IMG/VR virus record: IMGVR_UViG_3300028603_000002
Location: 64,001 to 128,000 of that record
Reading direction: 5' to 3' (one strand)
DNA length: 64,000 nucleotides
Source: a virus
Taxonomy: Duplodnaviria > Caudoviricetes
Shown here: piece after piece, positions 1-64,000 of the stretch
Position numbering within the stretch: position 1 is the first letter of the stretch
Layout: the number at the start of each line of letters is the position of its first letter
Made by a program: the position numbers and the translations under genes
Notes under the pieces: model-generated
Told to the model about the DNA's origin: nothing
What the model saw: only the letters and a program-made list of their open reading frames with translations
Databases searched by the model: none

Positions 1-1029
1 CCTGTAGGTAAGTTTAATATTGGTATAACAGCAGGTATAGAAACTACCCAATGCAAGGCAGAATGGATTGAAGGGTGTAATAAAATGGATCTTGTTTTAG
101 TCAGTAGTAATCATTCTAAGAATGTGTTTGAATCTATTAAATACGACAAGAAAGATCAACAAGGAAATGTGTTAGGTATAGTGAAGTTAGAAAAACCAAT
201 GGAGGTTTTATTTGAAGGAATTGATTTAGATGTTTACAATAAAAAAAATATAGTAAATATTACTAATAAATTAGAAGATATTGAAGAAGAGTTTTGTTTC
301 TTATTTGTTGGTCATTGGTTGCAAGGAAATATAGGCGAAGACAGAAAGGATATAGGAATGTTAATTAAAACATTTTTAGAAACATTTGTTAAAAAAGCAG
401 AACGCAATAGACCAGCATTAGTATTAAAAGTATCACATGCAGGTTTTTCAGAAACTGAATTATATGATATTGAAAAGAAAATAAATCATATTATTCTAAA
501 TGTTGAAGCTGAGCATGGTACTAATCTACCAAGTATTTATATTGTATATGGTGATATGACTGATACAGAAATGAATTCATTATATCATCATCCTAAGATA
601 AAGACAATGATTTCATTTTCAAAGGGAGAAGGATTCGGTAGGCCATTATTAGAATTTATGACGACTGGAAAGCCAGTTATGACTAGTAATTGGTCAGGCC
701 CAGTAGATTTTGTTAATCCAGATTACAATATACTATTACCTGGTAGATTAACTAAGGTACCAGGAGGAGCTTCCAATGATTGGATAATAAGAGGCAGTGA
801 ATGGTTTACAGTTGATTATAAATTTGCTTCAATGTTAATGAATAATATAATTAAAAACTATAAACAATTATCTGATATAAGTAGAAAGAATACTAAACAT
901 GTTTCTGATAATTTTTCATTACCTTTAATGGCAGAAAAGTTATACGAGTATATAGATAAACAAAAATCACTACAACCAGAACCAATTGATAAGATGAAAA
1001 TTACGTTGCCAAAATTAACAAAAGTATGA
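1..1029 (+). CDS. GT-B (GT4-like) glycosyltransferase, 5'-truncated by the window edge
   Basis: Frame open from base 1 (PVGKFNIGITAGIET...). FLFVGHW, RKDIG and SKGEGFGRPLLE/GKPV motifs of GT4 enzymes. Confidence 0.85.
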   Translation, partial: PVGKFNIGITAGIETTQCKAEWIEGCNKMDLVLVSSNHSKNVFESIKYDKKDQQGNVLGIVKLEKPMEVLFEGIDLDVYNKKNIVNITNKLEDIEEEFCFLFVGHWLQGNIGEDRKDIGMLIKTFLETFVKKAERNRPALVLKVSHAGFSETELYDIEKKINHIILNVEAEHGTNLPSIYIVYGDMTDTEMNSLYHHPKIKTMISFSKGEGFGRPLLEFMTTGKPVMTSNWSGPVDFVNPDYNILLPGRLTKVPGGASNDWIIRGSEWFTVDYKFASMLMNNIIKNYKQLSDISRKNTKHVSDNFSLPLMAEKLYEYIDKQKSLQPEPIDKMKITLPKLTKV

Positions 1030-1526
1030 GAATACACTATGATGATTTTTCACCTATTACTGGGAATAAATGTGTTCTAAAGGAACGAACTTTATATGAG
1101 GCAAATGATCCTGGTGCATATTATGGTTTATGTATGGAGAGTGGTTATTCAACTATATATGGTCTTCATAAAGAGGGAACTAATAGTTTAGATTTTTATC
1201 TTGTTAATGTTCCGGAACGATTCAAAAAAGATGCTATAACTGATAAGAATGGCAATCGATGGCACAGGGTACCATTCTTTTCCGATAAAGCAGTATTATA
1301 CCCAGAAGGTTCTAATTGGATTATTCAGGAAATGATGGAAAAAGATTCACCTGAAATTACAGAAGAAGAAATGGGATTGACAATTAAAGTAATGAAAGAA
1401 ACTCTTGATGAATCCAATCCTGAATATGTTTTATTAGTACCGAATCCTGAAAAGAAAACTATATATGAAAAATTTGAAGAAGCACATTACGATTTCTTAA
1501 AACTTCAAAATGAAGAAAATGATTAA
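1026..1526 (+). CDS. hypothetical protein
   Basis: 166-aa ORF overlapping both neighbours in the operon. Confidence 0.7.
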   Translation: MRIHYDDFSPITGNKCVLKERTLYEANDPGAYYGLCMESGYSTIYGLHKEGTNSLDFYLVNVPERFKKDAITDKNGNRWHRVPFFSDKAVLYPEGSNWIIQEMMEKDSPEITEEEMGLTIKVMKETLDESNPEYVLLVPNPEKKTIYEKFEEAHYDFLKLQNEEND

Positions 1527-2316
1527 AATAACGTATGCAGTAACAGTCTGCAATGAAGAAGAAGAATTCAGAGATTTAATGGATTGTTTATTGGAAAATA
1601 TCAATCCCACAGAATCTGAAATTTTAATTCAAATTGATTCAAGTAATACAACTGATGAAATTAGGAAATATGCTGATTTATATTTAAATTCTTTTGGGAT
1701 GGATGATAGTTATACTATTACAGTAACAGAATTTCCACTGAATAAGAATTTTGCTAACTTTAAAAATAATTTATTTGCACATGCACACGGTGAATGGATA
1801 TTTCAATTAGATGCGGATGAATTACCTCCAGAAAAAGTGTTGCAAAATATAGATGAGGTAATAAATAATGCAGATAATGAAAATATTGATTGTATAATAT
1901 TTCCAAGAATTAATATTGTGGAAGGAATTACAGAATACTTAGTTAATAAATGGAAATGGAATCTTGGAAAACTACAATTAGATGAAATGGTTGTAGAAAA
2001 AGAAGCAAGTGATATACCTCCAGAATATTATCAGACATTAGAGAAATTTAATTTTATTATAGAAACTAATGGTAATGTTGTAAAATATTACCAACCTGTA
2101 ATAAACTTTCCAGATTACCAAATGAGAATGTATAGAAATAATGGCAAGTTAAAATGGGTAGGAAAGGTACATGAGAAGATTGAAGCAATAGATGGAAGTA
2201 AAGTAGAAGCTGGAGCATTAAGTCAACAAATTGAAGTGTGTATTACACATAATAAAAATATAGACAGACAAATTAAACAGAACGATTTCTACAAACAATT
2301 GCTTGGTAATGGTTAA
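1510..2316 (+). CDS. GT2 glycosyltransferase
   Basis: ITYAVTVCNE, FANFKN, WIFQLDADE (DXD) and W.GKVHE motifs. Confidence 0.85.
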   Translation: MKKMIKITYAVTVCNEEEEFRDLMDCLLENINPTESEILIQIDSSNTTDEIRKYADLYLNSFGMDDSYTITVTEFPLNKNFANFKNNLFAHAHGEWIFQLDADELPPEKVLQNIDEVINNADNENIDCIIFPRINIVEGITEYLVNKWKWNLGKLQLDEMVVEKEASDIPPEYYQTLEKFNFIIETNGNVVKYYQPVINFPDYQMRMYRNNGKLKWVGKVHEKIEAIDGSKVEAGALSQQIEVCITHNKNIDRQIKQNDFYKQLLGNG

Positions 2317-3343
2317 TGTGCAGCTTGTCAATTGGAATAAGGGAAGGAATCAACCAACCTTTAGACCTTTCTTATCATTAGGACATTTATTTTCTACTTA
2401 TGGTATTAATATTGTTGATAGCAAATCTAATATCTTATGTATTGGAATGGCAGATTTTATCGACAAAAAAAAGTCATTAGAAGAATCAGTAGAATACGGG
2501 GTTAATAATATACGAAAAATACTAGACGAAAATCCACAGGCTAAAAGAGTGTTCCTTTTTGATGGGTCAGATTCTACTTCTATAATGGGAGCTTATGAAG
2601 TCTTTGAGCAAATGAGAAACGATGTTGAATTTCTCTTTAAGCCCCAAAAATTAAAAACCAAAAATTTATATTTGCCCAAATATCCTCACGGTAAATGGTT
2701 CTGGAAAAAATATGATGATGTAAAGTACAATTCATTCGGTTATGATTTATCTAATGAAATGTTTGATAGAATTAAATTAACTGGTTGGAATTTAGGATAT
2801 TATACTGATTACTTACATAATAGACTACCTATATTTGATTCCGGTGCTAAACAATATGATGTCTGTGCGGTATATCAATCAAAACATGATTATAATACTG
2901 ATTTTAATATTGAAAATTCTGACTTATATACTAAACATAGACAGGAACCTATTGAATATTTAAAGAATACTAATTTAAAGTATATAGATGGTAAATTAGC
3001 ATTTGATGAATATGTTGATTGTCTAGTTAGCAGTAGGATATGCATATCTCCATTTGGAATGGGTGAAATTTGTTTTAGAGATTTTGAATGTGTTCAATAT
3101 GGAGTTCCGTTTATTAAAATGAATATGGATAATGTAGATACATATCCGAATTTTTATACAAGTGGTATTACTTATGTTAGTTGTAATGACTGGAGTGAAT
3201 TGCCATCTACAATAGAAAAATATATGGATTCGTTAGGAAATAATTTATTAAATGAAATCACCAGGGTTACAAGAGACACATATTCAAAATTATATAATGT
3301 CGAGAATATCATACTGTATTGGAAAAAAATACTAAATATATGA
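2303..3343 (+). CDS. GT-B glycosyltransferase-like protein
   Basis: C-terminal SRICISPFGMGEICFRDFE typical of GT-B folds. Operon context. Confidence 0.65.
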   Translation: MVMVNVQLVNWNKGRNQPTFRPFLSLGHLFSTYGINIVDSKSNILCIGMADFIDKKKSLEESVEYGVNNIRKILDENPQAKRVFLFDGSDSTSIMGAYEVFEQMRNDVEFLFKPQKLKTKNLYLPKYPHGKWFWKKYDDVKYNSFGYDLSNEMFDRIKLTGWNLGYYTDYLHNRLPIFDSGAKQYDVCAVYQSKHDYNTDFNIENSDLYTKHRQEPIEYLKNTNLKYIDGKLAFDEYVDCLVSSRICISPFGMGEICFRDFECVQYGVPFIKMNMDNVDTYPNFYTSGITYVSCNDWSELPSTIEKYMDSLGNNLLNEITRVTRDTYSKLYNVENIILYWKKILNI

Positions 3344-4137
3344 ATTATGTATTTTGGGTTGGAGTTAAATCTAAAGATTCTGTTATACGAGAGAAGCATG
3401 GGGATTTTAAATATTTGGACATATCTGAAAAATTCTGGAGAAGATGGTGTAAGAAACATAATGTTGAATTTGTTCCATATACAATAGATAATACAACTGA
3501 ATTAGATAATAATAAACATAAAGTTACTTGGACTAGATGGTTCGATATTATGGATATCTTACCTGAATCTTTAACTGGTTGGAGGTGGATAGTAGATGGT
3601 TCTTCACTTATAATCAATGATCCATTACCACCATGGGAAGTTGTTGATTTAGATGAGAATAAAGTACATGGATTCAGATCTTTAGAAAATTTAAGATGGA
3701 TTCATGAAGGAATAGCAGGATACACAAAAAAGTTATTTCCAGATCTTAAATTTGATTTTGGGAAATATATATCCTGCGGTAACCAAGTATTCACCGAAAA
3801 ACATTATTGGTTTTTAAAGGAATTGAAAAAATACTACTTTGAAAACTACGATGATATAATGTCGCTGCAACACGGAAGTGTGAAGAGAGGTACAGATCAA
3901 CCAGTATATAATTGTCTATTACAAAAATATGATAATATACACACCGCAGATCAAATACCACCAGATTATATGATAACTCATATTAACAGATTTCATTGGG
4001 ATGGCCATAATTGGCAGATAAATGATACTACACCATTCTTTATCAAGTATGGAAAAGTATTATTTTTTAGTGGATTTGTAAATAGAGGAGATAGATACCA
4101 ATTAATGGAATATGTAAATCAGAATTATAATGTCTAA
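3340..4137 (+). CDS. GT-A (GT8-like) nucleotide-sugar transferase
   Basis: IVDG, YISCG and TDQP motifs parallel those of the next GT8 gene. ATG at 3340 overlaps the upstream stop. Confidence 0.6.
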   Translation: MNYVFWVGVKSKDSVIREKHGDFKYLDISEKFWRRWCKKHNVEFVPYTIDNTTELDNNKHKVTWTRWFDIMDILPESLTGWRWIVDGSSLIINDPLPPWEVVDLDENKVHGFRSLENLRWIHEGIAGYTKKLFPDLKFDFGKYISCGNQVFTEKHYWFLKELKKYYFENYDDIMSLQHGSVKRGTDQPVYNCLLQKYDNIHTADQIPPDYMITHINRFHWDGHNWQINDTTPFFIKYGKVLFFSGFVNRGDRYQLMEYVNQNYNV

Positions 4138-4897
4138 TGTGATAGTTCAAATACAAGTAAATAGGGATGATAGGGCAAAGAGTCAGAAGTATGAATACTC
4201 CCGGAAATCTTGGTCTGAATATGCGAAGAAGAATGGTTTGGAATATTTTGTATTGGAAGATGAAATTGAAGGTTGCCCATTAAAACCTCAATGGTATAAA
4301 CTATTTATTCCTAAACTATTAGATGATAATTATGCACGAATATTATATGTTGATTCAGATACAATAGTACACCCAAAGGCACCCAATATATTTGATTTAG
4401 TAGCAGATGATGAATTTGGAGTGGTGAGGAATTATGGTAGCATGGAGTGGGTATGTAGATCATGTGAATTATTTCATATAATGTTTAATGAAATAAAGGA
4501 AAGTATTTCAACTGCATTTACAACGTTACCAGGTCCACTATCACCATTTAAGTATTTTAATAGTGGTCTAATGTTATTCAACAAACAGAAATATGAAAAG
4601 GAATTTGATAGTATTATTGATTTTGTTTTTTCAGAATATCCAACACTTGATAAATATTTGAAATATTATGTGGGGAATGACCAACCAATTTTAAATTATT
4701 TCTCATATTATAGAAATTTTAAAATGAAATATTTACCTTACGAATTTAATATGCAGGATATGCATAGATTCGAGTTATTAGGTAATGATATGCTACATAC
4801 AAAAATGGGTTGGGTATATCATTTTAATGCAGGGGTGAAACCGTCACCCGGAGAATGGATGTCTGCTACGTATAAATATTTAAATTCAGAACTATGA
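4130..4897 (+). CDS. GT8-like glycosyltransferase
   Basis: ILYVDSD, YFNSGLML, NDQPILN, LPYEFN and YHF motifs. Confidence 0.85.
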   Translation: MSNVIVQIQVNRDDRAKSQKYEYSRKSWSEYAKKNGLEYFVLEDEIEGCPLKPQWYKLFIPKLLDDNYARILYVDSDTIVHPKAPNIFDLVADDEFGVVRNYGSMEWVCRSCELFHIMFNEIKESISTAFTTLPGPLSPFKYFNSGLMLFNKQKYEKEFDSIIDFVFSEYPTLDKYLKYYVGNDQPILNYFSYYRNFKMKYLPYEFNMQDMHRFELLGNDMLHTKMGWVYHFNAGVKPSPGEWMSATYKYLNSEL

Positions 4898-5919
4898 AAA
4901 TTGTAATTGGTACAAATATAATGTTTTATGAGTATGGAATGTTAGATGATTATCTAACATCTATCAAAAATGCTATTGATACAGTTAAAGAAGAAGATGA
5001 CATTCGTGTAGAATTAGATTTCTTTATAAATTGCGATCAAACATTTGAAAAATTTGACGGTGACATTGATAAGCATTGTCTTGAAATGAAGGATAAAATT
5101 AGAGGATATTTTGATTATGCAAGAACAAAAAATTATGTAAATGGAACAATACATTCATCAGATTCAATGATATTCTACGAACCACCTCCTGTTACAATGA
5201 CATCTTATAGAAGGTGGTTAAATACTGAATATTCACATTATGATTATGTTATATGGGGAGAAACAGATTGTTTAGTACCACACGTAATATTTCATGCACT
5301 TAAACAATTAAGATTAAAAACAAATTCATTAGAAATATATAGATACATTGCTACATTTGCTACAAGAAAAATGTGGGATGAATCATGGAAACCATTAGAA
5401 TTAGATATTTTTGAAGATAAAGAATATTACGAAAGCACAGATCCAAGAAGTAAAACTGAATTGCATAGTATTAGAAGATACATGACAATAGATGAAATGA
5501 ATAAAATAAATTCAAAAGTAGAGGATCTAAAGATAAACTCTATCACTTCTCCTAAATTTGACGGTAGTATCTTAGTTATAACGGGTGATCTAATCCAAGC
5601 GGGTGCTAATATCCCTTCTGGATTTTGGGGCTTATCTGGGGAGGATACGGCGTTTATGCAGAGTTGTATGAACGTAATGAAAACTCATTACGTTCAATTT
5701 ATCTTCAAAAACATATTAAAGGTTCATAATAGAGAACATCCATTGAAGAGACAAAAGGTTTTAACAATAGATGGGGAACCGAGCACACAAGAAAATAAAG
5801 GTTCATTGTATAATAAAGTGCGTGATGTCAATAAATACAATTTGGCGACATTAACTAATCCGTCATTATTAAGAAAGAAAATGATATCATATACTGAATT
5901 TATTAAAGAAAATAATTAA
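4894..5919 (+). CDS. GT-A fold glycosyltransferase-like protein
   Basis: YDYVIWGETD and GEDT motifs. Operon context. Confidence 0.55.
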   Translation: MKIVIGTNIMFYEYGMLDDYLTSIKNAIDTVKEEDDIRVELDFFINCDQTFEKFDGDIDKHCLEMKDKIRGYFDYARTKNYVNGTIHSSDSMIFYEPPPVTMTSYRRWLNTEYSHYDYVIWGETDCLVPHVIFHALKQLRLKTNSLEIYRYIATFATRKMWDESWKPLELDIFEDKEYYESTDPRSKTELHSIRRYMTIDEMNKINSKVEDLKINSITSPKFDGSILVITGDLIQAGANIPSGFWGLSGEDTAFMQSCMNVMKTHYVQFIFKNILKVHNREHPLKRQKVLTIDGEPSTQENKGSLYNKVRDVNKYNLATLTNPSLLRKKMISYTEFIKENN

Positions 5920-5928
5920 TTTTAATCC

Positions 5929-6612
5929 ATGGGATACATACTACCAGAAATATACAATAGCATATGTAAGTTAACCTTGCAACCAATGCCAAAGGTATTC
6001 ATTGAAACTGGGACGTTTAAGGGTGGCATACCATTTAGATGTTTGGAGGAAAAAATAGGATTGAAAGATTTTGATAAGTGGTACACAGTTGAATTAGGAG
6101 GAGAAATATGTAAAATAGCAAGTACACGATACAAAATGTTTGAAAAGTATTATAGTGGAGAAATGCCATGGCCCCACTATAAAGTATTTCACACAAATGA
6201 ACCCGATGATGATTTTGTTGGAGTAGGATCTTATTTTGAAAATAAATTAAATTTATTCCAAGGAGATAGTAAAGAAGTATTGCAAGACATATTACTTGGA
6301 GTTGATGAACCATGCTGTTTTTGGTTAGATGCTCATGCGGGGGCATCTAAATATGCTAGAGGAGAAGAAGACGTACCATTATTTGGGGAGTTAGAATGCA
6401 TAGCACATCATCATATAAAGAATCATATAATTGCAATTGATGATCCACATCTATTTGGAACTAATCAAAAAGGAATGTGTGATTATACAAATATAACATT
6501 AGAAAAGATAACAAAGATCATAAAAGATATTAATCCTGATTATGGAGTTGATATTTTTAAACCATACGGTATGGAAATGTTAATAGCAGCATTAAACTTA
6601 GAACCTCAATGA
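5929..6612 (+). CDS. class I SAM-dependent methyltransferase-like protein
   Basis: FIETGTFKG, QGDS, FWLDAH and IIAIDD motifs. Confidence 0.7.
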   Translation: MGYILPEIYNSICKLTLQPMPKVFIETGTFKGGIPFRCLEEKIGLKDFDKWYTVELGGEICKIASTRYKMFEKYYSGEMPWPHYKVFHTNEPDDDFVGVGSYFENKLNLFQGDSKEVLQDILLGVDEPCCFWLDAHAGASKYARGEEDVPLFGELECIAHHHIKNHIIAIDDPHLFGTNQKGMCDYTNITLEKITKIIKDINPDYGVDIFKPYGMEMLIAALNLEPQ

Positions 6613-7535
6613 AAAAGATATTAGTTCTACATCAACCATTCCCAATGGGAAATTTTGGATTGAATCGATATATTGCTAATATATTAAGTGGTGATCCATA
6701 CAACTATGAAGTACACACATTACAACAATTAAATATACAATATCAATTAGAAAATCATAAAGTAATAGATAATTACGTCAAGATGATTAATGATGCTAAT
6801 TTTGATTGTATATATTATGAGATGTTAGATGCTACTACATTTGGAATTGTAAAAAGGTTGAATTGTGAAAATAGGATATTAACAGTTGCCAGCGGGGGCA
6901 TATGGGGATTTGAAAATATATTATTGAAGGCCGGTGTATACTATGATAAAATATACACGAACAGCAAAGAATTTTATAGGTCTGTGGATACTACAATTCC
7001 AAGTGGATATTTCAAATATTATCCATCAAGATTAAAGAAATTTCATACTGATAAAGTTTGGAATGACCACCGTGCGGTATTTGTAGGAATGGGTAATCAT
7101 AGAAGAATCTCCCCAGAATATAAATTGGAAAGAGATTTGTTTTTTGATAATGATATACCATTGACAATTTATGGCACTGGATGGAAAGGCCATCCAAAAT
7201 ATGCAAATCTAGTTCTATCAGATAGTAGTTTAGACAAGATATATACAGCAGCGCATTATGCAGTTGGAATGATAGCTACACAACAACGAGAACATGGAAT
7301 GATTAATAATAGGTATGTTGAAGCAATTGCATGCGGTACAAGAGTAATAACACCCAATTACGATATTGAATGGGGACCAATTGAAGAGTATTTAGATATA
7401 GTAGATACACCGGAACAAGTACAAGAAATATTAACTGAAAATATAACTGAAAAACCAACGGTAAATTCAGAAAAGTTAATTGAAGAGATTAATAATAGAT
7501 TTTTTAATACATTAGATGAACTAATTAAATTATGA
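6609..7535 (+). CDS. GT-B glycosyltransferase (CgeB-like)
   Basis: AVFVG, IYGTGW and INNRYVEAIACG motifs. Confidence 0.7.
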   Translation: MKKILVLHQPFPMGNFGLNRYIANILSGDPYNYEVHTLQQLNIQYQLENHKVIDNYVKMINDANFDCIYYEMLDATTFGIVKRLNCENRILTVASGGIWGFENILLKAGVYYDKIYTNSKEFYRSVDTTIPSGYFKYYPSRLKKFHTDKVWNDHRAVFVGMGNHRRISPEYKLERDLFFDNDIPLTIYGTGWKGHPKYANLVLSDSSLDKIYTAAHYAVGMIATQQREHGMINNRYVEAIACGTRVITPNYDIEWGPIEEYLDIVDTPEQVQEILTENITEKPTVNSEKLIEEINNRFFNTLDELIKL

Positions 7536-8506
7536 ATGAAGACTTAGTTTTTATTGTTGAAGGAACTTCGGAATATATACATCATGTAGACAGAAAGCAT
7601 ACAAACTTAAGAACAGATTTGGCGTGGATATCTTCTATGAAAGCAAGGGTTATTAATCCACCTTTTATTAGAAAACATCTTAATGAATTTAAAGCGAAGA
7701 AAGCAATTGCTATAATACCTAAATTAAGCGCACACGATTTTATTGAATTATTAAAAGAAATTAGGCCAAATATTGGTGAATTATATATCATGCAGGAAGG
7801 TCCTAATTGGTATTGGCAGGATTGGCCTATAGAAACACAGCTTGAATACTTTCAATTTTTATGCGATCCTTATCTAAGTGATGCTATTTTAGTACACAAC
7901 CAAAATGATATATCTTACTATCGTGGATTGTTGAATAGGGACGCTATTTATACAATGCCAAGTTTAATGATAACTGATTCATTACAATTTGATATAAAAA
8001 GCAAAGAGGAGAGAGAGGGAGTTATTATAGGTGGAAATTTCGTAAGTTGGTATGGTGGGTTTGATAGTATGATGATAGCATTGCATTTAAATGATGAAGT
8101 ATATGTTCCATCAATGGGTAGAATGCAAAAGGGAGAAAGTAAAATAGGTAATTTAAAACAGATACCATATATGGAATGGAACAAATGGATGGAAGTTTTA
8201 AATACTAAAAAATATGCTGTTCATTTAATGAGAACATTCGCAGCAGGCACATTTGCATTGAATTGTGCTTATTTAGGAATACCATGTATAGGTTATGATT
8301 ATTTGGACACACAAAAATTATGCTTCCCAGAATTATCAGTTGATACAGGAGATATGCAAACAGCAAGGGAGATAGCAATAGAATTAAAAGATGATAGTTT
8401 TTATGATGAGGTATCAAAATATGCAAAACAAGCATATAAAAAATATTTTAGCGAAGAAGCATTTATTTCAAAAATGAAGTTAATTGGAATACTAGATGAA
8501 AACTGA
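7532..8506 (+). CDS. GT-B glycosyltransferase-like protein
   Basis: AAGTFALNCAYLGIPCIG C-terminal motif. Confidence 0.6.
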   Translation: MNEDLVFIVEGTSEYIHHVDRKHTNLRTDLAWISSMKARVINPPFIRKHLNEFKAKKAIAIIPKLSAHDFIELLKEIRPNIGELYIMQEGPNWYWQDWPIETQLEYFQFLCDPYLSDAILVHNQNDISYYRGLLNRDAIYTMPSLMITDSLQFDIKSKEEREGVIIGGNFVSWYGGFDSMMIALHLNDEVYVPSMGRMQKGESKIGNLKQIPYMEWNKWMEVLNTKKYAVHLMRTFAAGTFALNCAYLGIPCIGYDYLDTQKLCFPELSVDTGDMQTAREIAIELKDDSFYDEVSKYAKQAYKKYFSEEAFISKMKLIGILDEN

Positions 8507-8921
8507 TATAGCCAAATTACACAAATTACATTTAGATAATTTAGACATTCTTAGAATATCTGGAAGAAGAATTGGTAAAACATTATATTTGGTTCATAGT
8601 ATTATAGGACATATTATGGTTACTGATAGTGAAGATGTCATTGTGGTGGTTAATTATATGCAAAGGGCGGTAGAAATATCTAGAATGATTGTAGAGGTAG
8701 CAAGAGATGAATATGGATTAGAAACGAAAATAGATTTAAAGTCAAGAAGAATCATTTTTGATGGTTGTACTAGCAGTGTAAAGATATTAACACCTGATTA
8801 TTATAATTTTTTATCACAAGCGCAGACTAATCGGCATAGTTATTTGTATATTGATTTTGGTAATGTAGTATCAATACAAACAGTTTTAGAAACATTAAAA
8901 AATGCAAAATATGAAAATTAG
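8496..8921 (+). CDS. small P-loop-like protein
   Basis: SGRRIGKT Walker-A-like motif in only 141 aa. Confidence 0.4.
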   Translation: MKTDIAKLHKLHLDNLDILRISGRRIGKTLYLVHSIIGHIMVTDSEDVIVVVNYMQRAVEISRMIVEVARDEYGLETKIDLKSRRIIFDGCTSSVKILTPDYYNFLSQAQTNRHSYLYIDFGNVVSIQTVLETLKNAKYEN

Positions 8922-10317
8922 CTTTATACAACCATCAAGAAATAACTTGCGTTACTTGAAGTGGTCTTATGATTCAATAAGAAAGAATCAGGGAGATCAC
9001 GAAGTTCAAATATGTATTGCTGATGATGCTTCAACAGATGGTACAAAAGAGTGGTTGGAAGAAGTTAGTAAGACTGATAAGAATTTAGATTATATTGTCA
9101 ATGATACTGGGAAGAGATTGGGTCATACAATACTATATGATAGGTTAGTAAAAGAGGTAGCAAAATATGAATTGTGTATGATCTACCATGCAGATATGTT
9201 TTTATGTCCTGGAGCATTGGATGCTATTGAGAAGCATATGTATAGTGGGATATATACAATTAATGTTGGGACGACACCTGCAAAAGAATTATCCGATCTA
9301 TTCGAAAAAATACAAAGCGAATATAATAATTCTACTAATCGTGATAAACTGCGTACCGAGATTGATGCATTGGGAGTTCCGTATACTTACGATAAATATG
9401 GTATTGCTAATGTAAAAACAATAGTATCTCTTACAAGAATTGAACCACCATTACACCCCGAAGGACCAGAAAAAATAATAGCTGACTTCGGTACTGAACC
9501 TGAAGATTTTAACGAAGATGGATTATTAAAATTTGTAAAAAATCTTAGAAAAGAAAATGAAGGTAAAACTACTGAAGGGATATTTGCACCATGGGCATTT
9601 TGGAAAAGCGAGTTTTTAGAAATTGGTGGTCATGACCCATTATACAAACCTCAATCGAAAGAAGACAGCGACATTTTTAATAGATTCCAACTTAATGGCA
9701 CTAAATTCATACAGACGTGGGAAGGGTTTGTATATCATATGACCTGCCGAGGCAGTAGAAGAAATACACATGATGGAGCACCAAATATTCAAACCAATAA
9801 CCCAGAATGGGAAGCACAGAATATACGTTCAACCCGCAATTTTATTAGAAAATGGGGTTCATTTGTGAAGCATGACGAATACATGAAACCAATTGTGTTG
9901 CCTAAATATCATACTACATTTATTTTGAAAAATATTGTGCCTCCAATTGGTGTAATATCTTATTTTGAACCTTGGTGTAATGTATTGATATTTGATAATA
10001 AGAATAATGTTAAGGAACAATACATAGAACAAGAACAACAAAATACATTGTATGATTTAAATAAAAGACTACGCCCAGATTTATTTGATCAAAAAGTAGA
10101 AGATGTAATTAATAATGAATATCATGATGTAGTAGTTGAAATACCACTTAATACATTAACTGATACTGATATACAATACATTTTTAATATTCCAAGATTA
10201 GTAAAAGATGCGGCAGAATTAAAAAATTGGTACCAGATTGGCAACATACTATTATACATTGATAAGAAAATAGATACTGTAAATGAATTGATAGTAAATA
10301 AAGAAGTGTATGAGTAA
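8902..10317 (+). CDS. GT2 glycosyltransferase
   Basis: ISFIQPSRNN, IADDASTDGT, YHADM, IGGHD..Y....EDSD and VYH motifs. Confidence 0.9.
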   Translation: MQNMKISFIQPSRNNLRYLKWSYDSIRKNQGDHEVQICIADDASTDGTKEWLEEVSKTDKNLDYIVNDTGKRLGHTILYDRLVKEVAKYELCMIYHADMFLCPGALDAIEKHMYSGIYTINVGTTPAKELSDLFEKIQSEYNNSTNRDKLRTEIDALGVPYTYDKYGIANVKTIVSLTRIEPPLHPEGPEKIIADFGTEPEDFNEDGLLKFVKNLRKENEGKTTEGIFAPWAFWKSEFLEIGGHDPLYKPQSKEDSDIFNRFQLNGTKFIQTWEGFVYHMTCRGSRRNTHDGAPNIQTNNPEWEAQNIRSTRNFIRKWGSFVKHDEYMKPIVLPKYHTTFILKNIVPPIGVISYFEPWCNVLIFDNKNNVKEQYIEQEQQNTLYDLNKRLRPDLFDQKVEDVINNEYHDVVVEIPLNTLTDTDIQYIFNIPRLVKDAAELKNWYQIGNILLYIDKKIDTVNELIVNKEVYE

Positions 10318-10357
10318 TAATTAAATTGTTAATTTATATTTATATACGGAGGAAAAC

Positions 10358-10879
10358 ATGTATTATTTCGATTCAGATTTTTTACAATACTATTTAGATC
10401 AAGGAATACAACCGAAAGTGTTAGTAGGTGGTAGGTTCTTAGATATACCATCAAAGGAAGATATCTCAGATCCACAGAAAGGTTATGGTATTGATGAAAG
10501 AGGACAAACACATAGTTTTGATTATAGAATGATTGAAAAATTAATAGCGGGGCAATTTGAGATGGATTTAGGATCTTTACAAACTCATATAGACGGAGAA
10601 GAAGAACCAGAAGAACCAGAAGGCGATGAAAGTATGGAAGATCAAGCATCTATAGATGCGGCTCCAGAAGAAGAAGAACCACCGCAAGAAGGTAAAAGCA
10701 ATAAAACACTTGGTAGAATTTTTGAGGTAACAAATAGAAACTCAGAACTTTATAAATGTAAAGGGGTTATTGTAGAGAATGATACCGGCGGTTTATTGAT
10801 AAAAATACACGAAAGTCCAAAATCAAAATATTTCGCAAAAATAAAATATGTGAGTTATTTAGATGGAAAAGTTAGATGA
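10358..10879 (+). CDS. hypothetical protein with acidic linker
   Basis: 173-aa ORF with a GGAGG RBS at about 10347. Confidence 0.65.
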   Translation: MYYFDSDFLQYYLDQGIQPKVLVGGRFLDIPSKEDISDPQKGYGIDERGQTHSFDYRMIEKLIAGQFEMDLGSLQTHIDGEEEPEEPEGDESMEDQASIDAAPEEEEPPQEGKSNKTLGRIFEVTNRNSELYKCKGVIVENDTGGLLIKIHESPKSKYFAKIKYVSYLDGKVR

Positions 10880-11078
10880 TGGTTATATGGAAGATATAAT
10901 GGAAGATATGTTCTTATTAATGGCTCAGGAAAATATACCTTGGCCAGAAAAATTTGGATTATATGAAAAAAAATCATTACTTTTAAAGATGAAAGAGTAT
11001 TTTTCTCATTGTGAACAATTTGAAAAGTGTTCATTTCTAACAAGTAAACTAGAAGAAATTATTTCAAATGAGCAATGA
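10863..11078 (+). CDS. small hypothetical protein (UVR-like helical hairpin)
   Basis: C-terminal E.FEKC..L pattern. Confidence 0.45.
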   Translation: MEKLDDGYMEDIMEDMFLLMAQENIPWPEKFGLYEKKSLLLKMKEYFSHCEQFEKCSFLTSKLEEIISNEQ

Positions 11079-11355
11079 CGATTGTGGAAATTGTAAGAAA
11101 GATGGTAAATCAGATCTGAAGTTAGAGCTATTCTTAGAATACAGTCCTAATACTTCTGATGCATCATACACGGAAAGTCTTAGAAAAGTATTTGGATATG
11201 GTGAATATCAGTCCAAATTAGTATTAGACATAGCAAAAAAGAATGGTAGCGTGTCGATTTATGAATCAACAAGAGACGATGTATTGAATATAACAACCAA
11301 ATTAGCATTGGAATCAATACCACATCGAGTTGAAACAGTAAGTAAAATAGTCTAA
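11068..11355 (+). CDS. ClpS-like adaptor, degenerate
   Basis: LRKVFGYGEYQSKLVLDIAKKNGSVSIYESTRDDV follows the ClpS core pattern, but the NDD motif is absent. Confidence 0.5.
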   Translation: MSNDDCGNCKKDGKSDLKLELFLEYSPNTSDASYTESLRKVFGYGEYQSKLVLDIAKKNGSVSIYESTRDDVLNITTKLALESIPHRVETVSKIV

Positions 11356-11356
11356 T

Positions 11357-11710
11357 ATGAGTGTTTTATTCAGTATATTAGTACCAACAATAGCAATAAT
11401 GCAATTAGCAGAAATAATTGCTAATACTGATTTATTAGATCCAATACGAGATCGATTAAAAAGTTATGGTACTATATTCTCTAAGAATTATTATGGAATT
11501 ATACATATAATTGGAGAATTATTCTTATTATTTTATAAGTTTTTATCTTGCTGTTTTTGTATACAGATATGGACATCATTAATATACATAATATATATAG
11601 ATATACCATTAGAAGATATTTATAGTAGTGGATATGTTTTAACAGATGTAATCATCAATACTTTATTTATATCTGCATTATCATGGGCATCTAAAAGATA
11701 TTTAGCATAA
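11357..11710 (+). CDS. DUF1360-like membrane protein
   Basis: Hydrophobic helices and an LSCCFCIQIW (CxxCxxxW) motif. Confidence 0.55.
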   Translation: MSVLFSILVPTIAIMQLAEIIANTDLLDPIRDRLKSYGTIFSKNYYGIIHIIGELFLLFYKFLSCCFCIQIWTSLIYIIYIDIPLEDIYSSGYVLTDVIINTLFISALSWASKRYLA

Positions 11711-11711
11711 T

Positions 11712-12242
11712 ATGAAAAGAAGAGTAGCATACAGGTTAATGGAAGATGAGATTAGATATGCTATGGCGAATAGCAGAAATAATATGGAAGCTGCGAGATT
11801 TTTACATATACATCATTTAACATGGGCAAAATATGCGAAGATGTATATAGATCCGGAAACAAATTTGACTCTATACGAATACCATAAACGATATGGTAAA
11901 CTTAATGCAAAAAGAGCGGCACCTAATGAAATAACAGCTGAGCAAGAAATAAAGAAAATACTAGTAAATAAAACAGGAAAGACTCCATTAAAAATAATTA
12001 AAGCTAAATTAATTAGATCCGGTGTATTGCCGGAAATGTGTCAATACTGTGGATTTCATGAACGAAGATTAACAGATCAAACAGCCCCATTACAATTAGT
12101 TTTCAAAGATGGAAATAAGAAAAATTTGAGCTTAGATAATTTTGAGTTAGTATGTTATAATTGCTACTACTTAATGTTTGATGATATCTTTGAAAAATCA
12201 ACACTTAAAGTACCAAAATTCAGTGAAGGAGGAAATTACTGA
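11712..12242 (+). CDS. HTH + HNH-like zinc-binding protein
   Basis: CQYCG ... FKDGNKKN..LDNFELVCYNC. The catalytic His appears replaced. Confidence 0.6.
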   Translation: MKRRVAYRLMEDEIRYAMANSRNNMEAARFLHIHHLTWAKYAKMYIDPETNLTLYEYHKRYGKLNAKRAAPNEITAEQEIKKILVNKTGKTPLKIIKAKLIRSGVLPEMCQYCGFHERRLTDQTAPLQLVFKDGNKKNLSLDNFELVCYNCYYLMFDDIFEKSTLKVPKFSEGGNY

Positions 12243-12568
12243 TGACAATAGATTCAATTTATGATTGGTTAATAAATCATGCTCCAAAAAACGGCACTAC
12301 AGCAATTTGGCAGAACTTGGCATCACATATTATGTTGATGAATGAATTAGAGCCTGATAATGTAGAACCTTGTAAAGTTGAGGAGATAAAAAGTTTAGCG
12401 GAGAAATATCAGATTAATATACCTGATGAAACTCATAGAAATATAATGAGTGAATTGCAAAGTTGCAGAGCATGAATGACAATATATTCGAAAGTTATGG
12501 TAGAGTCATGTTTGACATCTGTAAATTGGAACAGAGGCTGCAAGAATTATATCTAATAAAAGAATCCC

Positions 12569-12991
12569 TTGAACATGAGATTACGAAAAATAATGTTAAC
12601 GATGTTGACGGTGATACTGATACAGAAATCGACCCTAATTCAATCGAGAACTAGCTACAATATATCAGAAAACATTATTGATACTGTAAGTGCAACATGC
12701 TATTATCCAGATCCAAGTCAGACAGATAATACACCATATATAACTGCAGATAATAGCATTATAAATAAAACATCACCAATTAATCATAGATGGATAGCAG
12801 TATCAAGAGATTTATTAGGTGTTTACAATATGGGATGTACAGTTAAAATTTCAAATACTGGAGTATATGATGGGTTATGGGTAGTTAAAGATAAGATGCA
12901 TAAGAGATGGCGTAAGAAAATAGATTTCCTAGTAAACAAAGACAGTTACATTGATTCTTGGGGAGATAGTATAATAATAAAAAGAAAATGA
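12569..12991 (+). CDS. 3D/RlpA-like (DPBB) domain protein
   Basis: QTDNTPYITA, WIAVSRDL and V.D.M.KR....IDFL motifs. N-terminal hydrophobic segment. Confidence 0.75.
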   Translation: MNMRLRKIMLTMLTVILIQKSTLIQSRTSYNISENIIDTVSATCYYPDPSQTDNTPYITADNSIINKTSPINHRWIAVSRDLLGVYNMGCTVKISNTGVYDGLWVVKDKMHKRWRKKIDFLVNKDSYIDSWGDSIIIKRK

Positions 12992-13433
12992 AAAAAGATG
13001 CTTATATAAAAATTTACGTACTGGCAGAAGAACTGAATAGTATATTGAACAAAGGGAAGAAACCAAGTGTGTATTATTTACATAATGCCGACCCTACATT
13101 AGTTGAAATATCTATGCCATCTCATATCGTTGAAGGTTGGGGTGGCCGCCCGAAATCATTACTATTTGGATAATGGCTCGTAAGAAGAAAGAAGAGATTG
13201 AAAGGCTGCTTTCTGACATAAATAGTAAAATACTATCATATTACGCCATTCATTGGACCCAACCAGAATGGATATACAGATTCACGAAATTAGCCGATGA
13301 AGTTACAGAGGAAGACTACCAGAGTTACCGTATGCGGGGGTGTAACATGACAAGAAGGATGATTTTTCCATATGATAAAAGAAAACAATATGATACTTTG
13401 TTAAAGAAGAATTCCAAAAAAATCTCGAAATAA

Positions 13434-13470
13434 TTTGGTAATTAGGTATAAATCTTATATCTTTATTATG
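13434..13470 (+). promoter_or_regulatory. representative Bacteroidota-type promoter TTTGG-N19-TATCTTTATTATG
   Basis: Recurs on + at about 21548, 24418, 28580, 30193, 30847, 33508, 39950, 47171, 47568, 49631, 61357 and 63922, and on - at about 39900, 45270, 45930, 52690 and 61215. Mostly intergenic and pointing into the downstream gene. Confidence 0.8.
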
Positions 13471-13499
13471 AAATTAAACAAAAACCAATTTTTGAGATT

Positions 13500-14264
13500 A
13501 TGGAATTAGTGAAAAGTTATGATGAATTGTTGAAAGTTGTCCCACAATTGGACAATAAACAACGCCATCCAGATGCCTCCAAACACTACGTGGCAGTAGA
13601 TACTGCAAAAGTAGTTAAAGGATTTATGAATTTAGGATGGCAACCACGTCAGGCATTTTCTAAAAAAGGTAGTTGGGGTCATCATATGATTAAATTAGAG
13701 CATGAAAGTGATCTGAGAGTTGGAGATGATATAATACAAATCGTCATTCAGAATTCATATGATAGAACCAGCAAATTCCAACTTAATGCTGGAGTTTTTC
13801 GAGTTGTTTGTCAAAATGGAATGATTATACCTAAGGAAAACTTAGGAATGGCATCCATCGAACAACGGCATATGGGCTTTGATCCTCAAGAATTTTATAC
13901 AATGGTAAATGAGGTGATGGAAAGTGTATCTAAAGTAGGGAATGTAATCGGATCAATGAAAGCAAAGATCTTATCAACTCCCGAAAAGATAGATTTTGCA
14001 CGAAAAACATCCTTATTGCGAGTTGATGAAAGTGTAGCTGAAACAATCAATTTTGAAGAAATATTGGAACCATCAAGGCCAGAAGATCAATATGATGATT
14101 TGTGGACTGTTTCAAATTTACTTCAAGAGAAGATGATTCGAGGTGGTGTAACGTATGTGACTGATAAAGATCGTTCACGCAGGATGAGAAAATTATCCAA
14201 CTACAAAAGAGAAGTTGAAATTACTGAAGGCATTATGAAACATGCTTTCGAATATTTGAATTAA
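13500..14264 (+). CDS. DUF932/DUF945 family protein
   Basis: NSYDRTSKFQLNAGVFRVVCQNGM and RH motifs. Confidence 0.8.
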   Translation: MELVKSYDELLKVVPQLDNKQRHPDASKHYVAVDTAKVVKGFMNLGWQPRQAFSKKGSWGHHMIKLEHESDLRVGDDIIQIVIQNSYDRTSKFQLNAGVFRVVCQNGMIIPKENLGMASIEQRHMGFDPQEFYTMVNEVMESVSKVGNVIGSMKAKILSTPEKIDFARKTSLLRVDESVAETINFEEILEPSRPEDQYDDLWTVSNLLQEKMIRGGVTYVTDKDRSRRMRKLSNYKREVEITEGIMKHAFEYLN

Positions 14265-14286
14265 TTGTCCATTTAATAACTAGAGT

Positions 14287-14318
14287 AAGGGGACAATTGA
14301 AAAATTGTCCCTTTTTTT
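14287..14318 (+). terminator. intrinsic terminator
   Basis: GGGGACAATT-GAAA-AATTGTCCCT hairpin followed by a T-run. Confidence 0.85.
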
Positions 14319-14329
14319 ATTGAATACGC

Positions 14330-14785
14330 ATGAGAATATTATACAAAAAGGTAAATGGTGATGTTGTAGATATTGTAAAGTACACCAATGAAGTACTTGC
14401 TAAATATCCACATTGTGAAGTAAGGATTGGGACTGATAGTCAAGTACACAGAAAAAGTGTTCGTTATGTTACTGTAATAGCATATAGATGGGGAACAAGG
14501 GGCGTGCACTTAATATACAAGAGTGTAACAGTACCAAAGAAAGGTTTGGATCGTTATACCCGTTTATATAATGAGGCCGTTAGATCAATTGAATTAGCTG
14601 AATATTTAAAAAAAAATGGTATTCTTGTTTCTGGGATTGATATGGACTATAACGGTCAGAAGAAAACACCCTCAACACCAGTTATAGCACCTACGAAGGG
14701 ATGGGCAGAAGGATTAGGTTATACAGTTTACATTAAACCAGATGCACAATTAGCTACTAAAGCAGCAGACGAATTATGTAGATAA
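14330..14785 (+). CDS. RNase H-like YkuK family protein
   Basis: IGTDSQ, RLYNE..RS, IDMDYN and IKPDAQLATKAAD motifs. Confidence 0.8.
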   Translation: MRILYKKVNGDVVDIVKYTNEVLAKYPHCEVRIGTDSQVHRKSVRYVTVIAYRWGTRGVHLIYKSVTVPKKGLDRYTRLYNEAVRSIELAEYLKKNGILVSGIDMDYNGQKKTPSTPVIAPTKGWAEGLGYTVYIKPDAQLATKAADELCR

Positions 14786-14803
14786 ACCTATATTTATATA
14801 AGT

Positions 14804-15517
14804 ATGGAAAAACTGAGAATATTATATAAAGATGCTTTTTATCAAAATCTCCTTAAAGAAGGAGTATATGATCCCGCAATATTCAAGGCAATATTTATGG
14901 CAGGGGGGCCTGGTTCGGGAAAATCATATATTGCAAAAAAAGTAACAGGGGGATTAGGGTACAAATTCATAAGTTCAGATATTGCTTTTGAACATTTCTT
15001 AAATAAATTAAAGATGTCTCATAAATTGGATAAATTATCTGATGAGGAATTCAATAAAGTAATACGAACTAGAAATAGGGCAAAGGAACTAACTAAGAAA
15101 ATAAAAGCTTCTCATGAAGGTGGGAGATTAGGATTGATATTTGATGGTACAGGGTATGACTATTTAAAGATAAAAAAATTGAGGGATGAAATTACTAAGT
15201 ACGGATATGATACATATATGATTTTTGTGAATACTTCTTTGGATGTAGCATTAGAAAGAAATCAAAAGAGATCAAGAACTGTACCTGAAGACGTAGTGAT
15301 AGGAAAATGGAAAGCAGTGCAAGAAAATATTGGTAAATTTCAAAATTTATTTGGATCTAATTTTACTGTTATTGATAACAATACACCAGATGTTGAAGAA
15401 ACACTTGATTTAGAACGAAAGCAAGTCATGAAATTTACTAAAGCACCCATAAAAAATCCAATTGCGAAACAGTGGATTGATAGAGAATTAGAATTAAAAA
15501 ATAGATTAAGTAAATAA
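14804..15517 (+). CDS. P-loop kinase (AAA_33/zeta-like)
   Basis: AGGPGSGKS, LIFDGTG and FVNTSLDVALERN..R.R motifs. Confidence 0.8.
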   Translation: MEKLRILYKDAFYQNLLKEGVYDPAIFKAIFMAGGPGSGKSYIAKKVTGGLGYKFISSDIAFEHFLNKLKMSHKLDKLSDEEFNKVIRTRNRAKELTKKIKASHEGGRLGLIFDGTGYDYLKIKKLRDEITKYGYDTYMIFVNTSLDVALERNQKRSRTVPEDVVIGKWKAVQENIGKFQNLFGSNFTVIDNNTPDVEETLDLERKQVMKFTKAPIKNPIAKQWIDRELELKNRLSK

Positions 15518-15649
15518 AAGACATATTTTTTAAAAATATTACTATATTTATTAGTAGAATGAGAAGTAAATATCATATAGATAGTTTGTTTAATATTACA
15601 TGGGTACTGTCTATGTAATAAGGGAGGAATAAGAATCTGACATAGATTT

Positions 15650-15688
15650 AGCCCCTTCCAAAGCAGTTTGAGAGGGGCTTTTTATTTT
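15650..15688 (+). terminator. intrinsic terminator
   Basis: AGCCCCT...AGGGGCT stem followed by a T-run. Confidence 0.75.
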
Positions 15689-15718
15689 GGTGTTGATATT
15701 GTTTAAAGGGAGACAACA

Positions 15719-16084
15719 ATGAAAAAAATACTAACAATTGTCGAACCAGCATTATATTGTAACAATATAGAATCAATATTAACATTAAGTAGAAAGTATA
15801 AAAATGATATTGATATATGGGTAATAACAAATTTGTGCGATGCACATAGCATAAGGATGTTAGAAAAGAAAAGAATCAACTCTTCAAATTTGTATTATGC
15901 CCAAAATAAGCAGGATAAAATACAATTCTGTAAAGAGACTAGTTGTTATCATATAGATGATGACATTAATGATGTTGAAATAATTAAATACGAAGCCAAG
16001 ATTCCAGTTAAATTAATATTTGATAGGAGAATAATTACGGACTATCGCATTTTTTTAGAAAAAAGATTAAAAAAGATTTTGTAG
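15719..16084 (+). CDS. HAD-like hypothetical protein
   Basis: VIT, K and HIDDD motifs. GGGGAG RBS. Confidence 0.5.
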   Translation: MKKILTIVEPALYCNNIESILTLSRKYKNDIDIWVITNLCDAHSIRMLEKKRINSSNLYYAQNKQDKIQFCKETSCYHIDDDINDVEIIKYEAKIPVKLIFDRRIITDYRIFLEKRLKKIL

Positions 16085-16255
16085 ATATAAAAATGTTATT
16101 TATATTTATGATGTTGAAAAGATATTTGGGTGTTATTATTCTAACACGAAGTTATTTGAAACGCTGGCAGACATAGACGCATACATCTAACCAAGTAATA
16201 CGATCTGGTATGGTAATTTTAGAATTACGAGTCAGGTGTGTATGAGTCATTTTTA

Positions 16256-16329
16256 GTAGGGGTAGCTTAATTGGCGAGAGCACTTGTTTTGGGAACAAGT
16301 AGATGTGGATTCGACTTCCACTCCCTGCA
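16256..16329 (+). tRNA. tRNA-Pro(TGG)
   Basis: Cloverleaf. Anticodon arm CTTGT-TTTGGGA-ACAAG. Confidence 0.85.
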
Positions 16330-16332
16330 CAA

Positions 16333-16409
16333 AAAATAGAAACATAATATATGTTACTTACATCAATTTCATAGACTGACTTAATTACATATATTGATTA
16401 TTCTATTTT
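16333..16409 (+). ncRNA. ACAT/TACT/GATTA stem motif, copy A
   Basis: AAAATAGAA-ACAT-AATATATGT-TACT...ACATATATT-GATTA-TTCTATTTT. Confidence 0.7.
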
Positions 16410-16420
16410 ATTTTAAGAAC

Positions 16421-16536
16421 AAAAAGAAAACATTATTGATGTTACTCTGGATTAATCTCCCGAATGGGGGATTGATAGGTTCGATTCCTATCAGGACCGA
16501 ATGGTCTTGTTATACATCAATTGATTATTTCTTTTT
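16421..16536 (+). ncRNA. stem motif copy B carrying a tRNA T-arm (Y-RNA/YrlA-like)
   Basis: Same motif, with the loop holding ATAGG-TTCGATT-CCTAT and two extra hairpins. Confidence 0.7.
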
Positions 16537-16547
16537 TTACAATACAC

Positions 16548-16623
16548 AGCGCGGTGAGTCTGGAGAGGCACCAGGCGCGGTCTCATAAGCCGAACGACGT
16601 GGGTTCGAATCCCACCTGCGCTC
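16548..16623 (+). tRNA. tRNA-Met(CAT), extended D stem
   Basis: Acceptor AGCGCGG/CTGCGCT, loop CTCATAA, T arm GTGGG-TTCGAAT-CCCAC. Confidence 0.75.
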
Positions 16624-16670
16624 CTAAAATTTAATTAACTTTTATATTTATTGTTAAAAGGAGTTTCAAT

Positions 16671-16895
16671 ATGGATAAGTACATTTGTACAAAAGAATGG
16701 CCAAGACATGCTAAAGGAGATGTCATTGAGGCATGGGAATATAATAGAATACCACGGGAGATTCAACAAGAACATTTTAAGAAAGTAGAAAAGGAAACTA
16801 AAAAAGAAATTAGGCCTACTGACAAAGGAAAAGGAAAAGTATCATTCACTAAAAAAATTGAAAATGAAGAACCACTGGGTAGTAACAATATCTGA
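16671..16895 (+). CDS. hypothetical protein
   Basis: 74-aa ORF with an AGGAG RBS. Confidence 0.6.
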   Translation: MDKYICTKEWPRHAKGDVIEAWEYNRIPREIQQEHFKKVEKETKKEIRPTDKGKGKVSFTKKIENEEPLGSNNI

Positions 16896-17034
16896 TGATG
16901 GTAATGTTAAGAAAAAAAGAAAGTTTAAGGGACCTGCAGAAGTAGTAGCAGGACAAGAATATCATAAGCAAATTAAGAAAATGGTAAACATTACTAAACA
17001 TCGTATTAGTAAGAAATACGGATTATAATTATAC

Positions 17035-17406
17035 GGGCCATACAGGAATCGACAGGTATAAGAAGTATATTAGGCGATCCGCACAATGATATTAACGTGC
17101 GTCAAAAAGGTATATCAACACAGAGTTGACAAAAATGTCAGTTTAGATTTGGCACTAGAAGCATTGAAAAATGATACTAGCGGCGGCCGTGCTATTAACA
17201 TGGTTACCAAGCCAGCAGCTTTCGCGGTAGCTGCGTAAACCAAACCGTTCTTCCTGAGCTTTCTACCATGTGTAGGTAGCCAACAATGGTTTTTCTTATT
17301 GTACCCATTAAACAATAAGATGGTGGAGTTGCAGGGTTAGTTTATGATCGTTATTCCTAGTATATGTATTATGTTCTGGATGTGGGTTCGAATCCCACAT
17401 GGTCCA
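17035..17406 (+). ncRNA. ssrA: tmRNA
   Basis: 5' GGGCCATACAGGAATCGAC. 3' T arm plus ATGGTCC-A gives G3:U70 and A73. Internal frame ends ...PAAFAVAA-stop at 17238. Confidence 0.9.
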
Positions 17407-17480
17407 CTTCAAACATGGAATGGGTCACCTCTAGAGCAGGTGTTGCAATGGGGGTGGCTTTATTAAAAACAAGGAAAGAT

Positions 17481-17990
17481 ATGAAAAAATTAATATTGTT
17501 TATTCTGTTATTAACTGTTACTACATTAAATAGTCAGGCCATAGAACAAAATAAAGTTGATAAAAACATTAAATTGCTTTCCATTCCTATAAATACAGGT
17601 ACTGAACTGACACCAGCTGTGATGGATGTAATAGATCGTGTAGCAATTGAAAATAAGATAAGAAAAGAAGTACAAGCTGAAATGGCAGCTGCTTGTGATG
17701 AAAGGCAATTAGCTATTGAAAAGATGAAGTTGGAAATTGAATGTAGAGGTATTACACCAGGTGAATTAGGAATTGCTCCAGATACTATTTGTGTTGGTTT
17801 AGGATTGTATTCCGAATGGATTGTGCGAGCTATATCTAATACAAGAATTGGTGGTACTTATACCGCATTGTTAGATCCTGCTACATCACTAAGCACACCA
17901 GGCCCATCTGGCACTCTAAGATCACGTACAATTGTAGGATTTGATAAATTTATCCCAGTAGGGACAGTGATTATAATGGCAGAAAAGTAA
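17481..17990 (+). CDS. secreted hypothetical protein
   Basis: MKKLILFILLLTV signal peptide with an AAGGA RBS. The longer ORF call overlaps the tmRNA. Confidence 0.65.
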   Translation: MKKLILFILLLTVTTLNSQAIEQNKVDKNIKLLSIPINTGTELTPAVMDVIDRVAIENKIRKEVQAEMAAACDERQLAIEKMKLEIECRGITPGELGIAPDTICVGLGLYSEWIVRAISNTRIGGTYTALLDPATSLSTPGPSGTLRSRTIVGFDKFIPVGTVIIMAEK

Positions 17991-18192
17991 TTATATTTTT
18001 AGTATGATAGTTTTAAATAAAATATATTATTTAGATCTAGGAAGTTCAAGTCCGGTGGAAGTAAAAACTATATGATTTTTACAAACTGGTGTATTATGTA
18101 AATATCTAAACTCTGCACCTGGTAGGGAAGAGGTTATTGATTACGATTTATTTGAAGAAAGTATTATAAAAGTTCATTAAAACATTTTTAAG

Positions 18193-18363
18193 ATGCCTAG
18201 AAATAACGATCCATTTAAGCCATGGAATGATGTAATGAAAGATACACCATTTGCTCCACATAACGGGCCTGAAGCAGATAATCCATTTAAACCATGGAAT
18301 GATCCTGCAGGAGATACTTCAAGATTAACAGATGAAGAAAAACGTTATTACGGTATAAGATAA
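18193..18363 (+). CDS. 56-aa protein with (D/N/T)PFxPxN repeats
   Basis: MPRNNDPFKPWNDVMKDTPFAPHNGPEADNPFKPWND... Below the ORF-track cutoff. Confidence 0.6.
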   Translation: MPRNNDPFKPWNDVMKDTPFAPHNGPEADNPFKPWNDPAGDTSRLTDEEKRYYGIR

Positions 18364-18450
18364 CCCCCAGTGGCGAAATAGGCAGTACGCGTAAGACTTA
18401 AAATCTTATTCCTAGAAATGGGAGTGCAGGTTCGATTCCTGCCTGGGGGA
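18364..18450 (+). tRNA. tRNA-Leu(TAA)
   Basis: TAAGA-CTTAAAA-TCTTA, long variable arm. Confidence 0.9.
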
Positions 18451-18531
18451 CTAAATGACTATGTCACGGGTGTTATAAACATAGTCATCAGTTGGAATGT
18501 AGTGAATCACACCCTAACATTCCAACGAACC

Positions 18532-18605
18532 GCCTTCATAGCTCAATAGTGTAGAGTAACTGGCTCTTAACCAGTGGGTTCCGAGTTCGAGTCTCGGTGG
18601 GGGCA
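18532..18605 (+). tRNA. tRNA-Lys(CTT)
   Basis: ACTGG-CTCTTAA-CCAGT. Confidence 0.9.
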
Positions 18606-18664
18606 CTATAAACAGGCTTGGTAAAGCCTCTTGTAATTATTACAACGTAACCAAGTAATTGAAT

Positions 18665-18749
18665 GGTAGGTTGCCAGAGTGGTTAACGGAGCAGTTTGCT
18701 AAACTGTCATCTCGAAAGGGGTGCACTGGTTCGAATCCAGTACCTACCG
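18665..18749 (+). tRNA. tRNA-Ser(GCT)
   Basis: GCAGT-TTGCTAA-ACTGT, long variable arm, G73. Confidence 0.9.
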
Positions 18750-18761
18750 CAATTTAAATAT

Positions 18762-18832
18762 TGCCCTGTAGTATAATGGTAGTATATAGGAATTTGGATC
18801 CTATGGTTTCAGTTCGAATCTGAGCAGGGCGT
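18762..18832 (+). tRNA. tRNA-Gln(TTG)
   Basis: TAGGA-ATTTGGA-TCCTA. Confidence 0.85.
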
Positions 18833-18840
18833 CTAATAAA

Positions 18841-18912
18841 GTCCCATAAGCATTGATGGCGATGTATCTGTTTTGTAATCAGAATAAGTCGGTTCGAATC
18901 CGGCATGGGGCT
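18841..18912 (+). tRNA. tRNA-Thr(TGT)
   Basis: Anticodon loop TTTGTAA, acceptor GTCCCAT/ATGGGGC. Confidence 0.85.
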
Positions 18913-19083
18913 CAAATAAAAAAATTTAGGATGAGGATGTGGTGAGTATAAGCTCCTAATGTGTAATAAGGAAGAAGTACAAAGAAAAAGGGATTGTAGT
19001 ATTTGTATGAAACAGCCGACACACATGAGAATCCCTGACGCCATTATGGCTAGACCCGTAACCACATCCTTTATTTTAATTAT

Positions 19084-19180
19084 GGAAGAGTAACGCCGTC
19101 AGACTGTAAATCTGATCCGCTTTAACAAATTGGCGTAGTTGGACTTCGCGGTAAGTCGGGTTCGAGTCCCACCTCTTCCA
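19084..19180 (+). tRNA. tRNA-Tyr(GTA)-like, no D arm, giant variable arm
   Basis: GGAAGAG/CTCTTCC-A acceptor and TCAGA-CTGTAAA-TCTGA. Only 8 nt between the acceptor and anticodon stems. Confidence 0.7.
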
Positions 19181-19189
19181 CTTATATAT

Positions 19190-19262
19190 GGCAACTGAGC
19201 AAGTGAGGTCATTGTGCTGGTCTGAAAAACCAGAGAATCCGGATCGTTACCGGGAGTTGCCG
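19190..19262 (+). tRNA. tRNA-Phe(GAA)
   Basis: CTGGT-CTGAAAA-ACCAG. Atypical T loop ATCGTTA. Confidence 0.8.
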
Positions 19263-19275
19263 CAAAATTAAATAC

Positions 19276-19347
19276 GCCTCCATAGTGTAATTGATAGCAT
19301 ATGAGCTTCCAAACCTCAAGGTCCGAGTTTGAATCTTGGTGGGGGTG
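19276..19347 (+). tRNA. tRNA-Trp(CCA)
   Basis: TGAG(C)-TTCCAAA-(C)CTCA, G73. Confidence 0.75.
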
Positions 19348-19370
19348 CTAATATAAGTTTTATTTTTTAC

Positions 19371-19444
19371 GGTGTTGCAGCATATTGGTGCATGTTACCC
19401 GCCTGTCACGCGGGGGATTGTGGATTCGAATTCCATCAACACCG
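19371..19444 (+). tRNA. tRNA-Asp(GTC)
   Basis: CCCGC-CTGTCAC-GCGGG, G73. Confidence 0.9.
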
Positions 19445-19450
19445 CGATCA

Positions 19451-19524
19451 GCGGGTTACGCATAAGTGATGGTGCACCTGCCTTCCAAGCAGGAAAAGAG
19501 CCAGTTTGATCCTGGCAACCCGCA
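19451..19524 (+). tRNA. tRNA-Gly(TCC)
   Basis: CCTGC-CTTCCAA-GCAGG. Confidence 0.85.
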
Positions 19525-19528
19525 CAAA

Positions 19529-19602
19529 AAATAGAAACATAACACATGTTACTTTATGAATCGTTTATTTCAACCAAACTACATGTGTTGATTATTCTAT
19601 TT
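19529..19602 (+). ncRNA. stem motif copy C
   Basis: AAATAGAA-ACAT-AACACATGT-TACT...ACATGTGTT-GATTA-TTCTATTT. Confidence 0.7.
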
Positions 19603-19611
19603 ATTTTTAAT

Positions 19612-19684
19612 GGGGGTATAGTTTAACTGGCTAAAATCAGTGATTTGCACTCACTAGATCCGATTTCGATCATCGGTACCTCCA
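19612..19684 (+). tRNA. tRNA-Ala(TGC)
   Basis: AGTGA-TTTGCAC-TCACT, G3:U70. Confidence 0.85.
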
Positions 19685-19692
19685 CAAACTTT

Positions 19693-19835
19693 TGCGTGGT
19701 AGTTGAATTGGAATATTATTCGTCCGACGGTAGTATTTTGAAATGAATGACGATTCATTAAGTTTAATACCTTAGAATAATAACAACACTCCCGGCTAGA
19801 GGGAGAGATTGCAGGTTCGACTCCTGTCCACGCAA
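19693..19835 (+). tRNA. tRNA-like RNA with CTA anticodon and 69-nt D-loop insertion
   Basis: TGCGTGG/CCACGCA acceptor, D stem GTTG/CAAC, CTCCC-GGCTAGA-GGGAG, canonical T arm. Confidence 0.65.
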
Positions 19836-19858
19836 CTATTAACAGGTAACTACTAGAT

Positions 19859-19930
19859 GGCCCGTTCATCTAATGGCTAGGATACGCGACTTTCTATCGC
19901 ACAATGAGGGTTCGATTCCCTCACGGGCTG
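19859..19930 (+). tRNA. tRNA-Glu(TTC)
   Basis: GGCCCGT acceptor, GCGA-CTTTCTA-TCGC. Confidence 0.8.
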
Positions 19931-19940
19931 CAATAAAAAA

Positions 19941-20014
19941 GAACAGGTACTCAATATTGGCTTTGAGATAGGTCTGCAAAACCTAGAATGTGGGTTCGAT
20001 TCCCACCTTGTTCT
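19941..20014 (+). tRNA. tRNA-Cys(GCA)
   Basis: TAGGT-CTGCAAA-ACCTA, U73. Confidence 0.9.
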
Positions 20015-20021
20015 CAAATTC

Positions 20022-20095
20022 GCCTCTGATGCTCGTATGGTAGAGCACCGGACTTTTAATCCGGGTATAGCTCAGTTCGAATCTGGCCAGGGGCA
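20022..20095 (+). tRNA. tRNA-Lys(TTT)
   Basis: CCGGA-CTTTTAA-TCCGG. Confidence 0.85.
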
Positions 20096-20111
20096 CTAAA
20101 AACATTTTAAT

Positions 20112-20477
20112 ATGAAAACAGGATTTTATAATCTATCAACACTTTCTTTAGAAGAACTAAAGTCTTTTTATAAAGATACAATTCCTCTTTCATATTGTAT
20201 CATGTGTGAATCAAAATACACCACATATAAAAATAAATGGAGATCTGTAGATAATAAATACAATATCAATGATTATATTGAGAGAGTAAATCATGCTAAC
20301 CACAATGTTTGTATAGATAGATCAATTCAAGGAGCTAACCTCCCAGGAACTGAAAGAGGAGAGATTGGATTCAAATTACATGAAACATATGATAGAGACT
20401 GGCATCAAATAACATTCTATACTACATTAGAAAACTTTTATAAATTAGTTGACAAATTTAAACTAAAAGAATTATGA
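20112..20477 (+). CDS. hypothetical protein
   Basis: 121-aa ORF coupled to the next gene (ATGA overlap). Confidence 0.6.
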   Translation: MKTGFYNLSTLSLEELKSFYKDTIPLSYCIMCESKYTTYKNKWRSVDNKYNINDYIERVNHANHNVCIDRSIQGANLPGTERGEIGFKLHETYDRDWHQITFYTTLENFYKLVDKFKLKEL

Positions 20478-21169
20478 GATGTTTAGCAGTTGGTGATATA
20501 CACGGCAATTATGATGCATTAATGGATGTATTAGAAAAATGTAATTATGATCCTAATAATGATATGTTAATTGCAATGGGCGATTATACTGATAGAGGAC
20601 CTAAAAACATTGCAGTAGTAGAATTTTTATTATCAATTGGTCATTTTATTGGATTACTTGGAAACCATGATGTTTGGGTAAGAGAATATCTAAATGGAAA
20701 TTATAGTGGAATAGATTGGATATTGAATGGTGGAAAAGTAACATATGATGAATATGAAAAAGCAAAGAAACTTGGTTCATTTGATATTGGTCTACATAAA
20801 GAATTCTTTAATAGTTTACATGAATATTATGTCTTAGAATTGAATGGTAAGAAGTATGGATTCGTCCATGGTGGATTTTATTCGTGGGATGGATTAGGAC
20901 ATGATGATACAGTAAAATATACTTGGTGCAGAGAGTTGTGGGAAGATGTATTTAATGGGCGGAATGAATCAGTAAAAAATCAGTTATCACATTATGATAC
21001 ATTATTTATAGGACATTGCCCGACAAATTTATATGGTGTTAAACCAGATAAACTTCCAGTTAAATATGCAAATGTTATTAACCTAGACCAAGGTATTGCT
21101 TATGAAAATGGAAGATTAACAATATGTGATATAGAAACTGAACAATGTTGGCAATCCAGTAAAAAGTAA
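20474..21169 (+). CDS. metallophosphoesterase (Ser/Thr protein phosphatase-like)
   Basis: GDIHG, GDYTDRG, GNHD, FVHGG and GHCP motifs. Confidence 0.9.
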   Translation: MRCLAVGDIHGNYDALMDVLEKCNYDPNNDMLIAMGDYTDRGPKNIAVVEFLLSIGHFIGLLGNHDVWVREYLNGNYSGIDWILNGGKVTYDEYEKAKKLGSFDIGLHKEFFNSLHEYYVLELNGKKYGFVHGGFYSWDGLGHDDTVKYTWCRELWEDVFNGRNESVKNQLSHYDTLFIGHCPTNLYGVKPDKLPVKYANVINLDQGIAYENGRLTICDIETEQCWQSSKK

Positions 21170-21173
21170 AGTC

Positions 21174-21452
21174 ATGACTTGGAATTTCAGATTAATGCTT
21201 ACAAAACACCAACATCCAACAGGTGATCCTGATAATTCTTATACTATAGGAATACATGAAGTGTATTATGATGAAGATGGGTCACCTAACGGATACCATG
21301 AAAATCCTAGAGAGATGTCGGCAGAAGATATTAAAGGTATGGAATGGTTACTCGATGCTCTTCATGGTGCATTTGATAAACCAGTATTGTGGAATAGTGA
21401 TAGATTTCCAGAAGAAGTATCTAAAGAAGATTTAAAAGCCCTTGTAGCTTAG
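21174..21452 (+). CDS. conserved phage hypothetical protein
   Basis: WNFR...IHEVYYDEDG motif. Confidence 0.6.
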   Translation: MTWNFRLMLTKHQHPTGDPDNSYTIGIHEVYYDEDGSPNGYHENPREMSAEDIKGMEWLLDALHGAFDKPVLWNSDRFPEEVSKEDLKALVA

Positions 21453-21513
21453 CCTGGTTTAAAGCGCGTATTTTACATGTACGAGATCATTGGTTCGAAT
21501 CCAGTTGAGGGCA
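21438..21513 (+). tRNA. tRNA-Val(TAC)
   Basis: CGTAT-TTTACAT-GTACG. Overlaps the upstream stop codon. Confidence 0.85.
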
Positions 21514-21603
21514 CTAGAAAAATATATGAAAAATATTTCAAGAAATATTTGGTTAATTGGAAAACATTACTTATCTTTATTATGAAATAAAAGAGTATAA
21601 GTT

Positions 21604-22050
21604 ATGAAAACCGAACAATTAAACGTTCTTCAATTAGTTAGAAAATTCGATAATGGAGATTTTGACAATCCAAGTTTTGAAACTCAATGTGATGCTGGAT
21701 GGTATGATTGGTTTTGTAAACAGACTAGTTTAGCAGGCAAGACTAGAACATTATATAGAAAGGTTAAACAGTTATTGAAAACGAAGAGAATTCAAGAATT
21801 GAACCTTGAAAAAACATATGTGTGGTTCAAAAATAATTGTCCAATGAATGGTAGTTTATATGATGATATCCGATTTGCGGATATTGAGACAGGGCAGGTT
21901 TTATTTACTATAGTACCCAAATGCGGACATAGAATAAGTGAAGGGGAAAGGGCACAAATACATGGCAACCGTTTAAACCCAGATGATGAGTTTATAATGG
22001 ATGTGTACAAAGGTGATTGGAAAGGAGTATTAGAATTTCTTAATAAATAG
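21604..22050 (+). CDS. conserved phage hypothetical protein
   Basis: GWYDWFC and YVWFKNNCP...LYDD motifs. Own promoter at 21548. Confidence 0.65.
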   Translation: MKTEQLNVLQLVRKFDNGDFDNPSFETQCDAGWYDWFCKQTSLAGKTRTLYRKVKQLLKTKRIQELNLEKTYVWFKNNCPMNGSLYDDIRFADIETGQVLFTIVPKCGHRISEGERAQIHGNRLNPDDEFIMDVYKGDWKGVLEFLNK

Positions 22051-22110
22051 TTAACCCATATCAAATCTTCCATCAGGTAACAGCGTATAAGTGGAGACTA
22101 AGGGTTATTA

Positions 22111-22192
22111 AGGCGTATACCAGCCCATCCTGATAAGATGGAGAACTGTAGCAGGTAAGTTGAAAACATGGGTTCGAATCCCATTACGCCTA
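22111..22192 (+). tRNA. tRNA-Ile(GAT)-like, no D arm, long variable arm
   Basis: AGGCGTA/TACGCCT-A acceptor and CCATC-CTGATAA-GATGG. Only 7 nt in place of the D arm. Confidence 0.7.
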
Positions 22193-22395
22193 CAAAAAAT
22201 GTTCATTGAAAGATATAACTGGAACTTCCAGATGAAAGTGAGTGTCGAAAGCTCATTAGATAACGGTACAAGCCCGACCCAATTGGATGCTATCATTGTA
22301 ATCTGATCAGAAGTTATGACCCTCTGCCAATGCATTGTAAAACTTGAACGCAGTTAACAGTAGAGCGAGACGGGTACTCTACACAGTTATTTTTT

Positions 22396-22470
22396 GGACC
22401 TATAGTTCAGTTGGTTTAGAATTACTCGCTCATAACGAGGAGGTCGCAGGTTCGAGTCCTGCTAGGTCCA
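22396..22470 (+). tRNA. tRNA(CAT), Ile2 or Met
   Basis: GGACCTA/TAGGTCC-A acceptor, loop CTCATAA. Confidence 0.85.
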
Positions 22471-22472
22471 CT

Positions 22473-22559
22473 GTGTACGAATCGGATATGGTTTGCCGAG
22501 TCAGGTTGTGACCCTGGTGTGATGAAAGTCACGTGCGAGTTCGAATCTCGTCGTACACC
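22473..22559 (+). tRNA. tRNA-His(GTG) with long variable arm
   Basis: TCAGG-TTGTGAC-CCTGG, C73, extra arm GTGA-TGAAAG-TCAC. Confidence 0.8.
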
Positions 22560-22564
22560 TAATT

Positions 22565-22640
22565 GCCTGGAAAGCTTAAGTCTGGTATAAGCGGCGGTTT
22601 GTTAAACCGAGGATAGTGGGTTCGAATCCTTCTCTAGGCG
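22565..22640 (+). tRNA. tRNA-Asn(GTT)
   Basis: CGGT-TTGTTAA-ACCG, G73. Confidence 0.8.
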
Positions 22641-22734
22641 CAATTTCAAAGTTTAATTATTATGTTAATTCAATTATTATTAATAATTTTATTGTTTATT
22701 GGAGTCTTATACTTCAATACTAGAAAATAAGTAG

Positions 22735-23319
22735 ATGAGAATAATATTCGATATTCATGGAAAGATGCATCGGTATAAACAATTAACAACTGATGTCAAA
22801 AAGAGTGTACAAATAGGTGATTTAGGATTTAAAAGTCAACATGAATGGTTTTTAGCTAATATGGATTGTGATAATCATAAAGTATTATTTGGTAACCATG
22901 ATTATTATCCATATATAAATCTAAAACATTCGTTGGGTGATTTTGCTTTCTATGAAGGAATATTCTTTATACGTGGTGCTGCTTCAATTGATAAAGCATA
23001 TAGAGTTGCTTATAGAGATTGGTTCCCAGAAGAAGAATTGAATTTTAGACAAATGACTGAATGTTTCAATCTTTATAGTGAAATTAAACCAAAGATTGTA
23101 GTTAGTCATGATTGCCCACAAGCTGTATGCAAAGAATTATTCGGGCATCCAGGTTCTCACACAAGAAATTTTTTACAATTATTATTTGAAGAACATCAAC
23201 CTGATATGTGGTTATTTGGCCACCACCATCAAAATGTAGAATTGGTTCTTGATAATACTTATTTTAAATGTGGTGAAGAATTAGAATATTATGATATATC
23301 AGAAAATTTATTAAAATGA
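22735..23319 (+). CDS. metallophosphoesterase
   Basis: DIHG, GDLG, GNHD, GAASID, SHDCP and FGHHH motifs. Confidence 0.85.
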   Translation: MRIIFDIHGKMHRYKQLTTDVKKSVQIGDLGFKSQHEWFLANMDCDNHKVLFGNHDYYPYINLKHSLGDFAFYEGIFFIRGAASIDKAYRVAYRDWFPEEELNFRQMTECFNLYSEIKPKIVVSHDCPQAVCKELFGHPGSHTRNFLQLLFEEHQPDMWLFGHHHQNVELVLDNTYFKCGEELEYYDISENLLK

Positions 23320-23322
23320 AAA

Positions 23323-23396
23323 GGCGCTATGGCGGAATTGGCATACGCACATGTTTTAGGAACATGGTCTTGTGGGTTCGAGTCCCACTGGCGCTA
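23323..23396 (+). tRNA. tRNA-Leu(TAG), short variable loop
   Basis: CATGT-TTTAGGA-ACATG. Confidence 0.85.
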
Positions 23397-23401
23397 CTAA
23401 T

Positions 23402-23473
23402 AGCTTCATCGTTCAATTGGAAGGATACATGGCTACGAACCATGAGATGGGGGTTCGAGTCCTCTTGAGGCTA
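23402..23473 (+). tRNA. tRNA-Arg(ACG)
   Basis: CATGG-CTACGAA-CCATG. Confidence 0.9.
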
Positions 23474-23490
23474 CTAATAAAGGATATAAT

Positions 23491-24063
23491 ATGATAGAAA
23501 AAGGATACCAAATAAATGTTAATCAAACTTTAACAGTTATTAATGATGCAATTGAAAATAAAGGATTTCATCTATTAGAATCAGTTTTAGATCATATGAG
23601 GTTTGATCCATTATGTCCTAAATTAGATGGTTGGTTAAGAACATTAACTAAAGATGAGTTAATGAAATTGTTTTCAATGTATATTTCTTTCAGACATAGA
23701 AATGAGAAAAACAAATCAGGAATATTGGAAGATTTTATTGCTGAGTTTGAATTGATTATGGTATCTAAATTTATTGATTTTGATTTTAGATTAAAATTGA
23801 CAAATATTCCGGAATCAAAAACATATATTGATTTTATCAATGAGTATGAAGAACGTATACGAATACTAAGTCTAAAAGAATGTGCTGCAATAGTTGATGA
23901 TATTGAAAGATCACTAGTGTCAATTATACTATTAAAAGAAGATTGTATTAAATTGATTCAATCGGAAGGCGCAATAGATAAATGGAAGTATACAAGAACA
24001 GATAAATATAAAGAAGCGAGAGATATTATTTTAAAGTATACAAAATTAGCTCCCGTCATCTAA
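23491..24063 (+). CDS. hypothetical protein
   Basis: 190-aa ORF with an AAGGA RBS. The 3' end overlaps tRNA-Arg. Confidence 0.6.
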   Translation: MIEKGYQINVNQTLTVINDAIENKGFHLLESVLDHMRFDPLCPKLDGWLRTLTKDELMKLFSMYISFRHRNEKNKSGILEDFIAEFELIMVSKFIDFDFRLKLTNIPESKTYIDFINEYEERIRILSLKECAAIVDDIERSLVSIILLKEDCIKLIQSEGAIDKWKYTRTDKYKEARDIILKYTKLAPVI

Positions 24064-24120
24064 ATGGAAAGATATGGGTCTTCTAAACCTAACATACCAG
24101 TTCGAGTCTGGTCGGGAGTA
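24049..24120 (+). tRNA. tRNA-Arg(TCT)
   Basis: GGGT-CTTCTAA-ACCT. Confidence 0.85.
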
Positions 24121-24125
24121 CAATC

Positions 24126-24215
24126 GGTAGGTGATATTTTTAATGGAAAAATCCCCGTCTTGAAAACGGGTGGATCTCTGAGAAAGGGGTTGGGGTTCGA
24201 GTCCTCCGCCTACCG
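24126..24215 (+). tRNA. tRNA-Ser(TGA)
   Basis: CCCGT-CTTGAAA-ACGGG, long variable arm. Confidence 0.85.
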
Positions 24216-24235
24216 CAAATAAATCTTTAACACAA

Positions 24236-24406
24236 ATGAACGACTACACTATAATGTCCTTCGGAGAACATAAAGGAAAACATCTGAAGGATGTACCTGC
24301 CAGCTATTTCATATATCTACATGAAGAAAACATAGCCTTTGGACCTATTAAAAGATATATAGAAGATAACTTAGATGTATTCTATCACGAAGTTAACCAA
24401 AAATAA
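24236..24406 (+). CDS. DUF3820-like small protein
   Basis: MSFGEHKGKHLKDVPASYFIYL. Paralog of 56846..57034. Confidence 0.65.
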   Translation: MNDYTIMSFGEHKGKHLKDVPASYFIYLHEENIAFGPIKRYIEDNLDVFYHEVNQK

Positions 24407-24523
24407 TAATGAAGATATTTGGATAAGTTAAATACTTTTCTTATCTTTATTGTCTAATTAATTATTTGACTTGAATACTTAGTATCATGAAAAGACTTCA
24501 TAACAACATATAACTGAAACAAG

Positions 24524-24647
24524 CAAGGGGTAGTGTAATTGGCAGCACAGGTAAATTACATTACACGATTATTATTTAAAAATAAACATGTTTAGTGTTA
24601 CTCGCTTTCTGGTAGCCCTAGTCCTGGTTCGAATCCAGGCCCCTTGC
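24524..24647 (+). tRNA. tRNA-Gln(CTG)-like with 52-nt insertion in the anticodon stem (motif copy D)
   Basis: Removing 24552-24603 restores GGGCT-TTCTGGT-AGCCC. D arm, T arm and CAAGGGG/CCCCTTG acceptor intact. Confidence 0.7.
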
Positions 24648-24651
24648 CTAA

Positions 24652-24712
24652 ATTAAACATCTAGCAACTTACTCTTAAATTGACAATTAAATTAGTTGTT
24701 AGGATTATTAAT
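24652..24712 (+). ncRNA. stem motif copy E, in the 5' leader of the 694-aa gene
   Basis: ATTAA-ACAT-CTAGCAACT-TACT...AGTTGTTAG-GATTA-TTAAT. Confidence 0.7.
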
Positions 24713-24732
24713 CTTTCTAAATTTTTAAAGTT

Positions 24733-26817
24733 ATGGAAAAACATGAATTGAAGCACAAAATTACTTTCCTAAAAGTTAAAGGGCTTCATGTTAAACAAGG
24801 TTCTGATTCAGGTAATGATAGCCTAGTACATCAAATCAACCATGAGTTGATGGGTATAGGTTATATACTTGAAAAAGACCTATTTGATAGGTTATGTACT
24901 TTAAAAGAAGGGCAGTTAAATAATGTCTATCATGGAATTGTATCCGCTATAAAAGATGTAGTTGGTGATTCTGATGGATATGAGCCTATCTACAGAAACT
25001 TTCCTCAATCAGTATTAAGCAAGTCTCATTTTGAATTATTCGTCAATGCTATAATTCATTATTGGTCACTTGGTACTTGGAGACCCGAGGATGAAGAATT
25101 TCTTAATAGAGAAGTTAAGTTAGAAAAGGTTGAATTTAAACCTGTTAGATTGCTTATCGATGAACAATTCCACAAAGTATTTGAAAACATTGCTTATAGT
25201 GGTGAATCAATAAGTGCTTTTGATAAGGAAGCTATTGATTTTTATATTGATAATTATGATGCTGTGAATATTGAATTGAGTAAAATCAGGTTCAAAGAAA
25301 CTGCATCATATATTGGTAAGAGATTGATGGATAGTAAAATTCAAATGTTACCAACTAAATCTGCTACTACTGTATTGCGTATAATGAGTGCATATTCTGG
25401 AGGTGATGAGGGATTGAAGGAAAATACTAAATTCAAAAATCCATCAACCAGACAGTGTAATATATTACGTAGGACATTGGAGCAATGTTTTGATTTAGAA
25501 GATTCATTCAAAACATATCGTGAACCATGGTTAAGGTTGTTATTTTACTTGAATCCATTAGCTTCGAATAATGTTAAGAAGTACCCAAACCTTGCAGCAT
25601 ATACTAACCTATTAAGGAATGATCCTGGGTTGTTGGAAACATTCAATGCTAAAGTTGAAAAAGCATTGCAACATAAAAGTCCTGGTATATTTGAATTGTT
25701 GAAACACCGTCCAGGAGTATTTACTAGAAGATTAGATCATTTAGTACGGGTATTTGGTGAAGTTGCAATTGATAATTACCTTCAATTATCAAAATTATCA
25801 TTTGCTAATTTAATTGATGCATATAACCATTTCAGAAGTAGAGACAAAGTACAAAATTCCCGTTCTTCCGTAGTTGCATCAAGTAAAAGAAGCAATGCAC
25901 ATTCATATAAAGCATTAGATGCATTAGATTCAAAACTAGTAGTATCTATTACATCAAAGATCCTTAATAGGATGGTTGATATGAAGGTACAAGGTTTTGA
26001 GGATAAGAAAGTATTCATTGATCGTCAATGGTATTTCAAATCAATTCCAACTAATAATAGAGCGGCTGATTTATCATTAACTCAAAATGCATCATTTGAT
26101 TGTGAGTTATATGATGATAAGAAGAAATGTATCAGGATGTATGTACATTGGCCAGGTAGGTTTGATATTGATTTATCAGGTTGGTTGGTAAATGAAGACA
26201 GAACAGAAGTTCAGAAAATTGGTTGGAATGCTAGATATCATGACAGTGATGGTGCAGTTGTTTATTCAGGTGATAATACAGGTTATAGTGCTAAGAATGC
26301 TGAATACTTAGATATCAATATTCCGAAATTAAAGAAGAAGAGTATTGAGTGGGTAATAACTGAGGCTAGAGTATATCGAGGACCCAAGTTCTCAAAATGG
26401 TCAGGTCAAGGTGTCCATACAGGATTCATGGGTATTGATCATCCTGAAGCAAATAATAGATGGCAACCAAAAACATTGGAAAATGCCATTAAGGTAACAG
26501 TTGATACAGGTAATGTTTATTTAATTGCATTCCATATACCGACTATGAATGTTGTTTATTTAAACTTATCCAGTCCAGATAATAATAGTGTTTCAAATGC
26601 TGATACAGTATTGAAATTCCTAGATATGGTTGAACAAAATGCTGCTTTAGATTCCGGAGCTGTCGAATTTAGAATGTTGGAACTAGGTAGAAAGATAACT
26701 ATTGGTCACGCTATACAGATGAGAATGCCAGCATTATCTGATACGTTAGAAGGAGCGGATGTTGTATTTGATGAAAATACACAAGTTGAAGAACTTCTAA
26801 CAATAGTTAATGACTAA
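24733..26817 (+). CDS. large helical-repeat protein with C-terminal TerD-like domain (candidate Ro/TROVE-like)
   Basis: YEPIYRNFPQSV...NAIIHYW and RPGVFTRRLDHL in the N-terminal part. TerD-like DIDLSG, YSGD and AEYLDI motifs. Confidence 0.65.
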   Translation: MEKHELKHKITFLKVKGLHVKQGSDSGNDSLVHQINHELMGIGYILEKDLFDRLCTLKEGQLNNVYHGIVSAIKDVVGDSDGYEPIYRNFPQSVLSKSHFELFVNAIIHYWSLGTWRPEDEEFLNREVKLEKVEFKPVRLLIDEQFHKVFENIAYSGESISAFDKEAIDFYIDNYDAVNIELSKIRFKETASYIGKRLMDSKIQMLPTKSATTVLRIMSAYSGGDEGLKENTKFKNPSTRQCNILRRTLEQCFDLEDSFKTYREPWLRLLFYLNPLASNNVKKYPNLAAYTNLLRNDPGLLETFNAKVEKALQHKSPGIFELLKHRPGVFTRRLDHLVRVFGEVAIDNYLQLSKLSFANLIDAYNHFRSRDKVQNSRSSVVASSKRSNAHSYKALDALDSKLVVSITSKILNRMVDMKVQGFEDKKVFIDRQWYFKSIPTNNRAADLSLTQNASFDCELYDDKKKCIRMYVHWPGRFDIDLSGWLVNEDRTEVQKIGWNARYHDSDGAVVYSGDNTGYSAKNAEYLDINIPKLKKKSIEWVITEARVYRGPKFSKWSGQGVHTGFMGIDHPEANNRWQPKTLENAIKVTVDTGNVYLIAFHIPTMNVVYLNLSSPDNNSVSNADTVLKFLDMVEQNAALDSGAVEFRMLELGRKITIGHAIQMRMPALSDTLEGADVVFDENTQVEELLTIVND

Positions 26818-26908
26818 TGTTCAATGTGTTTAGGTGTAGGGAAGTATTGGAATTGTTATGATTCCTTACTTCCTTTTTAATATTTATTACTAAAATTGAG
26901 GGATATGA

Positions 26909-27436
26909 GTGATATTAGGTATAGACCCAGGAGGGAATGGTGGAATTTGTTTAATGAATCTAAATGGTGAAATTGTTAAGTATAACAAACTACATCCAAA
27001 AGGTTTTGATGACATTAATTCAATAAAGATTCTTTTAGAAGAATATATGACAACTGATGTATCACATATTTTTTTAGAGGATGTACATGCAATGAGAAAT
27101 GTACAAGCATCGGCTACATTTGGTTTAGGATTTGCATGTGGTTTTATTCGTGCTATATGTTTAATTTCAGAAATAGAAATTAAAATGATTCAACCTAAAG
27201 AATGGCAGAAGATAGTTTGGATTGAAAAGGATATGGTCAGAGAACCAACAAAGAGAAAAAAGAAAGATGGTTCATTCGTGATGAAGACACTAACTAAAGA
27301 AACTTCATTAAACAGTGCAAGAAGAATATGGCCGAATGAAACATTTTTTGCAACAAAGAGGTCGTATACACCGCATGATGGTATTATAGATAGTTGTTTA
27401 ATAGCCTTAGCAGGCACAAAAATAATACAGAAATGA
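26909..27436 (+). CDS. RuvC-like Holliday junction resolvase
   Basis: ILGIDPG, LE.VHA, F.LG...G, P..WQK and HDGIIDS.LIA motifs. Confidence 0.85.
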   Translation: MILGIDPGGNGGICLMNLNGEIVKYNKLHPKGFDDINSIKILLEEYMTTDVSHIFLEDVHAMRNVQASATFGLGFACGFIRAICLISEIEIKMIQPKEWQKIVWIEKDMVREPTKRKKKDGSFVMKTLTKETSLNSARRIWPNETFFATKRSYTPHDGIIDSCLIALAGTKIIQK

Positions 27437-27918
27437 AAGTTATTAGATATCTTCCGGGAGATGTTATTGGTTATGTAGACGCAACATGTGATGAATGTGG
27501 TTGTGACTTTGAGGTTGAATACGAATACGATGATACACCAATGAATAATAATGCAATATCATTTGAACCGGAAACCGTTATTGAAGAATTATTATTAGAT
27601 GATATTGCGGAATTAATGCTATATGATATGGAATCATTAAAAAAAGCTATTGATAGTGTTAGACAATAACTACATTCTAAATCTATTATTATACTATGTT
27701 ATCATTGCCATGGTAATAGATTTCCTATTATCCAGGTTACGATTGTACGTAAATGATGTAAATCTAAGCACACATATACCACCAGAATTAAGATTACTAA
27801 TAGCAGCTTGTTGGCCAATATGCGCAGCAATAGCTATATGTATTTTTATAGTGCTTATATTCATATTCATAGGAGGTGTAATATACGGTATTATAGAAAC
27901 AATTAAAAATATGAGAAA

Positions 27919-28173
27919 ATGAAATACTTATTACTTTTTCTATTGATTATTTTAATATATGGTTGCGCGGAACCATTAAACATACAAGAATGTATAACTG
28001 AAACACCCGCTGGATTTTGGTCGGGTCTTATACATGGTCTTATTGCTCCTTTTACTTTCATAATTAGTTGTTTCAATGATTCGATAACTATGTATGAAGT
28101 AAACAATATAGGTGCCTGGTATGATTTTGGATTTGTACTTGGATCAGGAATACTAGTTGGAAGTTCAAGATAA
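27919..28173 (+). CDS. membrane lipoprotein-like protein
   Basis: Lipobox-like YGC. AGFWSGLIHG and WYDFGFVLG motifs. Confidence 0.6.
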   Translation: MKYLLLFLLIILIYGCAEPLNIQECITETPAGFWSGLIHGLIAPFTFIISCFNDSITMYEVNNIGAWYDFGFVLGSGILVGSSR

Positions 28174-28184
28174 AATGCAAAGAA

Positions 28185-28574
28185 ATGAAATTCCTATTTA
28201 AATTAGTTTTAACGGTAGTTTTTTGTTTTAGCATATCCTTTGTTTATTCTCAACAGAACTCACGTTACATTAGAGTATACATAACCAAATCATATGAATA
28301 TGCGGGAAGAGTTGGAGCCAAAATAACATTCGTTGATAATATCTCACAGTGTGATTGTGTTATTAAGTTAACTAAATCAAATAACCAAAGATATATAGCT
28401 AGAGAAGAAGAGTATTGGAATGTAGTTAATAGTATACATATGGCTGATTTAATTGTTAGAGAATATACATATCAATCTAGTTTTAACCATGTTAAATTGG
28501 TGAGGATATATGTAGAAGAAAATCATAATAGAATTATACCAATGAATAAGTTATGTTCAAGGTTTTTTAGGTAG
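28185..28574 (+). CDS. secreted hypothetical protein
   Basis: N-terminal signal peptide. Confidence 0.55.
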   Translation: MKFLFKLVLTVVFCFSISFVYSQQNSRYIRVYITKSYEYAGRVGAKITFVDNISQCDCVIKLTKSNNQRYIAREEEYWNVVNSIHMADLIVREYTYQSSFNHVKLVRIYVEENHNRIIPMNKLCSRFFR

Positions 28575-29193
28575 TATAATTTGGTTAATTCAATTATTTC
28601 TATTATTTTTATATATGGATTGGAAAAAAGAAGTATACAAAGAAGTTTTAAAACTGGGTGGTGTATTTGAAAATTTGTCTGAAGTATCAGTTGAATATCT
28701 TCAAGTCATACATAGGATCAATAAAAAAATAGGAAATAAATTCCCAGCAACATTGGGGAATAAAGCTGAAGATTTAATTGAGATTTTTGATAATGCTCCA
28801 TTACAAATAACATTTCATAAAGCAGCATTATATACTACAACATTTGAAGAAGAGTATGGTATAAAAATGACGCCTGAATTAATGTATGATTTAGCTTGTA
28901 TAATATGTAACATAGATACGGAGGCACAATGCAGAAGAACAATATCAGCTATTTGTGGATGAATATGATGAAAGGAACATTAATAAAAAGTACGATGAAT
29001 GACGTTCTTAATGAAATAAAGAAGAAGAAACGTGGAAAAGTACGAAGAAATAAAGAAACTATACGAAAAGCTAAAACCTAATCAGCAAATCATTTTCGAT
29101 CATTATTATGATCCAAATAGATCTATATCGGTTCATTTGCATAATAGTATAGTTGAAATGCTGAAGAGATTGTAAACCAAATTTTTAAACAAT

Positions 29194-29637
29194 ATGAAAA
29201 GTTTTTTATTTACTTTATTAATGTTGTGCAGTGTTTTTGCATTTGCGCAAGAGGAACAATCCTCAAACACTCCAATTAATCAAGGTGATTTTTTGGTAGG
29301 TGCTACACAGATTTCAGGAACTTCAATTTCTGATATTGCTTTCAGTCCTTCAGTTGGATATGCAATAACAGATCAGATAGTACTTGGAGTATCTTCACTA
29401 CAAGGTGGAGACGGTGATTGGTCAGGAGGTATTTTTGGTAGATATTACTTAGATTCTCCTTTCTTTGCTGGTGCTTCTTTAGGTTATGATTCAAATACTG
29501 AAGATGCTCAAGTAGGAATTGCCGGTGGTATTACAGGATTTGTTTGTCGAACAGTATTTTTTGAACCAGTTATTAATATTGCATTTGGTGATGAAACGAC
29601 GTTTGGATTAGCATTAAACTTAGGAATTAGATTTTAA
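29194..29637 (+). CDS. small outer-membrane beta-barrel protein (Bacteroidota type)
   Basis: Signal peptide ending AFA-Q, FSPSVGY, FGRYY, FFEP, and C-terminal LGIRF (terminal Phe). Confidence 0.7.
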   Translation: MKSFLFTLLMLCSVFAFAQEEQSSNTPINQGDFLVGATQISGTSISDIAFSPSVGYAITDQIVLGVSSLQGGDGDWSGGIFGRYYLDSPFFAGASLGYDSNTEDAQVGIAGGITGFVCRTVFFEPVINIAFGDETTFGLALNLGIRF

Positions 29638-29664
29638 GTTTTCATTTTAATTGATTTATAGTGG

Positions 29665-29700
29665 ATAGGGGTGGATAGTATTATTCATCCCTATTTTTTT
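29665..29700. terminator. terminator between convergent genes
   Basis: ATAGGGGTGGATAG...TTATTCATCCCTAT followed by a T-run. Confidence 0.7.
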
Positions 29701-30110
29701 GATTTTGGTGTAATAGAAGATGTGAAAGCAATTGCATTCTCATGAAGGATTTTTGTTAAATGCTCTATTTCCTGAGTTTTTAACAATATTTCCGACTCCA
29801 GAGTAAATATCAATTTATCTTTTTCAGAAATAATGGCATCTTTTGATTCAATTGCTACTTTCAGTATTTCAACTTGATGTGATAAAGTAACAATCTTTTC
29901 ATGAAGATTTTTAATCTGATCGGTCATAGACACAATAGATGATAGATACTCGTCGGATATATTCTTAACTGTTGTAAATTCAGATGATGAAGTATCAACA
30001 TCTTTCTGACGTCTTCTAAACTTATAGAAAGCTAAGGTAGAAATAATTCCAATTAGTATATTGATTAGAGAAGTTAAATAAGGTGATAGTAAATCAATAA
30101 TTGGTTGCAT
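29691..30110 (-). CDS. membrane-anchored coiled-coil protein
   Basis: N-terminal TM helix, basic stop-transfer, heptad-rich tail. Confidence 0.6.
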   Translation of the reverse strand: MQPIIDLLSPYLTSLINILIGIISTLAFYKFRRRQKDVDTSSSEFTTVKNISDEYLSSIVSMTDQIKNLHEKIVTLSHQVEILKVAIESKDAIISEKDKLIFTLESEILLKTQEIEHLTKILHENAIAFTSSITPKSKK

Positions 30111-31484
30111 GTATATTATCTCGTTATTTTTTGTGGTGATCTCTTTAATAAATATATAGTTGTAAACCCTACTTAATGATATACAAAAAATATTTGGAAA
30201 TTTAATTTTTTTTATTTATCTTTATTGAAAATTTACATTATATGTCGAAGTATAACACTATTGATAGGAAGATTAAAGTGCATCATGTGCGACATGCTGG
30301 CAATTTATCACAATTAGAAGAAGCGATTGATAAATGTATTAGCGAAATTAAAAAATTACATGGTGATTTGTATGAAATAACCGATATACAAATAACGGGA
30401 GGCGTCGAGAACGGATGCGGACATACTGCATTCATCATTTATACAGTACCAAATTCTTGGGAAGATTCGGATGGGCCGGCTTAACATATTACTAACATAA
30501 AATATTTTAATCATGAAAGTACATTTTGAAAACAACGAAGAGTACACGTTTAAATTCTATCAGCGTTCTCCAAATTCAGTAACAAGTAAAATCAGTACAA
30601 TTGCTAAAACTAAATCGGCTATACAAAAACCAGGGACTTCTTGTGTTTTATTAAAAGGAGATCAAAAGTTGGATGAAGTGCATTTAGCATTGCATCACAA
30701 AGATAGATTTGAAAGAAAGGTTGGTAGGAAGTATGCATTAATTGAAATTATGGATAGGCAACAATTCACAAGAGAACAACGCAAGAAAATCTGGAATGAG
30801 TATCTGAAGAAACATAAAGTATAGATGAAAAATATCTGACCAGATATTTGGCTATTTGCTATATTTTACTTATCTTTATTATAGAAATAATGAAGAGATG
30901 AAATTACATACCTTTAGAAACTTGCTAATAGTAGAGATAAATGATATCAAAAAGATGTCCACTCCAGATGAATTAGCAAGATTAACTACCGAGAACCTAC
31001 AGAGCACGAGTCTAACGCATTCAATTTTTGGGCAGTTAACTGGATACTCATTATCAGATAGAGCCCAGGATATTCAACCTAAAGTGTTTGGAGGGTTAAA
31101 TTTTACACACAGTGATGGTTGGAAGTTAGATATAGAAGCAGGACAATATACTATACTTGAAAGGTATATGATGCTAGCAAACAAAACATCCCAGGAAAAT
31201 GTTATTAGATATTTAAAGGGTGAAGTGGACACTCTAATCCTAGATTTCACGAACATATCACAATATTTAGTAAACGATGAGACAATATAAGAAATGGGAT
31301 GATGTAGAGAAAGGGTGCAAAGCATTGATAAGATGGATAGTTAGTTGTGAAACGAAGGAGCAGTTGAGAAATGTCGGGTTATTTGCAGCTAAGTATATCG
31401 ATACAATACCTGATTATTATATAAATATGCGTATTCTATCAAATTACATAGGTAGGATTATTCAAGCACTTGACATGAAAAAAG

Positions 31485-32117
31485 ATGAAATCAGACGAGC
31501 GACAAAAAATTCATGATTTTGCTAAAGTTAATTTAGCCAATTACAATTATACTATCATAGATTTTATAATTGACGCACATGGCGATCAAAAACGCAAATA
31601 TACAGGTGAACCATATGTATATCACCCTATACAGGTTTCTTCTATTTGTGAAAAGTATGGTATTGATTTATATGGGTGCATTGCTGCATTGTTGCATGAT
31701 GTTGTGGAAGATACCGACCGTGGTTTTAATGATATACATAACATGCTAACTACTGTACTGGTTAAAAGACGTTCTATCAGTTTCGTAATGAAATACGTTA
31801 TTGATTTAACTGATGTTTATGATAAAACAGCATATCCGGAATTAAATCGGAGAGAACGTAAATCATTAGAAAGGAATAGATTGGCTCAAATAGATTCAGT
31901 TTCACAATCTATTAAATACGCAGATATCATACATAATACATCTTCAATTATATTACACGATCCTAATTTTGCTAAAGTATATCTGAAAGAAATAAAAGAT
32001 ACATTGGAGGTAATGAATACTGGAGATTTTGAAATGTATGAAAATTGTTGTGATTTAGTTCAAAGAGGAATTGAAATGTTACAATCAGGCATATCAATAA
32101 AAAATGCAAACAATTAA
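31485..32117 (+). CDS. HD-domain hydrolase (SpoT/Mesh1-like small alarmone hydrolase)
   Basis: AHGDQKRKYTGEPYVYHP, ALLHDVVEDT and IKYADIIHN motifs. Confidence 0.85.
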   Translation: MKSDERQKIHDFAKVNLANYNYTIIDFIIDAHGDQKRKYTGEPYVYHPIQVSSICEKYGIDLYGCIAALLHDVVEDTDRGFNDIHNMLTTVLVKRRSISFVMKYVIDLTDVYDKTAYPELNRRERKSLERNRLAQIDSVSQSIKYADIIHNTSSIILHDPNFAKVYLKEIKDTLEVMNTGDFEMYENCCDLVQRGIEMLQSGISIKNANN

Positions 32118-32848
32118 TATCATGAAAATATTATTCCCAAAAACATTTGCTTATAAGTATAAGCATTTGGGGTATTCATATACTGGATCCATACCAGGAC
32201 CGTGGGAAGAACCAGTTCAAGAATTTTTAAAGTATATAGAAAGAAAGAGTTGGCCTAAATACCTACCCAGATTCATTTGTCGAGCTATACATTATTTGGC
32301 ATATCAAAGAGGTGGGTCATATTGGATACGATATAATTATTGGTATAATCTTCGAACTGAAATTACTAAACATATTATCATATATGATATCAAAGAAAAG
32401 TTTGGTGGAATAAGAATATATGGTATTTTTTCAGATGAAATAAATAATGAGCTGGATAAGCTTGAGAATAAATTAGATCACATATGTTCAAATTGCGGAA
32501 TGGAAAGTGAATATGTAAAAATAACTAGTATTAATGGGTGGTATCAAACTGCATGTCCTATTTGTAAACATATGAATAAAAGCTATGTATCATGTTAACA
32601 TTAAAAGATTTATTGTTATTGGGATTTCAAAGAAATTTTGTACCGAGAAGCGAATCGGGAGATATATCATTTCATTATTTCACATATAGAATTGGAAATG
32701 ATCATGAGGAATTTTGTTTAATAACAAATTCAAGTGATTATTGGGATGATGATGGTATTGAAGTACAAATATTTGATTACACGATTTTCAAATATGATAA
32801 CATAACAGAATTAAGAAATTTAATATTTTGTTTAGAAACAGGAGTAAA

Positions 32849-33358
32849 ATGAAGAAGAAATTATTAATAATTGGAGATGCCAGATGGGGCAAGGATACTG
32901 TAGCTAAAATATTTAGAAACAAGTATGGATTCTCGTTTAAAAGCTCATCTGTAGCAGCTGCTGAAATATTCATTTTCGACACACTTAAAGAGGAATGTGG
33001 TTACAAGACTATTGAAGAATGTTTTAATGATATGAAAACAAGCCCGGAACTAAGGGCGAAATGGCATAATCTCATAGCTGAATATAATAAGGACGATCCT
33101 GCTAGATTAGCTAAAGAGATATTGAAAGACAATGATTGTTATGTTGGAATGAGATCTGGTATAGAAATTGATGAATGCAAAAAACAAAATATTTTTGATT
33201 TAATTATTTGGGTGGATGCATCAAAAAGATTACCTCCGGAATCTCGAACATCAACTAATATCGATTCATCATACGCGGATGTTATCATTGACAATAATGG
33301 AAGTGAAGATAAATTAGAACCACAAATAGATGAAATTTATAACAAGTATCTAAAATAA
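32849..33358 (+). CDS. dNMP kinase-like P-loop protein
   Basis: IIGDARWGKDT, YVGMR, IWVDA and D.IIDNNG motifs. Confidence 0.75.
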   Translation: MKKKLLIIGDARWGKDTVAKIFRNKYGFSFKSSSVAAAEIFIFDTLKEECGYKTIEECFNDMKTSPELRAKWHNLIAEYNKDDPARLAKEILKDNDCYVGMRSGIEIDECKKQNIFDLIIWVDASKRLPPESRTSTNIDSSYADVIIDNNGSEDKLEPQIDEIYNKYLK

Positions 33359-35565
33359 CAAATCGTGATTAAATTAAGAAAAAATCACATTACAGTTAGG
33401 TTATTCAGGATGCTAAAGAACCAAACATAATCATTGAATGGTGGAAAGGTTTTAAAGGAAAGTATTGCACTCAAGTAAAGATTGTGAGCTAATAAGTCAA
33501 CTAAAAATTTGGTAATCTGATAAAGATTCATTATCTTTAATATGAATAAAAAACCTAAAGCACATGAAATACAATCTAGTTTTTAATCCAATTGATGGTG
33601 ACTTAGAAATCCTTACGGATAGCAGCTATTACTTTCAACAATTCAAAGATACATTGGAGGTATTAGCATCCGGGACTAAGAGTGAAATGGAAGATTTGAA
33701 AAGAGCAATTCAAAATGCAGAAAATGCAAGAAGATGAATAACGTAAAAATAACTGATCTAGATATCAGTAAAGTAGCATCTGGTACGTATAAAGTTGGGT
33801 ATGAGGGTAAGTATACAACTACTCATGATTCGTTGTTATACGATGACCTAATGACGGTTAAAGATGCTGGGGGATTAAAGAACCTATATGCATCTGAATT
33901 AAGTGAATTATATCACGAAGATCCAATACAAACAGTGTTGGACTTATTGTAAAAATACATGAAACTATATTTCGTTAAAATTGATCTTAATAGCATCAAA
34001 AAAAATAAAGATGCGGGTAGCTGTCAAACTCTTATTCCAGGTCCATGGGATATAAGATTTAAAGCAAAAACCTTACCTGAATATATGATAGAGGGGAAGA
34101 ATTGTCTTGTGACTGAATATGACGTCATGAATGGTAAACGTATAAATGTAAAAGGATTCATTATAGATCCGCATATAATAGACGAATTTTGTAATGATGA
34201 TAGGTGTATGAGTATTGTTAGTGAAAGAAAAGTACACCGAATAAACCATTCACTAATTCCAGAATATTCATACATGTATGAAAATATAGAGATAGAATGT
34301 TGTCACTGTAATTCGACAATTATGACAGATGATTTAGAAACAACATGTGGGTATGTTGATGGATTAGAAATTTACGAAGACAGATGTTGCCCTGAATGTG
34401 GTGAATCTAATTGTTGTGAATTGGAATATGAAAAAATTAATAATGCAATAGAAAGGAAAAAGATATCATGAGTAACAAAATTCAAAGTACAAATTCTATC
34501 CGTGTATATGAGCTTAATGGAAAAGAATGTCTACCATATGAATCATTTGATAAAATAATTGTAGAAAATCACTGGAATAGAAAGGCATTTGTTGTTTTAG
34601 AAGTTGCCGGTAAGAAATATACTGTATCTGCCGATCATCTGAAAAGAGCAATTCAAAATGCAGAAAATGCAAATGATTAAGTATGAATAATAACAATACA
34701 ATATGTTGTGATACATTTAGAAAAATGTTATCTGCATTTCAATGGTTTACATATACTGAAGAAGATTCTGATACAATGTTAATGCCTTGTATAGAAGTTA
34801 ATGGTATGAAGTGGAGAGTGAATCATTGTCCTTCATGCGGAAAGGAAGTTAGAAATGTCTTAATATCAAAAGATGAGTATCGAGAATCTACTTTAAATGT
34901 TCTAATGGAAAAGGAGAAATTGAATAATGCTAAAATGTAATTGTGATGTATAACTATATAGTAGGAGCAAACAATCCTGAATCTCCAGATGCCTATCATC
35001 TAAGTCATGAAAATTACTATTCTGAATTAGAGTTTAATGAGTTGGTAAGCAATGTATTTGCCGAAGCATATGAATTGGTTGATAAGAGATTTAACGCATC
35101 AACAGAGGTAACTGAAAAAGCAGTTGAATTATTACTACAAAATCATGGATTTGAAAAAACACATATTACAGCTAGTTTCTGGGTTGAATATAATATTGAT
35201 ATGAATGTCAATGGGTACGGCTTCGATTATGATGAACAAGGAGATTTAGTTAGAGAGAAGATTAGATTAAGAAAACAGAAATTGGAGTAATCAATGCAAT
35301 ACACATATAAAGACATTATATTACTAGCTGAACAACCTACTGTTTCTATAGAATCTACATTAGAAGCATTGGTTGGATTAGGTTATTGTCCGAATCTGTT
35401 AAGTGATGATAATGGTCATTGGGCTGTTACATTTGATGGGTTGCAGAATGTTCCATTTGGAGAAGAAGCTGTAGACATGGTAACAACAATGTTCGTTGAA
35501 GCTACAGCATGGAAGGATACTATTCGTGAAGCTTTATTATACGCACTTAAACAAGATGAAGAAGA

Positions 35566-35961
35566 ATGAAGATGATAACTAAATTAGAACCCAATGAAAT
35601 CTTTGTATTCGGAAGTAACTTAAGAGGAATACATGGAGCGGGTGCAGCTAAACAAGCATTGAAATGGGGAGCTGTAATGCACAACCCGTTTGGACTGCAA
35701 GGGCAGACATTTGCTATTCCCACTAAAGATGTGAACATTGAAACATTGCCACTTTATAAGATAAATGTCTATGTTTCTATGTTTCAAATAACAGCAAAGG
35801 CCAATGAATCAAAACTTAGATTCTTGGTGACTCCAATTGGCTGTGGATTAGCAGGATATACTCCTGAGGATATTGCTCCAATGTTTAAAGGATGTTTAGA
35901 ATTAGATAATGTAGTCTTACCTGATGAATTTTTAAAAGTGTTGAAAGATGAAAGAGATTAA
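35566..35961 (+). CDS. macro-domain-like phage protein (A1S_2505 family)
   Basis: IFVFGSNLRGIHGAGAA, FAIPT and VTPIGCGLAG motifs. Confidence 0.75.
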   Translation: MKMITKLEPNEIFVFGSNLRGIHGAGAAKQALKWGAVMHNPFGLQGQTFAIPTKDVNIETLPLYKINVYVSMFQITAKANESKLRFLVTPIGCGLAGYTPEDIAPMFKGCLELDNVVLPDEFLKVLKDERD

Positions 35962-36160
35962 GTTCAGGTATTGGAATTACATGAAAAAAGAAATGACGTA
36001 TCAGGATATTCACGGAATGGTGTTAGGAAAGATGGGTACTAACATAGATGAGAAATATCTAATGCAGTTTACTGGGTTAAAAGATAAAAAGGGTAAAGAC
36101 ATTTATGAAGGAGATATCGTAAAAGCAACAGACTATAGAAGTGGCCAGATTGCGGGATGA
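35948..36160 (+). CDS. YopX-family protein, short or truncated
   Basis: MKEIKFR.W and LMQFTGLKDKKGKDIYEGDIV motifs. Confidence 0.7.
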   Translation: MKEIKFRYWNYMKKEMTYQDIHGMVLGKMGTNIDEKYLMQFTGLKDKKGKDIYEGDIVKATDYRSGQIAG

Positions 36161-36957
36161 TATTGACCTTCTGCTTGCTGATGCTGAATATAATCAAAGT
36201 AAATATATAAATTATGAATGACAAGAAAATATCATTAGGTGAAGAAGTACTCCAATGGGCTGAAAAGAACTGGGCGTTGGATAAACTAATTAAAGGAGAG
36301 ATGCCAGAAGGATCGGAGAGTGTATCATACGACCATCTACGAAGGGTGTTGGTAAATGTAATCAATAGAACTGCGGAAGAACGCATCATTCAACACATGA
36401 AGTTACAAGCATGTCTGCCGGACCAAGTCTTAGTACATTGGGTTCGGATGTTGGTCTGCAGTCCATAACAGGAACTCAACAACCACCAGACGCACACGGA
36501 TTAAATGATTGACAATGAATGAAGAAATTTTAATAACAGATACATCACTTATTGCGTTAGGAGTAATTGCACTTTCTGGTATTATCATATACTTAATGGT
36601 CATTTATTTCAAAACTAAAAATAAGCTCGAACAATATGAAAACGCAGAACATATTGTACTTTGTAAAGAAATTGATCTCGATCCTAATATTCCCGACATA
36701 CGAATCACTCTCCTAGAAGAAATTGGACCTAATGATTGGTGGGATGTTCCTAGATTCTTACCACCGAAAGGTGAAGAAGTTCAGTTTACTTGTTACATGA
36801 AAGATACGGATAGTTTTACTGATATAAAACAAGGGTGGTGGGAAGGTGGTTATACTGCTAATCCAAATGTTCTTGTAATGAAGTATGAAGATGAAGAGGA
36901 CTGGTTACCATGCACACATTTTAGATATTTACCTGAATACCCAAATGTAAAGAAAAA

Positions 36958-37311
36958 ATGATAAAATCAGGTGTAACTAGAATAGTATTCATAAGCAAGA
37001 ATAGAGTATACAAAATACCTAACATTAAATCATATAGACAATTCTTAAATGGGTTGTTAGCTAATATGAATGAAGTAAGTTGGTGGAGAGATTCATCACA
37101 AGATATGAAAAATCTATTATGCCCAGTAAAATGGTATTTTCCATTTGGTTTATTGGTAGTAATGTCAAGAGCTGAAGAATTGAAACCACCTATTATAGAT
37201 GACAATGAAATATTTGATAATCTAATAGAAAACAATTTACCATATGATCCTAACCCTGAAAACTTTGGAAAATATAAAGGTAAAATAGTTTGTATAGATT
37301 ATGGAAGTTAG
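36958..37311 (+). CDS. minimal protein-kinase-like protein
   Basis: GVTRIV, KIP and D..PENFG....IVCIDYG motifs. Confidence 0.5.
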   Translation: MIKSGVTRIVFISKNRVYKIPNIKSYRQFLNGLLANMNEVSWWRDSSQDMKNLLCPVKWYFPFGLLVVMSRAEELKPPIIDDNEIFDNLIENNLPYDPNPENFGKYKGKIVCIDYGS

Positions 37312-37312
37312 A

Positions 37313-37678
37313 ATGAAAATAGTATACATTGCACATCCAATAAGCGGAAATATTTCAGAAAATTTGCGAAAAATACAGGAAATTGGTAGACAAATTAATC
37401 TTGAAGAACCTAACGTAGTACCATTTGCACCTTACTTTTTTGATTGTCATGCATTGGATGATAATATATTAGAAGAAAGAGAGCGTGGAATTAAAAATAA
37501 TATTGCTTTGATATCTAAAGGATTTATTGATGAAGTAAGATTATATGGTAATAGAATTAGTTGCGGAATGCATGAAGAAATAAAATTAGCCAATACATTA
37601 GGCATTAAAATAGTACCAATGACCATCGAGACAAAATATGCATTAAATAAAATGAAAGAATATGAAAAACTTACCTGA
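37313..37678 (+). CDS. DUF4406/nucleoside deoxyribosyltransferase-like protein
   Basis: VYIAHP and ISCGMHEEI motifs. Confidence 0.65.
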   Translation: MKIVYIAHPISGNISENLRKIQEIGRQINLEEPNVVPFAPYFFDCHALDDNILEERERGIKNNIALISKGFIDEVRLYGNRISCGMHEEIKLANTLGIKIVPMTIETKYALNKMKEYEKLT

Positions 37679-40600
37679 AGGAATGAAGAAGTTTTGTAAT
37701 TGGATATTTGGTAAGAAAGAAAATAAACCAAAAAACTTTGAAATTAGTCTTGGTGAAAGAGATGAAAAAGGTTTCTGCGATACATATCTAAATGGTAAGA
37801 AAACTGGAATAAGAATGCTTGTCTTTACACCGGAACAAATGGATAAATTTCATAAAATAGAACAAAAAATACACGATGATGTTAACAGAAGAACAAATTA
37901 AACAGAACGATCATATATCTACCGAAGAAATAAATCGTGATATAGAAGATACAAAAAGGGAAATTAATCAAATGGAAGAAGAACTTTCAATTTTTAAAAA
38001 AGATTATACGAGAAATAGATTAGATATTATGAAACGCGAAGTTGGAATAACTAATAGAACTGAATTTATTAAAAAATTAGAATCTATATTAGAGTATAGA
38101 AAAAAGAATAATTATGAAACAAATATCATACACGGAAACAGTAATATGTAGATTGGTGTATCTACTATCTCTATTATCTTACTTAATATTGAATCCTGGG
38201 TTTAATCAATATGTAGGAATAGCATTATTCGCTCTTTCTGGGTACTATTACTTCAATGTCCTTGAGAGTAAAAAGAAGGTCTGGTATCTTATACCCCTTT
38301 CTATTTTCGGCTTGTTAGGAGCGAGTATACAGGGTAGTTGGAATGATGTTCCGTTATATGTTTTTGGTTTAGTATTAGCGTATATTGACATAAAATGGGC
38401 TTGCTACTGCTGCGAGTAGTCATTTACCTTTACTCTTTTACTATTCTTCCAACCTACCTTTTCCATAATTTTCTTATTAGATTAAATATTAAAATTTCTA
38501 ATTTATTCATCGTCAAGTGCTCAATGAAATCTTCAAGGTGTTTCTTTTTGAGAAGATTATATTTTTCATTCGTGATAGATCTGTTACTAATAACATTATA
38601 ATAGAATGCTTCATTATAAACAAATTCTGGGATGTATTTATCTCCATAATCTGCTATTTTATTAATTGTTTCTTTTAGTAATTTACGATTAGTGATATTG
38701 GCATGACTACAAATGTAAAATCTACCACTATAGGCATAGGATAGTATAGCATTACTATCATAATGCCTTATACGATCATTATCAATGGCGTATTGCAAAT
38801 CTTCTAATATATATTTCGTCATTGCAAGTATAGAATATTTATTCATAACATTATTTTTCTTCTTCAAACCACCCTATTTTTCTAACGATTTGGCAATTAT
38901 AACAATATGATACGCCATCAATTAAACACCATTGATCTATACAATAACTTATATGCCTTCTGTCTCCACATCCACCGCATTCTATAATATCCTTATCATG
39001 CTTTTTCAATTCCTCTTCGGCTTCTAGAAACTTTTGTTGTACATGATCTGGTCCGTCCCTCCATGTTTTACCTGTAACCTCATCCCAAACATCAATGATG
39101 TATTTAACTGCTTCAATACATTTATTCATATTAATTGTTTATCTTGTAAGTAACATGATATTCGCATATTCATATCTTAGTTCTTTTTGCATTTCCATGA
39201 TTAGTTTATTTTATTATACTTCCCATTTATTAAGTGGATTCCAAACACGCGTATTGTCAGCACCTACAAATGATAAATAATAACCGTCTATCATTCGTAT
39301 TATTACTATATACCCTGTTAGACACATATCTATATCACCTTCAGTAATTCTGTCTGCTATATAAGGCGATCCTTCTTCACCAATAATTAGATATTTAGTT
39401 TTTATCATTCCACCTATTTTCTATTTCGCTGTTGCCTTGCAAGTATTGTTGTTTGTTTAATTCAAGTTTATATTAATACCCATTACTCGTGCTTTTGTTC
39501 GAGTTTCTTTTACCAATCTATCTATTTCGATAGCTTTATCTTCTGGGATGTTATTTACATCTTCATTTTTCAAGATAGCTTCAATTTTATCTAACAATCC
39601 TAGTATCATTTTATCACCAGGTCCTGAGGGTCCTAATATTATGGTCTTCAAAAATGATATTTGAGCATCATGAATTTTCTTTGCTATTGTCATCAGTTTC
39701 GAAAGAGCAGGATCATTATTACACCCCAACTCTTGCATTAATTGAATCATGTGCACAGGTCCTAACAACTCTAAAGTTGCTGTTGATAATACTTCGTGGT
39801 AATCATTGCTTCGTGATAGCCACAACTCCAATGTTTTTTGATACTTCATAATAATGTTTTTATTATTCTGTTCTTAATTTGATAATAAAGATAAGTAAAC
39901 ACTTTCATTTATCCAAATATTTAGCAGAAAAAAAATATTTCGCGATAAATTTGGTAGTTTCATATACTTTCATTATCTTTATTATGTAATAGAAGAAAAT
40001 CAATTATGAAAGACAAGCAAAAAGTACCAAAGTATTACATTATGAAAGCCGCTACAAAGCTTAAAAATAAGGATAATACTGATAACAAGATAAAAATGAT
40101 TGAAGAATTAGCATTGAAGCTATACTTAGATGATGAGAAGTATAGAGCCAGGATGTTGAAGCTTCAACACAAAGAAAACAGAGGAATCTAAACATAAACC
40201 TATAACACATTAAAAATGGAATATTTAGCATTTAACAAGGACAATGAAAAAGTCAACTCATTTAACACAACTGATAAATATCAGTTAATGGAATTGTTAA
40301 TGGAGCATAATAGCAAAGTGTTCCAAAAAGGAAAAGATTTAGGTAGCAAGATGATTACAAAGATTGTCGATGTTACTGGAAAAGTAGTGCTGAGAAAAAA
40401 TTAATCAGCAAGTTGGCTAAATTTGTTGCTCGCCCTTAACTACGCCCTGAGCATGGCGTTAAACTGTTCTTTTCAGAATAAAATTCCGTACTAAAATTAA
40501 TTTAAAAACAAAATGAAAGCAATTTTAATTGACGAATTGGTGAAAGACCAATCAACAACAGAACAAGTATCAGTAGTGATTGGAGGTAAAAAATTAGAGG

Positions 40601-41176
40601 GTTGGCAAATTGCTAAACCGCTTAATTACGAAAAGAAACACACCACATTAAAGGAACGATTTGCTATGGCAAAGAAAGTGTTATTTGGAAAAGCAATAGC
40701 GGTGCAATTTTTTACCGACTTGACCGAAGAAGAGAAAATTGCGTATGTAAAAACACAACTTCCAAACGAAGTAGTAACGTAGCTATCGGCTATAATATCC
40801 CTATAACCTTAACGTACAAGTTGTAAACGCCTTTAAAGTAGAATTTGAGGTATGAAAAAACTAACTAAAAAACAGATAAAAATGATTGCGACAATGCACT
40901 CTGCAATGCACTTAGCAGGGGTGGACTTCTTTATGTTCGACCAACATTGTAACGCAACAGTTGATGAGCAATCATTGATTTTGAAAGAAATACATTCTAT
41001 AGCAGAAAAATTATCTAAAGGGGAGGCAATGAATTTAGGTTCAACGGAAAATATAATTAATTACGTGCGTGGGAAATTTTAATTTATTTCCTATAACACC
41101 CGTATAAACTTAACTACCCACAGCGATAGGCTGAACGCTAGCGGGACGGGTATAAACAAAGTAAAACGAACGAATT

Positions 41177-41320
41177 ATGGAAATAACAATTAATTTACCT
41201 GAATGGATTGCTTACATAGGTGTAATTTTAATAGCACTATGGGCAACAGATAAAACACTATTACTTATAAAAAAGTGGTATGAATGGAGAATACGCAAAT
41301 TGAAAGACAAAAGTAAGTGA
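41177..41320 (+). CDS. 47-aa membrane peptide (cassette gene)
   Basis: MEITINLPEWIAYIGVILIALWA... Below the ORF-track cutoff. Confidence 0.55.
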   Translation: MEITINLPEWIAYIGVILIALWATDKTLLLIKKWYEWRIRKLKDKSK

Positions 41321-41635
41321 GTGTATGAGTAGGGAGATTTATTAACGAAAACTTTAACAAAATGACAAAGCAAGATTTTGACAGATATTTAGATTATTTA
41401 ACGTCTGAAACTGGATATGACTTTAATAAAGTGCAAAAAGCATTTGCATACCAAGCAGCTAAAAAGTACCATGAGCAAGCCTTACGCAAGCACGATGCTG
41501 TAGAGCGAAGTGAACAGTGTTGCTCACCTACCGATGGTTTTTATTTAGGAACTACTTGTCCGCATTGCAACAAACCTTTCAGAAAGGATATAAAGTGAGC
41601 AACACTGCCTACAACACCCGTATAAACTAAACATC

Positions 41636-41803
41636 ATGAAAGTAAAAGAGCTAATTAAAGAGCTTCAAAAGCAAGACCCGGAAAAGGAGGTAATGATACA
41701 GCAGGGCGAAGAATTTGACTACATGTCGATTCAAACTGTAAAAGAAATGTATGTAGATATGGACGAGGAGATGATTCTATCCGTCGTTATCAAACATTCC
41801 TGA
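41636..41803 (+). CDS. 55-aa hypothetical protein (cassette gene)
   Basis: MKVKELIKELQKQDPEKEV..., starting 4 nt after a repeat copy. Confidence 0.6.
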   Translation: MKVKELIKELQKQDPEKEVMIQQGEEFDYMSIQTVKEMYVDMDEEMILSVVIKHS

Positions 41804-41807
41804 TTGC

Positions 41808-41939
41808 TGCCAACGGTTCGCAGCTATATTTAGTTGCGGATTTAGAACCACAAAACTTTAAGATTAGATAAAATGAAAATGAAAAAAGAAAATTTGGATA
41901 ACCTACAAAAACCGCAATTGAATATAGCTGCTGTTAGCA
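41808..41939. mobile_element. attC-like recombination hairpin overlapping the start of the 41873 gene
   Basis: AAC(41812)..GCAGCTATATTTAGTTGCGG / CCGCAATTGAATATAGCTGC..GTT(41933). Confidence 0.7.
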
Positions 41940-43838
41940 ACAGTTGTTTAGTCTGCGGAAAGCAATTAGTCAAAGAAACTGCCGAACATGGTAACGGTAC
42001 GTGCTCTGAATATTGTAATGCTAAATATAGCGGGTATCCAATGCCACACGATTATTCAGAAGGATTACAGAAGTTAGTTAACAATTGTTGCTAACGGTCG
42101 TATAAACTTAACTACCTGAATGAGCTAACTGATAACATTAATCACCTTTTAAAGTGTCATTTTCAATTATGGGAGCAGAAACAAAGAAATTAGCAGAAGT
42201 GCGCTACGTTACAGATACAGACGTAAGTTACTATGAAATTGGGGAAGTCGAAGGCGCGTTCCAAGAAGCACAACTTAAAGACTACATTAAAAGATTTGGG
42301 CACGAAAAACTATGTAGCCGACTTGCTTATATGCAGTTCCAAATATTTAAAGCTGTGCGTGAAATTAATGGCGAACGTGATGAAGAAACAGGTGCGGAAT
42401 GTTGTAATGCTACATAACACCCGTATAAATGGTAACGGTTATGTATCTGGTGGCGAGTAGCAGGGGAGTTGTAAACCCCATTGCAATGACAATGACAAAC
42501 ATTGGTAAAAACAGTGCAATATGCTTCCTCGCCACTTGTACATCACGGCTACGGCTGAACTCTCGTTGCCGACCTAAATACGAGAGATGAACTTTCAAAC
42601 ACAAATTACGATGAGTAAAAAAAACAAAGCATCGAATCAACAACAAGGCAATGGAGCTTTAGCCAATGTTAGCATTAGTGCTTCTTCGGTTGGTTGCCCA
42701 GAGTGCAAAAAGAAAGGCTGCGGATTCTGCAACGGTACTGGATTAATTTGGTTTTATCCTTCACCTGATGTTTATGACCATATAGAGATATCAAGAAGAA
42801 AATGGCGAATAGCTCAAAGGCATAAATGCTAACACCTGTATAAACTTAACCATATCCGCTATGTGTAGTAGCGGTTAAATAGAGCGAAAATTATGAATAT
42901 AGACGAAGTGATCAAAGAAATTAATGATTTAAGTGCTGAAATACAATATGTAGGCATTGATTCAATCAAAGATGATTATTCCGCACAACAAGCACTTCAT
43001 ATATTGAAGCAGAGAATAGAACCATTACCTGCACACAAAGTTAGACGTTGTGCTTTTCAGTATTGGGACGGACGTAAAATAGTTGAAGATAAAGATCAGC
43101 TTACACTTGATGAGGCCAAAGAGCTATGGAATAAACACTATACTGATATGGTGAAGAAAGTCGAAGAAGGTGAGGATATAGAAGTTGTTATTTGGGTTAA
43201 CATGAAACATCCATCAGATTATCAGGAAACTTTAATTCATTTATACGCACCCGAAGTTAGGAATGGCAGTCTTTATGAGCCTAAATATTATGGTGCAACG
43301 ATATAGAATTAAACCTAAAAATCAATAACAGATAAAACTTAATAAAATGGAAGAAACTAAAAAGCAAGCATTACATAAACTAATGACTAATGAAGAAATA
43401 CTTAGCTTATATAACAGAATAACATCATTAGAACATAACAGAATAACATCATTAGAATATAGAGTTAAAACTCTTGAAGAAGAAATTGAGAAATTATTTA
43501 AAATCAATATACAACTGACAAAAAGAATTTCAAGATTGGAAAGTAAAAGATTAATAAAAGGTAGAATAGGAAGAAAATAAAACTTTGATATATCATGACA
43601 TTTAAAGAACAATTACGGAAAGATTTTATCCCCAGATTGTAACGGATAATTGAAAAAGAAATAGATCATTTAAAATGGTTGATGGATAATAATGCCGATG
43701 AGAAGATGATTGAATCTAGTGTGAAGTATTTACGACATTATAAAAAACGACATAGGGAGTATACCGAATATGCTGCACAGACAGATGATGAAAATGATTT
43801 TTAGCATTGCATTAGGGTATAAGAAAGCAAATTCAGAA

Positions 43839-44237
43839 TCAGTTATCAAATATATTTTTAATAGTATTTAACTTAACTTTAGATCCGTCATATATTATAT
43901 GTTCATCATATGGAGTTTTATAATAATCAAATTTAGTAGATAATTGATCAATAACTTTCTTCATATTAGGATTCACAATTCTACCCTCAGGTATTGATAT
44001 ATGTCCATATTTATGAATTATCATAGATATCATTTTCATCGCATATCCTCTACGTTGATATTCATCTTTAATGTCGATATGTAATTGATTCCACCCCTTC
44101 TTCAATCTAAGATTAATATTGCCAATTTGATTTCCATCGTCAGTAAAATCAAATTGAACAAATTCACCATTTGTTGACGATTTAAATTTCAAACCCGATT
44201 CGTGAATAAAACGCCTATATATTTCTATCAATTTCAT
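43839..44237 (-). CDS. GNAT acetyltransferase-like protein
   Basis: LHIDIKDEYQRRGYA motif A. Confidence 0.65.
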   Translation of the reverse strand: MKLIEIYRRFIHESGLKFKSSTNGEFVQFDFTDDGNQIGNINLRLKKGWNQLHIDIKDEYQRRGYAMKMISMIIHKYGHISIPEGRIVNPNMKKVIDQLSTKFDYYKTPYDEHIIYDGSKVKLNTIKNIFDN

Positions 44238-46479
44238 AAATATTCCTTTTTACCAACAGCCATTAGTTATTTCGTAATATGAAATAAATATAAGGAAGTT
44301 ATTTGTCCTAATATTTCTGTCGGTATAATGTTTTATGTTAGTTTATGATTAGATTTATATCTTTCAGCTAGTTCTTTTAATGTTCTTTTGTCCATTGCTT
44401 ATATCATTTTAGGACTGTAACTAACATATGATTTATCCATAATTACTTCCATTAACCTCAGATCCTCAATAGATAACAGTCTAAACTGTACTGGGTCTTG
44501 GGGTATTTTATGAAGTAAACCATATCTCTCTTTATCATAGTTCAGACATAGTACTCTAACATCGTAACTCGGACCAACATCTAAGTAAAGAGTTCTCCCT
44601 ACAAAATATGCTTGCCGCAACTCTTCTAATGATTCGTTATGTTTCCCTGCCAGAAATCTTAAACAATTTGTTATGAATCTATGAGATAAACCCATTGTTC
44701 CATACCATTCAAGTAATTTTCTTTTTTCTTGTATGTCCATTATATGCAGTGTTTTATAGGTTACATAATTAACCTGATAAGTTATAATTTATACTATTAT
44801 CCTTAAATGCCTTTCGCAAATGTTTCAAGTTTCTCTCACAATGATTAGCAAACTCCGGGTCCGCGCTCCCGATGCTTGATGCATTCTCTTCTATCATACA
44901 CACAAGAGCTTCAAATTGCCTGGGTGTTAGTACCAAAGTTATCTTTTTTGCCATTTCTTAATAGTGTTTAGAAGTTATTGAATTAAGAAGGAATATCATT
45001 TCCATCATATTGCTTGAATTGTTTTTGTGTCCATCTTGTTGTGAAATACCCTTTTTTATAATTGAAATGTGATGATCTAACACAAGTACCACTAAACATT
45101 TCTCCGTACTCTTTTCCTTGTGGAGTTTCATTTAGTTTTCCGGTACATCTGACTACAATCCCATCGCTCTCTACCAAATTGCCTTCCTTAAATAAATTTA
45201 ATTGTTTCATCTTTAATAGTGTTTAGTTATCTAATACTTCTTAATTACATAATAAAGATAAGTAAAGTTTTTCAATTATCCAAATGATTACGAGAATATT
45301 TTCGAGAAAGATGAGAAAGATGCTATATAAAACAACCCATATAACTTAGTTGTAACAAGAGATAATCTTTATAATGGTATAAGGGTATAGATTCTCATAA
45401 ATAATCAAGGAGAATTAAAGTATGTGGGTGATACAGCAAAGTATAGGTATGGTGAGATAGTAAAACTTTAAGTGATGGCATATTAATCAGACATATTCTA
45501 GAGCCATTGAAGTATAAGATCTTGATCAGTAGGATTTAATCTCTTTTCTGAAAGAAGTTGTTTTAATTTAATGCTCATTATTTTCATTCCTTTTATATAA
45601 TTACTTGATTTCTAATTCACCCTCGAATGGGTTGAAACGATCTGTTAAGAATGAAGAAGATCTATGTCCTTTCTTAATATGGGTTCCTTCGGCTCCTACA
45701 ATAACAATACCACTAAATACAGTTTCACCTCCCCAATTATCAATTTTACCATCACAAAGAACTACATATTGTTTAGATGTAACGTCTGATTTAAATATAA
45801 CAAATTTATCTTTGCCGAATATCTCTTTTATCACTCGGTCAAAATCTGAGGTTGATTCATCTTCTCTTAACAAATCTTTTAGTTTTGTGCTCATTACAAT
45901 TTTCTATTTTGCAATAAATATAAGGAAGTTATTTCAATTATCCAAATGATAAGTAAAACAAGTTGCATTGAATAACAAAGTACTTTGAAGTACAAAGTGG
46001 ATATAATCAGAGGGAAGCAAAAACAATCGTTGGAGGAATAAAATATTTTTTATACATTTATAATCAAATTAACTAAACTAAAAATAATAGTATCATGAAA
46101 AAAGACAAAGAGTAAGATAAAATAACAAATGCAAGTATAAGACCAGGAATTGAAGAATTCACAGTACACATGCTTTACAACGCATTGAAAGCAATGAAGA
46201 AAGATAAAGAGCGGGAGGAACTAAATTCAATAATTCCAGATAAAGAATTAGATGATGCATTTACAAACACCAATTTCGGAAATATTACAAAAAGAGATGT
46301 AGTAAGATATGCACTATTAAAAGCAGCTTGTGGATATTATAGTGGACATACAGCTCAACGTATTATAAATGAATTAGGTTTGTGTAGTAAAGATTTAAAA
46401 TTAACAAAGAAAGGTAAAAAATATTTGTATGCATCATTTAGGAATGGAACGAATCATTAAAATAAAGTAGAATACTGAA

Positions 46480-47160
46480 TATGTGATATACGTGTAGAAG
46501 AATAAAAGTATAGTAGTATAAGTAGTTATAAAGGTTAATGGAGTATACTGATATAAGATGTATAGATTAGTAGATTGTACCACTGAGCGAAGCGAAGTGT
46601 TGAAGTAAAGTGTATAGGAATAGTTTAAGCAAGTAGAATAAAGTTATTAGGTTTGAAGGTTTGTATACGGAACGGAAGGAACGAAGTGACTGGAGTGGAG
46701 TGTATAGAAGGAATCTATACGATTAATAAAGTTATTAGTTTTACCTATATCCTGGAGATAAGTATAATTAAAGGTCTAGTTAATATTATATACAGGGGTA
46801 AGTAAAGATTTTAAAAGTACTTTGAAATACAAAGTGGATAATATATGAAAAATAAACTGTAAGGGTTGCTCTGAGTCTTCGCTTGATCTCCACAATTCCC
46901 AAACTATATTAAACTTTAATCTAATACCAAATCTTAATAAAACCAAATATCCTATTGTTGGGTGTAAAAAATCCGCGGCCTACAAAAATAAGATCAAAAG
47001 ATTTATAAACTTTAATCCACTAAAACCAAATAAAACTAAAGTTTCATAGAAATAAATACTAAACAACTTCACTCCAGTCACTCCAGTCACTTCACTTCAC
47101 TACACTATGTTACGTTTCACTTAGTTCCTTTCGTTCAGTACATAAACCTAGGAATCAATT
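46480..47160. repeat. strand-asymmetric non-coding region with an imperfect inverted repeat
   Basis: 46659-46704 GGTTTGTATACGGAACGGAAGGAAC..GAAGTGACTGGAGTG is complementary to 47070-47150 CACTCCAGTCACTTC..GTTCCTTTCGTTCAGTACATAAACC. Confidence 0.65.
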
Positions 47161-48287
47161 AAACATTAGTATTTGGTTATCTCCTATGTATTCATTAACT
47201 TTATTATCTAATTAACTAAACATATTATGGATAAATACGAGATTACAGTATGGAGATCTGATAAGGATAATGATCCTTGGGTGGAGTATGTATATGCTGA
47301 TTCTAAATCAGAAGCTTTTAAGAAAGGAAAGGAAATGTTTTATTCATTTCAGGTAGGTAGTATATATGATGTACTTGTAGTGAAAGTTTAAGTGTTCTGG
47401 AATGCCCGTGAGATTGTAACTATTCCCAGAATCTTGTTATCACTTGTTTTCCTTAGTTCTCCTGTGTTTTATTGTATATTGGATACCTTATTATACCTTT
47501 GCTGTATCTCTTATTATACGTTAGTTATACACGTTATACAACTATATGAAAAATAATTGGTTAAAAGTTTGGAAATCTGAAAAACTTTACTTATCTTTAT
47601 TATGTAATTAGGAAGTATTAGATAACTTAAAACACTATTAAAGATGAAAAAGATATCATTAAAACAAGTAAAACAAATAGCCTCTGAAATTTCAAAGAGG
47701 TGGAAATTTGTTAAACACAGTTCATATTACAACTGTATTGATACTAAAACTGGACAGGAGTCAAATGTGGGAGGAGATTATAATTTTGCCAGTTATCATT
47801 TTAATAATGCTGTTGAGGCAATGTATTTGAGTATGATTGGTGAGAACGCGTTGTATCTTGATTGGAGTACAGTGGGTGTGAAAGAATCTGAGGAACGCAA
47901 ATCCTACATTTACAAAATACGAAAAGAGATAGTTCGACTTCTTTGTGGTTTTGACTTTGCGGGTTGCGAAGTACTTAATTATCAAAAATAACTTAGTAAC
48001 ATTAAACAAAATGGCAACAGAACAAAATATAAAAGACGGACACAGATATTTGATACAATTAAGTGTAAAGCAAGATAGCTTTTTGTTTAATATGTGGGAT
48101 TACGTTGAAAGTGTAAAAACACTTAAAGAGGCAGAAAAGCTATGTGAAGGACTATATGATAAAAGCGTTCACAAACTTCAAATATGTGATTTAGTAACGA
48201 ATACTATTGTTAGAACGTGGACGTAGCCTTGCAGCTAACATCCATATAAACTGTACATAAAATAGCAGAAATTAAAACAATAACATT

Positions 48288-48821
48288 ATGATAAACAATA
48301 TAGTCATTAAAAATGAAACCCGTGAAATGGGGAGGAAAATAATTAAATACTTCAATGATCGAGGTATTGATACACGTATACTTAATGGCACAGCTTGCGC
48401 GGAAGAAATGCATAACAATATATACTATGGAGTTATTGATGGTTATTTTGATAACTACACCTTAAAATATGTAGAAAGAGCAGGGGCTAAAATAATAACG
48501 CTACCTGAATACCCAAAAGTAATGAGGGTAGCGCATGATAAATATTCTACCAGAACCCAACGTGTGGTCATAGGTACAGCAGATGCTGGCACCCATATCC
48601 AATATGTTGCATATAGAGATGCAAAAACATTAGATGATATACCATATCCCACTGAATTCAGGCTGTGGGACTATGCGGAAGATATTACAGAAACAGAACC
48701 TATCCTAATAGGAAATAGAGAAGTAGAAGTAACTGAAGATGGAATAAAGGTAGGTTGTACACAGGTAGACAATGAAACAATAAAAAAGATATATAACTTA
48801 AAATTTAAAGATAATGAGTAG
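48288..48821 (+). CDS. hypothetical protein, N-domain paralog of 51008..51556
   Basis: Shares RG.DTR.L.GT.C and YYGVIDG.FDNYTL..VE.A.A.II.LP. Confidence 0.7.
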   Translation: MINNIVIKNETREMGRKIIKYFNDRGIDTRILNGTACAEEMHNNIYYGVIDGYFDNYTLKYVERAGAKIITLPEYPKVMRVAHDKYSTRTQRVVIGTADAGTHIQYVAYRDAKTLDDIPYPTEFRLWDYAEDITETEPILIGNREVEVTEDGIKVGCTQVDNETIKKIYNLKFKDNE

Positions 48822-49108
48822 ACAAACATTCGACACTAGAGTACCTGATATGGTACAAGCAGTACTAAAGAACAATGGTGCAACCTATATAAGGAGATAC
48901 ACCGAACCAAGAATCAAAGGATATAGAACTAAATGGTGGGGAATAAATAACATCTCCCTTAATGTAGAAGAAAGGATTAAGATGTTACCTGGTATAAAGA
49001 GAGTAGTAAATATACCTGGCAAAGTTCGGTCGCCACAATCATTTGCAGTGTTTTGGGAATAATTAAACATCCTGTATAACCAATCTGAGATTTCATTTTT
49101 ATAGTGTT

Positions 49109-49147
49109 AGCCCTTCATGGTAGAGATATCATGGAGGGTTTTTCTTT
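49109..49147 (+). terminator. intrinsic terminator
   Basis: GCCCTTCATG...CATGGAGGGT followed by a T-run. Confidence 0.75.
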
Positions 49148-49379
49148 TATACTAGGATAGGTTATTGTTAAGGGGGGGTAATTGTATAAGTATAGGGGGG
49201 TATTAAAGGGGTGGGGTAAATAGGGGTTAAAAAGGGGGGTAGGGGGGTATAGATATTACGTTAAGAGGTGGGGGGTTCTACCTGTTAAAAGCCGGCCCAT
49301 ATGGGGTCTTAACGTGAGTATAATTTTTACTATTTCAAAACAACATTTTATTTTTTATAATATGATAATGATTTGTTGC

Positions 49380-49592
49380 TTTACTCCTACTATTCCAGTT
49401 ACAATCCACTTCGCCTCCACTTCGCCTCCGTTACACTCCGGCTCAGTATACATATCTTCAAATCTATTCCACTTTACTCCTATTATCCCAGTTACACTCC
49501 GGCTCAATATACATATCTTCAAATCTATTCCACTTCACTCCAGTCACTTTACTCCTATTATCCCAGTTACACTCCGGCTCAGTATACAAACC
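49380..49592. repeat. about 61-nt tandem repeat, 3 copies
   Basis: TTTACTCCTATTATCCCAGTTACACTCCGGCTCAGTATACATATCTTCAAATCTATTCCAC at about 49380 (with an insertion), 49473 and 49548 (partial). Confidence 0.85.
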
Positions 49593-51007
49593 TTTGTTAT
49601 ACCCGTAGTACACAAATAAACAATGAAATACTTGTATATCTCAGAAAAATTCATTATCTTTATTATGTAAATAAAAAGTAGAAGTTATGACAACTAATTG
49701 TACAACTTGTAGTAATTGCGGGCAGGTTATTGAAAATGTCATTATCATAAAAGGGAAACCTTATGGTAATACATGCGGTGCCAGACTATTAGGATTCAAA
49801 GAATTTCCTACTTGGTTTAAAGGTGGTGATTGGGATATGGCACATAAAGCGCATATCAAGTCACAGGAAGAGCAAAGTCAGTATTTTGAACGTAGACGAG
49901 AGATTACCCGCAAGCATTCTTTTCTGCTCTTGCAAGGTATGAACGATCGTTAAAAACTCTACAACCATAAATACCTTCAGTCGTCAACCTCTTAATCTCT
50001 TTCCAGGACTTCACCCGCACTTTATCGCCGAGTTTAAAATCTGTAGACTGTTCACCTGCTTGTTTACCGTTACAGGACGTATCTGCCGGTGTTGCAAGTA
50101 ATTGGTCAAGCTTGGCCTCGATGCGGTTTAGCAAATCCATCAACTCGTCATCTTGCACGGATACGAGGACTTTGGCATCTTGCGGTGCTTCCGCTGGCTC
50201 GGGGTATTTTTCAAAGAATAGAGTGTAATTACCGTCATTAAGGACCGATTTCCAAAATGAATAGTCCTCCGGGGTTTCAAACCAGTCAAATCCGCCATTT
50301 ATTCTGCCAGTGGTCCGCCTCTTCTCAAACACGCTCACATCTCTTGGATTACCCTGCGTCACCTGATGCTCTAACATCTTATGAACAATTGGGTCTGCAA
50401 TGTTTTTAAGGTCGCCTTTGTATGAACATTTCATTTTGCTTGATTTTTATGTGTGAATTAATGTTATTCTTCCTCCTCCCACTCAATCAACGGACAGTGG
50501 TCGTCTTTTAATTTCTTCAGGCCATGTCCTACTGCTTTAAAGCTCTGACCTGCTTTAGATTCGCGGTTCCTCAACTTTTCAGGTAGTGCTTCGAAAAAGA
50601 GGTAGCTTAATAAAACCGTAGCTAATGCCGCTACGGGAACGAGAGCAAATACCAGAGCTGCGGCCCATACTACTTGGGATGCTGTGTTTATATATCCCTG
50701 ATCTAACTGAATCAATGCAGGCATAATGGAGATTATCAAATGAGTCAGGCCGATGCCCCATAATGCCTTAGTGCAATACATACTATGCCATGTAGGTTTA
50801 GTAGTATCTTTATCAAAATAAGACAATATATATGCTATAGAATAGTATAACACCCCCGGTATTGCAGTCACTAAGAGAAGTATAATCCCCACTAGCCCTT
50901 TCCATGTAAGGCTACACCAGTTAGTAGGATAAGAGTATGGATTACCTTCAGTAAACTGCCAGGCTTTTACGAATAGGTTGTTTTTACTCAGTTTCATAGC
51001 GGGGTAT

Positions 51008-51556
51008 TTAGCTTTTGATTATTACCTGGTCAACGCCCAATTTCTCGGCTATTTCCTCCATTGTAAGCTCCATTATAATTTTGGGCGGAGTGTATTTGTA
51101 CTCGTCGGTGTAGAATAGATCGTCAATGCTACCTTTGATGTACTTATCTGCCTTCTCGGGCGCCAAAACTGAATCCCGCGAGATTATTCCGTCCTTTTTG
51201 GCAAATAAATATAGAAGGTGCTTGTTTTCGCTGACTGAGTCGCGACCATATAACCAACGATACCCCAACTGAATAAGCCTCACCTGAATAGCTCTTGAAA
51301 GTTCAGCGGTAGGCACATTAAACACATAGCCGCCGATTGAAGGTAATTCAATTATTTCAGCGTTGGCTTTCTCTACTTGACGCAATGTGTAATTATCGAA
51401 TTCCCCGTCAATAACTCCGTAATACCTGTAGGAATCACCATCAGATTTACAAGAGGTTCCTACAAGGTGGCGTGTATCAAATCCCCGACTTTTCCAATAC
51501 TCAATGACCTTTGCCCCGTGGTCGGGCGTTAGTGCTTCAATTACTTGGTTTTTCAT
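51008..51556 (-). CDS. hypothetical protein, paralog of 48288..48821
   Basis: Shared N-terminal domain. C-terminal ELTMEEIAEKLG motif. Confidence 0.7.
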   Translation of the reverse strand: MKNQVIEALTPDHGAKVIEYWKSRGFDTRHLVGTSCKSDGDSYRYYGVIDGEFDNYTLRQVEKANAEIIELPSIGGYVFNVPTAELSRAIQVRLIQLGYRWLYGRDSVSENKHLLYLFAKKDGIISRDSVLAPEKADKYIKGSIDDLFYTDEYKYTPPKIIMELTMEEIAEKLGVDQVIIKS

Positions 51557-52068
51557 TTTACAAAAGTTTTTGTTCGTTCTAAAATCTCATCCCCCAACAT
51601 CCTGCGAACAATATCGGCAGTTTGGCGTTGGTTGGCCGCTTTGTCTGAGGCAGTACGGTCAGCAGCAGCAGCAGCAGCAGAAGAATTACCACAAACAGCA
51701 CAATAAGCAGCATCAGCAGCAGCAGAACGATAACCAACAGTAACAGCAGCAGCAGCAGCAGCACGATAAGCAGCCTGCAACTCTTCCTCCGTAAGCAATC
51801 CCTCTCCGTAGGCAATAGCCGCATCAACACCCTTTATGCTGCGCGCATCTTTCATCAAATGCCTGACCGTGTTCGCACAGTGTCCTGCGCAGCCGACTAA
51901 TTTACGGCGATAAACGCCCGCTTTCTTCGCCCACCATAGCAGCCAATCGCCACGATGGCAGTCGGCTAAGGTTTGGGTAGGGGTGCGGTCGCCAAGCCAG
52001 TCAATGGCATCTTCGCAGGCAGGACCTAAATGGCCTTCGTCTGATAGTAGAAATTCTCTGAATGTCAT
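51553..52068 (-). CDS. poly-Ala tract protein
   Basis: RGDWLLW and D.RS motifs followed by GCT-repeat poly-Ala. Confidence 0.65.
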   Translation of the reverse strand: MTFREFLLSDEGHLGPACEDAIDWLGDRTPTQTLADCHRGDWLLWWAKKAGVYRRKLVGCAGHCANTVRHLMKDARSIKGVDAAIAYGEGLLTEEELQAAYRAAAAAAVTVGYRSAAADAAYCAVCGNSSAAAAAADRTASDKAANQRQTADIVRRMLGDEILERTKTFVK

Positions 52069-53205
52069 AATATAGATTTAATTACAATGTAATTTAGCAA
52101 GAAATTCCATTTATCACAAATTGTGGGTGCGCAATTTACTATTTAAAATGATAAAAAAGAAGGTACACTACCTTTATAGTTCACCTTCTTGAAAACACGA
52201 CCCGACAAAACTTTTACAGTCGGAATTGGCCGATGAGTTCATCAGCATGGTGACACTCAGCATGACAGTCGCAATTTCCAACACAGCTGTTTCTTGCGGA
52301 TAGCCAGAGATGATTAATCAATGGCAATTGGGAAGATTTCGACAACCCTGATAACAAGTCATTCATGCTAATTACTAACCATGATTTACTATCATGAGTT
52401 TGTACATGAATTTCTTCCACTATGTCGTCATCTAACACAAACTTAATCCTGTTACCATTATCTTTACATTCATAAATTACTTGTTCCATTTCTTTTTGTT
52501 ACCTTAAATTTCAAAATTGCCAGTAGGGTGAGGGTCGAACTCACAATATAGCTTCTGAATAAAGTGGGTTGCCAATTATTATCCTTTTCCCTAACGCTCC
52601 TAGACCAGTCTTATACTTTGTTACTTGATGCTGGTTTTAATTAAGCCTTTCTAATTAGAACCTTTTGATTATACTATAAATATAAGAAAGATCTTTCAAA
52701 GTACCAAATTATTTTGAATAAACTTACGTAATCAGTTTGATGGTACAGCACTGGAGCTCCTAAGTGGAGCTCCAGATTTTAAAAATATATGGTATGGTGC
52801 AGAGTTGCAAACTCTGTTTTGCCAACAAAAGAACTATGGCTAACAGCACCTAACCTCAATAAATTATCACGGTATTCATCGGCTGTAAAGTTTTCAAAGT
52901 TTGTGGTTTCTATATTCATTTGTACTAATTTTAAGTTGAAGATGTTAAGCTTATACGGATGTTAGCAAACATTTTCCAACCCACACCGCACTTGAATATT
53001 TCCAAGTTCCAATTCTCTTTCAATATCTTCAATATCTCTCCAACAATCTACTCCAACTGTATAACTATACCATCCACAAAAATCTTCAATACTATCATCA
53101 AAATAACCTTCTGAATATATTTCATATTCAAAACCATCGACAAATTCTTCTATTGTCGGTATTCTATATCCTTTTCTTAATTCTTCTGCCATCGCTAAAA
53201 ACGTT

Positions 53206-53299
53206 TGCTAACAAGGTATATATGCAATACCCTATTAAGGTTTGTACTAAATTTTAAAGTTTGGTGCAAGGGTGCTGCATATATACCCAACCGTTAGCC
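53206..53299 (+). mobile_element. complete attC-like site
   Basis: GCTAAC-AAGGTATATATGCAATACCCT...AGGGTGCTGCATATATACC-CAACC-GTTAGC. Confidence 0.75.
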
Positions 53300-54987
53300 A
53301 CCATTTGACGACCGTTGTACTTCGACTGCAATTTCTTCAAGCAATTCAAGTATTTCATTTGCCCAAGTGTGGTCTATGTTTATTTTTGATACCTGAGTGT
53401 CAAATCCGAGCTTTTTAGCAACATCCATATCGTGTCGCATTTCGCCCTTGAATCTCCTGTATTCTTCTTTTTTCTTTGTGATGAGTTCTAATACTTTTTC
53501 CATAACCGTTATCATTTATACAGGTGTTGACTACTCACCAATATAGTGTGTTTCAAAATCATAACCATCATTTACCTTTTGAAGTTTACCTTCGTCAAGA
53601 TTTATGATTTCTCTTATATTTTTAAGTTTAGTGTCAGCAATTTCTTTTGTGTGTATTTCAATATCAATACCTCCAGAACCGTCACCATCAATTTGAATTG
53701 GCAATAATCTGTTTGCACCAACATCACCACAATATTGTATTTTTCTGAGAGCAATCATAAAATCTTTTAAATCTTCATCAGAAATTGCTGTAATTCGCAA
53801 GTCAATAAATTTTCGTTCCATATTGTCGTTTTAAGTCGTTAAAATTATGTGCGCATAGCCATAACCGTTACCATTTATACGGGTATTGTAGCACATACGC
53901 TCACTACTTTTTCGGTTTCAATTTACCGTCTGCACATTTAGGGCAGTATATTGTTTGATGTTTTGTAATTCTCCACCCTTTTTTACTCCACGCACTGGCA
54001 GCATCATACGGGTCGCAATCCATTTCTCTTCCAATAGTTCTACACTTATGGCACATTATTGTGTTTTCAGTAGTACAATGTTCGTATAGTTCATGTATTT
54101 CATCCATCTCCGTTCGTTTTAAGATGTTAGTAATAGTTTATAAGGGTATTATCGGCAATTATTCCCAAGTAATTTCCACCATTTTTGCATCTTCCATCAT
54201 TTTCATTAATCCGCAAAATTCTCTCCAATGATATTCAGTTATTGTTTCACCTATACTATTACTAAGTTTATTTAAACAGTTGTATATCTCTGTATTAATA
54301 TAACTACCGCTAACAACAGGTGTACTTGATGCTTGTGTTTCTGCCATTTGTAAGTTCGGTTCTTTTTTCATGTTGATTAGTTGGTTGGTTTATACGGGTG
54401 TTATAGGCAATTGCCACTAAAGTATCTCTCTACATTCGGGACAATAATTTTCAGCAATTTGTTGAACCCATTTTTTATTTTTATGTTCACATCGTGGCAA
54501 CTGTTCGCTTTGCCGTACAACATTGTATAAATCCAATTGCTTACGTGCTTCAATCAATTGAGCTTCCAACCAATCCTTGTAGTTGTCGAGGTCAAAGTGT
54601 ATGTCTGTTTCACCAACCGTTTCAGGATGGTCAAGTCTAAATTCTTCTTCAAATGTATATCTCATAATTTCTGTTTTTTAATTCGCCCTACGCATACAAT
54701 CGACCGTTAGCGTTCAGCCTATCGCTGCGGGTAGTTAAGTTTATACGGGTGTTAGGTGTAATGTCAACACCATTCTACGCTAATCACTTTTAGTTTACAC
54801 CCATCAACATCATTTATTACATGCCCTTCCTTGGGGTGAGAGTCTGTAATTGATATTGGTTCATTTGTCGGTTCACACCCCATTTTGAACAATAGTCTTG
54901 AACCTTTAGGTAAAAATGCTTTTGAGGTCTTTGTGATGAACCAAGTTTTTAACTTTTCGTTACCCCAAGCAAATCGAACAACGCTAC

Positions 54988-55107
54988 ACCTAACATCCGC
55001 TATAGTGCACGTATGTTCTGTTGTTTTTGTAATATTTTGCATAACTCAAAGTTTATTTCTGTTTGGATGCGTTATTGAAGCCACGCACCATAGCTTTACC
55101 GTTAGGA
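54988..55107 (+). mobile_element. attC-like site containing the start of the 54764..55042 gene
   Basis: CCTAAC..GCTATAGTGC / GCACCATAGC..CCGTTAGG. Confidence 0.65.
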
Positions 55108-56288
55108 GAAGTTAAAGAGAAAACCAATCACTTTCCTCTTGTCTACTCAGAAGCTCCTCAACAGCCTCTTTGGTAGCAGGACAAGCGGAGTAAAAACAAT
55201 TCTTTGCTTTCACCTCAAGTTGCTTCAGCTTTTCAAAGTCTCCGTCCACTAATTGAAAAAGAAACAGAGTTTGCTCGTTGCTGTGATTAGTCCGATCGGT
55301 TAACCAATTAAGTCGTTCTTTATCAAGCTCGTACTTATAGGTATCTTTGCGTCCATACTTCAATTCCATATTCTATTAGCTTTACGATGTTACTGTTTAT
55401 ACGGGTGTTAGACGCAACGCTAAGAAACCAACCTACCTTCGACATTTTCTTTCATTTTGATTAACTCATCCCTATAACCAGAACCACCATCTTGGTTGGA
55501 ATAGGGCATTTGCAAGTGTTCATTTATTTTTACCAACAACTTAGCTGTTTTCACTTTGTTATCCTGATGCTGGTCAATCCATTTATTGTATTTACGAATA
55601 ACTTTGTTTAGTTTGGTTCTACCTTCTTTCCACCAAGATATACCTACATTTTCATCCCACTCTACTATTTTTTCCATATTCCGTTCGCTTTACGATGTTA
55701 CTGTTTATACGGGTGTTGTGTGTAATTAAAGCAAGCCATCGTTATTTTCGCCCATCATCGTATCAACGGCTTTTTCAGCATCTTTAGCCGCACTTTTAAG
55801 CAGCTTCTTTGTGTTTTCAGGTTCGTTTCCTGTGGCTACATCTACCACGTCTTTTACAATTGCAACAGGTGTAAGTGCTGTTTTTACTGCTGCTGAAATT
55901 ACGTTTGTTAAGAATCCCATTTGATTAAAATTAACTGCTGCCAACAATGTAGTAAGGCACAGGCAGCGTTTGTGCTTATCGCTGTGGGTGGTTGAGTTTA
56001 TACGAGGGGTAGGTGTAATACTAAAGATTCCTACTAACCAACCCTGTTCCATTACACCAAGTACAATCTTCTTCATTACCAAAATCGTCTATTTCAATTT
56101 TACCGCCACCCCAACAAACAGTACATTCCAATAATTCCTTAGTGGAAGTACTGCTGCCAACAGCACCTAAATCGCTATTGGCGGTGCTGTGGTTGTTCTT
56201 ACTTTCGTTCTTACTTTCGTTCATTACGGTTTAAGTTTTACCGAGTTTCCTAAATTGAGGGTAGTTATGTTTATACGGGTGTTGTGCT

Positions 56289-56693
56289 TCATGCAAGGAA
56301 ACTCCCGTGCTTAATTATGAAGTACAGTTTATTAGGGTCTCCGCCTAAATCAGGCTTGCCCCATCCGATCTCAATTCCTTTGTGTTCCATTTTCAATATC
56401 CTTTCCTTATCAGTTGATTTTGGATAACCCAATGTCATTGTGTTTGTAAGGAATGGCTTAAAACCAATCATACTTCTTTTCAATTTATCCCCTGCAATAC
56501 TTGACAGATAGGCGTTTATAGATTGTTTGTCCAAGTAATCCCAATCATATCCAGACGTGTACTTAAAAACCTTCTTATAGTCAAATACAAGTCTTTTAAA
56601 CCAGTAATCGTTTATGTCTCGATAATCTTCGGTTTTTACGCCCGATTTGGTCATGTCGAACCATTTTTTTTTAAGTGATAATTGCAAATTCAT
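56289..56693 (-). CDS. ASCH/PUA-like domain protein
   Basis: L.LKKKWFDM.KSG.KTEDYR....YW..RL and LGY motifs. Confidence 0.75.
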   Translation of the reverse strand: MNLQLSLKKKWFDMTKSGVKTEDYRDINDYWFKRLVFDYKKVFKYTSGYDWDYLDKQSINAYLSSIAGDKLKRSMIGFKPFLTNTMTLGYPKSTDKERILKMEHKGIEIGWGKPDLGGDPNKLYFIIKHGSFLA

Positions 56694-56715
56694 TTTGTAT
56701 CAGTTAAGCACGAAA

Positions 56716-56844
56716 GCACAACAATTGCTATAAAACATAGGGCGTTCGTGCGGTTATTAAAGTGTAGGGTTGTTTTTCAGGTGTTCGGTGTTTTCGAACA
56801 ATTCGGCTATCTATACCCTACGTTTCATGGCATAGCCGTTAGCG
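56716..56844 (+). mobile_element. complete attC-like site
   Basis: GCACAAC..GCTATAAAACATAGGG / CCCTACGTTTCATGGCATAGCC-GTTAGC. Confidence 0.7.
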
Positions 56845-56845
56845 T

Positions 56846-57034
56846 TCATTTTGACGACGCTCTCCGTACTTCTTCATTAAGCACATCGTAATTGTCTTTA
56901 ATGTACGCCTTTACATCGCCACTGCATTTGTTATTGTCATACAACCAAATCAGATAAGACGCAGGGACATTTATCATTTTATAACCTTGATATTTTCCCC
57001 AAGGCATAGGGCTTTCATCTGTTAAGTTTGCCAT
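56846..57034 (-). CDS. DUF3820-like small protein
   Basis: MPWGKYQG.....VPASYLIWL. True ATG at 57034, just after a repeat copy. Confidence 0.7.
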   Translation of the reverse strand: MANLTDESPMPWGKYQGYKMINVPASYLIWLYDNNKCSGDVKAYIKDNYDVLNEEVRRASSK

Positions 57035-57071
57035 TTTGTTTAAGTTTATACTGGTGTTGTAGCACATACGA

Positions 57072-57287
57072 TCACTGCACTTTTGGTCTCCAATGTGTGA
57101 TTTCGTAATCAACATCACCATACTGTCTGTAATCGTAATGTCCAATTCCTGCCTCAATCCACCAAGTATCCCCCAAGTAGTAGCCAACAAGTATCTCATC
57201 ATTATAGTCTTGCCTTAGCTCACAATCAATAGGCTCATCGTTTGCGTCTAATTCAGGCAGTCTTTCATTTACATTTATCCAATTCAT
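57072..57287 (-). CDS. DUF551-like protein
   Basis: WINVNERLP...ITHWRP. A related gene lies at 59308..59508. Confidence 0.7.
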   Translation of the reverse strand: MNWINVNERLPELDANDEPIDCELRQDYNDEILVGYYLGDTWWIEAGIGHYDYRQYGDVDYEITHWRPKVQ

Positions 57288-58923
57288 ATCAGTTCACGTT
57301 AAGTTTATACGGGTGTTAGCAGCAATTATGCCCTTTTAGGATAGTGCTTCATACATTTGAAACAAGCCATTTCATCATATAGTGGTTTTAACTCAACATT
57401 GCAATCAGGGCATAACTGTTCGCTTTGCCCTACAACATCATGTATGTGTAAGGCTATGTTTAGTGCTTTATCAGCAAGTTTGTAAACAGTTGTAGTTCTA
57501 GCAAGCTGTTGTGTTTGCATTTGATGTTCCTTTATTTCTTCAAGTATCTTAATTATATCTTCCATTTCTAATAATGTTTAGTGTGAATATTCGCCCTACA
57601 TATACACCCGGCCTTTAGCGTCCAGCCTATCGCTGTGGGTGATTAAGTTTATACGGGTGTTATGTGCAAGCACTACTGACCTGCTTCTTTATCAAGTTTT
57701 TTATAATGTCGTATAACATACGCAAGTTTATCTCTAAAATTAACCCTTCGCAATTGTTGAATAATGTCGCTGAATTTTTGTGCTTCATTATCAGGTATCA
57801 TCGAAATTAGTATATCATCGTGTTCGCAATGTATAGTTTCCATAAAATCATCTTGTGTCAAGCCTTCATCACAATGGTCATACATTTTTAATCTTGATGC
57901 TATTTCAGCACAATATTTGTGAGTTTTCCAGTCGTAAACTTGACCATCGTATTTGTGAGTAGATTTTATATAAGTATCACCTTTAGGTATTCTACACGCA
58001 CAAAAATTACAACTATGTTCTTTAATGGCTTTCGTTTCTTTTGGGTATGTTAATGTTTCCATATTTTAATCAAATTTTAGTTGTTAATAACCCGCTACTA
58101 CATATATCGGATGCGGTTAAGTTTATACGGGTGTTGTAGGCAAGCTCTACTTACATCTGAAGTGAGTGAGTACTGCCATCGGATGTTCATCTTCATATCT
58201 ACATTCCGTACCATCATCAAACCTACACAGGCAGTTTCGTTTTGCGTACTCATTGAATATTGATTCATTACCTTCAAATTCGAGCCAGCCACTAACAGCA
58301 AATAAATCCAATATTCTGTCAGCGGTATTGGCAACGCTTTCACCTATTATACACTTGTTTAATAGGTCGATAATTTGTTCTCTTTTTTCCATACTGTCTT
58401 TATTATTTAAGTTAGTTGTAATGTCTCCATACTAAGCCACTCGCCTTTATATTTACCAGTGTAAAAGGGTATATTGCAAAAGCTCTCCAAAAGAAGGAAA
58501 CTTCGGCATCAAGTGCGCTTAGTATCCCGATAGTGGCGTACCACATAATCCATAATCCCACTATAAGCACCACCGCTAACAATCTACGAAATGCATTCCT
58601 ATTGGTTTCTTTATAATTTTCATCCATGATTCTATGTTTTGTGTTTATTTATTAAATTCTATGGTTCAACGCATCTAATACTCTTCCGTTGGCAGAAATA
58701 CAAGTTGGCCGTTATCCCATCCGCTCAGGTTAATTTCAATCGGCAAAAGTGACTCCTTGCCGTCATATATGCCGTGCGTGTATTGATGCAAAAACGCTAA
58801 CTGCTCATTCTCTGTCAACTCGCGGGTAACCTTAAACGACCCAGAGCCTATCGTTTCGCCAGTGTCACGTTGGTAAACTTTGAATCTGTATGCAAATCTT
58901 TGCATTCTAATTTTTCTCTAATG

Positions 58924-59301
58924 TTAGGCACAAGCACTACCGACACGCTCCAAAATAGCATCTGCGTGACAAGGAGAAGAAAGCGAGCAAAAACACGCTA
59001 AATCCTTTCCTTTTAGTTCGGTAATGCTTGGCGGAGTTGGCAAATAAGGTGCAATTGCTTTTAATTCACCATCAAGCCATCGGCCGTATAAATCAACAAT
59101 ATCTTTTGTTTCAAATCCACCTGAATAACTCCACATTATCCAAGGGTCTAATATTTTCCGATTAGTCGAGTAGCATTGAATAAAGCCATCATGTGTTAAT
59201 CGAAATGGATTTCCCCATTTAGTAGGTCTCCCTACATACTTTGCGTTTTCGGGCATTCTCCATCCCTTTGTTCGCCTTCTTTGTATTCGTTTCATAATCA
59301 A
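58924..59301 (-). CDS. DUF4326 family protein
   Basis: YVGRPTKWGNPF and ELKGKDLACFC....CHAD motifs. Confidence 0.85.
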   Translation of the reverse strand: MIMKRIQRRRTKGWRMPENAKYVGRPTKWGNPFRLTHDGFIQCYSTNRKILDPWIMWSYSGGFETKDIVDLYGRWLDGELKAIAPYLPTPPSITELKGKDLACFCSLSSPCHADAILERVGSACA

Positions 59302-60580
59302 AATTTATCACTTATTTGGTAGTTCTGGCAACTCCGTCCAATGAGAAGGGAACACGCTCTCCCCATTTACTACCCATGTTTTGCCATCTTTGTGTAAATG
59401 TCCAACCCTCATTATAGAGTCTTCACCTGTTTCTTGAAGTATTAGCAACACTTCTACTTCCGTATCGGGGGTATTGTAATTTACATCAAACCAAATTGTT
59501 TCATTCATATCTGTTCACGTTAAGTTTATATAGGTGTTAGCAAACATTAGGTAAGTGATATGTAATATTTTTTCTTTTGATTTTCGACTGCATCAACAAA
59601 CCAACTTGGTAAGTTGTATTCAGTACATATTTTTTCAAACTCTATTTTAGGTAAGTAGCCTTTTGCTCTATCTTCTGCATACATTTTTATATGTAGGTTT
59701 ACACTACCTTTCGTCTTTAATAGAGTTTTTAACTTTTCAGGTTCACAAGTTGGTTTTATTACACCATTAGTATCATATAGGTAAAAACATTCCTTTGCGG
59801 TTTTACCGTTTTTATCAAATTGTATCAATTCAATTCCTTTTTTATTATGATAGTATTCAGTACCATCAAAAGAAAAAATATTAGATACAGATAAGTACCA
59901 ATTATAGTCTCGCTCAAAGTTTTTGCTGTATTTCATAACGTTTGCTAACAAAGTGTATGTGTAATAAGGCTACTTATCTACTACCTTTTCAACTTTCAAC
60001 TCATAAAGCTCACCTTTGTATTTAAACTGAACTTTTTCTTCAAGCTGTAAAAGGTGTTGAGCTACTGCGCCAACAGCCGTATCTGTTACATCATGTTTTG
60101 TTTGCCCCCAAGTTCCGTTCTTCAAAACTCTTCCAGCAAATAATCTACTCGTTAAAGGTGAGCAACCTACTTTAAAATCTGACATAATCTTTTTGTTTTA
60201 ATACTGACTACTTTACATTCCATATCAGTTTCCGTTAAGTTTATATAGATGTTGACAGCCATTTATTGAAACCACTGCTTAATCTGTTCTGTTCTTTGTT
60301 CGATCATCTCATTAATCTTTGGCAGCAATGGATAATTAGTTTCGTCAATCCAAACAGTTTCAGACTTACCATCTTTGCCTAATATAACTGTCGGAGTTGC
60401 TACAGAATAAATTTCTGTTCTTTTAGCGTGGAGTTGTTGCAACTGGTTATCGTTCAAGATCGCTTCTGAAATTAAACGGGGGCGAAGAGCGTATTTATTC
60501 AATGTGGAGTTTTTGTCGTTATTGTTCATTTCGGTATTTCGTTTTAATCTTCCGCGCTGGCATAGCGGATGACGTTAAGT

Positions 60581-60835
60581 TTATCCGGGGTTGATTGTGT
60601 CTTGAAACTTCTTCCTCAATGCTGACATCATAGCCTCAATAGCCCTGGGCATTTTTTTCACAACTTCATCTTTTGTTCGGCCCTGAACGACAACACCCTT
60701 AAGCTCCTTAATAATTCCTATGAACAATCCGGTTTTCTCATTATGAATTATCACCCCAGTGAAATTCTTGGTTTGTGCTTGTCTTCCCATGATAAGTGCT
60801 TTTGATTGATGTATGAAATTAATTAGCTTCCACAT
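60581..60835 (-). CDS. HicB-like small protein
   Basis: ELKGVVVQGRTKDEVVKKMPRAI pattern. No adjacent HicA seen. Confidence 0.6.
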   Translation of the reverse strand: MWKLINFIHQSKALIMGRQAQTKNFTGVIIHNEKTGLFIGIIKELKGVVVQGRTKDEVVKKMPRAIEAMMSALRKKFQDTINPG

Positions 60836-61627
60836 GTAGTCCGGATTTTTTGAACTTTTTTATAGCATTCCTGAGATTCAGAGCCGTAATGTAGTAGCAC
60901 TCCTTCCGGAGAATTAATTTGTTCCGTTTAACGTAACTCCCAGTTAACGACTCTACCGCTATATCCACCTCCTCCAACGGAGCTTCTGTCACTACCCCAT
61001 CATCCCATTGATACACTGTATGCCCAGGCTTCAGTCGTCGTGTACCGATAAAGCGGACTTTTTTCTCCTCCGCGGGGGTAACAATTTGCTGTTCTTGTTT
61101 AATTTGATCTGGCTTAATCTCCTTCATTGTTTTCCTTTTTTGTCAATGTAACGTGCAATAATTCATGTTTTCATAATTTTATCTTTTTAATTTGTACTAT
61201 AAAGATATGAAAAATATTTCAAAGTACCAACTATGAAGCGAAAGATGTTTCTAAATTTGACCCGACCGCGGGAAAATTTATAATATCAGGTACAAAGATA
61301 AAATTTATTGTGTAATTATCGAAATTTTCAATTCAAATAATTTTCCTACATGTTTATTTGGATATCTCCTAAAAATTCATTATCTTTATTATGAAATAAA
61401 ACAAGAAACTATGTATTATGTAGAAACAATGATTGATGGTATACTCCATTACAAAACAACACCGCATGGAAATTGGATACCTATTTCTATAGAAGTACTA
61501 TCACAAAGGGTGGTAAAAGCGGAAAAAAGAGTATCATTACTTAAAGATCAATTGCAAGAAGCTAAAAGTATACCCAAACTAACTTCTGAAGCTCTTGGGC
61601 AATTATTCACTGGAAAATCTAATTGAT

Positions 61628-63457
61628 ATGAATAAAGAAGTATCCAAATTAGTACAAGAAATTACAACTGAAAAACACGGTACTATATCTGTGGGTGGTA
61701 TATTATATCGTCGTGAGGACGTATATAAGATTGTTAAAATTGAAGAAACTGAGTGGGGTCCTGTATGTTATTGTATCGATCCTGATGGTGATGAACATAA
61801 AGTGTCTCGCAGTAGTTTACAAGACTATTATCAATACTATGAAGGTGATTTCGATGATCTGGTTAAGAAAGCAATAGCATTGAAACGAGGAGAATTTGAT
61901 CTAAGTGAATACCAGGAACAGTCTAATTCCGAATCAACTCAACTGATGAAGATAGATAAGAAATCATATGAAGTCTTATTATCTGATGTTAAGCGTAGAA
62001 GACATGAGCTTTCTATAATTCAAGCTCATTATCTCAGTATATTAGAAAGAGAAAAACGTAATTTAAGATCTATTATAGATACGTTTAACAAGAAGATTAA
62101 TAAGTTACGGGAGATTATATGGACTATTGAATTATATCTTGGTATAGAGGAGGATATAGTGCGCATTCAACAAGGAGCACCAGCATCAGACGAGGAACCT
62201 ATACATTTATTACAAGCTAGGCTATACATGGATGAAGAAGTTGGAGATCCAAGTGACGGTGGTCTTGATTTCAAAAATATTGAAGATTTCGATAATTGGA
62301 TGCTTAGTAAAAGCAAATTTTATGGATTTGAAAATTACAAATTGATAGTACCATTTCCGAAATGTGTACGTATAATGCGAGTAAGGCGGGATCAAAAGGA
62401 ATACCATGATAATCCATGGGTTAACTTCGAAATGAATATCCCGAACATGGAGACGTATATCATTATACGCAACGGTGAGAATATTTACACCATATCTACA
62501 ACTATGAGATTCGATGAAAAGTTATTTCCTGATTCTGATGAATTAGTGAAAATGTACGAGGAGATGGATAAAGATATCAATAATCCAAATATAATCAGTC
62601 GCAGCTATGATCCCGAAGAAAGGCATAAAAATAAAATTGATGAATTCATGCATACATACCGTAGAAATATGGTCGTAATGCAAGGTTTGCTTGATCGTAC
62701 CGAGGTTTTTGGTAATATGTCGGGTAAAGTATCCTTTATGAATGAAAAGTCTGCAGAAGAAGGCAAAATAGTGTTCTTCTACGAGAATCAAGGCAACCAA
62801 ATTGAAGATGGATCTGTCGATCCATTAAAATGGTTTGAAATCGCCAGTAGTAATCCAGTAGAAGGTCAACGAGTATTAGTCATTACTGAATCGGATTGGA
62901 AAACTTCAGAAGAACGTAATTATCGAATATATAACAGATATTTTTCAAATAAATGGGCATATCCAGATGCCATCCGAAACGGTATATATACCTTACATAT
63001 AGATAAGGAACATAGAGAATATGGTGAAAATAAAACTGTACTATATGTTAAATATTTGCCGAATGATGAAGTTTACACTGAGTATGGTAGCAAAGAAAGA
63101 ACCAGAAGATTTAGGTGGCGTCTGCATCCTAAAGAGTGTATTAATTTCGATCTTATATCACATAGAAATATCCAATGGGTAGATAATATGCTACATGATA
63201 GGAGAGTTAGAAAACATTATTCGAGATACATGAATACATTAATTGCTCTGAAGAAATACAAAGATAAAGAGTTAGAAGAAGAGTTACCATTCTGTCAACT
63301 CATACAAAGTTACTATCCAAAATTGGATATTGATGAAATCAGAGATTATGTATTTTGGTGGAAAACTAAGAATAAATGGAAGAGATCATTGACAGTAGAT
63401 GATCAGAAAGCGATTCGAATGATTAGAAAGAAAATTGAATCAACCTATAAAACATAA
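61628..63457 (+). CDS. large coiled-coil hypothetical protein (about 610 aa)
   Basis: Long ORF downstream of the 61357 promoter. IELYLG.EE and LYMDEE motifs. No function recognised. Confidence 0.75.
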   Translation: MNKEVSKLVQEITTEKHGTISVGGILYRREDVYKIVKIEETEWGPVCYCIDPDGDEHKVSRSSLQDYYQYYEGDFDDLVKKAIALKRGEFDLSEYQEQSNSESTQLMKIDKKSYEVLLSDVKRRRHELSIIQAHYLSILEREKRNLRSIIDTFNKKINKLREIIWTIELYLGIEEDIVRIQQGAPASDEEPIHLLQARLYMDEEVGDPSDGGLDFKNIEDFDNWMLSKSKFYGFENYKLIVPFPKCVRIMRVRRDQKEYHDNPWVNFEMNIPNMETYIIIRNGENIYTISTTMRFDEKLFPDSDELVKMYEEMDKDINNPNIISRSYDPEERHKNKIDEFMHTYRRNMVVMQGLLDRTEVFGNMSGKVSFMNEKSAEEGKIVFFYENQGNQIEDGSVDPLKWFEIASSNPVEGQRVLVITESDWKTSEERNYRIYNRYFSNKWAYPDAIRNGIYTLHIDKEHREYGENKTVLYVKYLPNDEVYTEYGSKERTRRFRWRLHPKECINFDLISHRNIQWVDNMLHDRRVRKHYSRYMNTLIALKKYKDKELEEELPFCQLIQSYYPKLDIDEIRDYVFWWKTKNKWKRSLTVDDQKAIRMIRKKIESTYKT

Positions 63458-64000
63458 TAACATGAATATACGCATAACAGGATTCATTGTAAGATTTTCT
63501 GGAGATGAATCTGCAGGTATTTTCCCTCAAGAATGGGAAGTTAAAGGAGATTTTGAGTTTGACACGTTGGAAGACTTAGATCTATTCAAAAATAAGCTGA
63601 TTGAAGCATGGGAATATGCCTCTGATACCCCTATTTCAGTAGAAACATTCGAGGAAATACGAGAAAGAGACATAAAAAGTCGTCCAAAAACCACAGAAAT
63701 CCCAGAAAATGAGTGGGGTGTACATATAACACATTGTTGTGTAGATCATGGATGTAAATATGGGTATGATGACTGCCCTGTTTATTTAGGTATAGTTGAA
63801 CAGAAATATCCTTGTGAAGATTGCAATATTGACTGGTAGAACCACGTTTCACCACATTTTCACTGAAAATCTATGACCCCCCCCTATTTCACTGATTTTT
63901 GGTAAAAAATACCCCAAAATCTTTGGTTTTTTGGTGGAAAATACTTATCTTTATTATGTAATTAATTAGAAACCTATAAAAACACATTAAAAATGAAAGA

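What the first reader, a model, noticed from the sequence alone, without database searches (positions are those of the whole stretch)
16421..16536. YrlA-like RNA: motif stem closing a T arm and an acceptor-like hairpin
Seen: within motif copy B lie the hairpin AATCTCC-CGAATG-GGGGATT, a canonical T arm ATAGG-TTCGATT-CCTAT and an adjacent AGGACC-GAAT-GGTCTT hairpin. There is no anticodon arm and no free acceptor end. Established: YrlA Y RNAs have a T arm stacked on a loop-closed acceptor-like stem. Inference: a tRNA-elbow mimic tethered to the motif-binding protein.
Basis: partly seen in the sequence, partly recalled or inferred. Interest (0 to 1): 0.7.

Follow-up and report, generated by a model that had tools for sequence, protein, structure and literature searches.

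The report
Phage handle RNA displaying tRNA elbow
This 116-base stretch of a large phage encodes a small folded RNA whose conserved stem "handle" recurs in front of one uncharacterised protein gene in many distant phages and whose tip imitates the top half of a tRNA, so it looks like an undescribed cousin of the Ro60/Y-RNA particles.

Summary
Window 16421-16536 (+) folds as described (-37.5 kcal/mol, z = -4.9). It has a closing two-part stem, a capped hairpin, a canonical T arm and, with no spacer, a 7-bp acceptor-like stem capped by four bases.

It is not a decayed tRNA. A covariance model built only from seven elements of other contigs recovers exactly 16421-16536 (44.3 bits, E 6e-6), and all 78 matches lie on the gene strand. 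The shared "handle" is NCAU, a 9-bp stem, UACU, the cargo, the 9-bp partner, GAUUN, closed by an outer stem. It covaries strongly: 93% paired against 55% in shuffles.

At least one handle lies within 1.5 kb upstream of a homolog of the window's 694-aa protein (24733-26817) in 36 of 42 loci. That protein has a helical N-terminal domain and a TerD domain.

Eight other loci carry the same kind of cargo as copy B: a GG strand, a T arm and a capped acceptor-like stem. Their proteins are 44-55% identical.

It is not a YrlA member. The Rfam model does not match, there is no D arm, no Rsr-site motif and no TROVE gene. The protein resembles Ro60 only weakly by fold.

Best reading: a Y-RNA-like adaptor or decoy RNA.

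Earlier agents of this scan reached the same "handle RNA plus TerD protein" reading on other genomes.

The parts
16421..16429 (+). handle, outer stem (stem1) 5' strand; pairs with 16528-16536
   Evidence: stem1 pairing was not required by my scanner, yet it is 92-99% paired at positions 1-4 in 78 elements against 41-65% in the control
16430..16433 (+). conserved unpaired ACAU (NCAU in the family)
   Evidence: in 78 scanner-selected elements the free first position is A in 54 and C in 24; the CAU itself was a scanner criterion; the model built from seven other-contig elements recovers the site
16434..16442 (+). handle, inner 9-bp stem (stem2) 5' strand; pairs with 16514-16522
   Evidence: helix 2 is 96% paired and all 9 pairs show changes on both sides
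16443..16446 (+). unpaired UACU at the cargo junction, present in every element found
   Evidence: UACU was a scanner criterion; all 78 matches of the independent model carry it
16447..16453 (+). single strand holding GG (UGGAU here, UGGUU in most relatives); inferred stand-in for the D loop
   Evidence: a GG lies 0-5 nt after UACU in 8 of 9 elements of this cargo class and after the capped stem in the ninth
16454..16473 (+). optional capped hairpin in the variable-arm position
   Evidence: present in 3 of 9 elements of this cargo class (window, L006, L020)
16475..16491 (+). T arm: 5-bp stem and 7-base T loop
   Evidence: stem pairs 1-3 covary and pairs 4-5 are always G-C
16492..16509 (+). acceptor-like 7-bp stem capped by a 4-base loop (16499-16502), abutting the T stem
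   Evidence: all seven positions are paired in all seven parsed elements, with several pair types including G-U on the + strand
16510..16513 (+). short A/U tail joining the cargo to stem2'
   Evidence: tails are 3-5 nt in the class
16514..16522 (+). handle, stem2 3' strand
16523..16527 (+). conserved unpaired GAUUA (GAUUN in the family)
   Evidence: G, A and the fourth base were scanner criteria; the free third base is U in 74 of 78
16528..16536 (+). handle, stem1 3' strand
16333..16409 (+). handle RNA copy A (28-nt cargo), directly after tRNA-Pro
   Evidence: 46.9 bits
19528..19603 (+). handle RNA copy C (27-nt cargo)
   Evidence: 53.1 bits; compensatory changes relative to copy A
24648..24716 (+). 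handle RNA copy D, directly upstream of the protein gene
   Evidence: 52.4 bits
24552..24603 (+). handle closed by a loop (permuted form) inside the anticodon stem of tRNA-Gln(CUG), 24525-24647
24733..26817 (+). 694-aa protein with a helical N-terminal domain and a TerD domain; inferred partner of the handle

Best explanation
Window 16421-16536 encodes a small structured RNA, probably released from the polycistronic tRNA transcript. It belongs to an undescribed family of modular 'handle' RNAs. The handle is a rod with two conserved unpaired patches, NCAU opposite GAUUN and UACU at the cargo junction, held exactly one 9-bp helix apart. I infer that the handle is the binding site of the phage's 694-aa helical/TerD protein. 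The cargo of this copy imitates the top half of a tRNA: a T arm stacked on a capped 7-bp acceptor-like stem, with a GG-containing strand placed to fill the D-loop role at the elbow. I infer that it works like a Y RNA: the handle holds the protein while the cargo engages a factor that recognises the tRNA elbow or acceptor-T stack. That would either bring the factor to the protein or soak it up as a decoy. Shown: the fold, the family, the covariation and the gene linkage. Inferred: protein binding, the elbow contact and the adaptor or decoy role.
For: The fold is far more stable than shuffles. Model R1, built from seven elements of other contigs, finds this element at its exact ends (44.3 bits, E 5.8e-6). 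It gives 78 matches in 440 kb, all on the gene strand. In two complete phage genomes of 172 and 345 kb it finds only the copies in the tRNA island or in front of the gene. Covariation is strong: 93.1% of cells pair against 55.1% in shuffles, score 0.928 against 0.204, 0 of 500 shuffles reach it, slid controls give 37-49%, and all 16 pairs change on both sides. Stem1, which my scanner did not require, pairs independently. In 36 of 42 loci at least one copy lies within 1.5 kb upstream of the protein homolog, and no copy lies on the opposite strand. The scanner found no handle in 70 of 71 loci drawn by a cargo-like pattern; the one that had handles is the contig of L011. The same cargo design occurs in nine loci whose proteins are 44-55% identical, with covarying T and acceptor-like stems and unrelated caps. 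Other cargoes in the family are whole tRNA-like bodies in T arm, closed acceptor, D arm order, which is the YrlA layout (PMC4201824). For the protein, the TerD fold is clear (Z 13.0 and 12.1). After TerD, the best matches are Ro60 proteins over 225-289 residues: 2nvo Z 8.5 and 7.4, phage phiLo Ro60 Z 8.0 and 6.3, 1yvp Z 5.0 and 5.5. All other chains align 161 residues or fewer, apart from two outliers with rmsd above 8 A. A crAss-like phage TROVE protein appears in BFVD with probability 0.90 but E 0.22.
Against: There is no direct evidence of expression or binding. No sequence method links the protein to TROVE. Foldseek against the PDB finds no Ro60. The Z scores lie in the range the tool warns is common for helical repeats. 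In this phage the element lies 8.2 kb from the gene. The same handle also sits inside the anticodon stems of otherwise normal tRNAs, which hints at a processing role. The alignment used for the covariation counts was fitted to the model's structure.
Confidence: 0.5

Rival explanations
1. The handle is a protein-dependent splice or permutation signal, the functional counterpart of the archaeal/eukaryal bulge-helix-bulge. Handles inside tRNAs would be cut out and the exons joined. Handles flanking permuted tRNA bodies would be cut and the ends joined into a circle. Copy B would then yield a small circular or reopened tRNA top half.
For: Thirteen loop-closed handles sit in the 5' strand of the anticodon stem of tRNAs of many identities. 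For the seven read by eye, removing the handle restores a 5-bp stem; in six of these the loop is a canonical 7 bases. The permuted tRNA-like cargo of L004:9775-9903 regains a 5-bp anticodon stem and a 7-base loop if the junctions are removed. UACU always lies at the 3' junction. A kinase and two phosphoesterases of the RNA end-healing kind lie in the tRNA island.
Against: The insertion point varies from 26|27 to 29|30. The junctions vary from 4 to 8 nt on the 5' side and 4 to 6 nt on the 3' side, so the cuts would not be at a fixed distance from the motif. Several cargoes cannot become tRNAs: copy B, L017:37-155 and L027:9868-9983 have acceptor stems capped by 3-6 nt and no anticodon loop. Most cargoes are only 14-30 nt. 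RtcB and Rnl2-type ligases were not found; the Rnl1 search was uninformative because its control rang nowhere. The linked protein shows no nuclease or ligase fold.
Confidence: 0.2
2. The handles are processing or stability elements of the long tRNA transcript, for example sites for a host double-strand or single-strand RNase. The tRNA-like tip of copy B would then be incidental.
For: All five copies in this phage lie between tRNA genes. Copy A starts 3 nt after tRNA-Pro and copy B ends 11 nt before tRNA-Met. The rod is about two helical turns long.
Against: Host RNase sites would not need unpaired patches kept identical across phages whose proteins are only 40-55% identical. They would also not track one phage protein gene. 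The tip design is conserved in nine loci.
Confidence: 0.1
3. The handles are operators through which the protein controls its own messenger. Copy B would be a displaced copy without a role of its own.
For: Two to six copies lie directly in front of the gene in most loci, and the last copy often ends 10-40 nt before the start codon.
Against: Copies A, B and C lie 5-8 kb from the gene in this phage. Elaborate conserved cargoes are not needed for an operator. This reading also assumes that the protein binds the handle, so it overlaps with the best explanation.
Confidence: 0.08
4. Copy B is a decaying permuted tRNA, or the scar of a mobile palindromic element, with no function.
For: It lacks D and anticodon arms. 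Copies A and C are 85-92% alike in their flanks, as recent duplicates would be.
Against: Every helix is intact. The same reduced design recurs in lineages whose proteins are 44-55% identical, with compensatory changes. There is no near copy of its T arm and acceptor strand among the phage's tRNAs. All copies share one strand and show G-U pairs.
Confidence: 0.05

Closest known systems
YrlA / YrlB bacterial and phage Y RNAs with Rsr (Ro60); Rfam RF02553; Chen et al. 2014, PMC4201824
   Same: Both are modular small RNAs. The 5' and 3' ends pair into a protein-binding stem, and the tip is a tRNA-like domain in permuted order (optional variable hairpin, T arm, loop-closed acceptor-like stem). Several paralogous RNAs are encoded upstream of the partner gene on the same strand.
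   Different: The stem motif is different: NCAU/GAUUN plus UACU instead of GNCGAAN0-1G. Copy B has no D arm, only a GG strand. There is no match to RF02553. The partner gene has no TROVE signature and carries a TerD domain where Ro60 has vWA. The same handle is also grafted into real tRNAs.
Thermus phage phiLo Ro60 with Yrl1 and Yrl2 (PMC12135203; PDB 9l5y)
   Same: A phage-encoded ring-shaped protein with two small RNAs encoded just upstream. It is proposed to capture a host RNA enzyme (PNPase). 9l5y is among the best structural matches of the window's protein (Z 8.0 over 276 residues).
   Different: phiLo Ro60 is a recognisable TROVE plus vWA protein, and its RNAs carry the CGAA motif. Here sequence methods see neither.
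Circularly permuted tRNA genes and bulge-helix-bulge tRNA introns of archaea and some algae (from my own knowledge; not tested against a model)
   Same: One RNA signal occurs both inside tRNAs and flanking tRNA bodies whose 3' half precedes the 5' half.
   Different: There is no bulge-helix-bulge geometry. The host is a bacteriophage. Copy B and several relatives cannot mature into a decoding tRNA. No splicing endonuclease or ligase was found.
tRNA (Rfam RF00005)
   Same: A canonical T arm with a G-C closing pair and a 12-bp acceptor-T stack.
   Different: There is no D arm, no anticodon arm and no free 5' or 3' acceptor ends. Neither the Rfam tRNA model nor ARAGORN calls it.

Membership tests
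YrlA (Rfam RF02553) | Score at or above the family's gathering cut-off (69 bits) | tested here: not met
   no match at 16421-16536 (genome 80421-80536); the best match elsewhere scores 14.7 bits; no match at E up to 10.
YrlA (Chen et al. 2014) | GNCGAAN0-1G Rsr-site motif in the 5' strand of the closing stem | tested here: not met
   sequence of 16421-16446; motif definition from PMC4201824
YrlA (Chen et al. 2014) | T arm followed by a loop-closed acceptor-like stem | tested here: met
YrlA (Chen et al. 2014) | D arm after the acceptor-like stem | tested here: not met
   only 4 nt (16510-16513) lie between the capped stem and the handle
YrlA (Chen et al. 2014) | Within 4 kb of a TROVE (Ro60) gene and on the same strand | tested here: not met
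   no PF05731 match in the complete genome at E up to 1, nor in the related 345-kb phage
Handle RNA family linked to the TerD protein (defined here) | NCAU, 9-bp stem, UACU, cargo, 9-bp partner, GAUUN, outer stem; match to model R1 | tested here: met
   (44.3 bits, E 5.8e-6; the model was built without window sequences)
Handle RNA family linked to the TerD protein (defined here) | Same strand and same tRNA island as a homolog of the 694-aa protein | tested here: met
   the gene is at 24733-26817, 8.2 kb downstream
tRNA (RF00005) | Cloverleaf with four arms and free acceptor ends | tested here: not met
Ro60 / TROVE (for the linked protein) | TROVE sequence signature | tested here: not met
Ro60 / TROVE (for the linked protein) | HEAT-repeat ring fold closed by a C-terminal domain | tested here: inconclusive
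   VIA-align: 2nvo Z 8.5 over 289 residues and 7.4 over 250; 9l5y Z 8.0 over 276; 1yvp Z 5.0-5.5. Foldseek against the PDB finds none. BFVD TROVE protein: probability 0.90, E 0.22.
TerD (PF02342) (for the linked protein) | TerD beta-sandwich domain | tested here: met
   Foldseek 2kxt E 7.8e-5; VIA-align Z 13.0 and 12.1; Pfam TerD in 20 of 35 homologs
Bulge-helix-bulge permuted tRNA gene | Two 3-nt bulges separated by a 4-bp helix at the joined termini, and a complete tRNA body | tested here: not met
   by inspection: the loops are 4 and 5 nt across one helix and 9 bp from the junction, and the body lacks D and anticodon arms

The most novel reading that the evidence does not exclude
The handle is a new protein-read RNA signal used by large phages to splice tRNAs interrupted in the anticodon stem and to circularise permuted tRNA bodies. 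That would be a bacterial-virus counterpart of the bulge-helix-bulge system, and copy B would give a small circular tRNA top half.
Probability: 0.17. Interest if true: 0.95.

Novelty: new variant of a known kind. Interest (0 to 1): 0.75.

Why it matters
If the reading holds, Ro60/Y-RNA-type particles have a large unrecognised sister family. The N-terminal domain of the partner protein has 1,964 cluster representatives at 50% identity with E up to 0.001. These come mostly from big phages whose tRNA islands hold the gene. The family uses one fixed handle to display interchangeable tRNA pieces: elbows, whole tRNA-like bodies, anticodon-loop look-alikes and even real tRNAs. That points to a phage strategy aimed at host enzymes or defence nucleases that recognise tRNA shape. 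It also gives a compact, well-defined RNA-protein pair for structural work. Copy B is a minimal natural tRNA-elbow mimic without a D stem.

Tried and rejected
- **Nearby sequence.** Megablast of 14000-20000 against INPHARED phages found nothing.
- **Exact motif scans.** Scans of viral contigs for this phage's own handle found nothing, as did a scan for handle plus cargo. A looser cargo pattern gave 71 loci, of which only the contig already known as L011 had handles.
- **Relatives by single protein.** The search for related loci with the single protein found none; the alignment was needed.
- **Alignment of the cargo class.** MAFFT alignments of this class (A3, A6) put the capped stems out of register, so I counted those pairs with a script that parses each element.
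- **Promoters and terminators.** Scans around the element gave nothing above chance.
- **Protein look-alikes.** The Atlas look-alike and shape searches gave only unnamed or TerD-labelled clusters and one RING-domain family that shares the N-terminal domain.
- **Literature.** Burroughs and Aravind 2016 could not be read. Searches for a TerD/Ro60-like protein with tRNA-like RNAs in phages found no description.
- **Kink-turn, loop E, tetraloop receptor.** I considered these for the ACAU/GAUUA loop and dropped them because the required G-A pairs or consensus letters are absent (inspection only).

Full report
**Setting.** The window is bases 64001-128000 of a complete 171,908-bp phage record with direct terminal repeats, about 31% G+C. 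Window 16256-24216 is a tRNA island with 22 tRNA genes and a tmRNA. The finding lies between tRNA-Pro (16256-16330) and tRNA-Met (16548-16624).

**Observation.** From the outside in:
- an outer stem, 16421-29 with 16528-36;
- an internal loop, ACAU (16430-33) opposite GAUUA (16523-27);
- a 9-bp inner stem, 16434-42 with 16514-22;
- unpaired UACU (16443-46);
- a 7-nt strand holding GG (16447-53);
- a capped hairpin (16454-73);
- a T arm (16475-91);
- with no spacer, a 7-bp stem capped by four bases (16492-16509);
- four bases back to the inner stem.

The predicted fold has -37.5 kcal/mol against -22.7 for shuffles (z = -4.9). No tRNA finder and no Rfam family, even at E up to 10, claims it.

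**The motif is a family.** The frame recurs four more times in the window:
- 16333-16409;
- 19528-19603;
- 24648-24716;
- with the rod closed by a loop, inside the anticodon stem of a tRNA-Gln(CUG) at 24552-24603.

The last copy ends 17 nt before a 694-aa ORF (24733-26817). That protein has hundreds of homologs at 40-52% identity. Fetching DNA around them and scanning with a simple script showed the same frame on the gene strand. At least one copy lies within 1.5 kb upstream of the gene in 36 of 42 loci, usually in 2-6 copies. None lies on the opposite strand. There are 92 distinct elements.

My scanner demanded inner-stem pairing, so I made two independent checks.
- The outer stem, which the scanner did not require, is paired in 92-99% of elements at its first four positions, against 41-65% in a mismatched-partner control. 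All four Watson-Crick pair types occur.
- A covariance model built from seven elements of other contigs gave 78 matches in 440 kb, all on the + strand. They include the finding at exactly 16421-16536 (44.3 bits, E 5.8e-6) and copies A, C and D.

On that model-fitted alignment 93.1% of cells pair against 55.1% in shuffles. The covariation score is 0.928 against 0.204, no shuffle of 500 reaches it, and slid controls give 37-49%. All 16 pairs show changes on both sides. G-U pairs on the + strand are common, so the RNA is the + strand. In two complete phage genomes the model finds only the copies in the tRNA island or in front of the gene.

The invariant features are the CAU of NCAU, the GA-U of GAUUN, UACU and the 9-bp length of the inner stem. 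The outer stem can shrink to nothing when the rod is loop-closed. Two unpaired patches one helical turn apart on a rod of fixed length is what a protein-binding site looks like. That is an inference.

**Copy B's cargo is a conserved class.** Parsing all cargoes and folding two further model hits gave nine elements of one design:
- zero to five bases after UACU;
- a GG strand, UGGUU in most and UGGAU here;
- sometimes a capped hairpin;
- five or six bases;
- a T arm with a UUCRANY loop and two invariant G-C pairs;
- an abutting 7-9-bp stem with an arbitrary stable cap;
- a 3-5-nt tail.

In one of the nine (L012) the GG lies after the capped stem. T-stem pairs 1-3 and all seven acceptor-like pairs covary. 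The proteins of seven of the carrying loci are 44-55% identical to each other, with one pair at 83%. This argues against decay. There is also no near copy of B's T arm among the phage's own tRNAs. The caps differ (a GNRA-type loop, UUCG and others), so the cap is structural. What is displayed is the T loop with its GG partner and the helical stack, that is, a tRNA elbow and top half. That the GG fills the role of D-loop G18-G19 is an inference from tRNA architecture.

**Other cargoes.**
- Four are tRNA-like bodies in the order T arm, closed acceptor, D arm: L004/L005:9775-9903, L017:37-155, L017:184-308 and L027:9868-9983. This is the layout described for YrlA (PMC4201824).
- Thirteen are loop-closed rods inside real tRNAs of many identities. 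Rfam also calls several tRNAs of 119-191 nt in these loci.
- Most are 14-30 nt. Of 62 short cargoes, 17 contain anticodon-arm-like hairpins, against 4.2 in shuffles.

**The protein.**
- Pfam finds nothing in the window's copy, and TerD in 20 of 35 homologs.
- The AlphaFold model (pLDDT 82) has a helical domain at about 1-370 and a beta domain at about 456-613.
- The beta domain is TerD (Foldseek E 8e-5; VIA-align Z 13.0 and 12.1).
- For the rest, the only long matches are Ro60 proteins. D. radiodurans Rsr scores Z 8.5 over 289 residues, Thermus phage phiLo Ro60 Z 8.0 over 276, and Xenopus Ro Z 5.0 over 277.
- With the N-terminal domain folded alone, Rsr ranks first (Z 7.4 over 250), phiLo Ro60 scores 6.3 over 225 and Xenopus Ro 5.5 over 264. 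Apart from two outliers with rmsd above 8 A, other chains align 161 residues or fewer, most of them 110 or fewer.
- A phage TROVE protein appears in BFVD at probability 0.90 but E 0.22.
- Against this, Foldseek versus the PDB, HMM searches and Pfam scans of 47 diverged members show no TROVE link. The tool also warns that such Z scores are common for helical repeats.

I therefore call the Ro60 likeness suggestive and unproven. No canonical TROVE gene exists in this genome or in a related 345-kb phage. The N-terminal domain family is large: 1,964 representatives at E up to 0.001 and 702 at E up to 1e-30.

**Mechanism.** I favour a Y-RNA-like particle (confidence 0.5). The handle binds the helical/TerD protein and the cargo engages a tRNA-shape reader. 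This accounts for the fixed handle, the interchangeable tRNA-like cargoes, the several paralogs per genome and the gene linkage. It parallels phiLo Ro60 with Yrl1 and Yrl2, which capture host PNPase (PMC12135203).

The main rival is a splice or permutation signal (0.2). It explains the handles inside real tRNAs. Against it:
- the cut positions would have to vary;
- several cargoes can never become tRNAs;
- no ligase or nuclease was found (with the Rnl1 control uninformative).

A polynucleotide-kinase-like protein (14804-15517) and two metallophosphoesterases (20474-21169, 22735-23319) do sit in the island. The two models could both be true for different cargoes.

**Comparison and novelty.** The element works like YrlA but is not a member. 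RF02553 does not match, and the Rsr-site motif, the D arm and the TROVE neighbour are all missing. No Rfam family matches the handle, and I found no paper describing it. Earlier follow-up agents of this scan reported the same kind of 'handle RNA plus TerD/Ro60-like protein' on other genomes. Those notes agree with this one but are not independent evidence.

**Verdict.** This is a real, conserved small RNA of an undescribed family and a minimal tRNA-elbow mimic on a protein handle. I class it as a new variant of the Ro60/Y-RNA kind, with interest 0.75.

Noticed in passing
window 24525-24647: tRNA-Gln(CUG) with a 52-nt loop-closed handle between positions 28 and 29 of the anticodon stem; ARAGORN misses it. 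Twelve more such tRNAs (Lys, Gln, Pro, Gly, Arg, Asp, Tyr and others) occur in related loci, with the insertion point varying from 26|27 to 29|30.
   Followed up: partly
L004:9775-9903, L017:184-308, L017:37-155, L027:9868-9983: Handle cargoes that are whole tRNA-like bodies written 3' half first. Two have a 14-15-nt linker between the acceptor strands, and removing the junctions restores a 5-bp anticodon stem in both (a 7-base loop in L004, only 6 in L017). Two have the acceptor capped by 3-6 nt and no anticodon loop.
   Followed up: partly
short cargoes in L003, L005, L009, L016, L025, L040 and others: Of 62 short cargoes, 17 hold a 3-6-bp hairpin with a 7-base loop of anticodon-loop form, against 4.2 in shuffles. 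Six have the loop of tRNA-Lys(UUU). None of this window's copies A, C or D does.
   Followed up: partly
window 14804-15517, 20474-21169, 22735-23319: A polynucleotide-kinase-like P-loop protein and two calcineurin-type phosphoesterases sit inside the tRNA island. This is the RNA end-healing kind of enzyme set, but no RtcB or Rnl2 ligase was found in the genome.
   Followed up: partly
window 19451-19524: A tRNA (Gly, UCC by eye) called by Rfam at 44.7 bits but missed by ARAGORN. Handle copy C follows it directly.
   Followed up: no
window 17035-17409: A phage-encoded tmRNA (Rfam 54.4 bits) lies within the tRNA island.
   Followed up: no
window 16548-16624: The tRNA-Met(CAU) just after the finding scores only 32 bits and has an unusual, enlarged D region.
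   Followed up: no
L006:5160-5230 and L020:9910-9982; L043:874-978; L011:9770-9875: Handle cargoes of 40-75 nt that form long hairpins unlike any tRNA part. The first two are homologous to each other.
   Followed up: no
protein family (Atlas rows): The helical N-terminal domain also occurs in actinobacterial proteins of about 720-780 aa and, fused to a prokaryotic RING domain, in the MXAN_6230/SCO0854 family of about 994 aa.
   Followed up: no

What the first reader, a model, noticed from the sequence alone, without database searches (positions are those of the whole stretch)
19084..22192. Two D-armless tRNAs whose D remnant can pair with the loop of an enlarged variable arm
Seen: tRNA-Tyr (19084-19180) and tRNA-Ile (22111-22192) have good acceptor, anticodon and T arms but only 7-8 nt in place of the D arm. 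In Tyr, ACGCC complements GGCGT in the variable-arm loop AAATTGGCGTA. In Ile, TACCAGC complements GCAGGTA (one mismatch) in the loop of AACT-GTAGCAGGTA-AGTT. Both loops contain a D-loop-like GG. They are the only Tyr and Ile(GAT) genes in this cluster. Inference: a shared re-wired tRNA topology in which the variable arm supplies the D-stem partner. Standard tRNA finders may miss or mislabel it.
Basis: partly seen in the sequence, partly recalled or inferred. Interest (0 to 1): 0.78.

Follow-up and report, generated by a model that had tools for sequence, protein, structure and literature searches.

The report
Two phage tRNAs with rewired D-arm
This 172-kb phage's only tyrosine tRNA gene and its only isoleucine (GAU) tRNA gene have no D hairpin; one strand of that helix sits before the anticodon arm and the other strand plus a D-loop-like GG sits after it, a conserved layout that I found in no paper and that the tRNA finder I ran (ARAGORN) misses.

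Summary
ARAGORN misses both. Rfam's tRNA model aligns them with the D arm deleted (Tyr 26.1 bits, below threshold; Ile 36.9 bits).

- **Tyr:** Across 21 distinct phage homologs, helix H1 (19093-19098 with 19131-19136) is 97.6% paired, with five pair types at one position. A second helix, H2 (19117-19120 with 19148-19151), also covaries and crosses H1, which makes a pseudoknot.
- **Ile:** The concept is right but the register is wrong. The proposed TACCAGC/GCAGGTA pairing scores no better than shuffled partners. The conserved helix is 22121-22123 with 22146-22148. It sits just before AGCAGGTA, which reads as a D-loop. The Ile fold is nested, not knotted.
- **Function:** The whole genome has no cloverleaf Tyr or Ile(GAU) tRNA gene and no TyrRS or IleRS. 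With these two genes the phage's tRNA set covers all 20 amino acids.

I read both as working tRNAs with a rewired D-arm. Expression and charging are untested. An unannotated Tyr homolog sits in the cultured Bacteroides phage crAss001.

I found no published description. Earlier notes of this scan report the same tRNA class on other DNA.

The parts
19084..19180 (+). Rewired tRNA-Tyr(GUA) gene, 97 nt. Acceptor 19084-19090 / 19173-19179, discriminator A 19180.
   Evidence: Rfam RF00005 hit at 26.1 bits with the D arm deleted. ARAGORN silent. 21-sequence alignment A1 is 97.9% paired overall.
19093..19098 (+). Tyr H1, 5' strand ACGCCG. It follows T8-A9 (19091-19092) and abuts the anticodon stem, so it plays the role of D-stem positions 22-25/26.
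   Evidence: Pairs with 19131-19136. 97.6% paired. Pair 12-51 is GC14/AU7; pair 13-50 is GU10/CG5/GC2/UA2/UG2. RNAalifold predicts the helix independently. It is in the single-sequence MFE.
19099..19115 (+). Tyr anticodon arm. Anticodon GTA at 19106-19108.
   Evidence: 5 bp, 98.1% paired, 4 of 5 pairs with compensatory changes.
19117..19120 (+). Tyr H2, 5' strand CCGC (stem of the class II variable arm).
   Evidence: Pairs with 19148-19151. 98.8% paired. Pair 35-67 is UA16/CG5; pair 36-66 is GC14/CG7. It crosses H1, which makes a pseudoknot.
19121..19130 (+). Tyr conserved single-stranded linker TTTAACAAAT.
   Evidence: AAAT is invariant in 21 sequences, including those found with a pattern that did not specify it.
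19131..19136 (+). Tyr H1, 3' strand TGGCGT (role of D-stem positions 10-13).
19137..19147 (+). Tyr D-loop-like segment AGTTGGACTTC.
   Evidence: A, then TGG, then T at position 62 are invariant in alignment A1.
19148..19151 (+). Tyr H2, 3' strand GCGG.
19155..19172 (+). Tyr T arm. Loop TTCGAGT. One bulged C (19157) in the 5' strand, unique to this copy.
22111..22192 (+). Rewired tRNA-Ile(GAU) gene, 82 nt. Acceptor 22111-22117 / 22185-22191, discriminator A 22192, T8-A9 at 22118-22119.
   Evidence: Rfam RF00005 hit at 36.9 bits with the D arm deleted and 23 nt inserted. ARAGORN silent.
22120..22123 (+). Ile H1, 5' strand CCAG (roles 22-25). C 22124 plays the role of position 26.
   Evidence: G22123-C22146, A22122-T22147, C22121-G22148, C22120.T22149. 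Rule-based parse of 30 sequences gives 90/120 cells paired against a shuffled 50.3 +/- 5.2, 0/5000. On alignment A4 pair 12-37 is AU5/CG4/GC2.
22125..22141 (+). Ile anticodon arm. Anticodon GAT at 22132-22134.
   Evidence: 100% paired, and all 5 pairs show compensatory changes.
22146..22149 (+). Ile H1, 3' strand CTGT (roles 10-13), after a 4-nt linker AGAA (22142-22145).
22150..22157 (+). Ile D-loop-like segment AGCAGGTA (A14, G15, C16, A17, G18, G19, T20, A21 by analogy).
Evidence: TA-N(2-4)-GG is present in all homologs.
22158..22167 (+). Ile connector AGTTGAAAAC leading to the T stem.
   Evidence: GTTGAAAAY recurs in the GAT, TAT, CAT and TCT members.
22168..22184 (+). Ile T arm ATGGG-TTCGAAT-CCCAT.

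Best explanation
Both genes encode working elongator tRNAs (Tyr-GUA reading UAY, Ile-GAU reading AUY) whose D-arm is rewired rather than lost. After U8-A9 comes a 4-6 nt strand that runs directly into the anticodon stem. Its partner lies 3' of the anticodon arm and is followed immediately by a D-loop-like A-N(1-3)-G-G. The resulting helix H1 lengthens the anticodon stem, as a normal D-stem does by stacking on it. The GG is placed to dock on the unchanged T-loop, so an L-shape could be kept with different chain connectivity. In the class II Tyr tRNA the variable-arm stem (H2) is kept and closes around the relocated strand and loop, giving a pseudoknot. In the class I Ile tRNA there is no H2 and the fold is nested. 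Host TyrRS and IleRS must charge them, because the phage encodes neither enzyme. Shown here: H1 and H2 by covariation, the absence of cloverleaf copies, and the conserved motifs. Inferred: the 3D docking, charging and decoding. Speculative (about 0.3): the selective advantage is resistance to host tRNA-targeting nucleases, such as Septu and retron-Eco7 PtuAB, which cut the variable arm of tRNA-Tyr.
For: Tyr:
- H1 is 97.6% paired and H2 is 98.8% paired over 21 distinct sequences, and each helix has two pairs with compensatory changes.
- The covariation score is 0.724 against 0.208 in shuffles (0/500 as high) and 0.11-0.18 when the partner is slid by 1-3 columns.
- RNAalifold recovers H1 on its own.

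Ile:
- A parse anchored only on the TA-N(2-4)-GG motif and on the anticodon stem gives 53/68 paired cells against 30.4 +/- 4.2 in shuffles (0/5000).
- The same rule applied to 30 sequences (GAT, TAT and CAT anticodons, plus one TTA hit that looks like a false positive) gives 90/120 against 50.3 +/- 5.2 (0/5000).
- In that set pair 24-11 is CG10/AT10/GC8/TA1 and pair 25-10 is CG7/GC9/AT5/TA2/GT2.
- The tool count on the gapless alignment A4 agrees.

Function:
- The whole genome has 22 ARAGORN tRNAs plus an Rfam-only tRNA-Gly. None is Tyr or Ile(GAT), so only these two genes complete the set of 20 amino acids.
- Both keep A73 and their anticodons, which are the major Tyr (A73, U35) and Ile (discriminator, anticodon) identity elements (PMC9976931).
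- The phage has no TyrRS or IleRS.
- In most fetched loci that carry a rewired copy, no cloverleaf copy was found: 17 of 21 for Tyr and 13 of 14 for Ile.
- crAss001 and cr112_1 annotate no tRNA-Tyr in the stretches I viewed, and they hold the homolog in the unannotated Lys-Phe gap.

Rationale: Septu and retron-Eco7 cut the tRNA-Tyr variable arm, and T5 tRNA-Tyr escapes through a different variable loop (PMC13096335).
Against:
- The window's Tyr copy is the most divergent member: it has a bulged C in the T-stem and two further 1-nt insertions relative to all the others.
- A cloverleaf copy lies next to the rewired one in some phages (Tyr in L165, L168, L179 and L181; Ile in L060), so the rewired form may have a role beyond simple replacement.
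- Several conserved motifs were partly fixed by my search patterns (anticodon loop, T-loop, and the linker).
- No nucleotide that would act as a Levitt-pair partner is apparent by eye.
- GG docking on the T-loop is inferred from conservation only.
- The nuclease-evasion idea has no direct support here, and the host is unknown.
Confidence: 0.78

Rival explanations
1. Mitochondrial-style D-armless tRNAs. H1 only lengthens the anticodon stem, as in human mt-tRNA-Ser(GCU). The GG segment does not dock on the T-loop, and the molecule is a flexible Y or boomerang shape without a tertiary core.
For: [quoted passage not shown] H1 is formally the same kind of extension. Bacterial translation machinery tolerates a D-armless tRNA. 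In Tyr only 5 nt link the GG back to H2, which is tight for reaching the elbow.
Against: A canonical TTCGA T-loop is kept. An invariant A plus (T)GG follows H1 at D-loop-like spacing in both families, and T8-A9 is invariant. mt-tRNA-Ser(GCU) has lost all of these features.
Confidence: 0.12
2. One reading: TACCAGC pairs with GCAGGTA inside the loop of an AACT/AGTT variable hairpin.
For: It is present in the sequence, and it is the single-sequence MFE and centroid fold (-22.8 kcal/mol, z = -2.3).
Against: In 17 homologs 59/119 cells pair, equal to the shuffled mean of 59.3 (3106/5000 shuffles as high), and there is no compensatory pattern. C36 and T37 of AACT belong to the covarying helix.
Confidence: 0.04
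3. tRNA-like RNAs that are not decoders: decoys for tRNA-targeting nucleases, or regulators or primers that mimic tRNA-Tyr and tRNA-Ile.
For: They coexist with an adjacent cloverleaf copy in some phages. A decoy role has been discussed for phage tRNA-Tyr against Septu (PMC13096335).
Against: In this genome they are the only Tyr and Ile(GAU) genes in an otherwise complete set. The acceptor, discriminator, anticodon loop and T arm are all kept as charging and decoding need.
Confidence: 0.05
4. Decaying pseudogenes that lost their D arms.
For: They are missed or under-scored by tRNA finders. This Tyr copy has a T-stem bulge.
Against: The same layout recurs in dozens of distinct phage contigs with compensatory changes in every helix. 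That pattern is the signature of purifying selection on structure.
Confidence: 0.01

Closest known systems
Canonical bacterial and phage tRNA-Tyr (class II) and tRNA-Ile(GAU) (class I), Rfam RF00005 cloverleaf
   Same: 7-bp acceptor stem, A73, 5-bp anticodon stem with a 7-nt loop, U33 and purine 37, a TTCGA T arm, U8-A9, a 3-6 bp helix next to the anticodon stem, an A...GG loop motif, and for Tyr a variable-arm stem.
   Different: There is no D hairpin. The two D-stem strands lie on opposite sides of the anticodon arm, so the chain connectivity changes (9 to 22, 43 to 10, 21 to 49 in standard numbering). Tyr becomes a pseudoknot. ARAGORN misses both genes, and Rfam scores Tyr below its threshold.
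D-armless mitochondrial tRNA-Ser(GCU/AGY) (PMC9427863)
   Same: No D hairpin. The D-replacement nucleotides pair to extend the anticodon stem.
   Different: The mitochondrial form has a remodelled T-loop, no GG element and no tertiary core, and it needs co-evolved mitochondrial partners. The phage forms keep a canonical T-loop and a D-loop-like GG, and must use ordinary bacterial synthetases.
allo-tRNAs and 8/4 or 9/3 tRNAs of bacteria and phages (PMC5389517)
   Same: Non-standard tRNA architectures found in bacteria and phages by metagenome mining.
   Different: Those change the acceptor and T-stem lengths but keep a four-arm cloverleaf with a D hairpin. Here the stems have standard lengths, but the D-arm topology is changed.
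Circularly permuted tRNA genes of Cyanidioschyzon merolae (from my own knowledge, not checked here)
   Same: tRNA segments are encoded in a non-standard order.
   Different: There the 3' half precedes the 5' half, and processing restores a normal cloverleaf. Here the acceptor ends are already terminal, and no cut-and-join can restore a hairpin D arm.
Phage T5 tRNA-Tyr that resists retron-Eco7/Septu (PMC11555353, PMC13096335)
   Same: A phage-encoded tRNA-Tyr with an altered variable region, in the setting of nucleases that cut the tRNA-Tyr variable arm.
   Different: T5 tRNA-Tyr is a normal cloverleaf with a different variable loop. Resistance of the rewired form is untested.

Membership tests
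tRNA (Rfam RF00005 cloverleaf) | Score at or above the curated gathering threshold (29 bits) | tested here: inconclusive
   Ile scores 36.9 bits (met). Tyr scores 26.1 bits (not met)..
tRNA (Rfam RF00005 cloverleaf) | Acceptor stem, anticodon arm and T arm of standard size | tested here: met
   The Tyr T-stem has one bulge.
tRNA (Rfam RF00005 cloverleaf) | Hairpin D arm between positions 9 and 26 | tested here: not met
   Only 4-6 nt lie there, and the model's 15 D-arm positions are deleted in both alignments.
tRNA (functional adaptor) | Aminoacylation and use on the ribosome | not testable with these tools
Only indirect evidence exists: sole copies in a 20-amino-acid set and identity elements kept.
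Class II tRNA (long variable arm) | Base-paired variable arm between the anticodon and T stems | tested here: met
   For Tyr, H2 is 4 bp, 98.8% paired, with two covarying pairs. It does not apply to Ile.
H-type pseudoknot | Two crossing helices, each supported comparatively | tested here: met
   For Tyr, H1 (10-15/48-53) crosses H2 (34-37/65-68). For Ile this is not met; the fold is nested.
D-armless mitochondrial-type tRNA | D-replacement nucleotides extend the anticodon stem | tested here: met
   H1 abuts the anticodon stem (Tyr) or is separated from it by 1 nt (Ile)..
D-armless mitochondrial-type tRNA | Loss of the D-loop/T-loop tertiary core (no GG, remodelled T-loop) | tested here: not met
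   TTCGA T-loop and A...GG are kept in all members. Actual docking was not tested.
Permuted tRNA gene | 3' half encoded upstream of the 5' half, with acceptor ends internal | tested here: not met
   The acceptor strands are at the gene termini.

The most novel reading that the evidence does not exclude
Rewired-D-arm tRNAs are a phage-specific class of non-cloverleaf adaptors. They occur as Tyr, Ile-GAU, Ile-UAU, CAU and Arg-UCU forms, with a knotted class II version and a nested class I version. They evolved because the changed connectivity and the buried variable arm make them poor substrates for host tRNA-cleaving defence nucleases, while host synthetases, EF-Tu and ribosomes still accept them. 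On this reading tRNA fold topology itself is an immune-evasion trait.
Probability: 0.25. Interest if true: 0.92.

Novelty: new variant of a known kind. Interest (0 to 1): 0.8.

Why it matters
A recent paper states that all known bacterial tRNAs are cloverleaves (PMC11551756), and the only natural D-armless tRNAs I know of are mitochondrial.

- **A new tRNA fold.** These genes would be natural tRNAs that use ordinary bacterial translation machinery yet have a different secondary-structure topology, including a pseudoknot.
- **Annotation.** Phage tRNA repertoires, crAss001's included, are under-annotated, so codon-usage and tRNA-complement analyses of phages miss Tyr and Ile.
- **Structure.** It offers a natural test of how much of the tRNA core is connectivity and how much is shape.
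- **Defence.** It gives a concrete hypothesis for the phage-host conflict over tRNA cleavage.
- **Engineering.** It offers a scaffold for orthogonal tRNAs.
- **Testability.** A homolog sits in a cultured phage-host pair (crAss001 and Bacteroides intestinalis), so experiments can start at once.

Tried and rejected
- **Full-length MAFFT alignments of Ile (A2, A3):** they mis-register the relocated strand. I used a rule-based parse and a gapless 11-sequence alignment instead.
- **In-silico permutation:** moving the relocated block back between A9 and the remnant makes ARAGORN, 17 Ile and 18/21 Tyr, against 0 in native order. A reversed-block control is also called (9/17 and 18/21), so the test is not specific and I do not count it.
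- **Prokaryote genomes:** a scan of 185,579 species genomes with a rewired-Tyr pattern gave 5 hits, all chance matches in non-tRNA sequence. That pattern has so far been found only in phage contigs.
- **Near relatives of this Tyr copy:** a 17-mer search gave chance hits only.
- **Cultured phages with the Ile gene:** blastn against 50,697 phage records found no match.
- **Stop-codon recoding as context for a nearby CTA-anticodon tRNA-like gene:** not supported. The one ORF with five in-frame TAGs has them all upstream of its real start.
- **tRNA-repair context:** no RNA ligase or CCA-adding enzyme in the genome (the Rnl1 control was uninformative).
- **Levitt-type 15-48 covariation in Tyr:** no pattern by eye.
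- **crAss-like identity of the phage:** rejected. It has a tail sheath and a T4-type PolB.


Full report
**Setting.** The window is bases 64001-128000 of a complete 171,908-bp virus record with direct terminal repeats. The genome has 31.7% G+C. It encodes a large terminase, portal, major head protein, tail sheath and a PolB whose best match is 40% identical (Microcystis phage Mel-JY01). It is therefore a distant T4-like myovirus, not a crAss-like phage.

All of its tRNA genes lie in one island at window 16.2-24.2 kb. ARAGORN finds 22 of them. Rfam adds a tmRNA (17035-17409) and a tRNA-Gly(TCC) (19451-19524). None is Tyr or Ile(GAT).

**Observation.** The Tyr gene (19084-19180) scores 26.1 bits, below the gathering score of 29. 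The Ile gene (22111-22192) scores 36.9 bits. In both alignments the 15 D-arm positions are replaced by 4-5 nt, and 37 nt (Tyr) or 23 nt (Ile) are inserted at the variable region. ARAGORN calls neither. The acceptor stems, discriminator A, anticodon arms (GTA, GAT) and TTCGA T arms are standard, apart from one bulged C in the Tyr T-stem.

**Tyr homologs.**
- blastn found the odd Tyr gene in 31 crAss-like Bacteroides phage records, including the cultured crAss001. It always lies in an unannotated gap between tRNA-Lys and tRNA-Phe, and neither crAss001 nor cr112_1 annotates a tRNA-Tyr in the stretches I viewed.
- Two pattern scans of IMG/VR added contigs of about 29-390 kb.
- This gave 21 distinct sequences, which align almost without gaps (alignment A1).

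**Tyr structure.**
- On A1, helix H1 (gene positions 10-15 with 48-53; window 19093-19098 with 19131-19136) is 97.6% paired. Pair 12-51 is GC14/AU7, and pair 13-50 has five pair types.
- Helix H2 (34-37 with 65-68; window 19117-19120 with 19148-19151) is 98.8% paired. Pair 35-67 is UA16/CG5 and pair 36-66 is GC14/CG7.
- The covariation score for the whole structure is 0.724. Shuffled partners give 0.208 (0/500 as high), and slid partners give 0.11-0.18.
- RNAalifold predicts H1 independently, and H1 is in the single-sequence MFE.
- H1 and H2 cross, so the Tyr RNA is a pseudoknot.
- T8, A9, AAAT before H1's 3' strand, GTA at its end, and TGG three to four nt later are invariant.

**Ile homologs.** blastn against phage records found nothing. 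A pattern requiring a long gap between the GAT anticodon loop and the T-loop found many D-armless Ile genes in IMG/VR. MAFFT mis-registers their variable regions. I therefore parsed each sequence by a rule that does not use pairing. The 3' strand is the 4 nt ending at the T of the TA-N(2-4)-GG motif. The 5' strand is the 4 nt before the single nucleotide that precedes the anticodon stem.

**Ile structure.**
- For 17 sequences this gives 53/68 paired cells against 30.4 +/- 4.2 in shuffles (0/5000).
- The same rule applied blind to all fetched loci gives 30 distinct sequences (21 GAT, 5 TAT, 3 CAT and 1 likely false hit). Of 120 cells, 90 are paired, against 50.3 +/- 5.2 in shuffles (0/5000).
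- In that set pair 24-11 is CG10/AT10/GC8/TA1, pair 25-10 is CG7/GC9/AT5/TA2/GT2, and pair 23-12 is CG23/AT5/GC1. Pair 22-13 is usually a mismatch.
- The tool count on a gapless 11-sequence alignment agrees.
- In the window the pairs are G22123-C22146, A22122-T22147 and C22121-G22148, plus C22120.T22149.
GCAGGTA is part of AGCAGGTA, the D-loop-like segment that follows the helix.
- I see no second covarying helix in Ile, so its fold is nested.

**Interpretation.** In both genes the strand after T8-A9 runs straight into the anticodon stem, as positions 22-26 of a normal tRNA do. The relocated strand is followed by A...GG, as positions 10-13 are followed by A14 and G18-G19. The parts of a D arm are all present, but the hairpin is opened and its 5' half is moved behind the anticodon arm.

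From the known tRNA fold (my own knowledge), U8 lies next to the 13-22 end of the D-stem, position 43/44 lies next to the 10-25 end, and position 21 lies near 48. These new connections are therefore sterically plausible, and an L-shape with GG docked on the T-loop could be kept. This 3D picture is inference, not a result.

**Function.**
- With these two genes the phage's tRNA set covers all 20 amino acids. Without them it lacks Tyr and has no GAU-anticodon Ile tRNA; the specificities of its two CAT tRNAs were not examined.
- The phage has no TyrRS or IleRS, so host enzymes must charge them.
- A73 and the anticodons, the major identity elements, are kept (PMC9976931).
- In most fetched loci that carry a rewired copy, no cloverleaf copy was found. 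In a few phages a cloverleaf copy lies next to the rewired one.
- E. coli machinery accepts an artificial D-armless tRNA (PMC11551756).
- I therefore read both as working tRNAs (confidence about 0.78). Expression and charging are untested.

**Why rewire?** This part is speculative. Septu and retron-Eco7 PtuAB cut the variable arm of tRNA-Tyr, and T5 tRNA-Tyr escapes through a different variable loop (PMC13096335; PMC11555353). A buried, knotted variable arm could serve the same end. The tRNA island also holds an AAA_33-type kinase and two calcineurin-like phosphoesterases. No RNA ligase was found, so a repair system is not shown.

**Comparison and novelty.**
- The nearest natural analogue is D-armless mt-tRNA-Ser(GCU), whose D-replacement loop also extends the anticodon stem. 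That tRNA has no GG, a remodelled T-loop and no tertiary core (PMC9427863).
- allo-tRNAs keep a D hairpin (PMC5389517).
- Seven literature searches and a 2020 review of non-canonical tRNAs gave no description of this layout.
- A scan of 185,579 prokaryote genomes with a rewired-Tyr pattern returned only chance hits.
- Earlier notes of this scan report the same class (Tyr, Ile-UAU, Arg-UCU) on other DNA. I re-derived the Tyr case independently. I also saw TAT, CAT and TCT members in my own loci.

**What this window adds.** Two rewired species, one knotted and one nested, sit in one genome, each as the sole gene for its anticodon. The window also supplies a corrected Ile pairing.

Noticed in passing
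window 19694-19835 (+): A tRNA-like gene missed by ARAGORN and Rfam. It has acceptor TGCGTGG/CCACGCA, a D stem GTTG/CAAC enclosing a two-hairpin insertion of about 78 nt, an anticodon-like loop GGCTAGA (CTA, but with G at position 33), and a normal T arm. The fold z-score is -3.1. TAG recoding of phage genes is not supported. Earlier notes on this genome mention a five-copy RNA motif and a TROVE-like protein in this island, so a Y-RNA-like RNA with a tRNA-like module is one possibility.
   Followed up: partly
window 22473-22559 (+): tRNA-His(GTG) is 87 nt long and has a 4-bp long variable arm (GTGA/TCAC), which is unusual for a class I tRNA. G-1:C73 is present.
   Followed up: partly
window 17035-17409 (+): Phage-encoded tmRNA (Rfam RF00023, 54.4 bits, full length) inside the tRNA island.
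   Followed up: no
window 19451-19524 (+): tRNA-Gly(TCC), found by Rfam (44.7 bits) but not by ARAGORN. It has a 3-bp D stem and T-loop TTTGATC.
   Followed up: no
window 14804-15517, 20474-21169, 22735-23319 (+): An AAA_33/Zeta-toxin-like P-loop kinase lies at the edge of the tRNA island, and two calcineurin-like phosphoesterases lie inside it (one matches NinI-like and RNA-ligase-associated PHROGs). They could be RNA end-healing enzymes, but the genome has no RNA ligase or CCA-adding enzyme.
   Followed up: partly
L204:5808, L109:5210, L065:8578, L105 (- strand), L137 (- strand), L138:8726, L117 (- strand), L122:5905: The same rewired scaffold (TA, 4-nt strand, anticodon arm, linker, partner strand, A..GG, GTTGAAAAY, T arm) carries anticodons TAT (Ile-AUA), CAT and TCT (Arg) in other IMG/VR phages. 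Several phages hold two or three rewired genes.
   Followed up: partly
L165:4774-4856, L168:412-494, L060:8009-8086: A cloverleaf tRNA-Tyr or tRNA-Ile(GAT) lies within about 10 nt of the rewired gene of the same anticodon. The two are not close in sequence, so this is not a recent duplication.
   Followed up: partly
L169:821-928 (- strand), L186:652-758 (- strand): tRNA-Tyr genes with a normal D arm but a variable region of about 40 nt, far longer than usual for class II.
   Followed up: no
window 18928-19075 (+): A 148-nt non-coding stretch just upstream of the Tyr gene. It is closed by an 11-bp long-range stem (GAGGATGTGGT/ACCACATCCTT); fold z-score -2.6. It matches no Rfam family.
   Followed up: no

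What the first reader, a model, noticed from the sequence alone, without database searches (positions are those of the whole stretch)
24523..24647. tRNA-Gln(CTG) interrupted in its anticodon stem by a circularly permuted copy of the motif
Seen: a 52-nt insert (24552-24603) splits the 5' strand of the anticodon stem (GG|GCT). Deleting it yields a perfect GGGCT-TTCTGGT-AGCCC arm. The insert holds the motif with halves swapped (ACATTACAC-GATTA-TTATTT-AA-AAATAA-ACAT-GTTTAGTGT-TACT). The acceptor can extend to 8 bp (G-1:C73, His-like). Inference: either a non-canonical tRNA intron needing protein-assisted excision and ligation, or a tRNA chimera with a protein-docking arm. It is too short for a group I or group II intron.
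Basis: partly seen in the sequence, partly recalled or inferred. Interest (0 to 1): 0.8.

Follow-up and report, generated by a model that had tools for sequence, protein, structure and literature searches.

The report
tRNA carrying a protein-docking RNA handle
This phage glutamine tRNA gene is split in its anticodon stem by a 52-base hairpin that always accompanies one uncharacterised protein gene in many phages and some bacteria, so it most likely makes a tRNA tethered to that protein, an undescribed kind of RNA-protein particle, rather than a tRNA with an intron.

Summary
Removing 24552-24603 gives a clean 73-nt tRNA-Gln(CUG), and the insert is a circular permutation of a covarying hairpin "handle" with four other copies in the window.

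The handle lies directly upstream of the adjacent 694-aa gene (24733-26817) in 33 of 34 related loci. These include a 72% GC Myxococcales chromosome. A diverged version follows the homologue in the cultured Rhodococcus phage Weasels2. No other gene travels with it.

In relatives the handle interrupts nine further tRNAs at positions 26-30 of the anticodon stem. It also encloses circularly permuted tRNAs, encloses tRNA mimics with closed acceptor stems, or carries nothing.

The protein has a TerD domain. Its helical domain is most like Ro60, though weakly.

My best reading (about 0.55) is a Y-RNA-like chimera in which the hairpin docks the protein and is not spliced out. Protein-dependent splicing of interrupted and permuted tRNAs remains possible (about 0.27) and would be categorically new.

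No RNA data were available, and I found no description in the papers searched. Earlier notes of this scan had already proposed the Ro60/Y-RNA reading for the motif on this genome.

The parts
24523..24551 (+). 5' part of the tRNA: G-1, acceptor 5' strand CAAGGGG, U8-A9, D arm GTGT-AATTGGCA-GCAC, A26, and G27-G28 of the anticodon stem
   Evidence: The same D arm and G-1 are found in the Myxococcales copies.
24552..24557 (+). 5' linker TAAATT, single-stranded and A/U-rich
   Evidence: The same or similar 5-8-nt A/U-rich linkers follow the 5' part in every interrupted or permuted relative (TAAATT, TAATT, TATTT, TTATT, TAACTT). They stay A/U-rich even in 72% GC DNA.
24558..24566 (+). Handle inner stem, 3' strand (S3, ACATTACAC)
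   Evidence: It pairs with 24590-24598 at 8 of 9 positions. This stem covaries in 50 copies.
24567..24571 (+). GATTA, the conserved half of the internal loop
   Evidence: Conserved in nearly all copies found, with GATTC or GATTT as variants. GATTA was itself a search criterion.
24572..24585 (+). Handle outer stem closed by a small loop (TTATTT-AA-AAATAA)
   Evidence: In ordinary copies this stem is the open end. Outer-stem pairing is 296/350 against 175 in shuffles.
24586..24589 (+). ACAT, the other half of the internal loop
   Evidence: ACAT or CCAT in all copies.
24590..24598 (+). Handle inner stem, 5' strand (S5, GTTTAGTGT)
24599..24603 (+). TACT plus C, the 3' linker
   Evidence: TACT is conserved after S5 in nearly all copies found (it was a search criterion; one TACA variant), followed by 0-2 further bases before the tRNA resumes.
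24604..24647 (+). 3' part of the tRNA: G29-C30-U31, anticodon loop UUCUGGU (anticodon CUG), AGCCC, variable loop, T arm, acceptor 3' strand, C73
24650..24715 (+). Ordinary-orientation handle with a 20-nt loop, ending 18 nt before the start codon of the protein gene
24733..26817 (+). 694-aa protein: helical N-terminal part (145-428 is Ro60-like in fold) plus a C-terminal TerD domain. Proposed binding partner of the handle.
16333..16415 (+). Handle copy with a 28-nt loop
16421..16540 (+). Handle copy whose loop holds a hairpin, a T arm (GATAGG-TTCGATT-CCTATC) and a closed acceptor-like hairpin, i.e. a tRNA mimic
19528..19605 (+). Handle copy with a 27-nt loop. Its inner stem differs from the copy at 16333 by compensatory changes.

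Best explanation
The gene encodes a chimeric RNA: a complete, correctly shaped tRNA-Gln(CUG) body with a 45-nt hairpin handle branching from the 5' strand of its anticodon stem between nucleotides 28 and 29. The handle consists of a 9-bp inner stem, a conserved ACAU/GAUUA internal loop and a short outer stem. It is the docking site for the protein encoded immediately downstream, a 694-aa protein with a Ro60-like helical domain and a TerD domain. The handle stays in the mature RNA. The particle would work like Ro60 with its tRNA-like Y RNA (YrlA), with the handle holding the protein and the tRNA part acting as adaptor or bait for a factor that recognises tRNAs. That factor could be an anticodon nuclease, a synthetase, or a modification or repair enzyme. 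The circular permutation means only that the RNA chain is open at the tRNA acceptor end rather than at the base of the handle, and the folded shape is the same in both cases. Shown: the structure and covariation of the handle, its strict linkage to the protein gene in phages and in a bacterium, and the series from empty handle, through tRNA mimic and permuted tRNA, to interrupted tRNA. Inferred: that the protein binds the handle, that the handle is not excised, and what the tRNA part recruits.
For: 1. Linkage. At least one handle lies within 700 nt upstream of the homologous gene in 33 of 34 loci, and the last one starts 67-157 nt before the ATG. No other protein gene is syntenic.
2. The module of protein gene plus interrupted tRNAs also sits in a 765-kb, 72% GC Myxococcales contig, among ordinary chromosomal genes and with no ligase or nuclease neighbour.
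3. A distant homologue (24% identity) in Rhodococcus phage Weasels2 is followed by four units of the same architecture with different conserved letters. One of them holds a permuted tRNA-Lys(CUU).
4. Most handles carry no tRNA. Several carry tRNA-shaped modules whose acceptor stem is closed by a 3-4-nt loop: GCAA in L017:37, CUA in L027:5868, and window 16421-16540. These cannot yield a tRNA by excision but match the YrlA design described in PMC4201824.
5. In a Foldseek-independent search of 48,161 chains, the only matches spanning most of the helical domain are D. radiodurans Rsr/Ro60 (Z 8.9, 287 residues for the whole model; Z 7.5, 242 residues for the domain alone) and phage phiLo Ro60 (Z 7.9 and 6.5).
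6. The phage encodes no RtcB, Rnl1, Rnl2 or EndA.
7. One tRNA body lineage, with D arm GTGT-AAYTGGYA-GCAC, is almost unchanged between the 32% GC phage and the 72% GC bacterium. Its anticodon differs in every member: CUG, UCG, GUA, UGG, UUC.
8. G-1:C73 occurs in 6 of about 13 handle-tRNA lineages from the phage and metagenome loci (the two Myxococcales copies also have it) against 1 of 119 ordinary tRNAs. This fits poorly with decoding by the anticodon's amino acid.
9. The handle-tRNA duplicates an ordinary tRNA with the same anticodon in L005 (Pro UGG) and in Weasels2 (Lys CUU).
10. Linker lengths vary (5-8 nt on the 5' side, TACT plus 0-2 on the 3' side) and so do insertion points (26-30, or in the loop). 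Such variation is easy for a tether and awkward for a measuring endonuclease.
Against: 1. No binding or expression data exist.
2. The Ro60 likeness is weak. Z of 7.5-8.9 lies in the range that helical repeats can reach by chance. Pfam TROVE is not detected, and a profile search of PDB sequences finds only TerD. The one sequence family hit is the uncharacterised SCO0854/MXAN_6230 family.
3. Nine interrupted genes and two permuted genes become canonical tRNAs on exact excision. In the ten clean 7-nt anticodon loops compared, all have U33 and a purine at 37, with G37 whenever position 36 is G and A37 otherwise. A pure tether does not obviously need this. One Myxococcales copy found later has C33.
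4. Gln(CUG) in this complete genome and Lys(UUU) in the complete 345-kb genome G001 have no uninterrupted copy.
5. The cloverleaf-plus-handle fold of the unspliced RNA is 11 kcal/mol worse than an alternative fold.
Confidence: 0.55

Rival explanations
1. The handle is a protein-dependent splicing and permutation signal. The RNA is cut at both linkers and the ends are rejoined. This removes the hairpin from interrupted tRNAs such as this tRNA-Gln, and joins the halves of permuted tRNAs through a circular intermediate. The logic would be that of archaeal bulge-helix-bulge processing, but with a different motif. The 694-aa protein would be the recognition factor, and host enzymes or an unrecognised activity would cut and ligate.
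For: Exact excision yields ARAGORN-canonical tRNAs for the window gene and for nine relatives with eight further anticodons. Inserts are 45-58 nt, at 28/29 or 29/30 in most. Permuted tRNA-Pro(UGG) in L004, L005 and L008 and permuted tRNA-Lys(CUU) in Weasels2 become canonical tRNAs when their ends are joined at 29/30. This pairing of intron and permuted gene is known elsewhere only where splicing exists. The anticodon loops keep decoding features (U33, R37, and the link between positions 36 and 37). Four interrupted genes score 49-53 bits with the Rfam tRNA model. Gln(CUG) and Lys(UUU) are non-redundant in two complete genomes. A P-loop kinase and two metallophosphoesterases, which are end-healing types, lie in the tRNA island. 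An extra arm at 28-30 should be incompatible with the ribosomal P site according to established structural knowledge, so a decoding role would require removal.
Against: No endonuclease or ligase is encoded in the phage or linked to the module in any locus, including the bacterial one. There is no bulge-helix-bulge geometry. Linker lengths and positions vary. Two genes have the handle in or after the anticodon loop, and one gene each gives an 8-nt and a 6-nt loop. Most handles have no tRNA to mature. Closed-acceptor mimics cannot become tRNAs. G-1:C73 and anticodon switching on a constant body argue against faithful decoding. Two genomes carry redundant copies.
Confidence: 0.27
2. The tRNA-Gln(CUG) gene is a dead gene, disrupted by insertion of a mobile hairpin element, and the resulting RNA has no function.
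For: ARAGORN and Rfam do not call the gene as it stands. The phage has a tRNA-Gln(UUG) that can read both Gln codons.
Against: All four tRNA arms are intact. Homologous interrupted genes with the same D arm, G-1:C73 and junction persist across phages and a 72% GC bacterium, with compensatory changes in the acceptor, anticodon and T stems. An identical sequence is present in a second sample (record 16). The position next to the protein gene is conserved.
Confidence: 0.05
3. The motif acts at the DNA level, as a single-stranded hairpin used for recombination, cassette exchange or transposition. The interrupted tRNA would be a by-product of such insertion.
For: The handle sits at nearly the same site in tRNAs with different bodies. 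The unit of anticodon stem plus handle is more conserved than the tRNA body between L015 and L021. Other cassette-like arrays exist in this genome according to earlier notes.
Against: All copies lie on the strand of the tRNAs and of the protein gene. G-T pairs are common in the stems while A-C pairs are rare, as expected for RNA read from the + strand. No transposase or recombinase is linked. No allele lacking the insert appears in three other samples.
Confidence: 0.03

Closest known systems
Ro60 (Rsr) with tRNA-like Y RNAs (YrlA) of bacteria and phages (Chen et al. 2014, PMC4201824; phage Ro60, PMC12135203)
   Same: RNA genes lie next to the protein gene, often in several copies. A conserved helix with an internal loop serves as the protein-binding module. 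The effector module imitates a tRNA, with a T arm, a D arm and an acceptor stem closed by a loop. M. smegmatis YrlA has a 7-bp acceptor stem, is cut by RNase P and receives CCA. That is the closest precedent for the permuted forms seen here. The helical domain of the protein is most like Rsr in fold.
   Different: The protein is not a recognisable TROVE protein and carries TerD where Ro60 has a vWA domain. The handle sequence is unrelated, and Rfam's families do not match it. Here the module can be a whole tRNA with an intact anticodon arm and free acceptor ends, and the handle branches from the anticodon stem instead of replacing it.
Archaeal bulge-helix-bulge tRNA introns, and the split and permuted tRNA genes of archaea and red or green algae
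   Same: A short, protein-dependent-looking insert at non-canonical positions, including the anticodon stem. Interrupted and circularly permuted genes share one junction motif. In-silico joining restores the tRNA exactly.
   Different: There is no BHB geometry and no EndA-family endonuclease. The host is bacterial, since the phage carries a tmRNA. The motif also occurs without any tRNA and is tied to one non-enzyme-like protein.
Circularly permuted two-piece tmRNA genes of alphaproteobacteria and cyanobacteria (established knowledge)
   Same: A bacterial tRNA-like RNA encoded in permuted order, which matures by cleavage only and works as two base-paired chains without ligation. This shows that permuted order need not imply splicing.
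   Different: It is a different RNA with no handle motif and no dedicated neighbouring protein.
Group I introns in bacterial and phage tRNA genes
   Same: They interrupt the anticodon arm of bacterial-type tRNAs.
   Different: They are over 200 nt long, self-splicing, located in the anticodon loop and detected by Rfam. This insert is 52 nt with no ribozyme match.

Membership tests
Canonical tRNA-Gln | Cloverleaf with anticodon CUG or UUG, U33 and a purine at 37 | tested here: met
   Met only after removal of 24552-24603 (ARAGORN). The spliced form has a cloverleaf as its minimum-energy fold.
Canonical tRNA-Gln | Uninterrupted gene recognised by tRNA finders | tested here: not met
   Not called by ARAGORN or by Rfam at the gathering score or at E<=5.
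Canonical tRNA-Gln | Acceptor-end identity like the genome's other tRNA-Gln | tested here: not met
   The interrupted gene has G-1, C1:G72 and C73. tRNA-Gln(UUG) at 18762-18833 has U1-G72 and U73. G-1:C73 is the bacterial tRNA-His signature (established knowledge).
Bulge-helix-bulge (archaeal or eukaryal) tRNA intron | Two 3-nt bulges separated by a 4-bp helix at the exon-intron junctions | tested here: not met
   By inspection, the junction is a three-way junction with linkers of 5-8 nt and 4-6 nt.
Bulge-helix-bulge (archaeal or eukaryal) tRNA intron | EndA/Sen-family splicing endonuclease available | tested here: not met
   PF01974 is absent from the complete phage genome, while the archaeal control genomes matched. 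The host genome is unknown.
Bulge-helix-bulge (archaeal or eukaryal) tRNA intron | RtcB or Rnl ligase available | tested here: not met
   PF01139 and PF09414 are absent from the phage. The PF09511 search had no valid control. The host was not tested.
Bulge-helix-bulge (archaeal or eukaryal) tRNA intron | Spliced product in vivo | not testable with these tools
   No RNA run was listed for this DNA.
Group I intron | Catalytic core P3-P9, more than about 200 nt | tested here: not met
   The insert is 52 nt and has no Rfam match.
Ro60-Y RNA (YrlA-type) ribonucleoprotein | TROVE-domain ring protein | tested here: inconclusive
   No Pfam TROVE hit. The best domain-wide fold matches are Rsr (Z 8.9 and 7.5) and phage Ro60 (Z 7.9 and 6.5), which lie within the range that helical repeats can reach by chance.
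Ro60-Y RNA (YrlA-type) ribonucleoprotein | RNA genes encoded beside the protein gene | tested here: met
   33 of 34 loci, plus Weasels2, XacN1 and the Myxococcales contig.
Ro60-Y RNA (YrlA-type) ribonucleoprotein | Conserved protein-binding helix plus a tRNA-like module | tested here: met
   The handle covaries. The modules range from a T arm with a closed acceptor to complete tRNAs.
Ro60-Y RNA (YrlA-type) ribonucleoprotein | Match to a curated Rfam RNA family | tested here: not met
   Only tRNA and tmRNA families matched in the window and in seven loci.
Ro60-Y RNA (YrlA-type) ribonucleoprotein | Physical binding of the RNA by the protein | not testable with these tools
   Needs a pull-down or gel-shift assay.
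Circularly permuted tRNA genes | 3' half encoded upstream of the 5' half, joined through the anticodon arm | tested here: not met
   Not met by the window gene, which is collinear. Met by relatives: L004, L005 and L008 Pro(UGG) and Weasels2 Lys(CUU).

The most novel reading that the evidence does not exclude
Bacteria and their phages possess a protein-guided RNA cut-and-rejoin system unrelated to the archaeal bulge-helix-bulge system. The handle marks the sites, the 694-aa protein recognises it, and interrupted and circularly permuted tRNA genes, including this tRNA-Gln(CUG), are matured into working tRNAs. This would be the first non-self-splicing tRNA introns and the first permuted tRNA genes in the bacterial world.
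Probability: 0.25. Interest if true: 0.95.

Novelty: new variant of a known kind. Interest (0 to 1): 0.8.

Why it matters
Both surviving readings are undescribed in the papers I could search.

If the handle is a docking arm, this is a new family of ribonucleoprotein particles in which whole tRNAs with free acceptor ends and variable anticodons are tethered to a Ro60-like/TerD protein. The family spans phages of Bacteroidota-like, actinobacterial and proteobacterial hosts as well as Myxococcales chromosomes. It would extend the Ro60/Y-RNA idea beyond recognisable TROVE proteins. It would also point to a role in the tRNA-centred conflicts between phages and hosts.

If the handle is spliced out, bacteria and phages have a second, independent solution to protein-dependent tRNA splicing.

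There is also a practical point. tRNA finders miss these genes, so phage tRNA inventories are incomplete. The cultured Rhodococcus phage Weasels2 makes the question directly testable.

Tried and rejected
I fetched relatives with the search for related loci instead.
- A single-protein scan of IMG/VR found nothing. An exact-pattern scan for the motif in IMG/VR gave two hits whose stems do not pair, so they are chance matches.
- A nucleotide search of cultured phages found only an unrelated tRNA match.
- The look-up of sequencing runs listed no RNA holder. Laying contigs of four DNA runs showed the same insert-bearing sequence in a second sample. It showed no allele lacking the 52 nt and no joint across it.
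- RtcB, Rnl2 and EndA profiles found nothing in the phage. The Rnl1 search had no working control.
- An Rfam search at permissive E-values found no ribozyme or other family.
- A profile search of PDB sequences found only TerD. The ESM Atlas pointed to TerD and SCO0854-like clusters, not to TROVE.
- No gene is syntenic with the protein gene, and the Myxococcales neighbours were uninformative.
- Nearest-neighbour comparison of handle-tRNA bodies with ordinary tRNAs gave no isotype assignment.
- I considered that the loops of empty handles might mimic anticodon stem-loops. I rejected this because they are predicted to be unstructured.
- -1:73 pairing in general is not special, at 59% of ordinary tRNAs. 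Only G-1:C73 is.
- The sigma-70 promoter and terminator scan was no better than shuffled sequence.
- A brute-force ARAGORN scan of all splice offsets was too permissive to use, so I set the junctions by anticodon-stem complementarity.

Full report
**Setting.** The window is bases 64001-128000 of a complete 171,908-bp virus genome with terminal repeats and 31.7% GC. It holds a tRNA island at 16.2-24.7 kb with 22 ARAGORN tRNAs, a tmRNA and several tRNAs that only Rfam sees. The finding lies at the 3' end of that island, immediately before a 694-aa ORF.

**Observation.** Neither ARAGORN nor Rfam calls a tRNA there. Deleting 24552-24603 in a script gives a canonical 73-nt tRNA-Gln(CUG), which folds as a cloverleaf at its minimum free energy. 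The insert lies between nucleotides 28 and 29, in the 5' strand of the anticodon stem. It reads TAAATT - ACATTACAC - GATTA - TTATTT AA AAATAA - ACAT - GTTTAGTGT - TACT C.

The motif it permutes is [outer stem]-ACAT-[9-nt S5]-TACT-[loop]-[9-nt S3]-GATTA-[outer stem]. It has four ordinary copies on the same strand (16333, 16421, 19528, 24650), whose inner stems differ by compensatory changes.

**The motif is a real structured element.** I fetched relatives through the neighbouring protein: 9 IMG/VR loci, 30 metagenome loci and 1 GTDB genome locus. A descriptor scan found the motif in nearly all of them.
- Over 50 unique copies, the outer stem, which played no part in detection, forms 296 of 350 possible pairs. 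Shuffles give 175 +/- 8, with a maximum of 201.
- Of 67 candidates chosen by the conserved letters alone, 48 have at least 8 of 9 inner-stem pairs.
- Every stem position shows several pair types. G-T pairs are common and A-C pairs rare, which points to RNA read from the + strand.

**Linkage to one protein gene.** In 33 of 34 loci with enough upstream sequence, at least one handle lies within 700 nt upstream of the homologue of ORF 24733-26817. The last handle starts 67-157 nt before the ATG. No other ORF of the window's tRNA island is conserved next to it. The module is therefore the handle RNAs plus this protein.

**What the handle carries in relatives.** There are four classes.
- (a) Interrupted tRNAs like the window's. 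Inserts are 45-58 nt, at 28/29 or 29/30. After in-script excision ARAGORN calls them Lys(UUU) in L010, Lys(CUU) and Pro(UGG) in L015, Arg(UCG) in L018, a UGA-anticodon tRNA in L020, Gln(UUG) in L021, Tyr(GUA) in L029 and Gly(UCC) in L030. Four of the interrupted genes in these loci score 49-53 bits with the Rfam tRNA model even without excision. One further gene (L016:3709) gives an 8-nt loop. Two (L016:3858, L030:5058) have the handle in or after the anticodon loop.
- (b) Circularly permuted tRNAs inside the loop of an ordinary handle. In L004, L005 and L008 the order is 3' half, 15-nt A/T-rich linker, 5' half. Joining the ends at 29/30 gives a canonical tRNA-Pro(UGG). L017:184 is similar but has a 6-nt loop.
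- (c) tRNA-shaped modules whose acceptor stem is closed by a 3-4-nt loop. Examples are L017:37 (GCAA), L027:5868 (CUA), window 16421-16540, L006, L015:3509, L016:5138, L020:5494 and L030:5899.
- (d) Handles with short loops of 15-43 nt. These are the majority, and most of the loops are predicted to be unstructured.

**Reach.**
- A 45%-identical homologue sits in a 765-kb, 72% GC contig of a Myxococcales MAG, among ordinary chromosomal genes. Two interrupted tRNAs lie directly upstream of it. They share the window gene's D arm (GTGT-AAYTGGYA-GCAC), G-1:C73, the 28/29 junction and the A/U-rich linker, but have other anticodon loops. L018, from an 897-kb contig, is of the same kind.
- A 24%-identical homologue in the cultured Rhodococcus phage Weasels2 lies inside its tRNA cluster. 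It is followed by four units of the same architecture: outer stem, 7x7 internal loop, 6-bp covarying inner stem, then TACTTC. The third unit holds a permuted tRNA-Lys(CUU), which ARAGORN confirms.
- The homologue in Xanthomonas phage XacN1 has an unannotated tRNA-like sequence with an encoded CCA about 300 nt upstream.

**The protein.** It has no Pfam family and matches one PHROG of unknown function. It gives a partial, below-cutoff match to the uncharacterised NCBIfam SCO0854/MXAN_6230 family.

The AlphaFold model has a mean pLDDT of 81. Residues 457-630 form a TerD fold (Z 13). For the helical part, the only matches spanning most of the domain in an exhaustive structural search are D. radiodurans Rsr/Ro60 (Z 8.9 over 287 residues for the whole model; Z 7.5 over 242 residues for the domain folded alone) and the Ro60 of Thermus phage phiLo (Z 7.9 and 6.5). 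All other hits are local stretches of about 90 residues. This is suggestive, not decisive. No catalytic motif of a nuclease or ligase was recognised.

**Weighing the two main readings.**

The following favour a docking arm that stays in the RNA:
- the strict RNA-protein linkage with no enzyme partner, in phages and in a bacterium;
- the predominance of handles with nothing to splice, and the tRNA mimics that excision cannot turn into tRNAs. This is the YrlA design, and M. smegmatis YrlA shows that a closed 7-bp acceptor can be opened by RNase P and receive CCA without any ligation;
- the absence of RtcB, Rnl2 and EndA from the phage;
- variable linker lengths and insertion points;
- a constant tRNA body with an ever-changing anticodon;
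- G-1:C73 in 6 of about 13 handle-tRNA lineages (the Myxococcales copies share it) against 1 of 119 ordinary tRNAs;
- redundancy with an ordinary tRNA of the same anticodon in L005 and Weasels2.

The following favour splicing:
- exact restoration of canonical tRNAs in nine relatives plus the window;
- the coexistence of interrupted and permuted genes at one junction;
- anticodon loops that keep U33 and a purine at 37, with G37 whenever position 36 is G, in the ten clean 7-nt loops compared;
- non-redundant anticodons in two complete genomes;
- the expectation, from established ribosome structure, that an arm at 28-30 would block normal decoding;
- an unspliced cloverleaf-plus-handle fold that is 11 kcal/mol less stable than an alternative fold, while the handle alone has only -4.3 kcal/mol. 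Either reading therefore needs a protein.

I put the docking-arm chimera at about 0.55, splicing at about 0.27, a dead gene at 0.05, a DNA-level element at 0.03, and the rest unassigned.

**Mechanism proposed.** Steps shown and steps inferred are marked. The gene is probably transcribed with the downstream handle and the protein gene, and a 63-nt repeat that also precedes other tRNA sub-clusters lies at 24399-24461 (inferred). RNase P and 3' processing free the acceptor end (inferred). The 9-bp inner stem, the ACAU/GAUUA loop and UACU bind the protein (inferred from linkage and conservation). The tRNA body and anticodon loop remain exposed and recruit a tRNA-recognising factor (inferred). The rapid turnover of anticodons on a fixed body, and the spread of the module among unrelated phages, fit a role in host-phage conflict over tRNAs, for example as bait for anticodon-specific nucleases. 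That last step is speculation.

**Novelty.** I found nothing on such interrupted or permuted tRNAs in phages or bacteria, or on this protein-RNA module, in the literature searched. Earlier notes of this scan on the same genome had proposed a Ro60/Y-RNA-like reading of the motif. I tested that reading with my own fold searches and extended it with the interrupted and permuted series, the bacterial copy and the cultured-phage copy.

**Limits.** I set junction positions by stem complementarity, and in L029 the position is ambiguous by up to two bases.

Noticed in passing
window 19694-19836: A 143-nt tRNA-like stretch with acceptor GCGTGG/CCACGC, a T arm, a variable-arm-like hairpin (CTCCC-GGCTAGA-GGGAG) and about 60 nt of extra sequence. 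Neither ARAGORN (also tried with introns) nor Rfam calls it, and it holds no handle motif.
   Followed up: partly
window 22473-22559: tRNA-His(GUG) has a long variable-arm hairpin and is 87 nt long. The same oddity (89 nt) appears in L005 and L008.
   Followed up: partly
window 24523 and 24647; L004, L016, L018, L021, L030, L048: G-1:C73, the acceptor-end signature of bacterial tRNA-His, occurs in about half of the handle-bearing tRNA lineages whatever their anticodon, against 1 of 119 ordinary tRNAs in the same loci.
   Followed up: partly
all ordinary tRNAs of the window and loci: 112 of 119 ordinary tRNAs have a C directly after the discriminator base, followed by A/T-rich sequence. This may be a partly encoded CCA or a processing signal.
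   Followed up: no
window 16058-16120, 21529-21591, 24399-24461: A 63-nt repeat precedes tRNA sub-clusters, including the interrupted tRNA-Gln. It may be a promoter module.
   Followed up: no
window 14804-15517, 20474-21169, 22735-23319: A P-loop kinase lies just upstream of the tRNA island and two calcineurin-type metallophosphoesterases lie inside it. The kinase matches AAA_33 and Zeta-toxin families and weakly matches PSTK and polynucleotide-kinase families. These are RNA end-healing types, but no ligase was found.
   Followed up: partly
L046 (Rhodococcus phage Weasels2 NC_041887) 4908-5297: Four unannotated handle-like RNA units follow gp266. The third (5090-5184) holds a circularly permuted tRNA-Lys(CUU), although the phage also has an ordinary tRNA-Lys(CUU).
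   Followed up: yes
L042 (Xanthomonas phage XacN1 AP018399) 5537-5613: An unannotated tRNA-like sequence with an encoded CCA and a 4-nt loop in place of an anticodon loop lies upstream of ORF396, the distant homologue of the protein. A repeated TTCCTTCTAAA motif is nearby.
   Followed up: no
L048 (Myxococcales MAG JACKDW010000003.1) 2718-2998: Two handle-interrupted tRNAs lie directly upstream of a 45%-identical homologue in a 72% GC bacterial chromosome, so the module is cellular as well as viral.
   Followed up: partly
window 24530-24563: The D-arm 5' strand (GUAGUGUAAUU) is complementary to the insert's linker plus S3. As a result the predicted minimum-energy fold of the unspliced RNA is not a cloverleaf. 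L029 shares a 7-bp version of this pairing; the GC-rich relatives do not.
   Followed up: partly
loops of empty handles in 38 loci copies: The hexamer AAACTT occurs in 12 of 38 otherwise unstructured loops.
   Followed up: no

Follow-up and report, generated by a model that had tools for sequence, protein, structure and literature searches.

Do the small genes of a phage exchange their protein ends at sites that lie within the reading frames? A 64,000-nucleotide stretch of viral DNA (the window, to which all coordinates refer) raises this question. An earlier note, made from its sequence, described attC-like arms inside many short ORFs, with a GTT core read as a Val codon, and proposed that recombination at GTT swaps N- and C-terminal modules in frame.

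Anatomy of two convergent gene arrays

The window derives from the complete genome (171,908 bp, ∼172 kb) of a T4-type phage, as marked by Gp23 (E value, 7e-71), which also encodes a RecA/UvsX-like protein (4e-53). Genome-wide, the repeat ACCCGTATAAAC occurs only in two convergent arrays, both composed of small ORFan genes (Table 1). With at most one mismatch, the core CCGTATAAAC has 24 occurrences in the window, where 3.0 would be expected. Every repeat copy of the minus-strand array lies 1 to 19 nt past a stop codon, with the next ATG 10 to 110 nt downstream, and the repeat carries a TATAAAC core 10 to 110 nt ahead of start codons. A separate motif family at the array ends, TTTG-N17-21-TAnnTTTR, resembles a host (Bacteroidota-type) promoter. 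Repeat and hairpin elements are located exclusively on the gene strand in both arrays. The array genes have no family matches, and no recombinase domain was found in the proteins between and inside the arrays. The complete genome yielded no tyrosine recombinase (PF00589, E up to 0.1), in a search that was positive in 14 of 14 control genomes, and no Y1 transposase.

We read each small gene as a set of exchangeable pieces joined by three short conserved nucleotide linkers. M is the intergenic repeat, which varies between phage lineages and is AACACCCGTATAAAC here; L lies in the ORF, as GTTAGC.. or as the 24-nt GTTGTAGGGCAAAGCGAACAGTTA; and R, ..TAATTG..YAAC, runs across the stop codon. Together with the cassette-specific bases just inside them, L and R close the C-terminal module as a sense-strand hairpin.

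Table 1. Arrays, repeat copies, cassettes and hairpins in the window
Feature	Coordinates	Strand	Details
Plus-strand array	40793..43310	+	small ORFan genes separated by AACACCCGTATAAAC(TTAAC)
Repeat copies, plus-strand array (starts)	41095, 41613, 42093, 42416, 42831	+	
Degenerate repeat copy, plus-strand array	near 41807-41830	+	
Gene 41362-41598, C-module cassette	41497..41627	+	linker L (GCT variant) and stem 41497-41527; 3' arm 41595-41615; repeat 41616-41627; inner stem 13 bp
Gene 41873-42094, hairpins A and B and repeat	41820..42107	+	A, 41820-41830 / 41921-41931; B, 41933-41948 / 42080-42095, 16 bp, G.T at position 11
Gene 42587-42832, hairpin B	42668..42845	+	42668-42676 / 42825-42833, 9 bp; stop TAA within GCTAAC
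Lone repeat copy	48237		
Minus-strand array	52944..60600	-	17 repeat copies
Gene 52962-53192, hairpin	52949..53212	-	53212-53197 / 52976-52961, 16 bp, brackets whole gene; stop TAA within GCTAAC
Gene 54159-54371, hairpin B	54136..54314	-	54314-54300 / 54162-54148; 15 positions, 1 mismatch, 3 wobbles; terminal triplet AAT, not AAC
Gene 54417-54665, C-module cassette	54388..54521	-	linker L and stem 54521-54494; 3' arm 54417-54400; repeat 54399-54388
Gene 54764-55042, hairpin B	54739..54994	-	54994-54984 / 54761-54751, 11 bp, then repeat
Gene 57326-57565, C-module cassette	57303..57436	-	same cassette in L088 and L089 behind other N-modules
Gene 57326-57565, linker L and stem 5' arm	57436-57407	-	GTTGTAGG, bulge GCAAAGCGAA, then CAGTTATGCCCT
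Gene 57326-57565, 3' arm	57334-57315	-	includes TAA stop
Gene 57326-57565, repeat after 3' arm	57314-57303	-	
Gene 57326-57565, hairpin A	57440..57607	-	second long-range stem; leader 57607-57594 / N-module end 57455-57440

Covariation in the hairpin stems

Across relatives, the hairpin consensus is 5' GTTR-N6-GTTW paired with WAAT-N6-YAAC 3', in which GTT/AAC form the outermost pairs while the inner stem and N6 show covariation from one cassette to the next; the arms of different units share only GTTR/YAAC. Stems extend past the conserved bases by a mean of 5.0 bp in cis versus 0.82 bp in trans, and the duplex energies of the arms (-20 to -26 kcal/mol) compare with about -14 kcal/mol for arms exchanged between cassettes. 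The stems span 85 to 250 nt and enclose the C-terminal coding module with its stop codon, the Leu codon TTA in the 5' arm pairing with the stop codon TAA in the 3' arm. An unbiased scan recovered 61 ORF-end hairpins. Position 11 of the stem is G.T on the sense strand in all ∼23 stems of at least 12 bp, and sense-strand G.T outnumbers A.C by 41 to 9. Linkers L and R are imperfect inverted repeats, and the outer stem is lost in some copies, as in the window, where CTGCTAAC faces GTTGTAGG. The hairpin is retained in cassettes with a broken ORF (L102, L103/L104). A clear hairpin accompanies only ∼7 of the 23 cassettes of this phage, and a scan of the whole 172-kb genome for hairpins at ORF ends gave 14 matches, of which 6 fall in the arrays, although these cover only 7% of its length. 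Folding energies of whole units are unremarkable (z mostly -1.3 to +1.2), and no Rfam family matched at E up to 1.

All ten peptides for which the earlier note had described an in-frame GTT Val codon are found in the ORFs to which it assigned them, the gene at 41362 reading GCT GTA. The attC-like arms attributed to them fared less uniformly. In seven cases the 5' arm forms a strong long-range stem with a 3' arm adjoining the repeat (..YAAC; AAT in gene 54159). The arms of genes 42893 (8 bp with 2 wobbles, no downstream repeat) and 58147 (∼6 of 9 positions paired) are weak, and the Val arm quoted for gene 56021 was mis-assigned, since the real arm of that cassette is a shorter hairpin, located 52 nt ahead of the repeat. 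The start codon that had been placed in a hairpin loop at 41812 to 41935 is indeed enclosed there by hairpin A of gene 41873, in which TTGCGG pairs with CCGCAA and which is present in the minimum-free-energy fold. Hairpin B of the same gene follows hairpin A directly and is itself followed by the repeat variant GGTCGTATAAAC. Gene 57326 also has a hairpin A, enclosing its start codon and entire N-module, with a variable pair that is G-C in L068, G.T in L056 and A.C in the window.

The 24-nt linker is read as VVGQSEQL and is kept as nucleotides even when read in a different frame. GTTGTA encodes Val-Val in most genes and Cys-Cys in L081 to L083, and GTT stands in frame 0 in 40 of the 61 hairpins; preservation of the frame, as anticipated in the earlier note, is the usual case and not a universal one.

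Breakpoints between heads and tails

In public data, the N-module of gene 54417 recurs in 91 protein clusters with 68 unrelated C-tail families. Of these clusters, 63 lose homology to it at SEQ(L), which is the second GTT box, and 18 at NVVG, which is the first, a distribution that is not random. The second box (CAG TTA, Gln-Leu) lies 6 to 8 codons past the Val. Re-joinings are many; they pile up mainly at this second box and, in addition, at the Val codon on which the earlier note had focused. At least 12 unrelated tails are carried by the N-module of gene 57326. The DNA of the window and L056 is identical as far as GTT and unrelated beyond, and the window, L099 and L100 are identical as far as CAGTT. 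The three genes that share the xVVxxSEQ junction have unrelated N-termini and different CxxC tails, as had been described.

The reciprocal arrangement is also found. Three genes carry the C-module of gene 57326, and in each it follows an unrelated N-module of its own; the two halves do not always co-occur. The block of DNA homology extends exactly from TGTTGTAGG to TAATTGC, the latter being all that the three copies have in common on the right before they diverge. Base changes in the 3' arm of this cassette are uncompensated in L088 and L089. Among the relatives of gene 41873, the module after the Val either has a different N-part (P0114) or is free-standing with its own Met (P0116, P0118). 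The tails have mutually unrelated contents, many of them CxxC..CxxC zinc ribbons under purifying selection.

Taken together, these comparisons show that the heads and tails of these small genes were re-joined in frame at the in-ORF arm dozens of times, perhaps by recombination over evolutionary time rather than by an active, programmed generator of diversity. They also support translation of the predicted fusions, since the module border lacks a start codon and the shared 57326 module shows 8 synonymous versus 3 nonsynonymous changes in frame with the head; the idea that the real starts lie downstream of GTT does not fit these data. Because the 5' arm is translated inside the ORF, heads and tails are swapped within genes, in addition to the exchange of entire genes.

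Whole cassettes differ as well between the co-occurring relatives L056, L057 and L058, of which L056 is elsewhere 97 to 99% identical to the other two. Compared with L056, L057 has an extra 415-nt cassette bounded by ..ACAYATAAC, with only 13 to 17 nt repeated on the left side, and L058 has an extra 1.8-kb block of five genes bounded by a 58-nt M-plus-leader repeat. The junctions share just 7 to 17 nt of sequence, which is little for homologous recombination and may point to exchange that is site specific or based on microhomology.

Possible mechanisms of exchange

The closest known system is that of the PeSL cassettes of T4-type phages, here extended into the ORFs. PeSLs are promoter-early stem-loop regulatory cassettes (Arbiol et al. 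2010, PMC2839356; Comeau et al. 2014, PMC4122927). The likeness extends to the concentration of motifs in hyperplastic regions of a T4-type phage with many small ORFans, the short conserved intergenic repeat and stem-loop adjoining the stop codon, and the repeat-bounded indels or replacements between close relatives. However, a PeSL is a compact intergenic stem-loop that acts as terminator or attenuator, whereas the stems here are long-range, have a 5' arm translated inside the upstream ORF and keep to one layout, GTTR-N6-GTTW plus G.T at stem position 11. PeSLs contain a functional early promoter of host sigma type; the repeat, which does not correspond to the sigma-70 consensus, is a candidate promoter only.

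In the reading that we consider probable, each array is a hyperplastic region of this T4-type phage, and its cassettes and C-modules are exchanged by recombination at the linkers. Such recombination, between array members and between co-infecting relatives, would move whole cassettes; it would also give an existing combination of promoter, start codon and N-module a new C-module in frame. As proposed for PeSLs, the reaction was most likely carried out by the UvsX-type machinery of the phage, working on short stretches of homology. The hairpin may serve as a PeSL-like attenuator or mRNA 3'-end structure, or as a single-stranded DNA structure that focuses breaks. Homologous recombination alone leaves unexplained the complementary N6 that each cassette has of its own, the inner stem and the invariant G.T.

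It is unlikely, in our estimate, that the exchange is instead site specific and guided by structure, with the folded sense strand as the substrate of an Xer/IntI-like or other structure-specific enzyme. Such an enzyme, whether from the host or encoded by certain relatives, would recognize two GTT boxes one helical turn apart, the asymmetric bulge and the fixed G.T, and would cut at the GTT/AAC base, as in integrons or CTX phage with XerCD. The junctions are exact despite their short common sequence, and recognition looks structural, N6 covarying around fixed GTT, AAC and G.T. The related array L088 ends with a 268-aa tyrosine recombinase of the Xer/IntI superfamily in cassette position, but this enzyme has no relative in any other fetched locus, falls under every NCBIfam cut-off (integron-integrase, 169.5 versus 265 bits) and covers only positions 3 to 181 of the 315 in the integron-integrase model. 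The complete phage genome lacks a tyrosine recombinase and a Y1 transposase, and the breakpoints fall at several places (two left, two right) rather than at one crossover point.

Comparison with integrons bears on the same alternative. The folding strand of attC reads 5' RYYYAAC (R')..L'..loop..L''..GTTRRRY (R'') 3', with AAC/GTT adjoining the central spacer, and the recombinogenic strand is also enriched in G:T mispairs (PMC5027507). Here the order of the boxes is reversed (5' GTT..AAC 3'), and the cargo lies inside the hairpin, in loops of 60 to 250 nt, rather than beside a compact attC hairpin downstream of the ORF. The arms are coding, the folded strand is the sense strand, and the phage genome has neither IntI nor a recognizable attI/Pc platform. 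The locus is not an integron and the attC framing of the earlier note is not supported, even though single-gene cassettes stand in arrays in one orientation, a fold rather than a sequence appears to be recognized, with only GTT/AAC conserved, and the two systems have in common a pair of boxes, a spacer that is asymmetric and unpaired, a loop of variable size and one-strand G:T mispairs. We regard as similarly doubtful the broader proposal that T4-type phages possess hairpin-guided cassette exchange, in which a host or unrecognized structure-specific enzyme swaps C-modules in frame behind fixed units of promoter, start codon and N-module; if true, such a system would parallel the integron at the level of proteins, operating inside genes, and would continually generate diversity among phage early proteins.

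Recombination at conserved in-frame motifs swaps protein ends in VENN-delimited CdiA-CT, in Rhs toxin tips and at the His-boxes of T-even tail-fibre adhesins. These systems share with the arrays a conserved N-part, a short motif (VVGxSEQL here) and a hypervariable C-module, with many unrelated tails per head. They differ in that the array proteins are only 50 to 130 aa long, the motif is kept as nucleotides even out of frame, the stop codon is part of a covarying hairpin that closes the module, and no immunity-gene partner is seen here. Alternative C-termini also arise from in-ORF recombination sites in shufflons (Rci) and invertible tail-fibre segments (Gin/Cin). The search of this genome covered tyrosine recombinases, the class of the shufflon invertase Rci (Gin and Cin are serine invertases), and found none. 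When 14 hairpin loops were inverted in silico, the result was early stops or junk peptide and no sensible reading frame, and an invertible segment was rejected. The loop lengths are mixed modulo 3 and are not multiples of three.

Quite improbable, to our judgment, is that the hairpins are primarily mRNA structures, of which each gene would have one, serving at the 3' end, as an attenuator, as a processing site or as a helix that masks the stop codon. Recombination could then occur anywhere with only both-arm products surviving, so that breakpoints would seem to pile up at stem bases. The strict confinement of the elements to the gene strand, the excess of G.U-type wobbles on the sense strand, the stop codon in the 3' arm paired with a Leu codon, the second stem closing leader and N-module, and the hairpins kept in broken cassettes are all consistent with such a role, and PeSL stem-loops are terminators (PMC2839356). 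However, the whole units show neither unusual folding energies nor an Rfam match, the 3'-arm changes in L088 and L089 are uncompensated, and loops of 60 to 250 nt with no U-tract are unlike known intrinsic terminators. Structural selection also leaves unexplained the conservation of the 24-nt linker across unrelated genes.

Very improbable is that the C-modules are selfish palindromic mini-elements (of the MITE or Rickettsia palindromic element type), in frame near gene ends and adding junk peptide, although the units have inverted ends and lie in frame inside ORFs. In-frame palindromic inserts were reportedly described in Rickettsia by Ogata and colleagues in 2000. Such inserts, reviewed in PMC10969869, are likewise hairpin-forming units (100 to 250 nt) in frame within protein-coding genes, but the units in the arrays do not represent multiple copies of a single element, only the stem base being common, and they contain diverse, functional-looking domains. 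Their arms differ apart from GTTR/YAAC, which leaves no common terminal repeat for a transposase, and the genome lacks a transposase of the Y1 type, the type searched for. The contents of the units are unrelated and include the zinc ribbons under purifying selection, and one module is also a free-standing gene.

Two convergent small-gene arrays

The complete virus record, of which the window represents bases 64,001 to 128,000, has a length of 171,908 bp, and the window is AT-rich (~30% G+C). Its genes include those for a major capsid protein of the T4 Gp23 type (E = 7e-71) and for a recombinase resembling RecA/UvsX (E = 4e-53), and the phage is therefore placed among the T4-type myoviruses; 22 tRNA genes and a tmRNA gene are also present. 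A repeat of 15 to 20 nt, AACACCCGTATAAAC(TTAAC), is present in ~24 copies that are confined to two convergent arrays of small genes. The repeat lies 1 to 19 nt downstream of a stop codon, with another 10 to 110 nt separating it from the next ATG. Pfam families could be assigned to almost none of the array proteins, and a search with 30 array and inter-array proteins yielded nothing beyond DUF4326, a fragment matching QSregVF_b, and weak matches. The anatomy is that of T4-type hyperplastic regions.

Rfam searches of the arrays found no match, either at the gathering score or at E values up to 1, and megablast searches with window segments of 22 and 16 kb found none in the GenBank phage collection. 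An exact search for AACACCCGTATAAAC in IMG/VR returned 51 matches, which are considered to be chance because they are single and never lie in arrays. The neighboring 609-aa protein has relatives that are only ~32% identical, and no comparable arrays were found in their flanks.

Hairpins at the ends of small genes

The earlier note, made from the sequence alone, had listed ten array peptides read through an attC-like arm. All ten were recovered in their ORFs, with an in-frame GTT as the first triplet of the arm, the exception being gene 41362 (array genes are named by window coordinate), where the arm begins GCT GTA. In seven genes (41362, 41873, 42587, 54159, 54417, 54764, and 57326), the arm pairs with a ..YAAC (or AAT) end that abuts the repeat, forming stems of 9 to 16 bp, for which all coordinates were checked. 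Of the three remaining examples, those in genes 42893 and 58147 are weak and that in 56021 was mis-assigned. An eighth stem, of 16 bp, encloses gene 52962 entirely. Searching naively for GTT..AAC stems of every kind (at least 9 bp, wobbles allowed) is uninformative on its own because shuffled sequence yields equal numbers (~27 per window), and anchored and cis/trans tests were used in its place. The duplex energy of the true arm pairs is −20 to −26 kcal/mol, compared with averages of about −14 for arms exchanged between cassettes and about −12 for shuffled arms. In a scan of the whole genome anchored on ORF ends, the arrays, which make up 7% of the genome, held 6 of 14 matches and 3 of the 4 stems of at least 11 bp. 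A clear hairpin is found in only about one-third of the cassettes of this phage and in most cassettes of some relatives.

Approximately 45 related metagenomic loci were reached through homologues of two array proteins. The phages of these loci, L056 to L062 among them, lack the window repeat and carry their own lineage-specific intergenic motif after ..YAAC, and their small genes have the same architecture despite the different motif. A scan of the window arrays and the related loci, which allowed G.T and A.C equally, identified 61 ORF-end hairpins. The canonical form is a continuous stem of 14 to 16 bp, in which 5' GTTR-N6-GTTW.. pairs with ..WAAT-N6-YAAC 3', and the N6 and the bases inside the second box covary, differing by cassette with complementarity kept. 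A G.T pair occupies stem position 11 in all of the ~23 stems of at least 12 bp. On the sense strand, G.T/T.G pairs number 41 versus 9 A.C/C.A pairs, and it is therefore the sense strand, as RNA or single-stranded DNA, that folds.

In a second form, the two GTT boxes are separated by a bulge of 9 to 12 nt that contains the conserved sequence RCRAAGYGAACW. The 24-nt linker GTTGTAGGGCAAAGCGAACAGTTA, translated VVGQSEQL in the three genes in which a shared junction had been noted earlier, is of this bulged form, and its Leu codon TTA pairs with the stop TAA of TAATTG. In this form, the mean extension of the stem past the conserved bases is 5.0 bp in cis versus 0.82 bp across cassettes (trans), where only 3% of arm combinations reach 4 bp. 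GTTGTA encodes Val-Val in most genes and Cys-Cys in L081 to L083, and the bulge is translated SEQL, SELL, or PKGT as set by a length difference of 1 to 2 nt. The linker is conserved as nucleotides, beyond the peptide alone. Two short proteins (P0047 and P0090) that were considered as candidates for "empty" linker hairpins without cargo both proved to come from complete cassettes in which a stop codon occurs prematurely. Three contigs (L102, L103, and L104) carry cassettes with a premature stop or frameshift right after the linker and retain the full tail sequence and the closing stem.

The start codon of gene 41873 had been placed in a hairpin loop by the earlier note; this hairpin was confirmed and forms part of the minimum-free-energy fold. 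It belongs to a second type of long-range stem, hairpin A, in which the leader just past the repeat pairs with the last N-module codons just before GTT and thereby encloses the start codon. In the hairpin A of gene 57326, a variable pair is A.C in the window, G.T in L056, and G-C in L068. An alternative in which the end of the N-module pairs with the repeat downstream of it, rather than with its leader, was rejected because in L099 and L100 that end matches the upstream leader alone.

Exchange of heads and tails

The two halves of these genes do not always occur together, as expected from the earlier proposal of in-frame exchange at the GTT codon. The nearly invariant N-module (head) of gene 54417, MRYTFEEEF.., was found in 91 protein clusters with 68 unrelated tail families; among these are CxxC..CxxC ribbons of many different kinds, as well as helical tails and longer domains. 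Breakpoints are non-random. Homology to this head stops after SEQ or SEQL, at the second GTT box, in 63 of the 91 clusters and within NVVG, at the first, in 18, while five stop at one earlier point. The nucleotide sequences of L099, L100, and the window are the same as far as CAGTT and unrelated beyond. The head of gene 57326 is joined to at least 12 unrelated tails, and in L056 it is identical to the window up to ..TGTT and divergent after. The C-module (tail) of this gene occurs in only three proteins among 5.8 billion, with a different head in each; the three DNAs share ~92% identity from TGTTGTAGG to TAATTGC, with both flanks unrelated. Between the window and L088, this tail shows coding selection in the frame of the head (8 synonymous and 3 non-synonymous differences), and there is no start codon at the module border, which indicates that the tail is translated as a fusion with the head and that such fusions are not annotation artefacts, a possibility raised earlier. 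The module after Val in gene 41873 has a different N-terminal part in P0114; in P0116 and P0118 it is free-standing and has a Met of its own. Whole cassettes have also been gained or lost between contigs of 97 to 99% identity, two of them from one sample; a 415-nt cassette is delimited by ..ACAYATAAC, and a 1.8-kb block of five genes by a 58-nt repeat of motif plus leader.

The nearest described system is that of the PeSLs, short promoter-plus-stem-loop cassettes in the hyperplastic regions of T4-type phages, between which recombination shuffles ORFans and yields mini-circles (PMC2839356, PMC4122927). We suggest that the arrays are a PeSL-like system whose stem has shifted into the gene. Linkers within the ORF (L), over the stop codon (R), and between genes (M) would be the sites at which recombination joins unrelated neighbors, and frame and stop codon are built into the linkers, so the products would be in-frame head/tail chimeras. 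The data show the anatomy, the coding selection, the covariation, and the breakpoints; the acting enzyme and the role of the stem we infer, and the recombining was probably done by the phage's own UvsX-type machinery. Homologous recombination leaves unexplained the cassette-specific complementary bases, the fixed G.T, and the junctions that share only 7 to 17 nt. A site-specific, structure-specific recombinase acting on the folded strand is an unlikely alternative, for which the L088 array offers a candidate: its last "cassette" encodes a 268-aa tyrosine recombinase of the Xer/IntI superfamily, preceded by a ..TTATAAC arm. However, this enzyme, the sole recombinase seen among the related loci, scores under all family cut-offs and has no relative in this phage or the other loci. 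Less probable still is a primary role of the hairpin as RNA, with selection merely filtering recombinants, although the hairpin is kept in cassettes with a broken reading frame (L102 and L103/L104).

The attC-like framing of the earlier note was not upheld, and an integron was rejected. No tyrosine recombinase or Y1 transposase was found in the genome, and the box order 5' GTT..AAC 3' is the reverse of attC (as defined in PMC5027507). The cargo of an integron lies beside the hairpin, whereas here it lies within, and the folded strand here is the coding strand. A shufflon was rejected as well, since in-silico inversion of the loops yielded junk or early stop codons and the loop lengths have mixed remainders modulo 3, and so was a MITE or Rickettsia-palindromic-element family, as the units have only the stem base in common and their contents are diverse and functional-looking.

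The arrays would represent PeSL-type modular shuffling at the domain level, with a defined structural signature; PeSLs shuffle whole genes, whereas here it is domains inside a gene that are shuffled, at a nucleotide linker that is well defined. Searches of open-access text found no account, for T4-type phages, of C-terminal modules that are exchanged in frame and closed by a hairpin within the ORF. The arrays may be a natural counterpart of the synthetic attC sites engineered into coding sequence (PMC7439510).

Early-gene regions of phages are the main store of unknown, fast-changing genes, many of which are thought to be anti-defence or host-takeover factors. In public data, a single head is joined to at least 68 different tails, and the system offers a natural library of small modules, both zinc ribbons and helical ones, presumably for different targets. 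The signature GTTR-N6-GTTW...WAAT-N6-YAAC beside a lineage repeat would allow such modules to be delimited automatically in metagenomes, and the system lends itself to testing whether recombination in T4-type phages is directed by the secondary structure of DNA or RNA.

Other features of the window

A second repeat family, which resembles Bacteroidota sigma-A promoters, has 44 copies genome-wide, located at the outer array ends and at other early-looking genes. The T4 late-promoter core TATAAATA occurs 47 times, mostly outside the arrays. Between the two arrays lies a stretch of G runs followed by tandem repeats, which adjoins a host-type promoter motif. One array cassette lacks a convincing ORF and folds at −51.4 kcal/mol (z = −3.3, equaled by 1 of 200 shuffles); it has no Rfam match and could represent a cassette for a small non-coding RNA.

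Features of the window and of related loci (L-handles), with positions in window coordinates unless a locus is named
Feature	Position	Strand	Remark
Plus-strand array	repeats 41,095-42,850; lone copy 48,237	+	copies of AACACCCGTATAAAC(TTAAC)
Minus-strand array	52,944-60,600	-	copies of AACACCCGTATAAAC(TTAAC)
Hairpin A, gene 57326 (window)	57607-57594 with 57455-57440		pairing
Hairpin A, L100	GTATAAAGC with GCTTTATAC		pairing
Hairpin A, gene 41873	41820-41830 with 41921-41931		pairing
TTTG-N17-21-TAnnTTTR copies	39871-39990, 45238-45296, 45900-45958, 47153-47212, 47549-47608, 49612-49671, 52663-52712, 61185-61243, 61338-61397		second repeat family
~50-nt module	41094-41144	+	repeat + TTAACTACCCACAGCGATAGGCTGAACGCTA
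~50-nt module	54704-54754, 57616-57663, 55974-56020	-	repeat + TTAACTACCCACAGCGATAGGCTGAACGCTA
tRNA/tmRNA cluster	16256-24216	+	22 tRNA genes and tmRNA gene
tmRNA gene	17035-17409		54 bits; gathering score 47
Cassette without convincing ORF	42425-42590	+	candidate non-coding RNA
G-run stretch	49150-49290	+	non-coding; many G5-G7 runs on plus strand (G-quadruplex-like)
Tandem repeats	49379-49616	+	61-93 nt; families D9 and D16
G+C-rich island	49904-52068	-	four ORFs
Island paralogue	51008-51556		
AT-rich paralogue	48288-48821	+	
Island ORF	51553-52068		GCA/GCAGCA-rich repeat at 51650-51772
Broken cassettes	L102:407-670, L103:703-960, L104:127-390		
Tyrosine recombinase	L088:1532-2338	+	

The G+C-rich island (43 to 47% versus ~30% elsewhere), in which no ORF has a Pfam match, appears to have been imported recently from a different genome; one of its proteins is a clear paralogue of the product of an AT-rich gene, and their N-terminal halves align by eye. 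The ~50-nt module is 94 to 96% identical between the oppositely oriented arrays and constitutes an insertion when compared with the homologous leaders of L099 and L100, which points to recent copying between the arrays.
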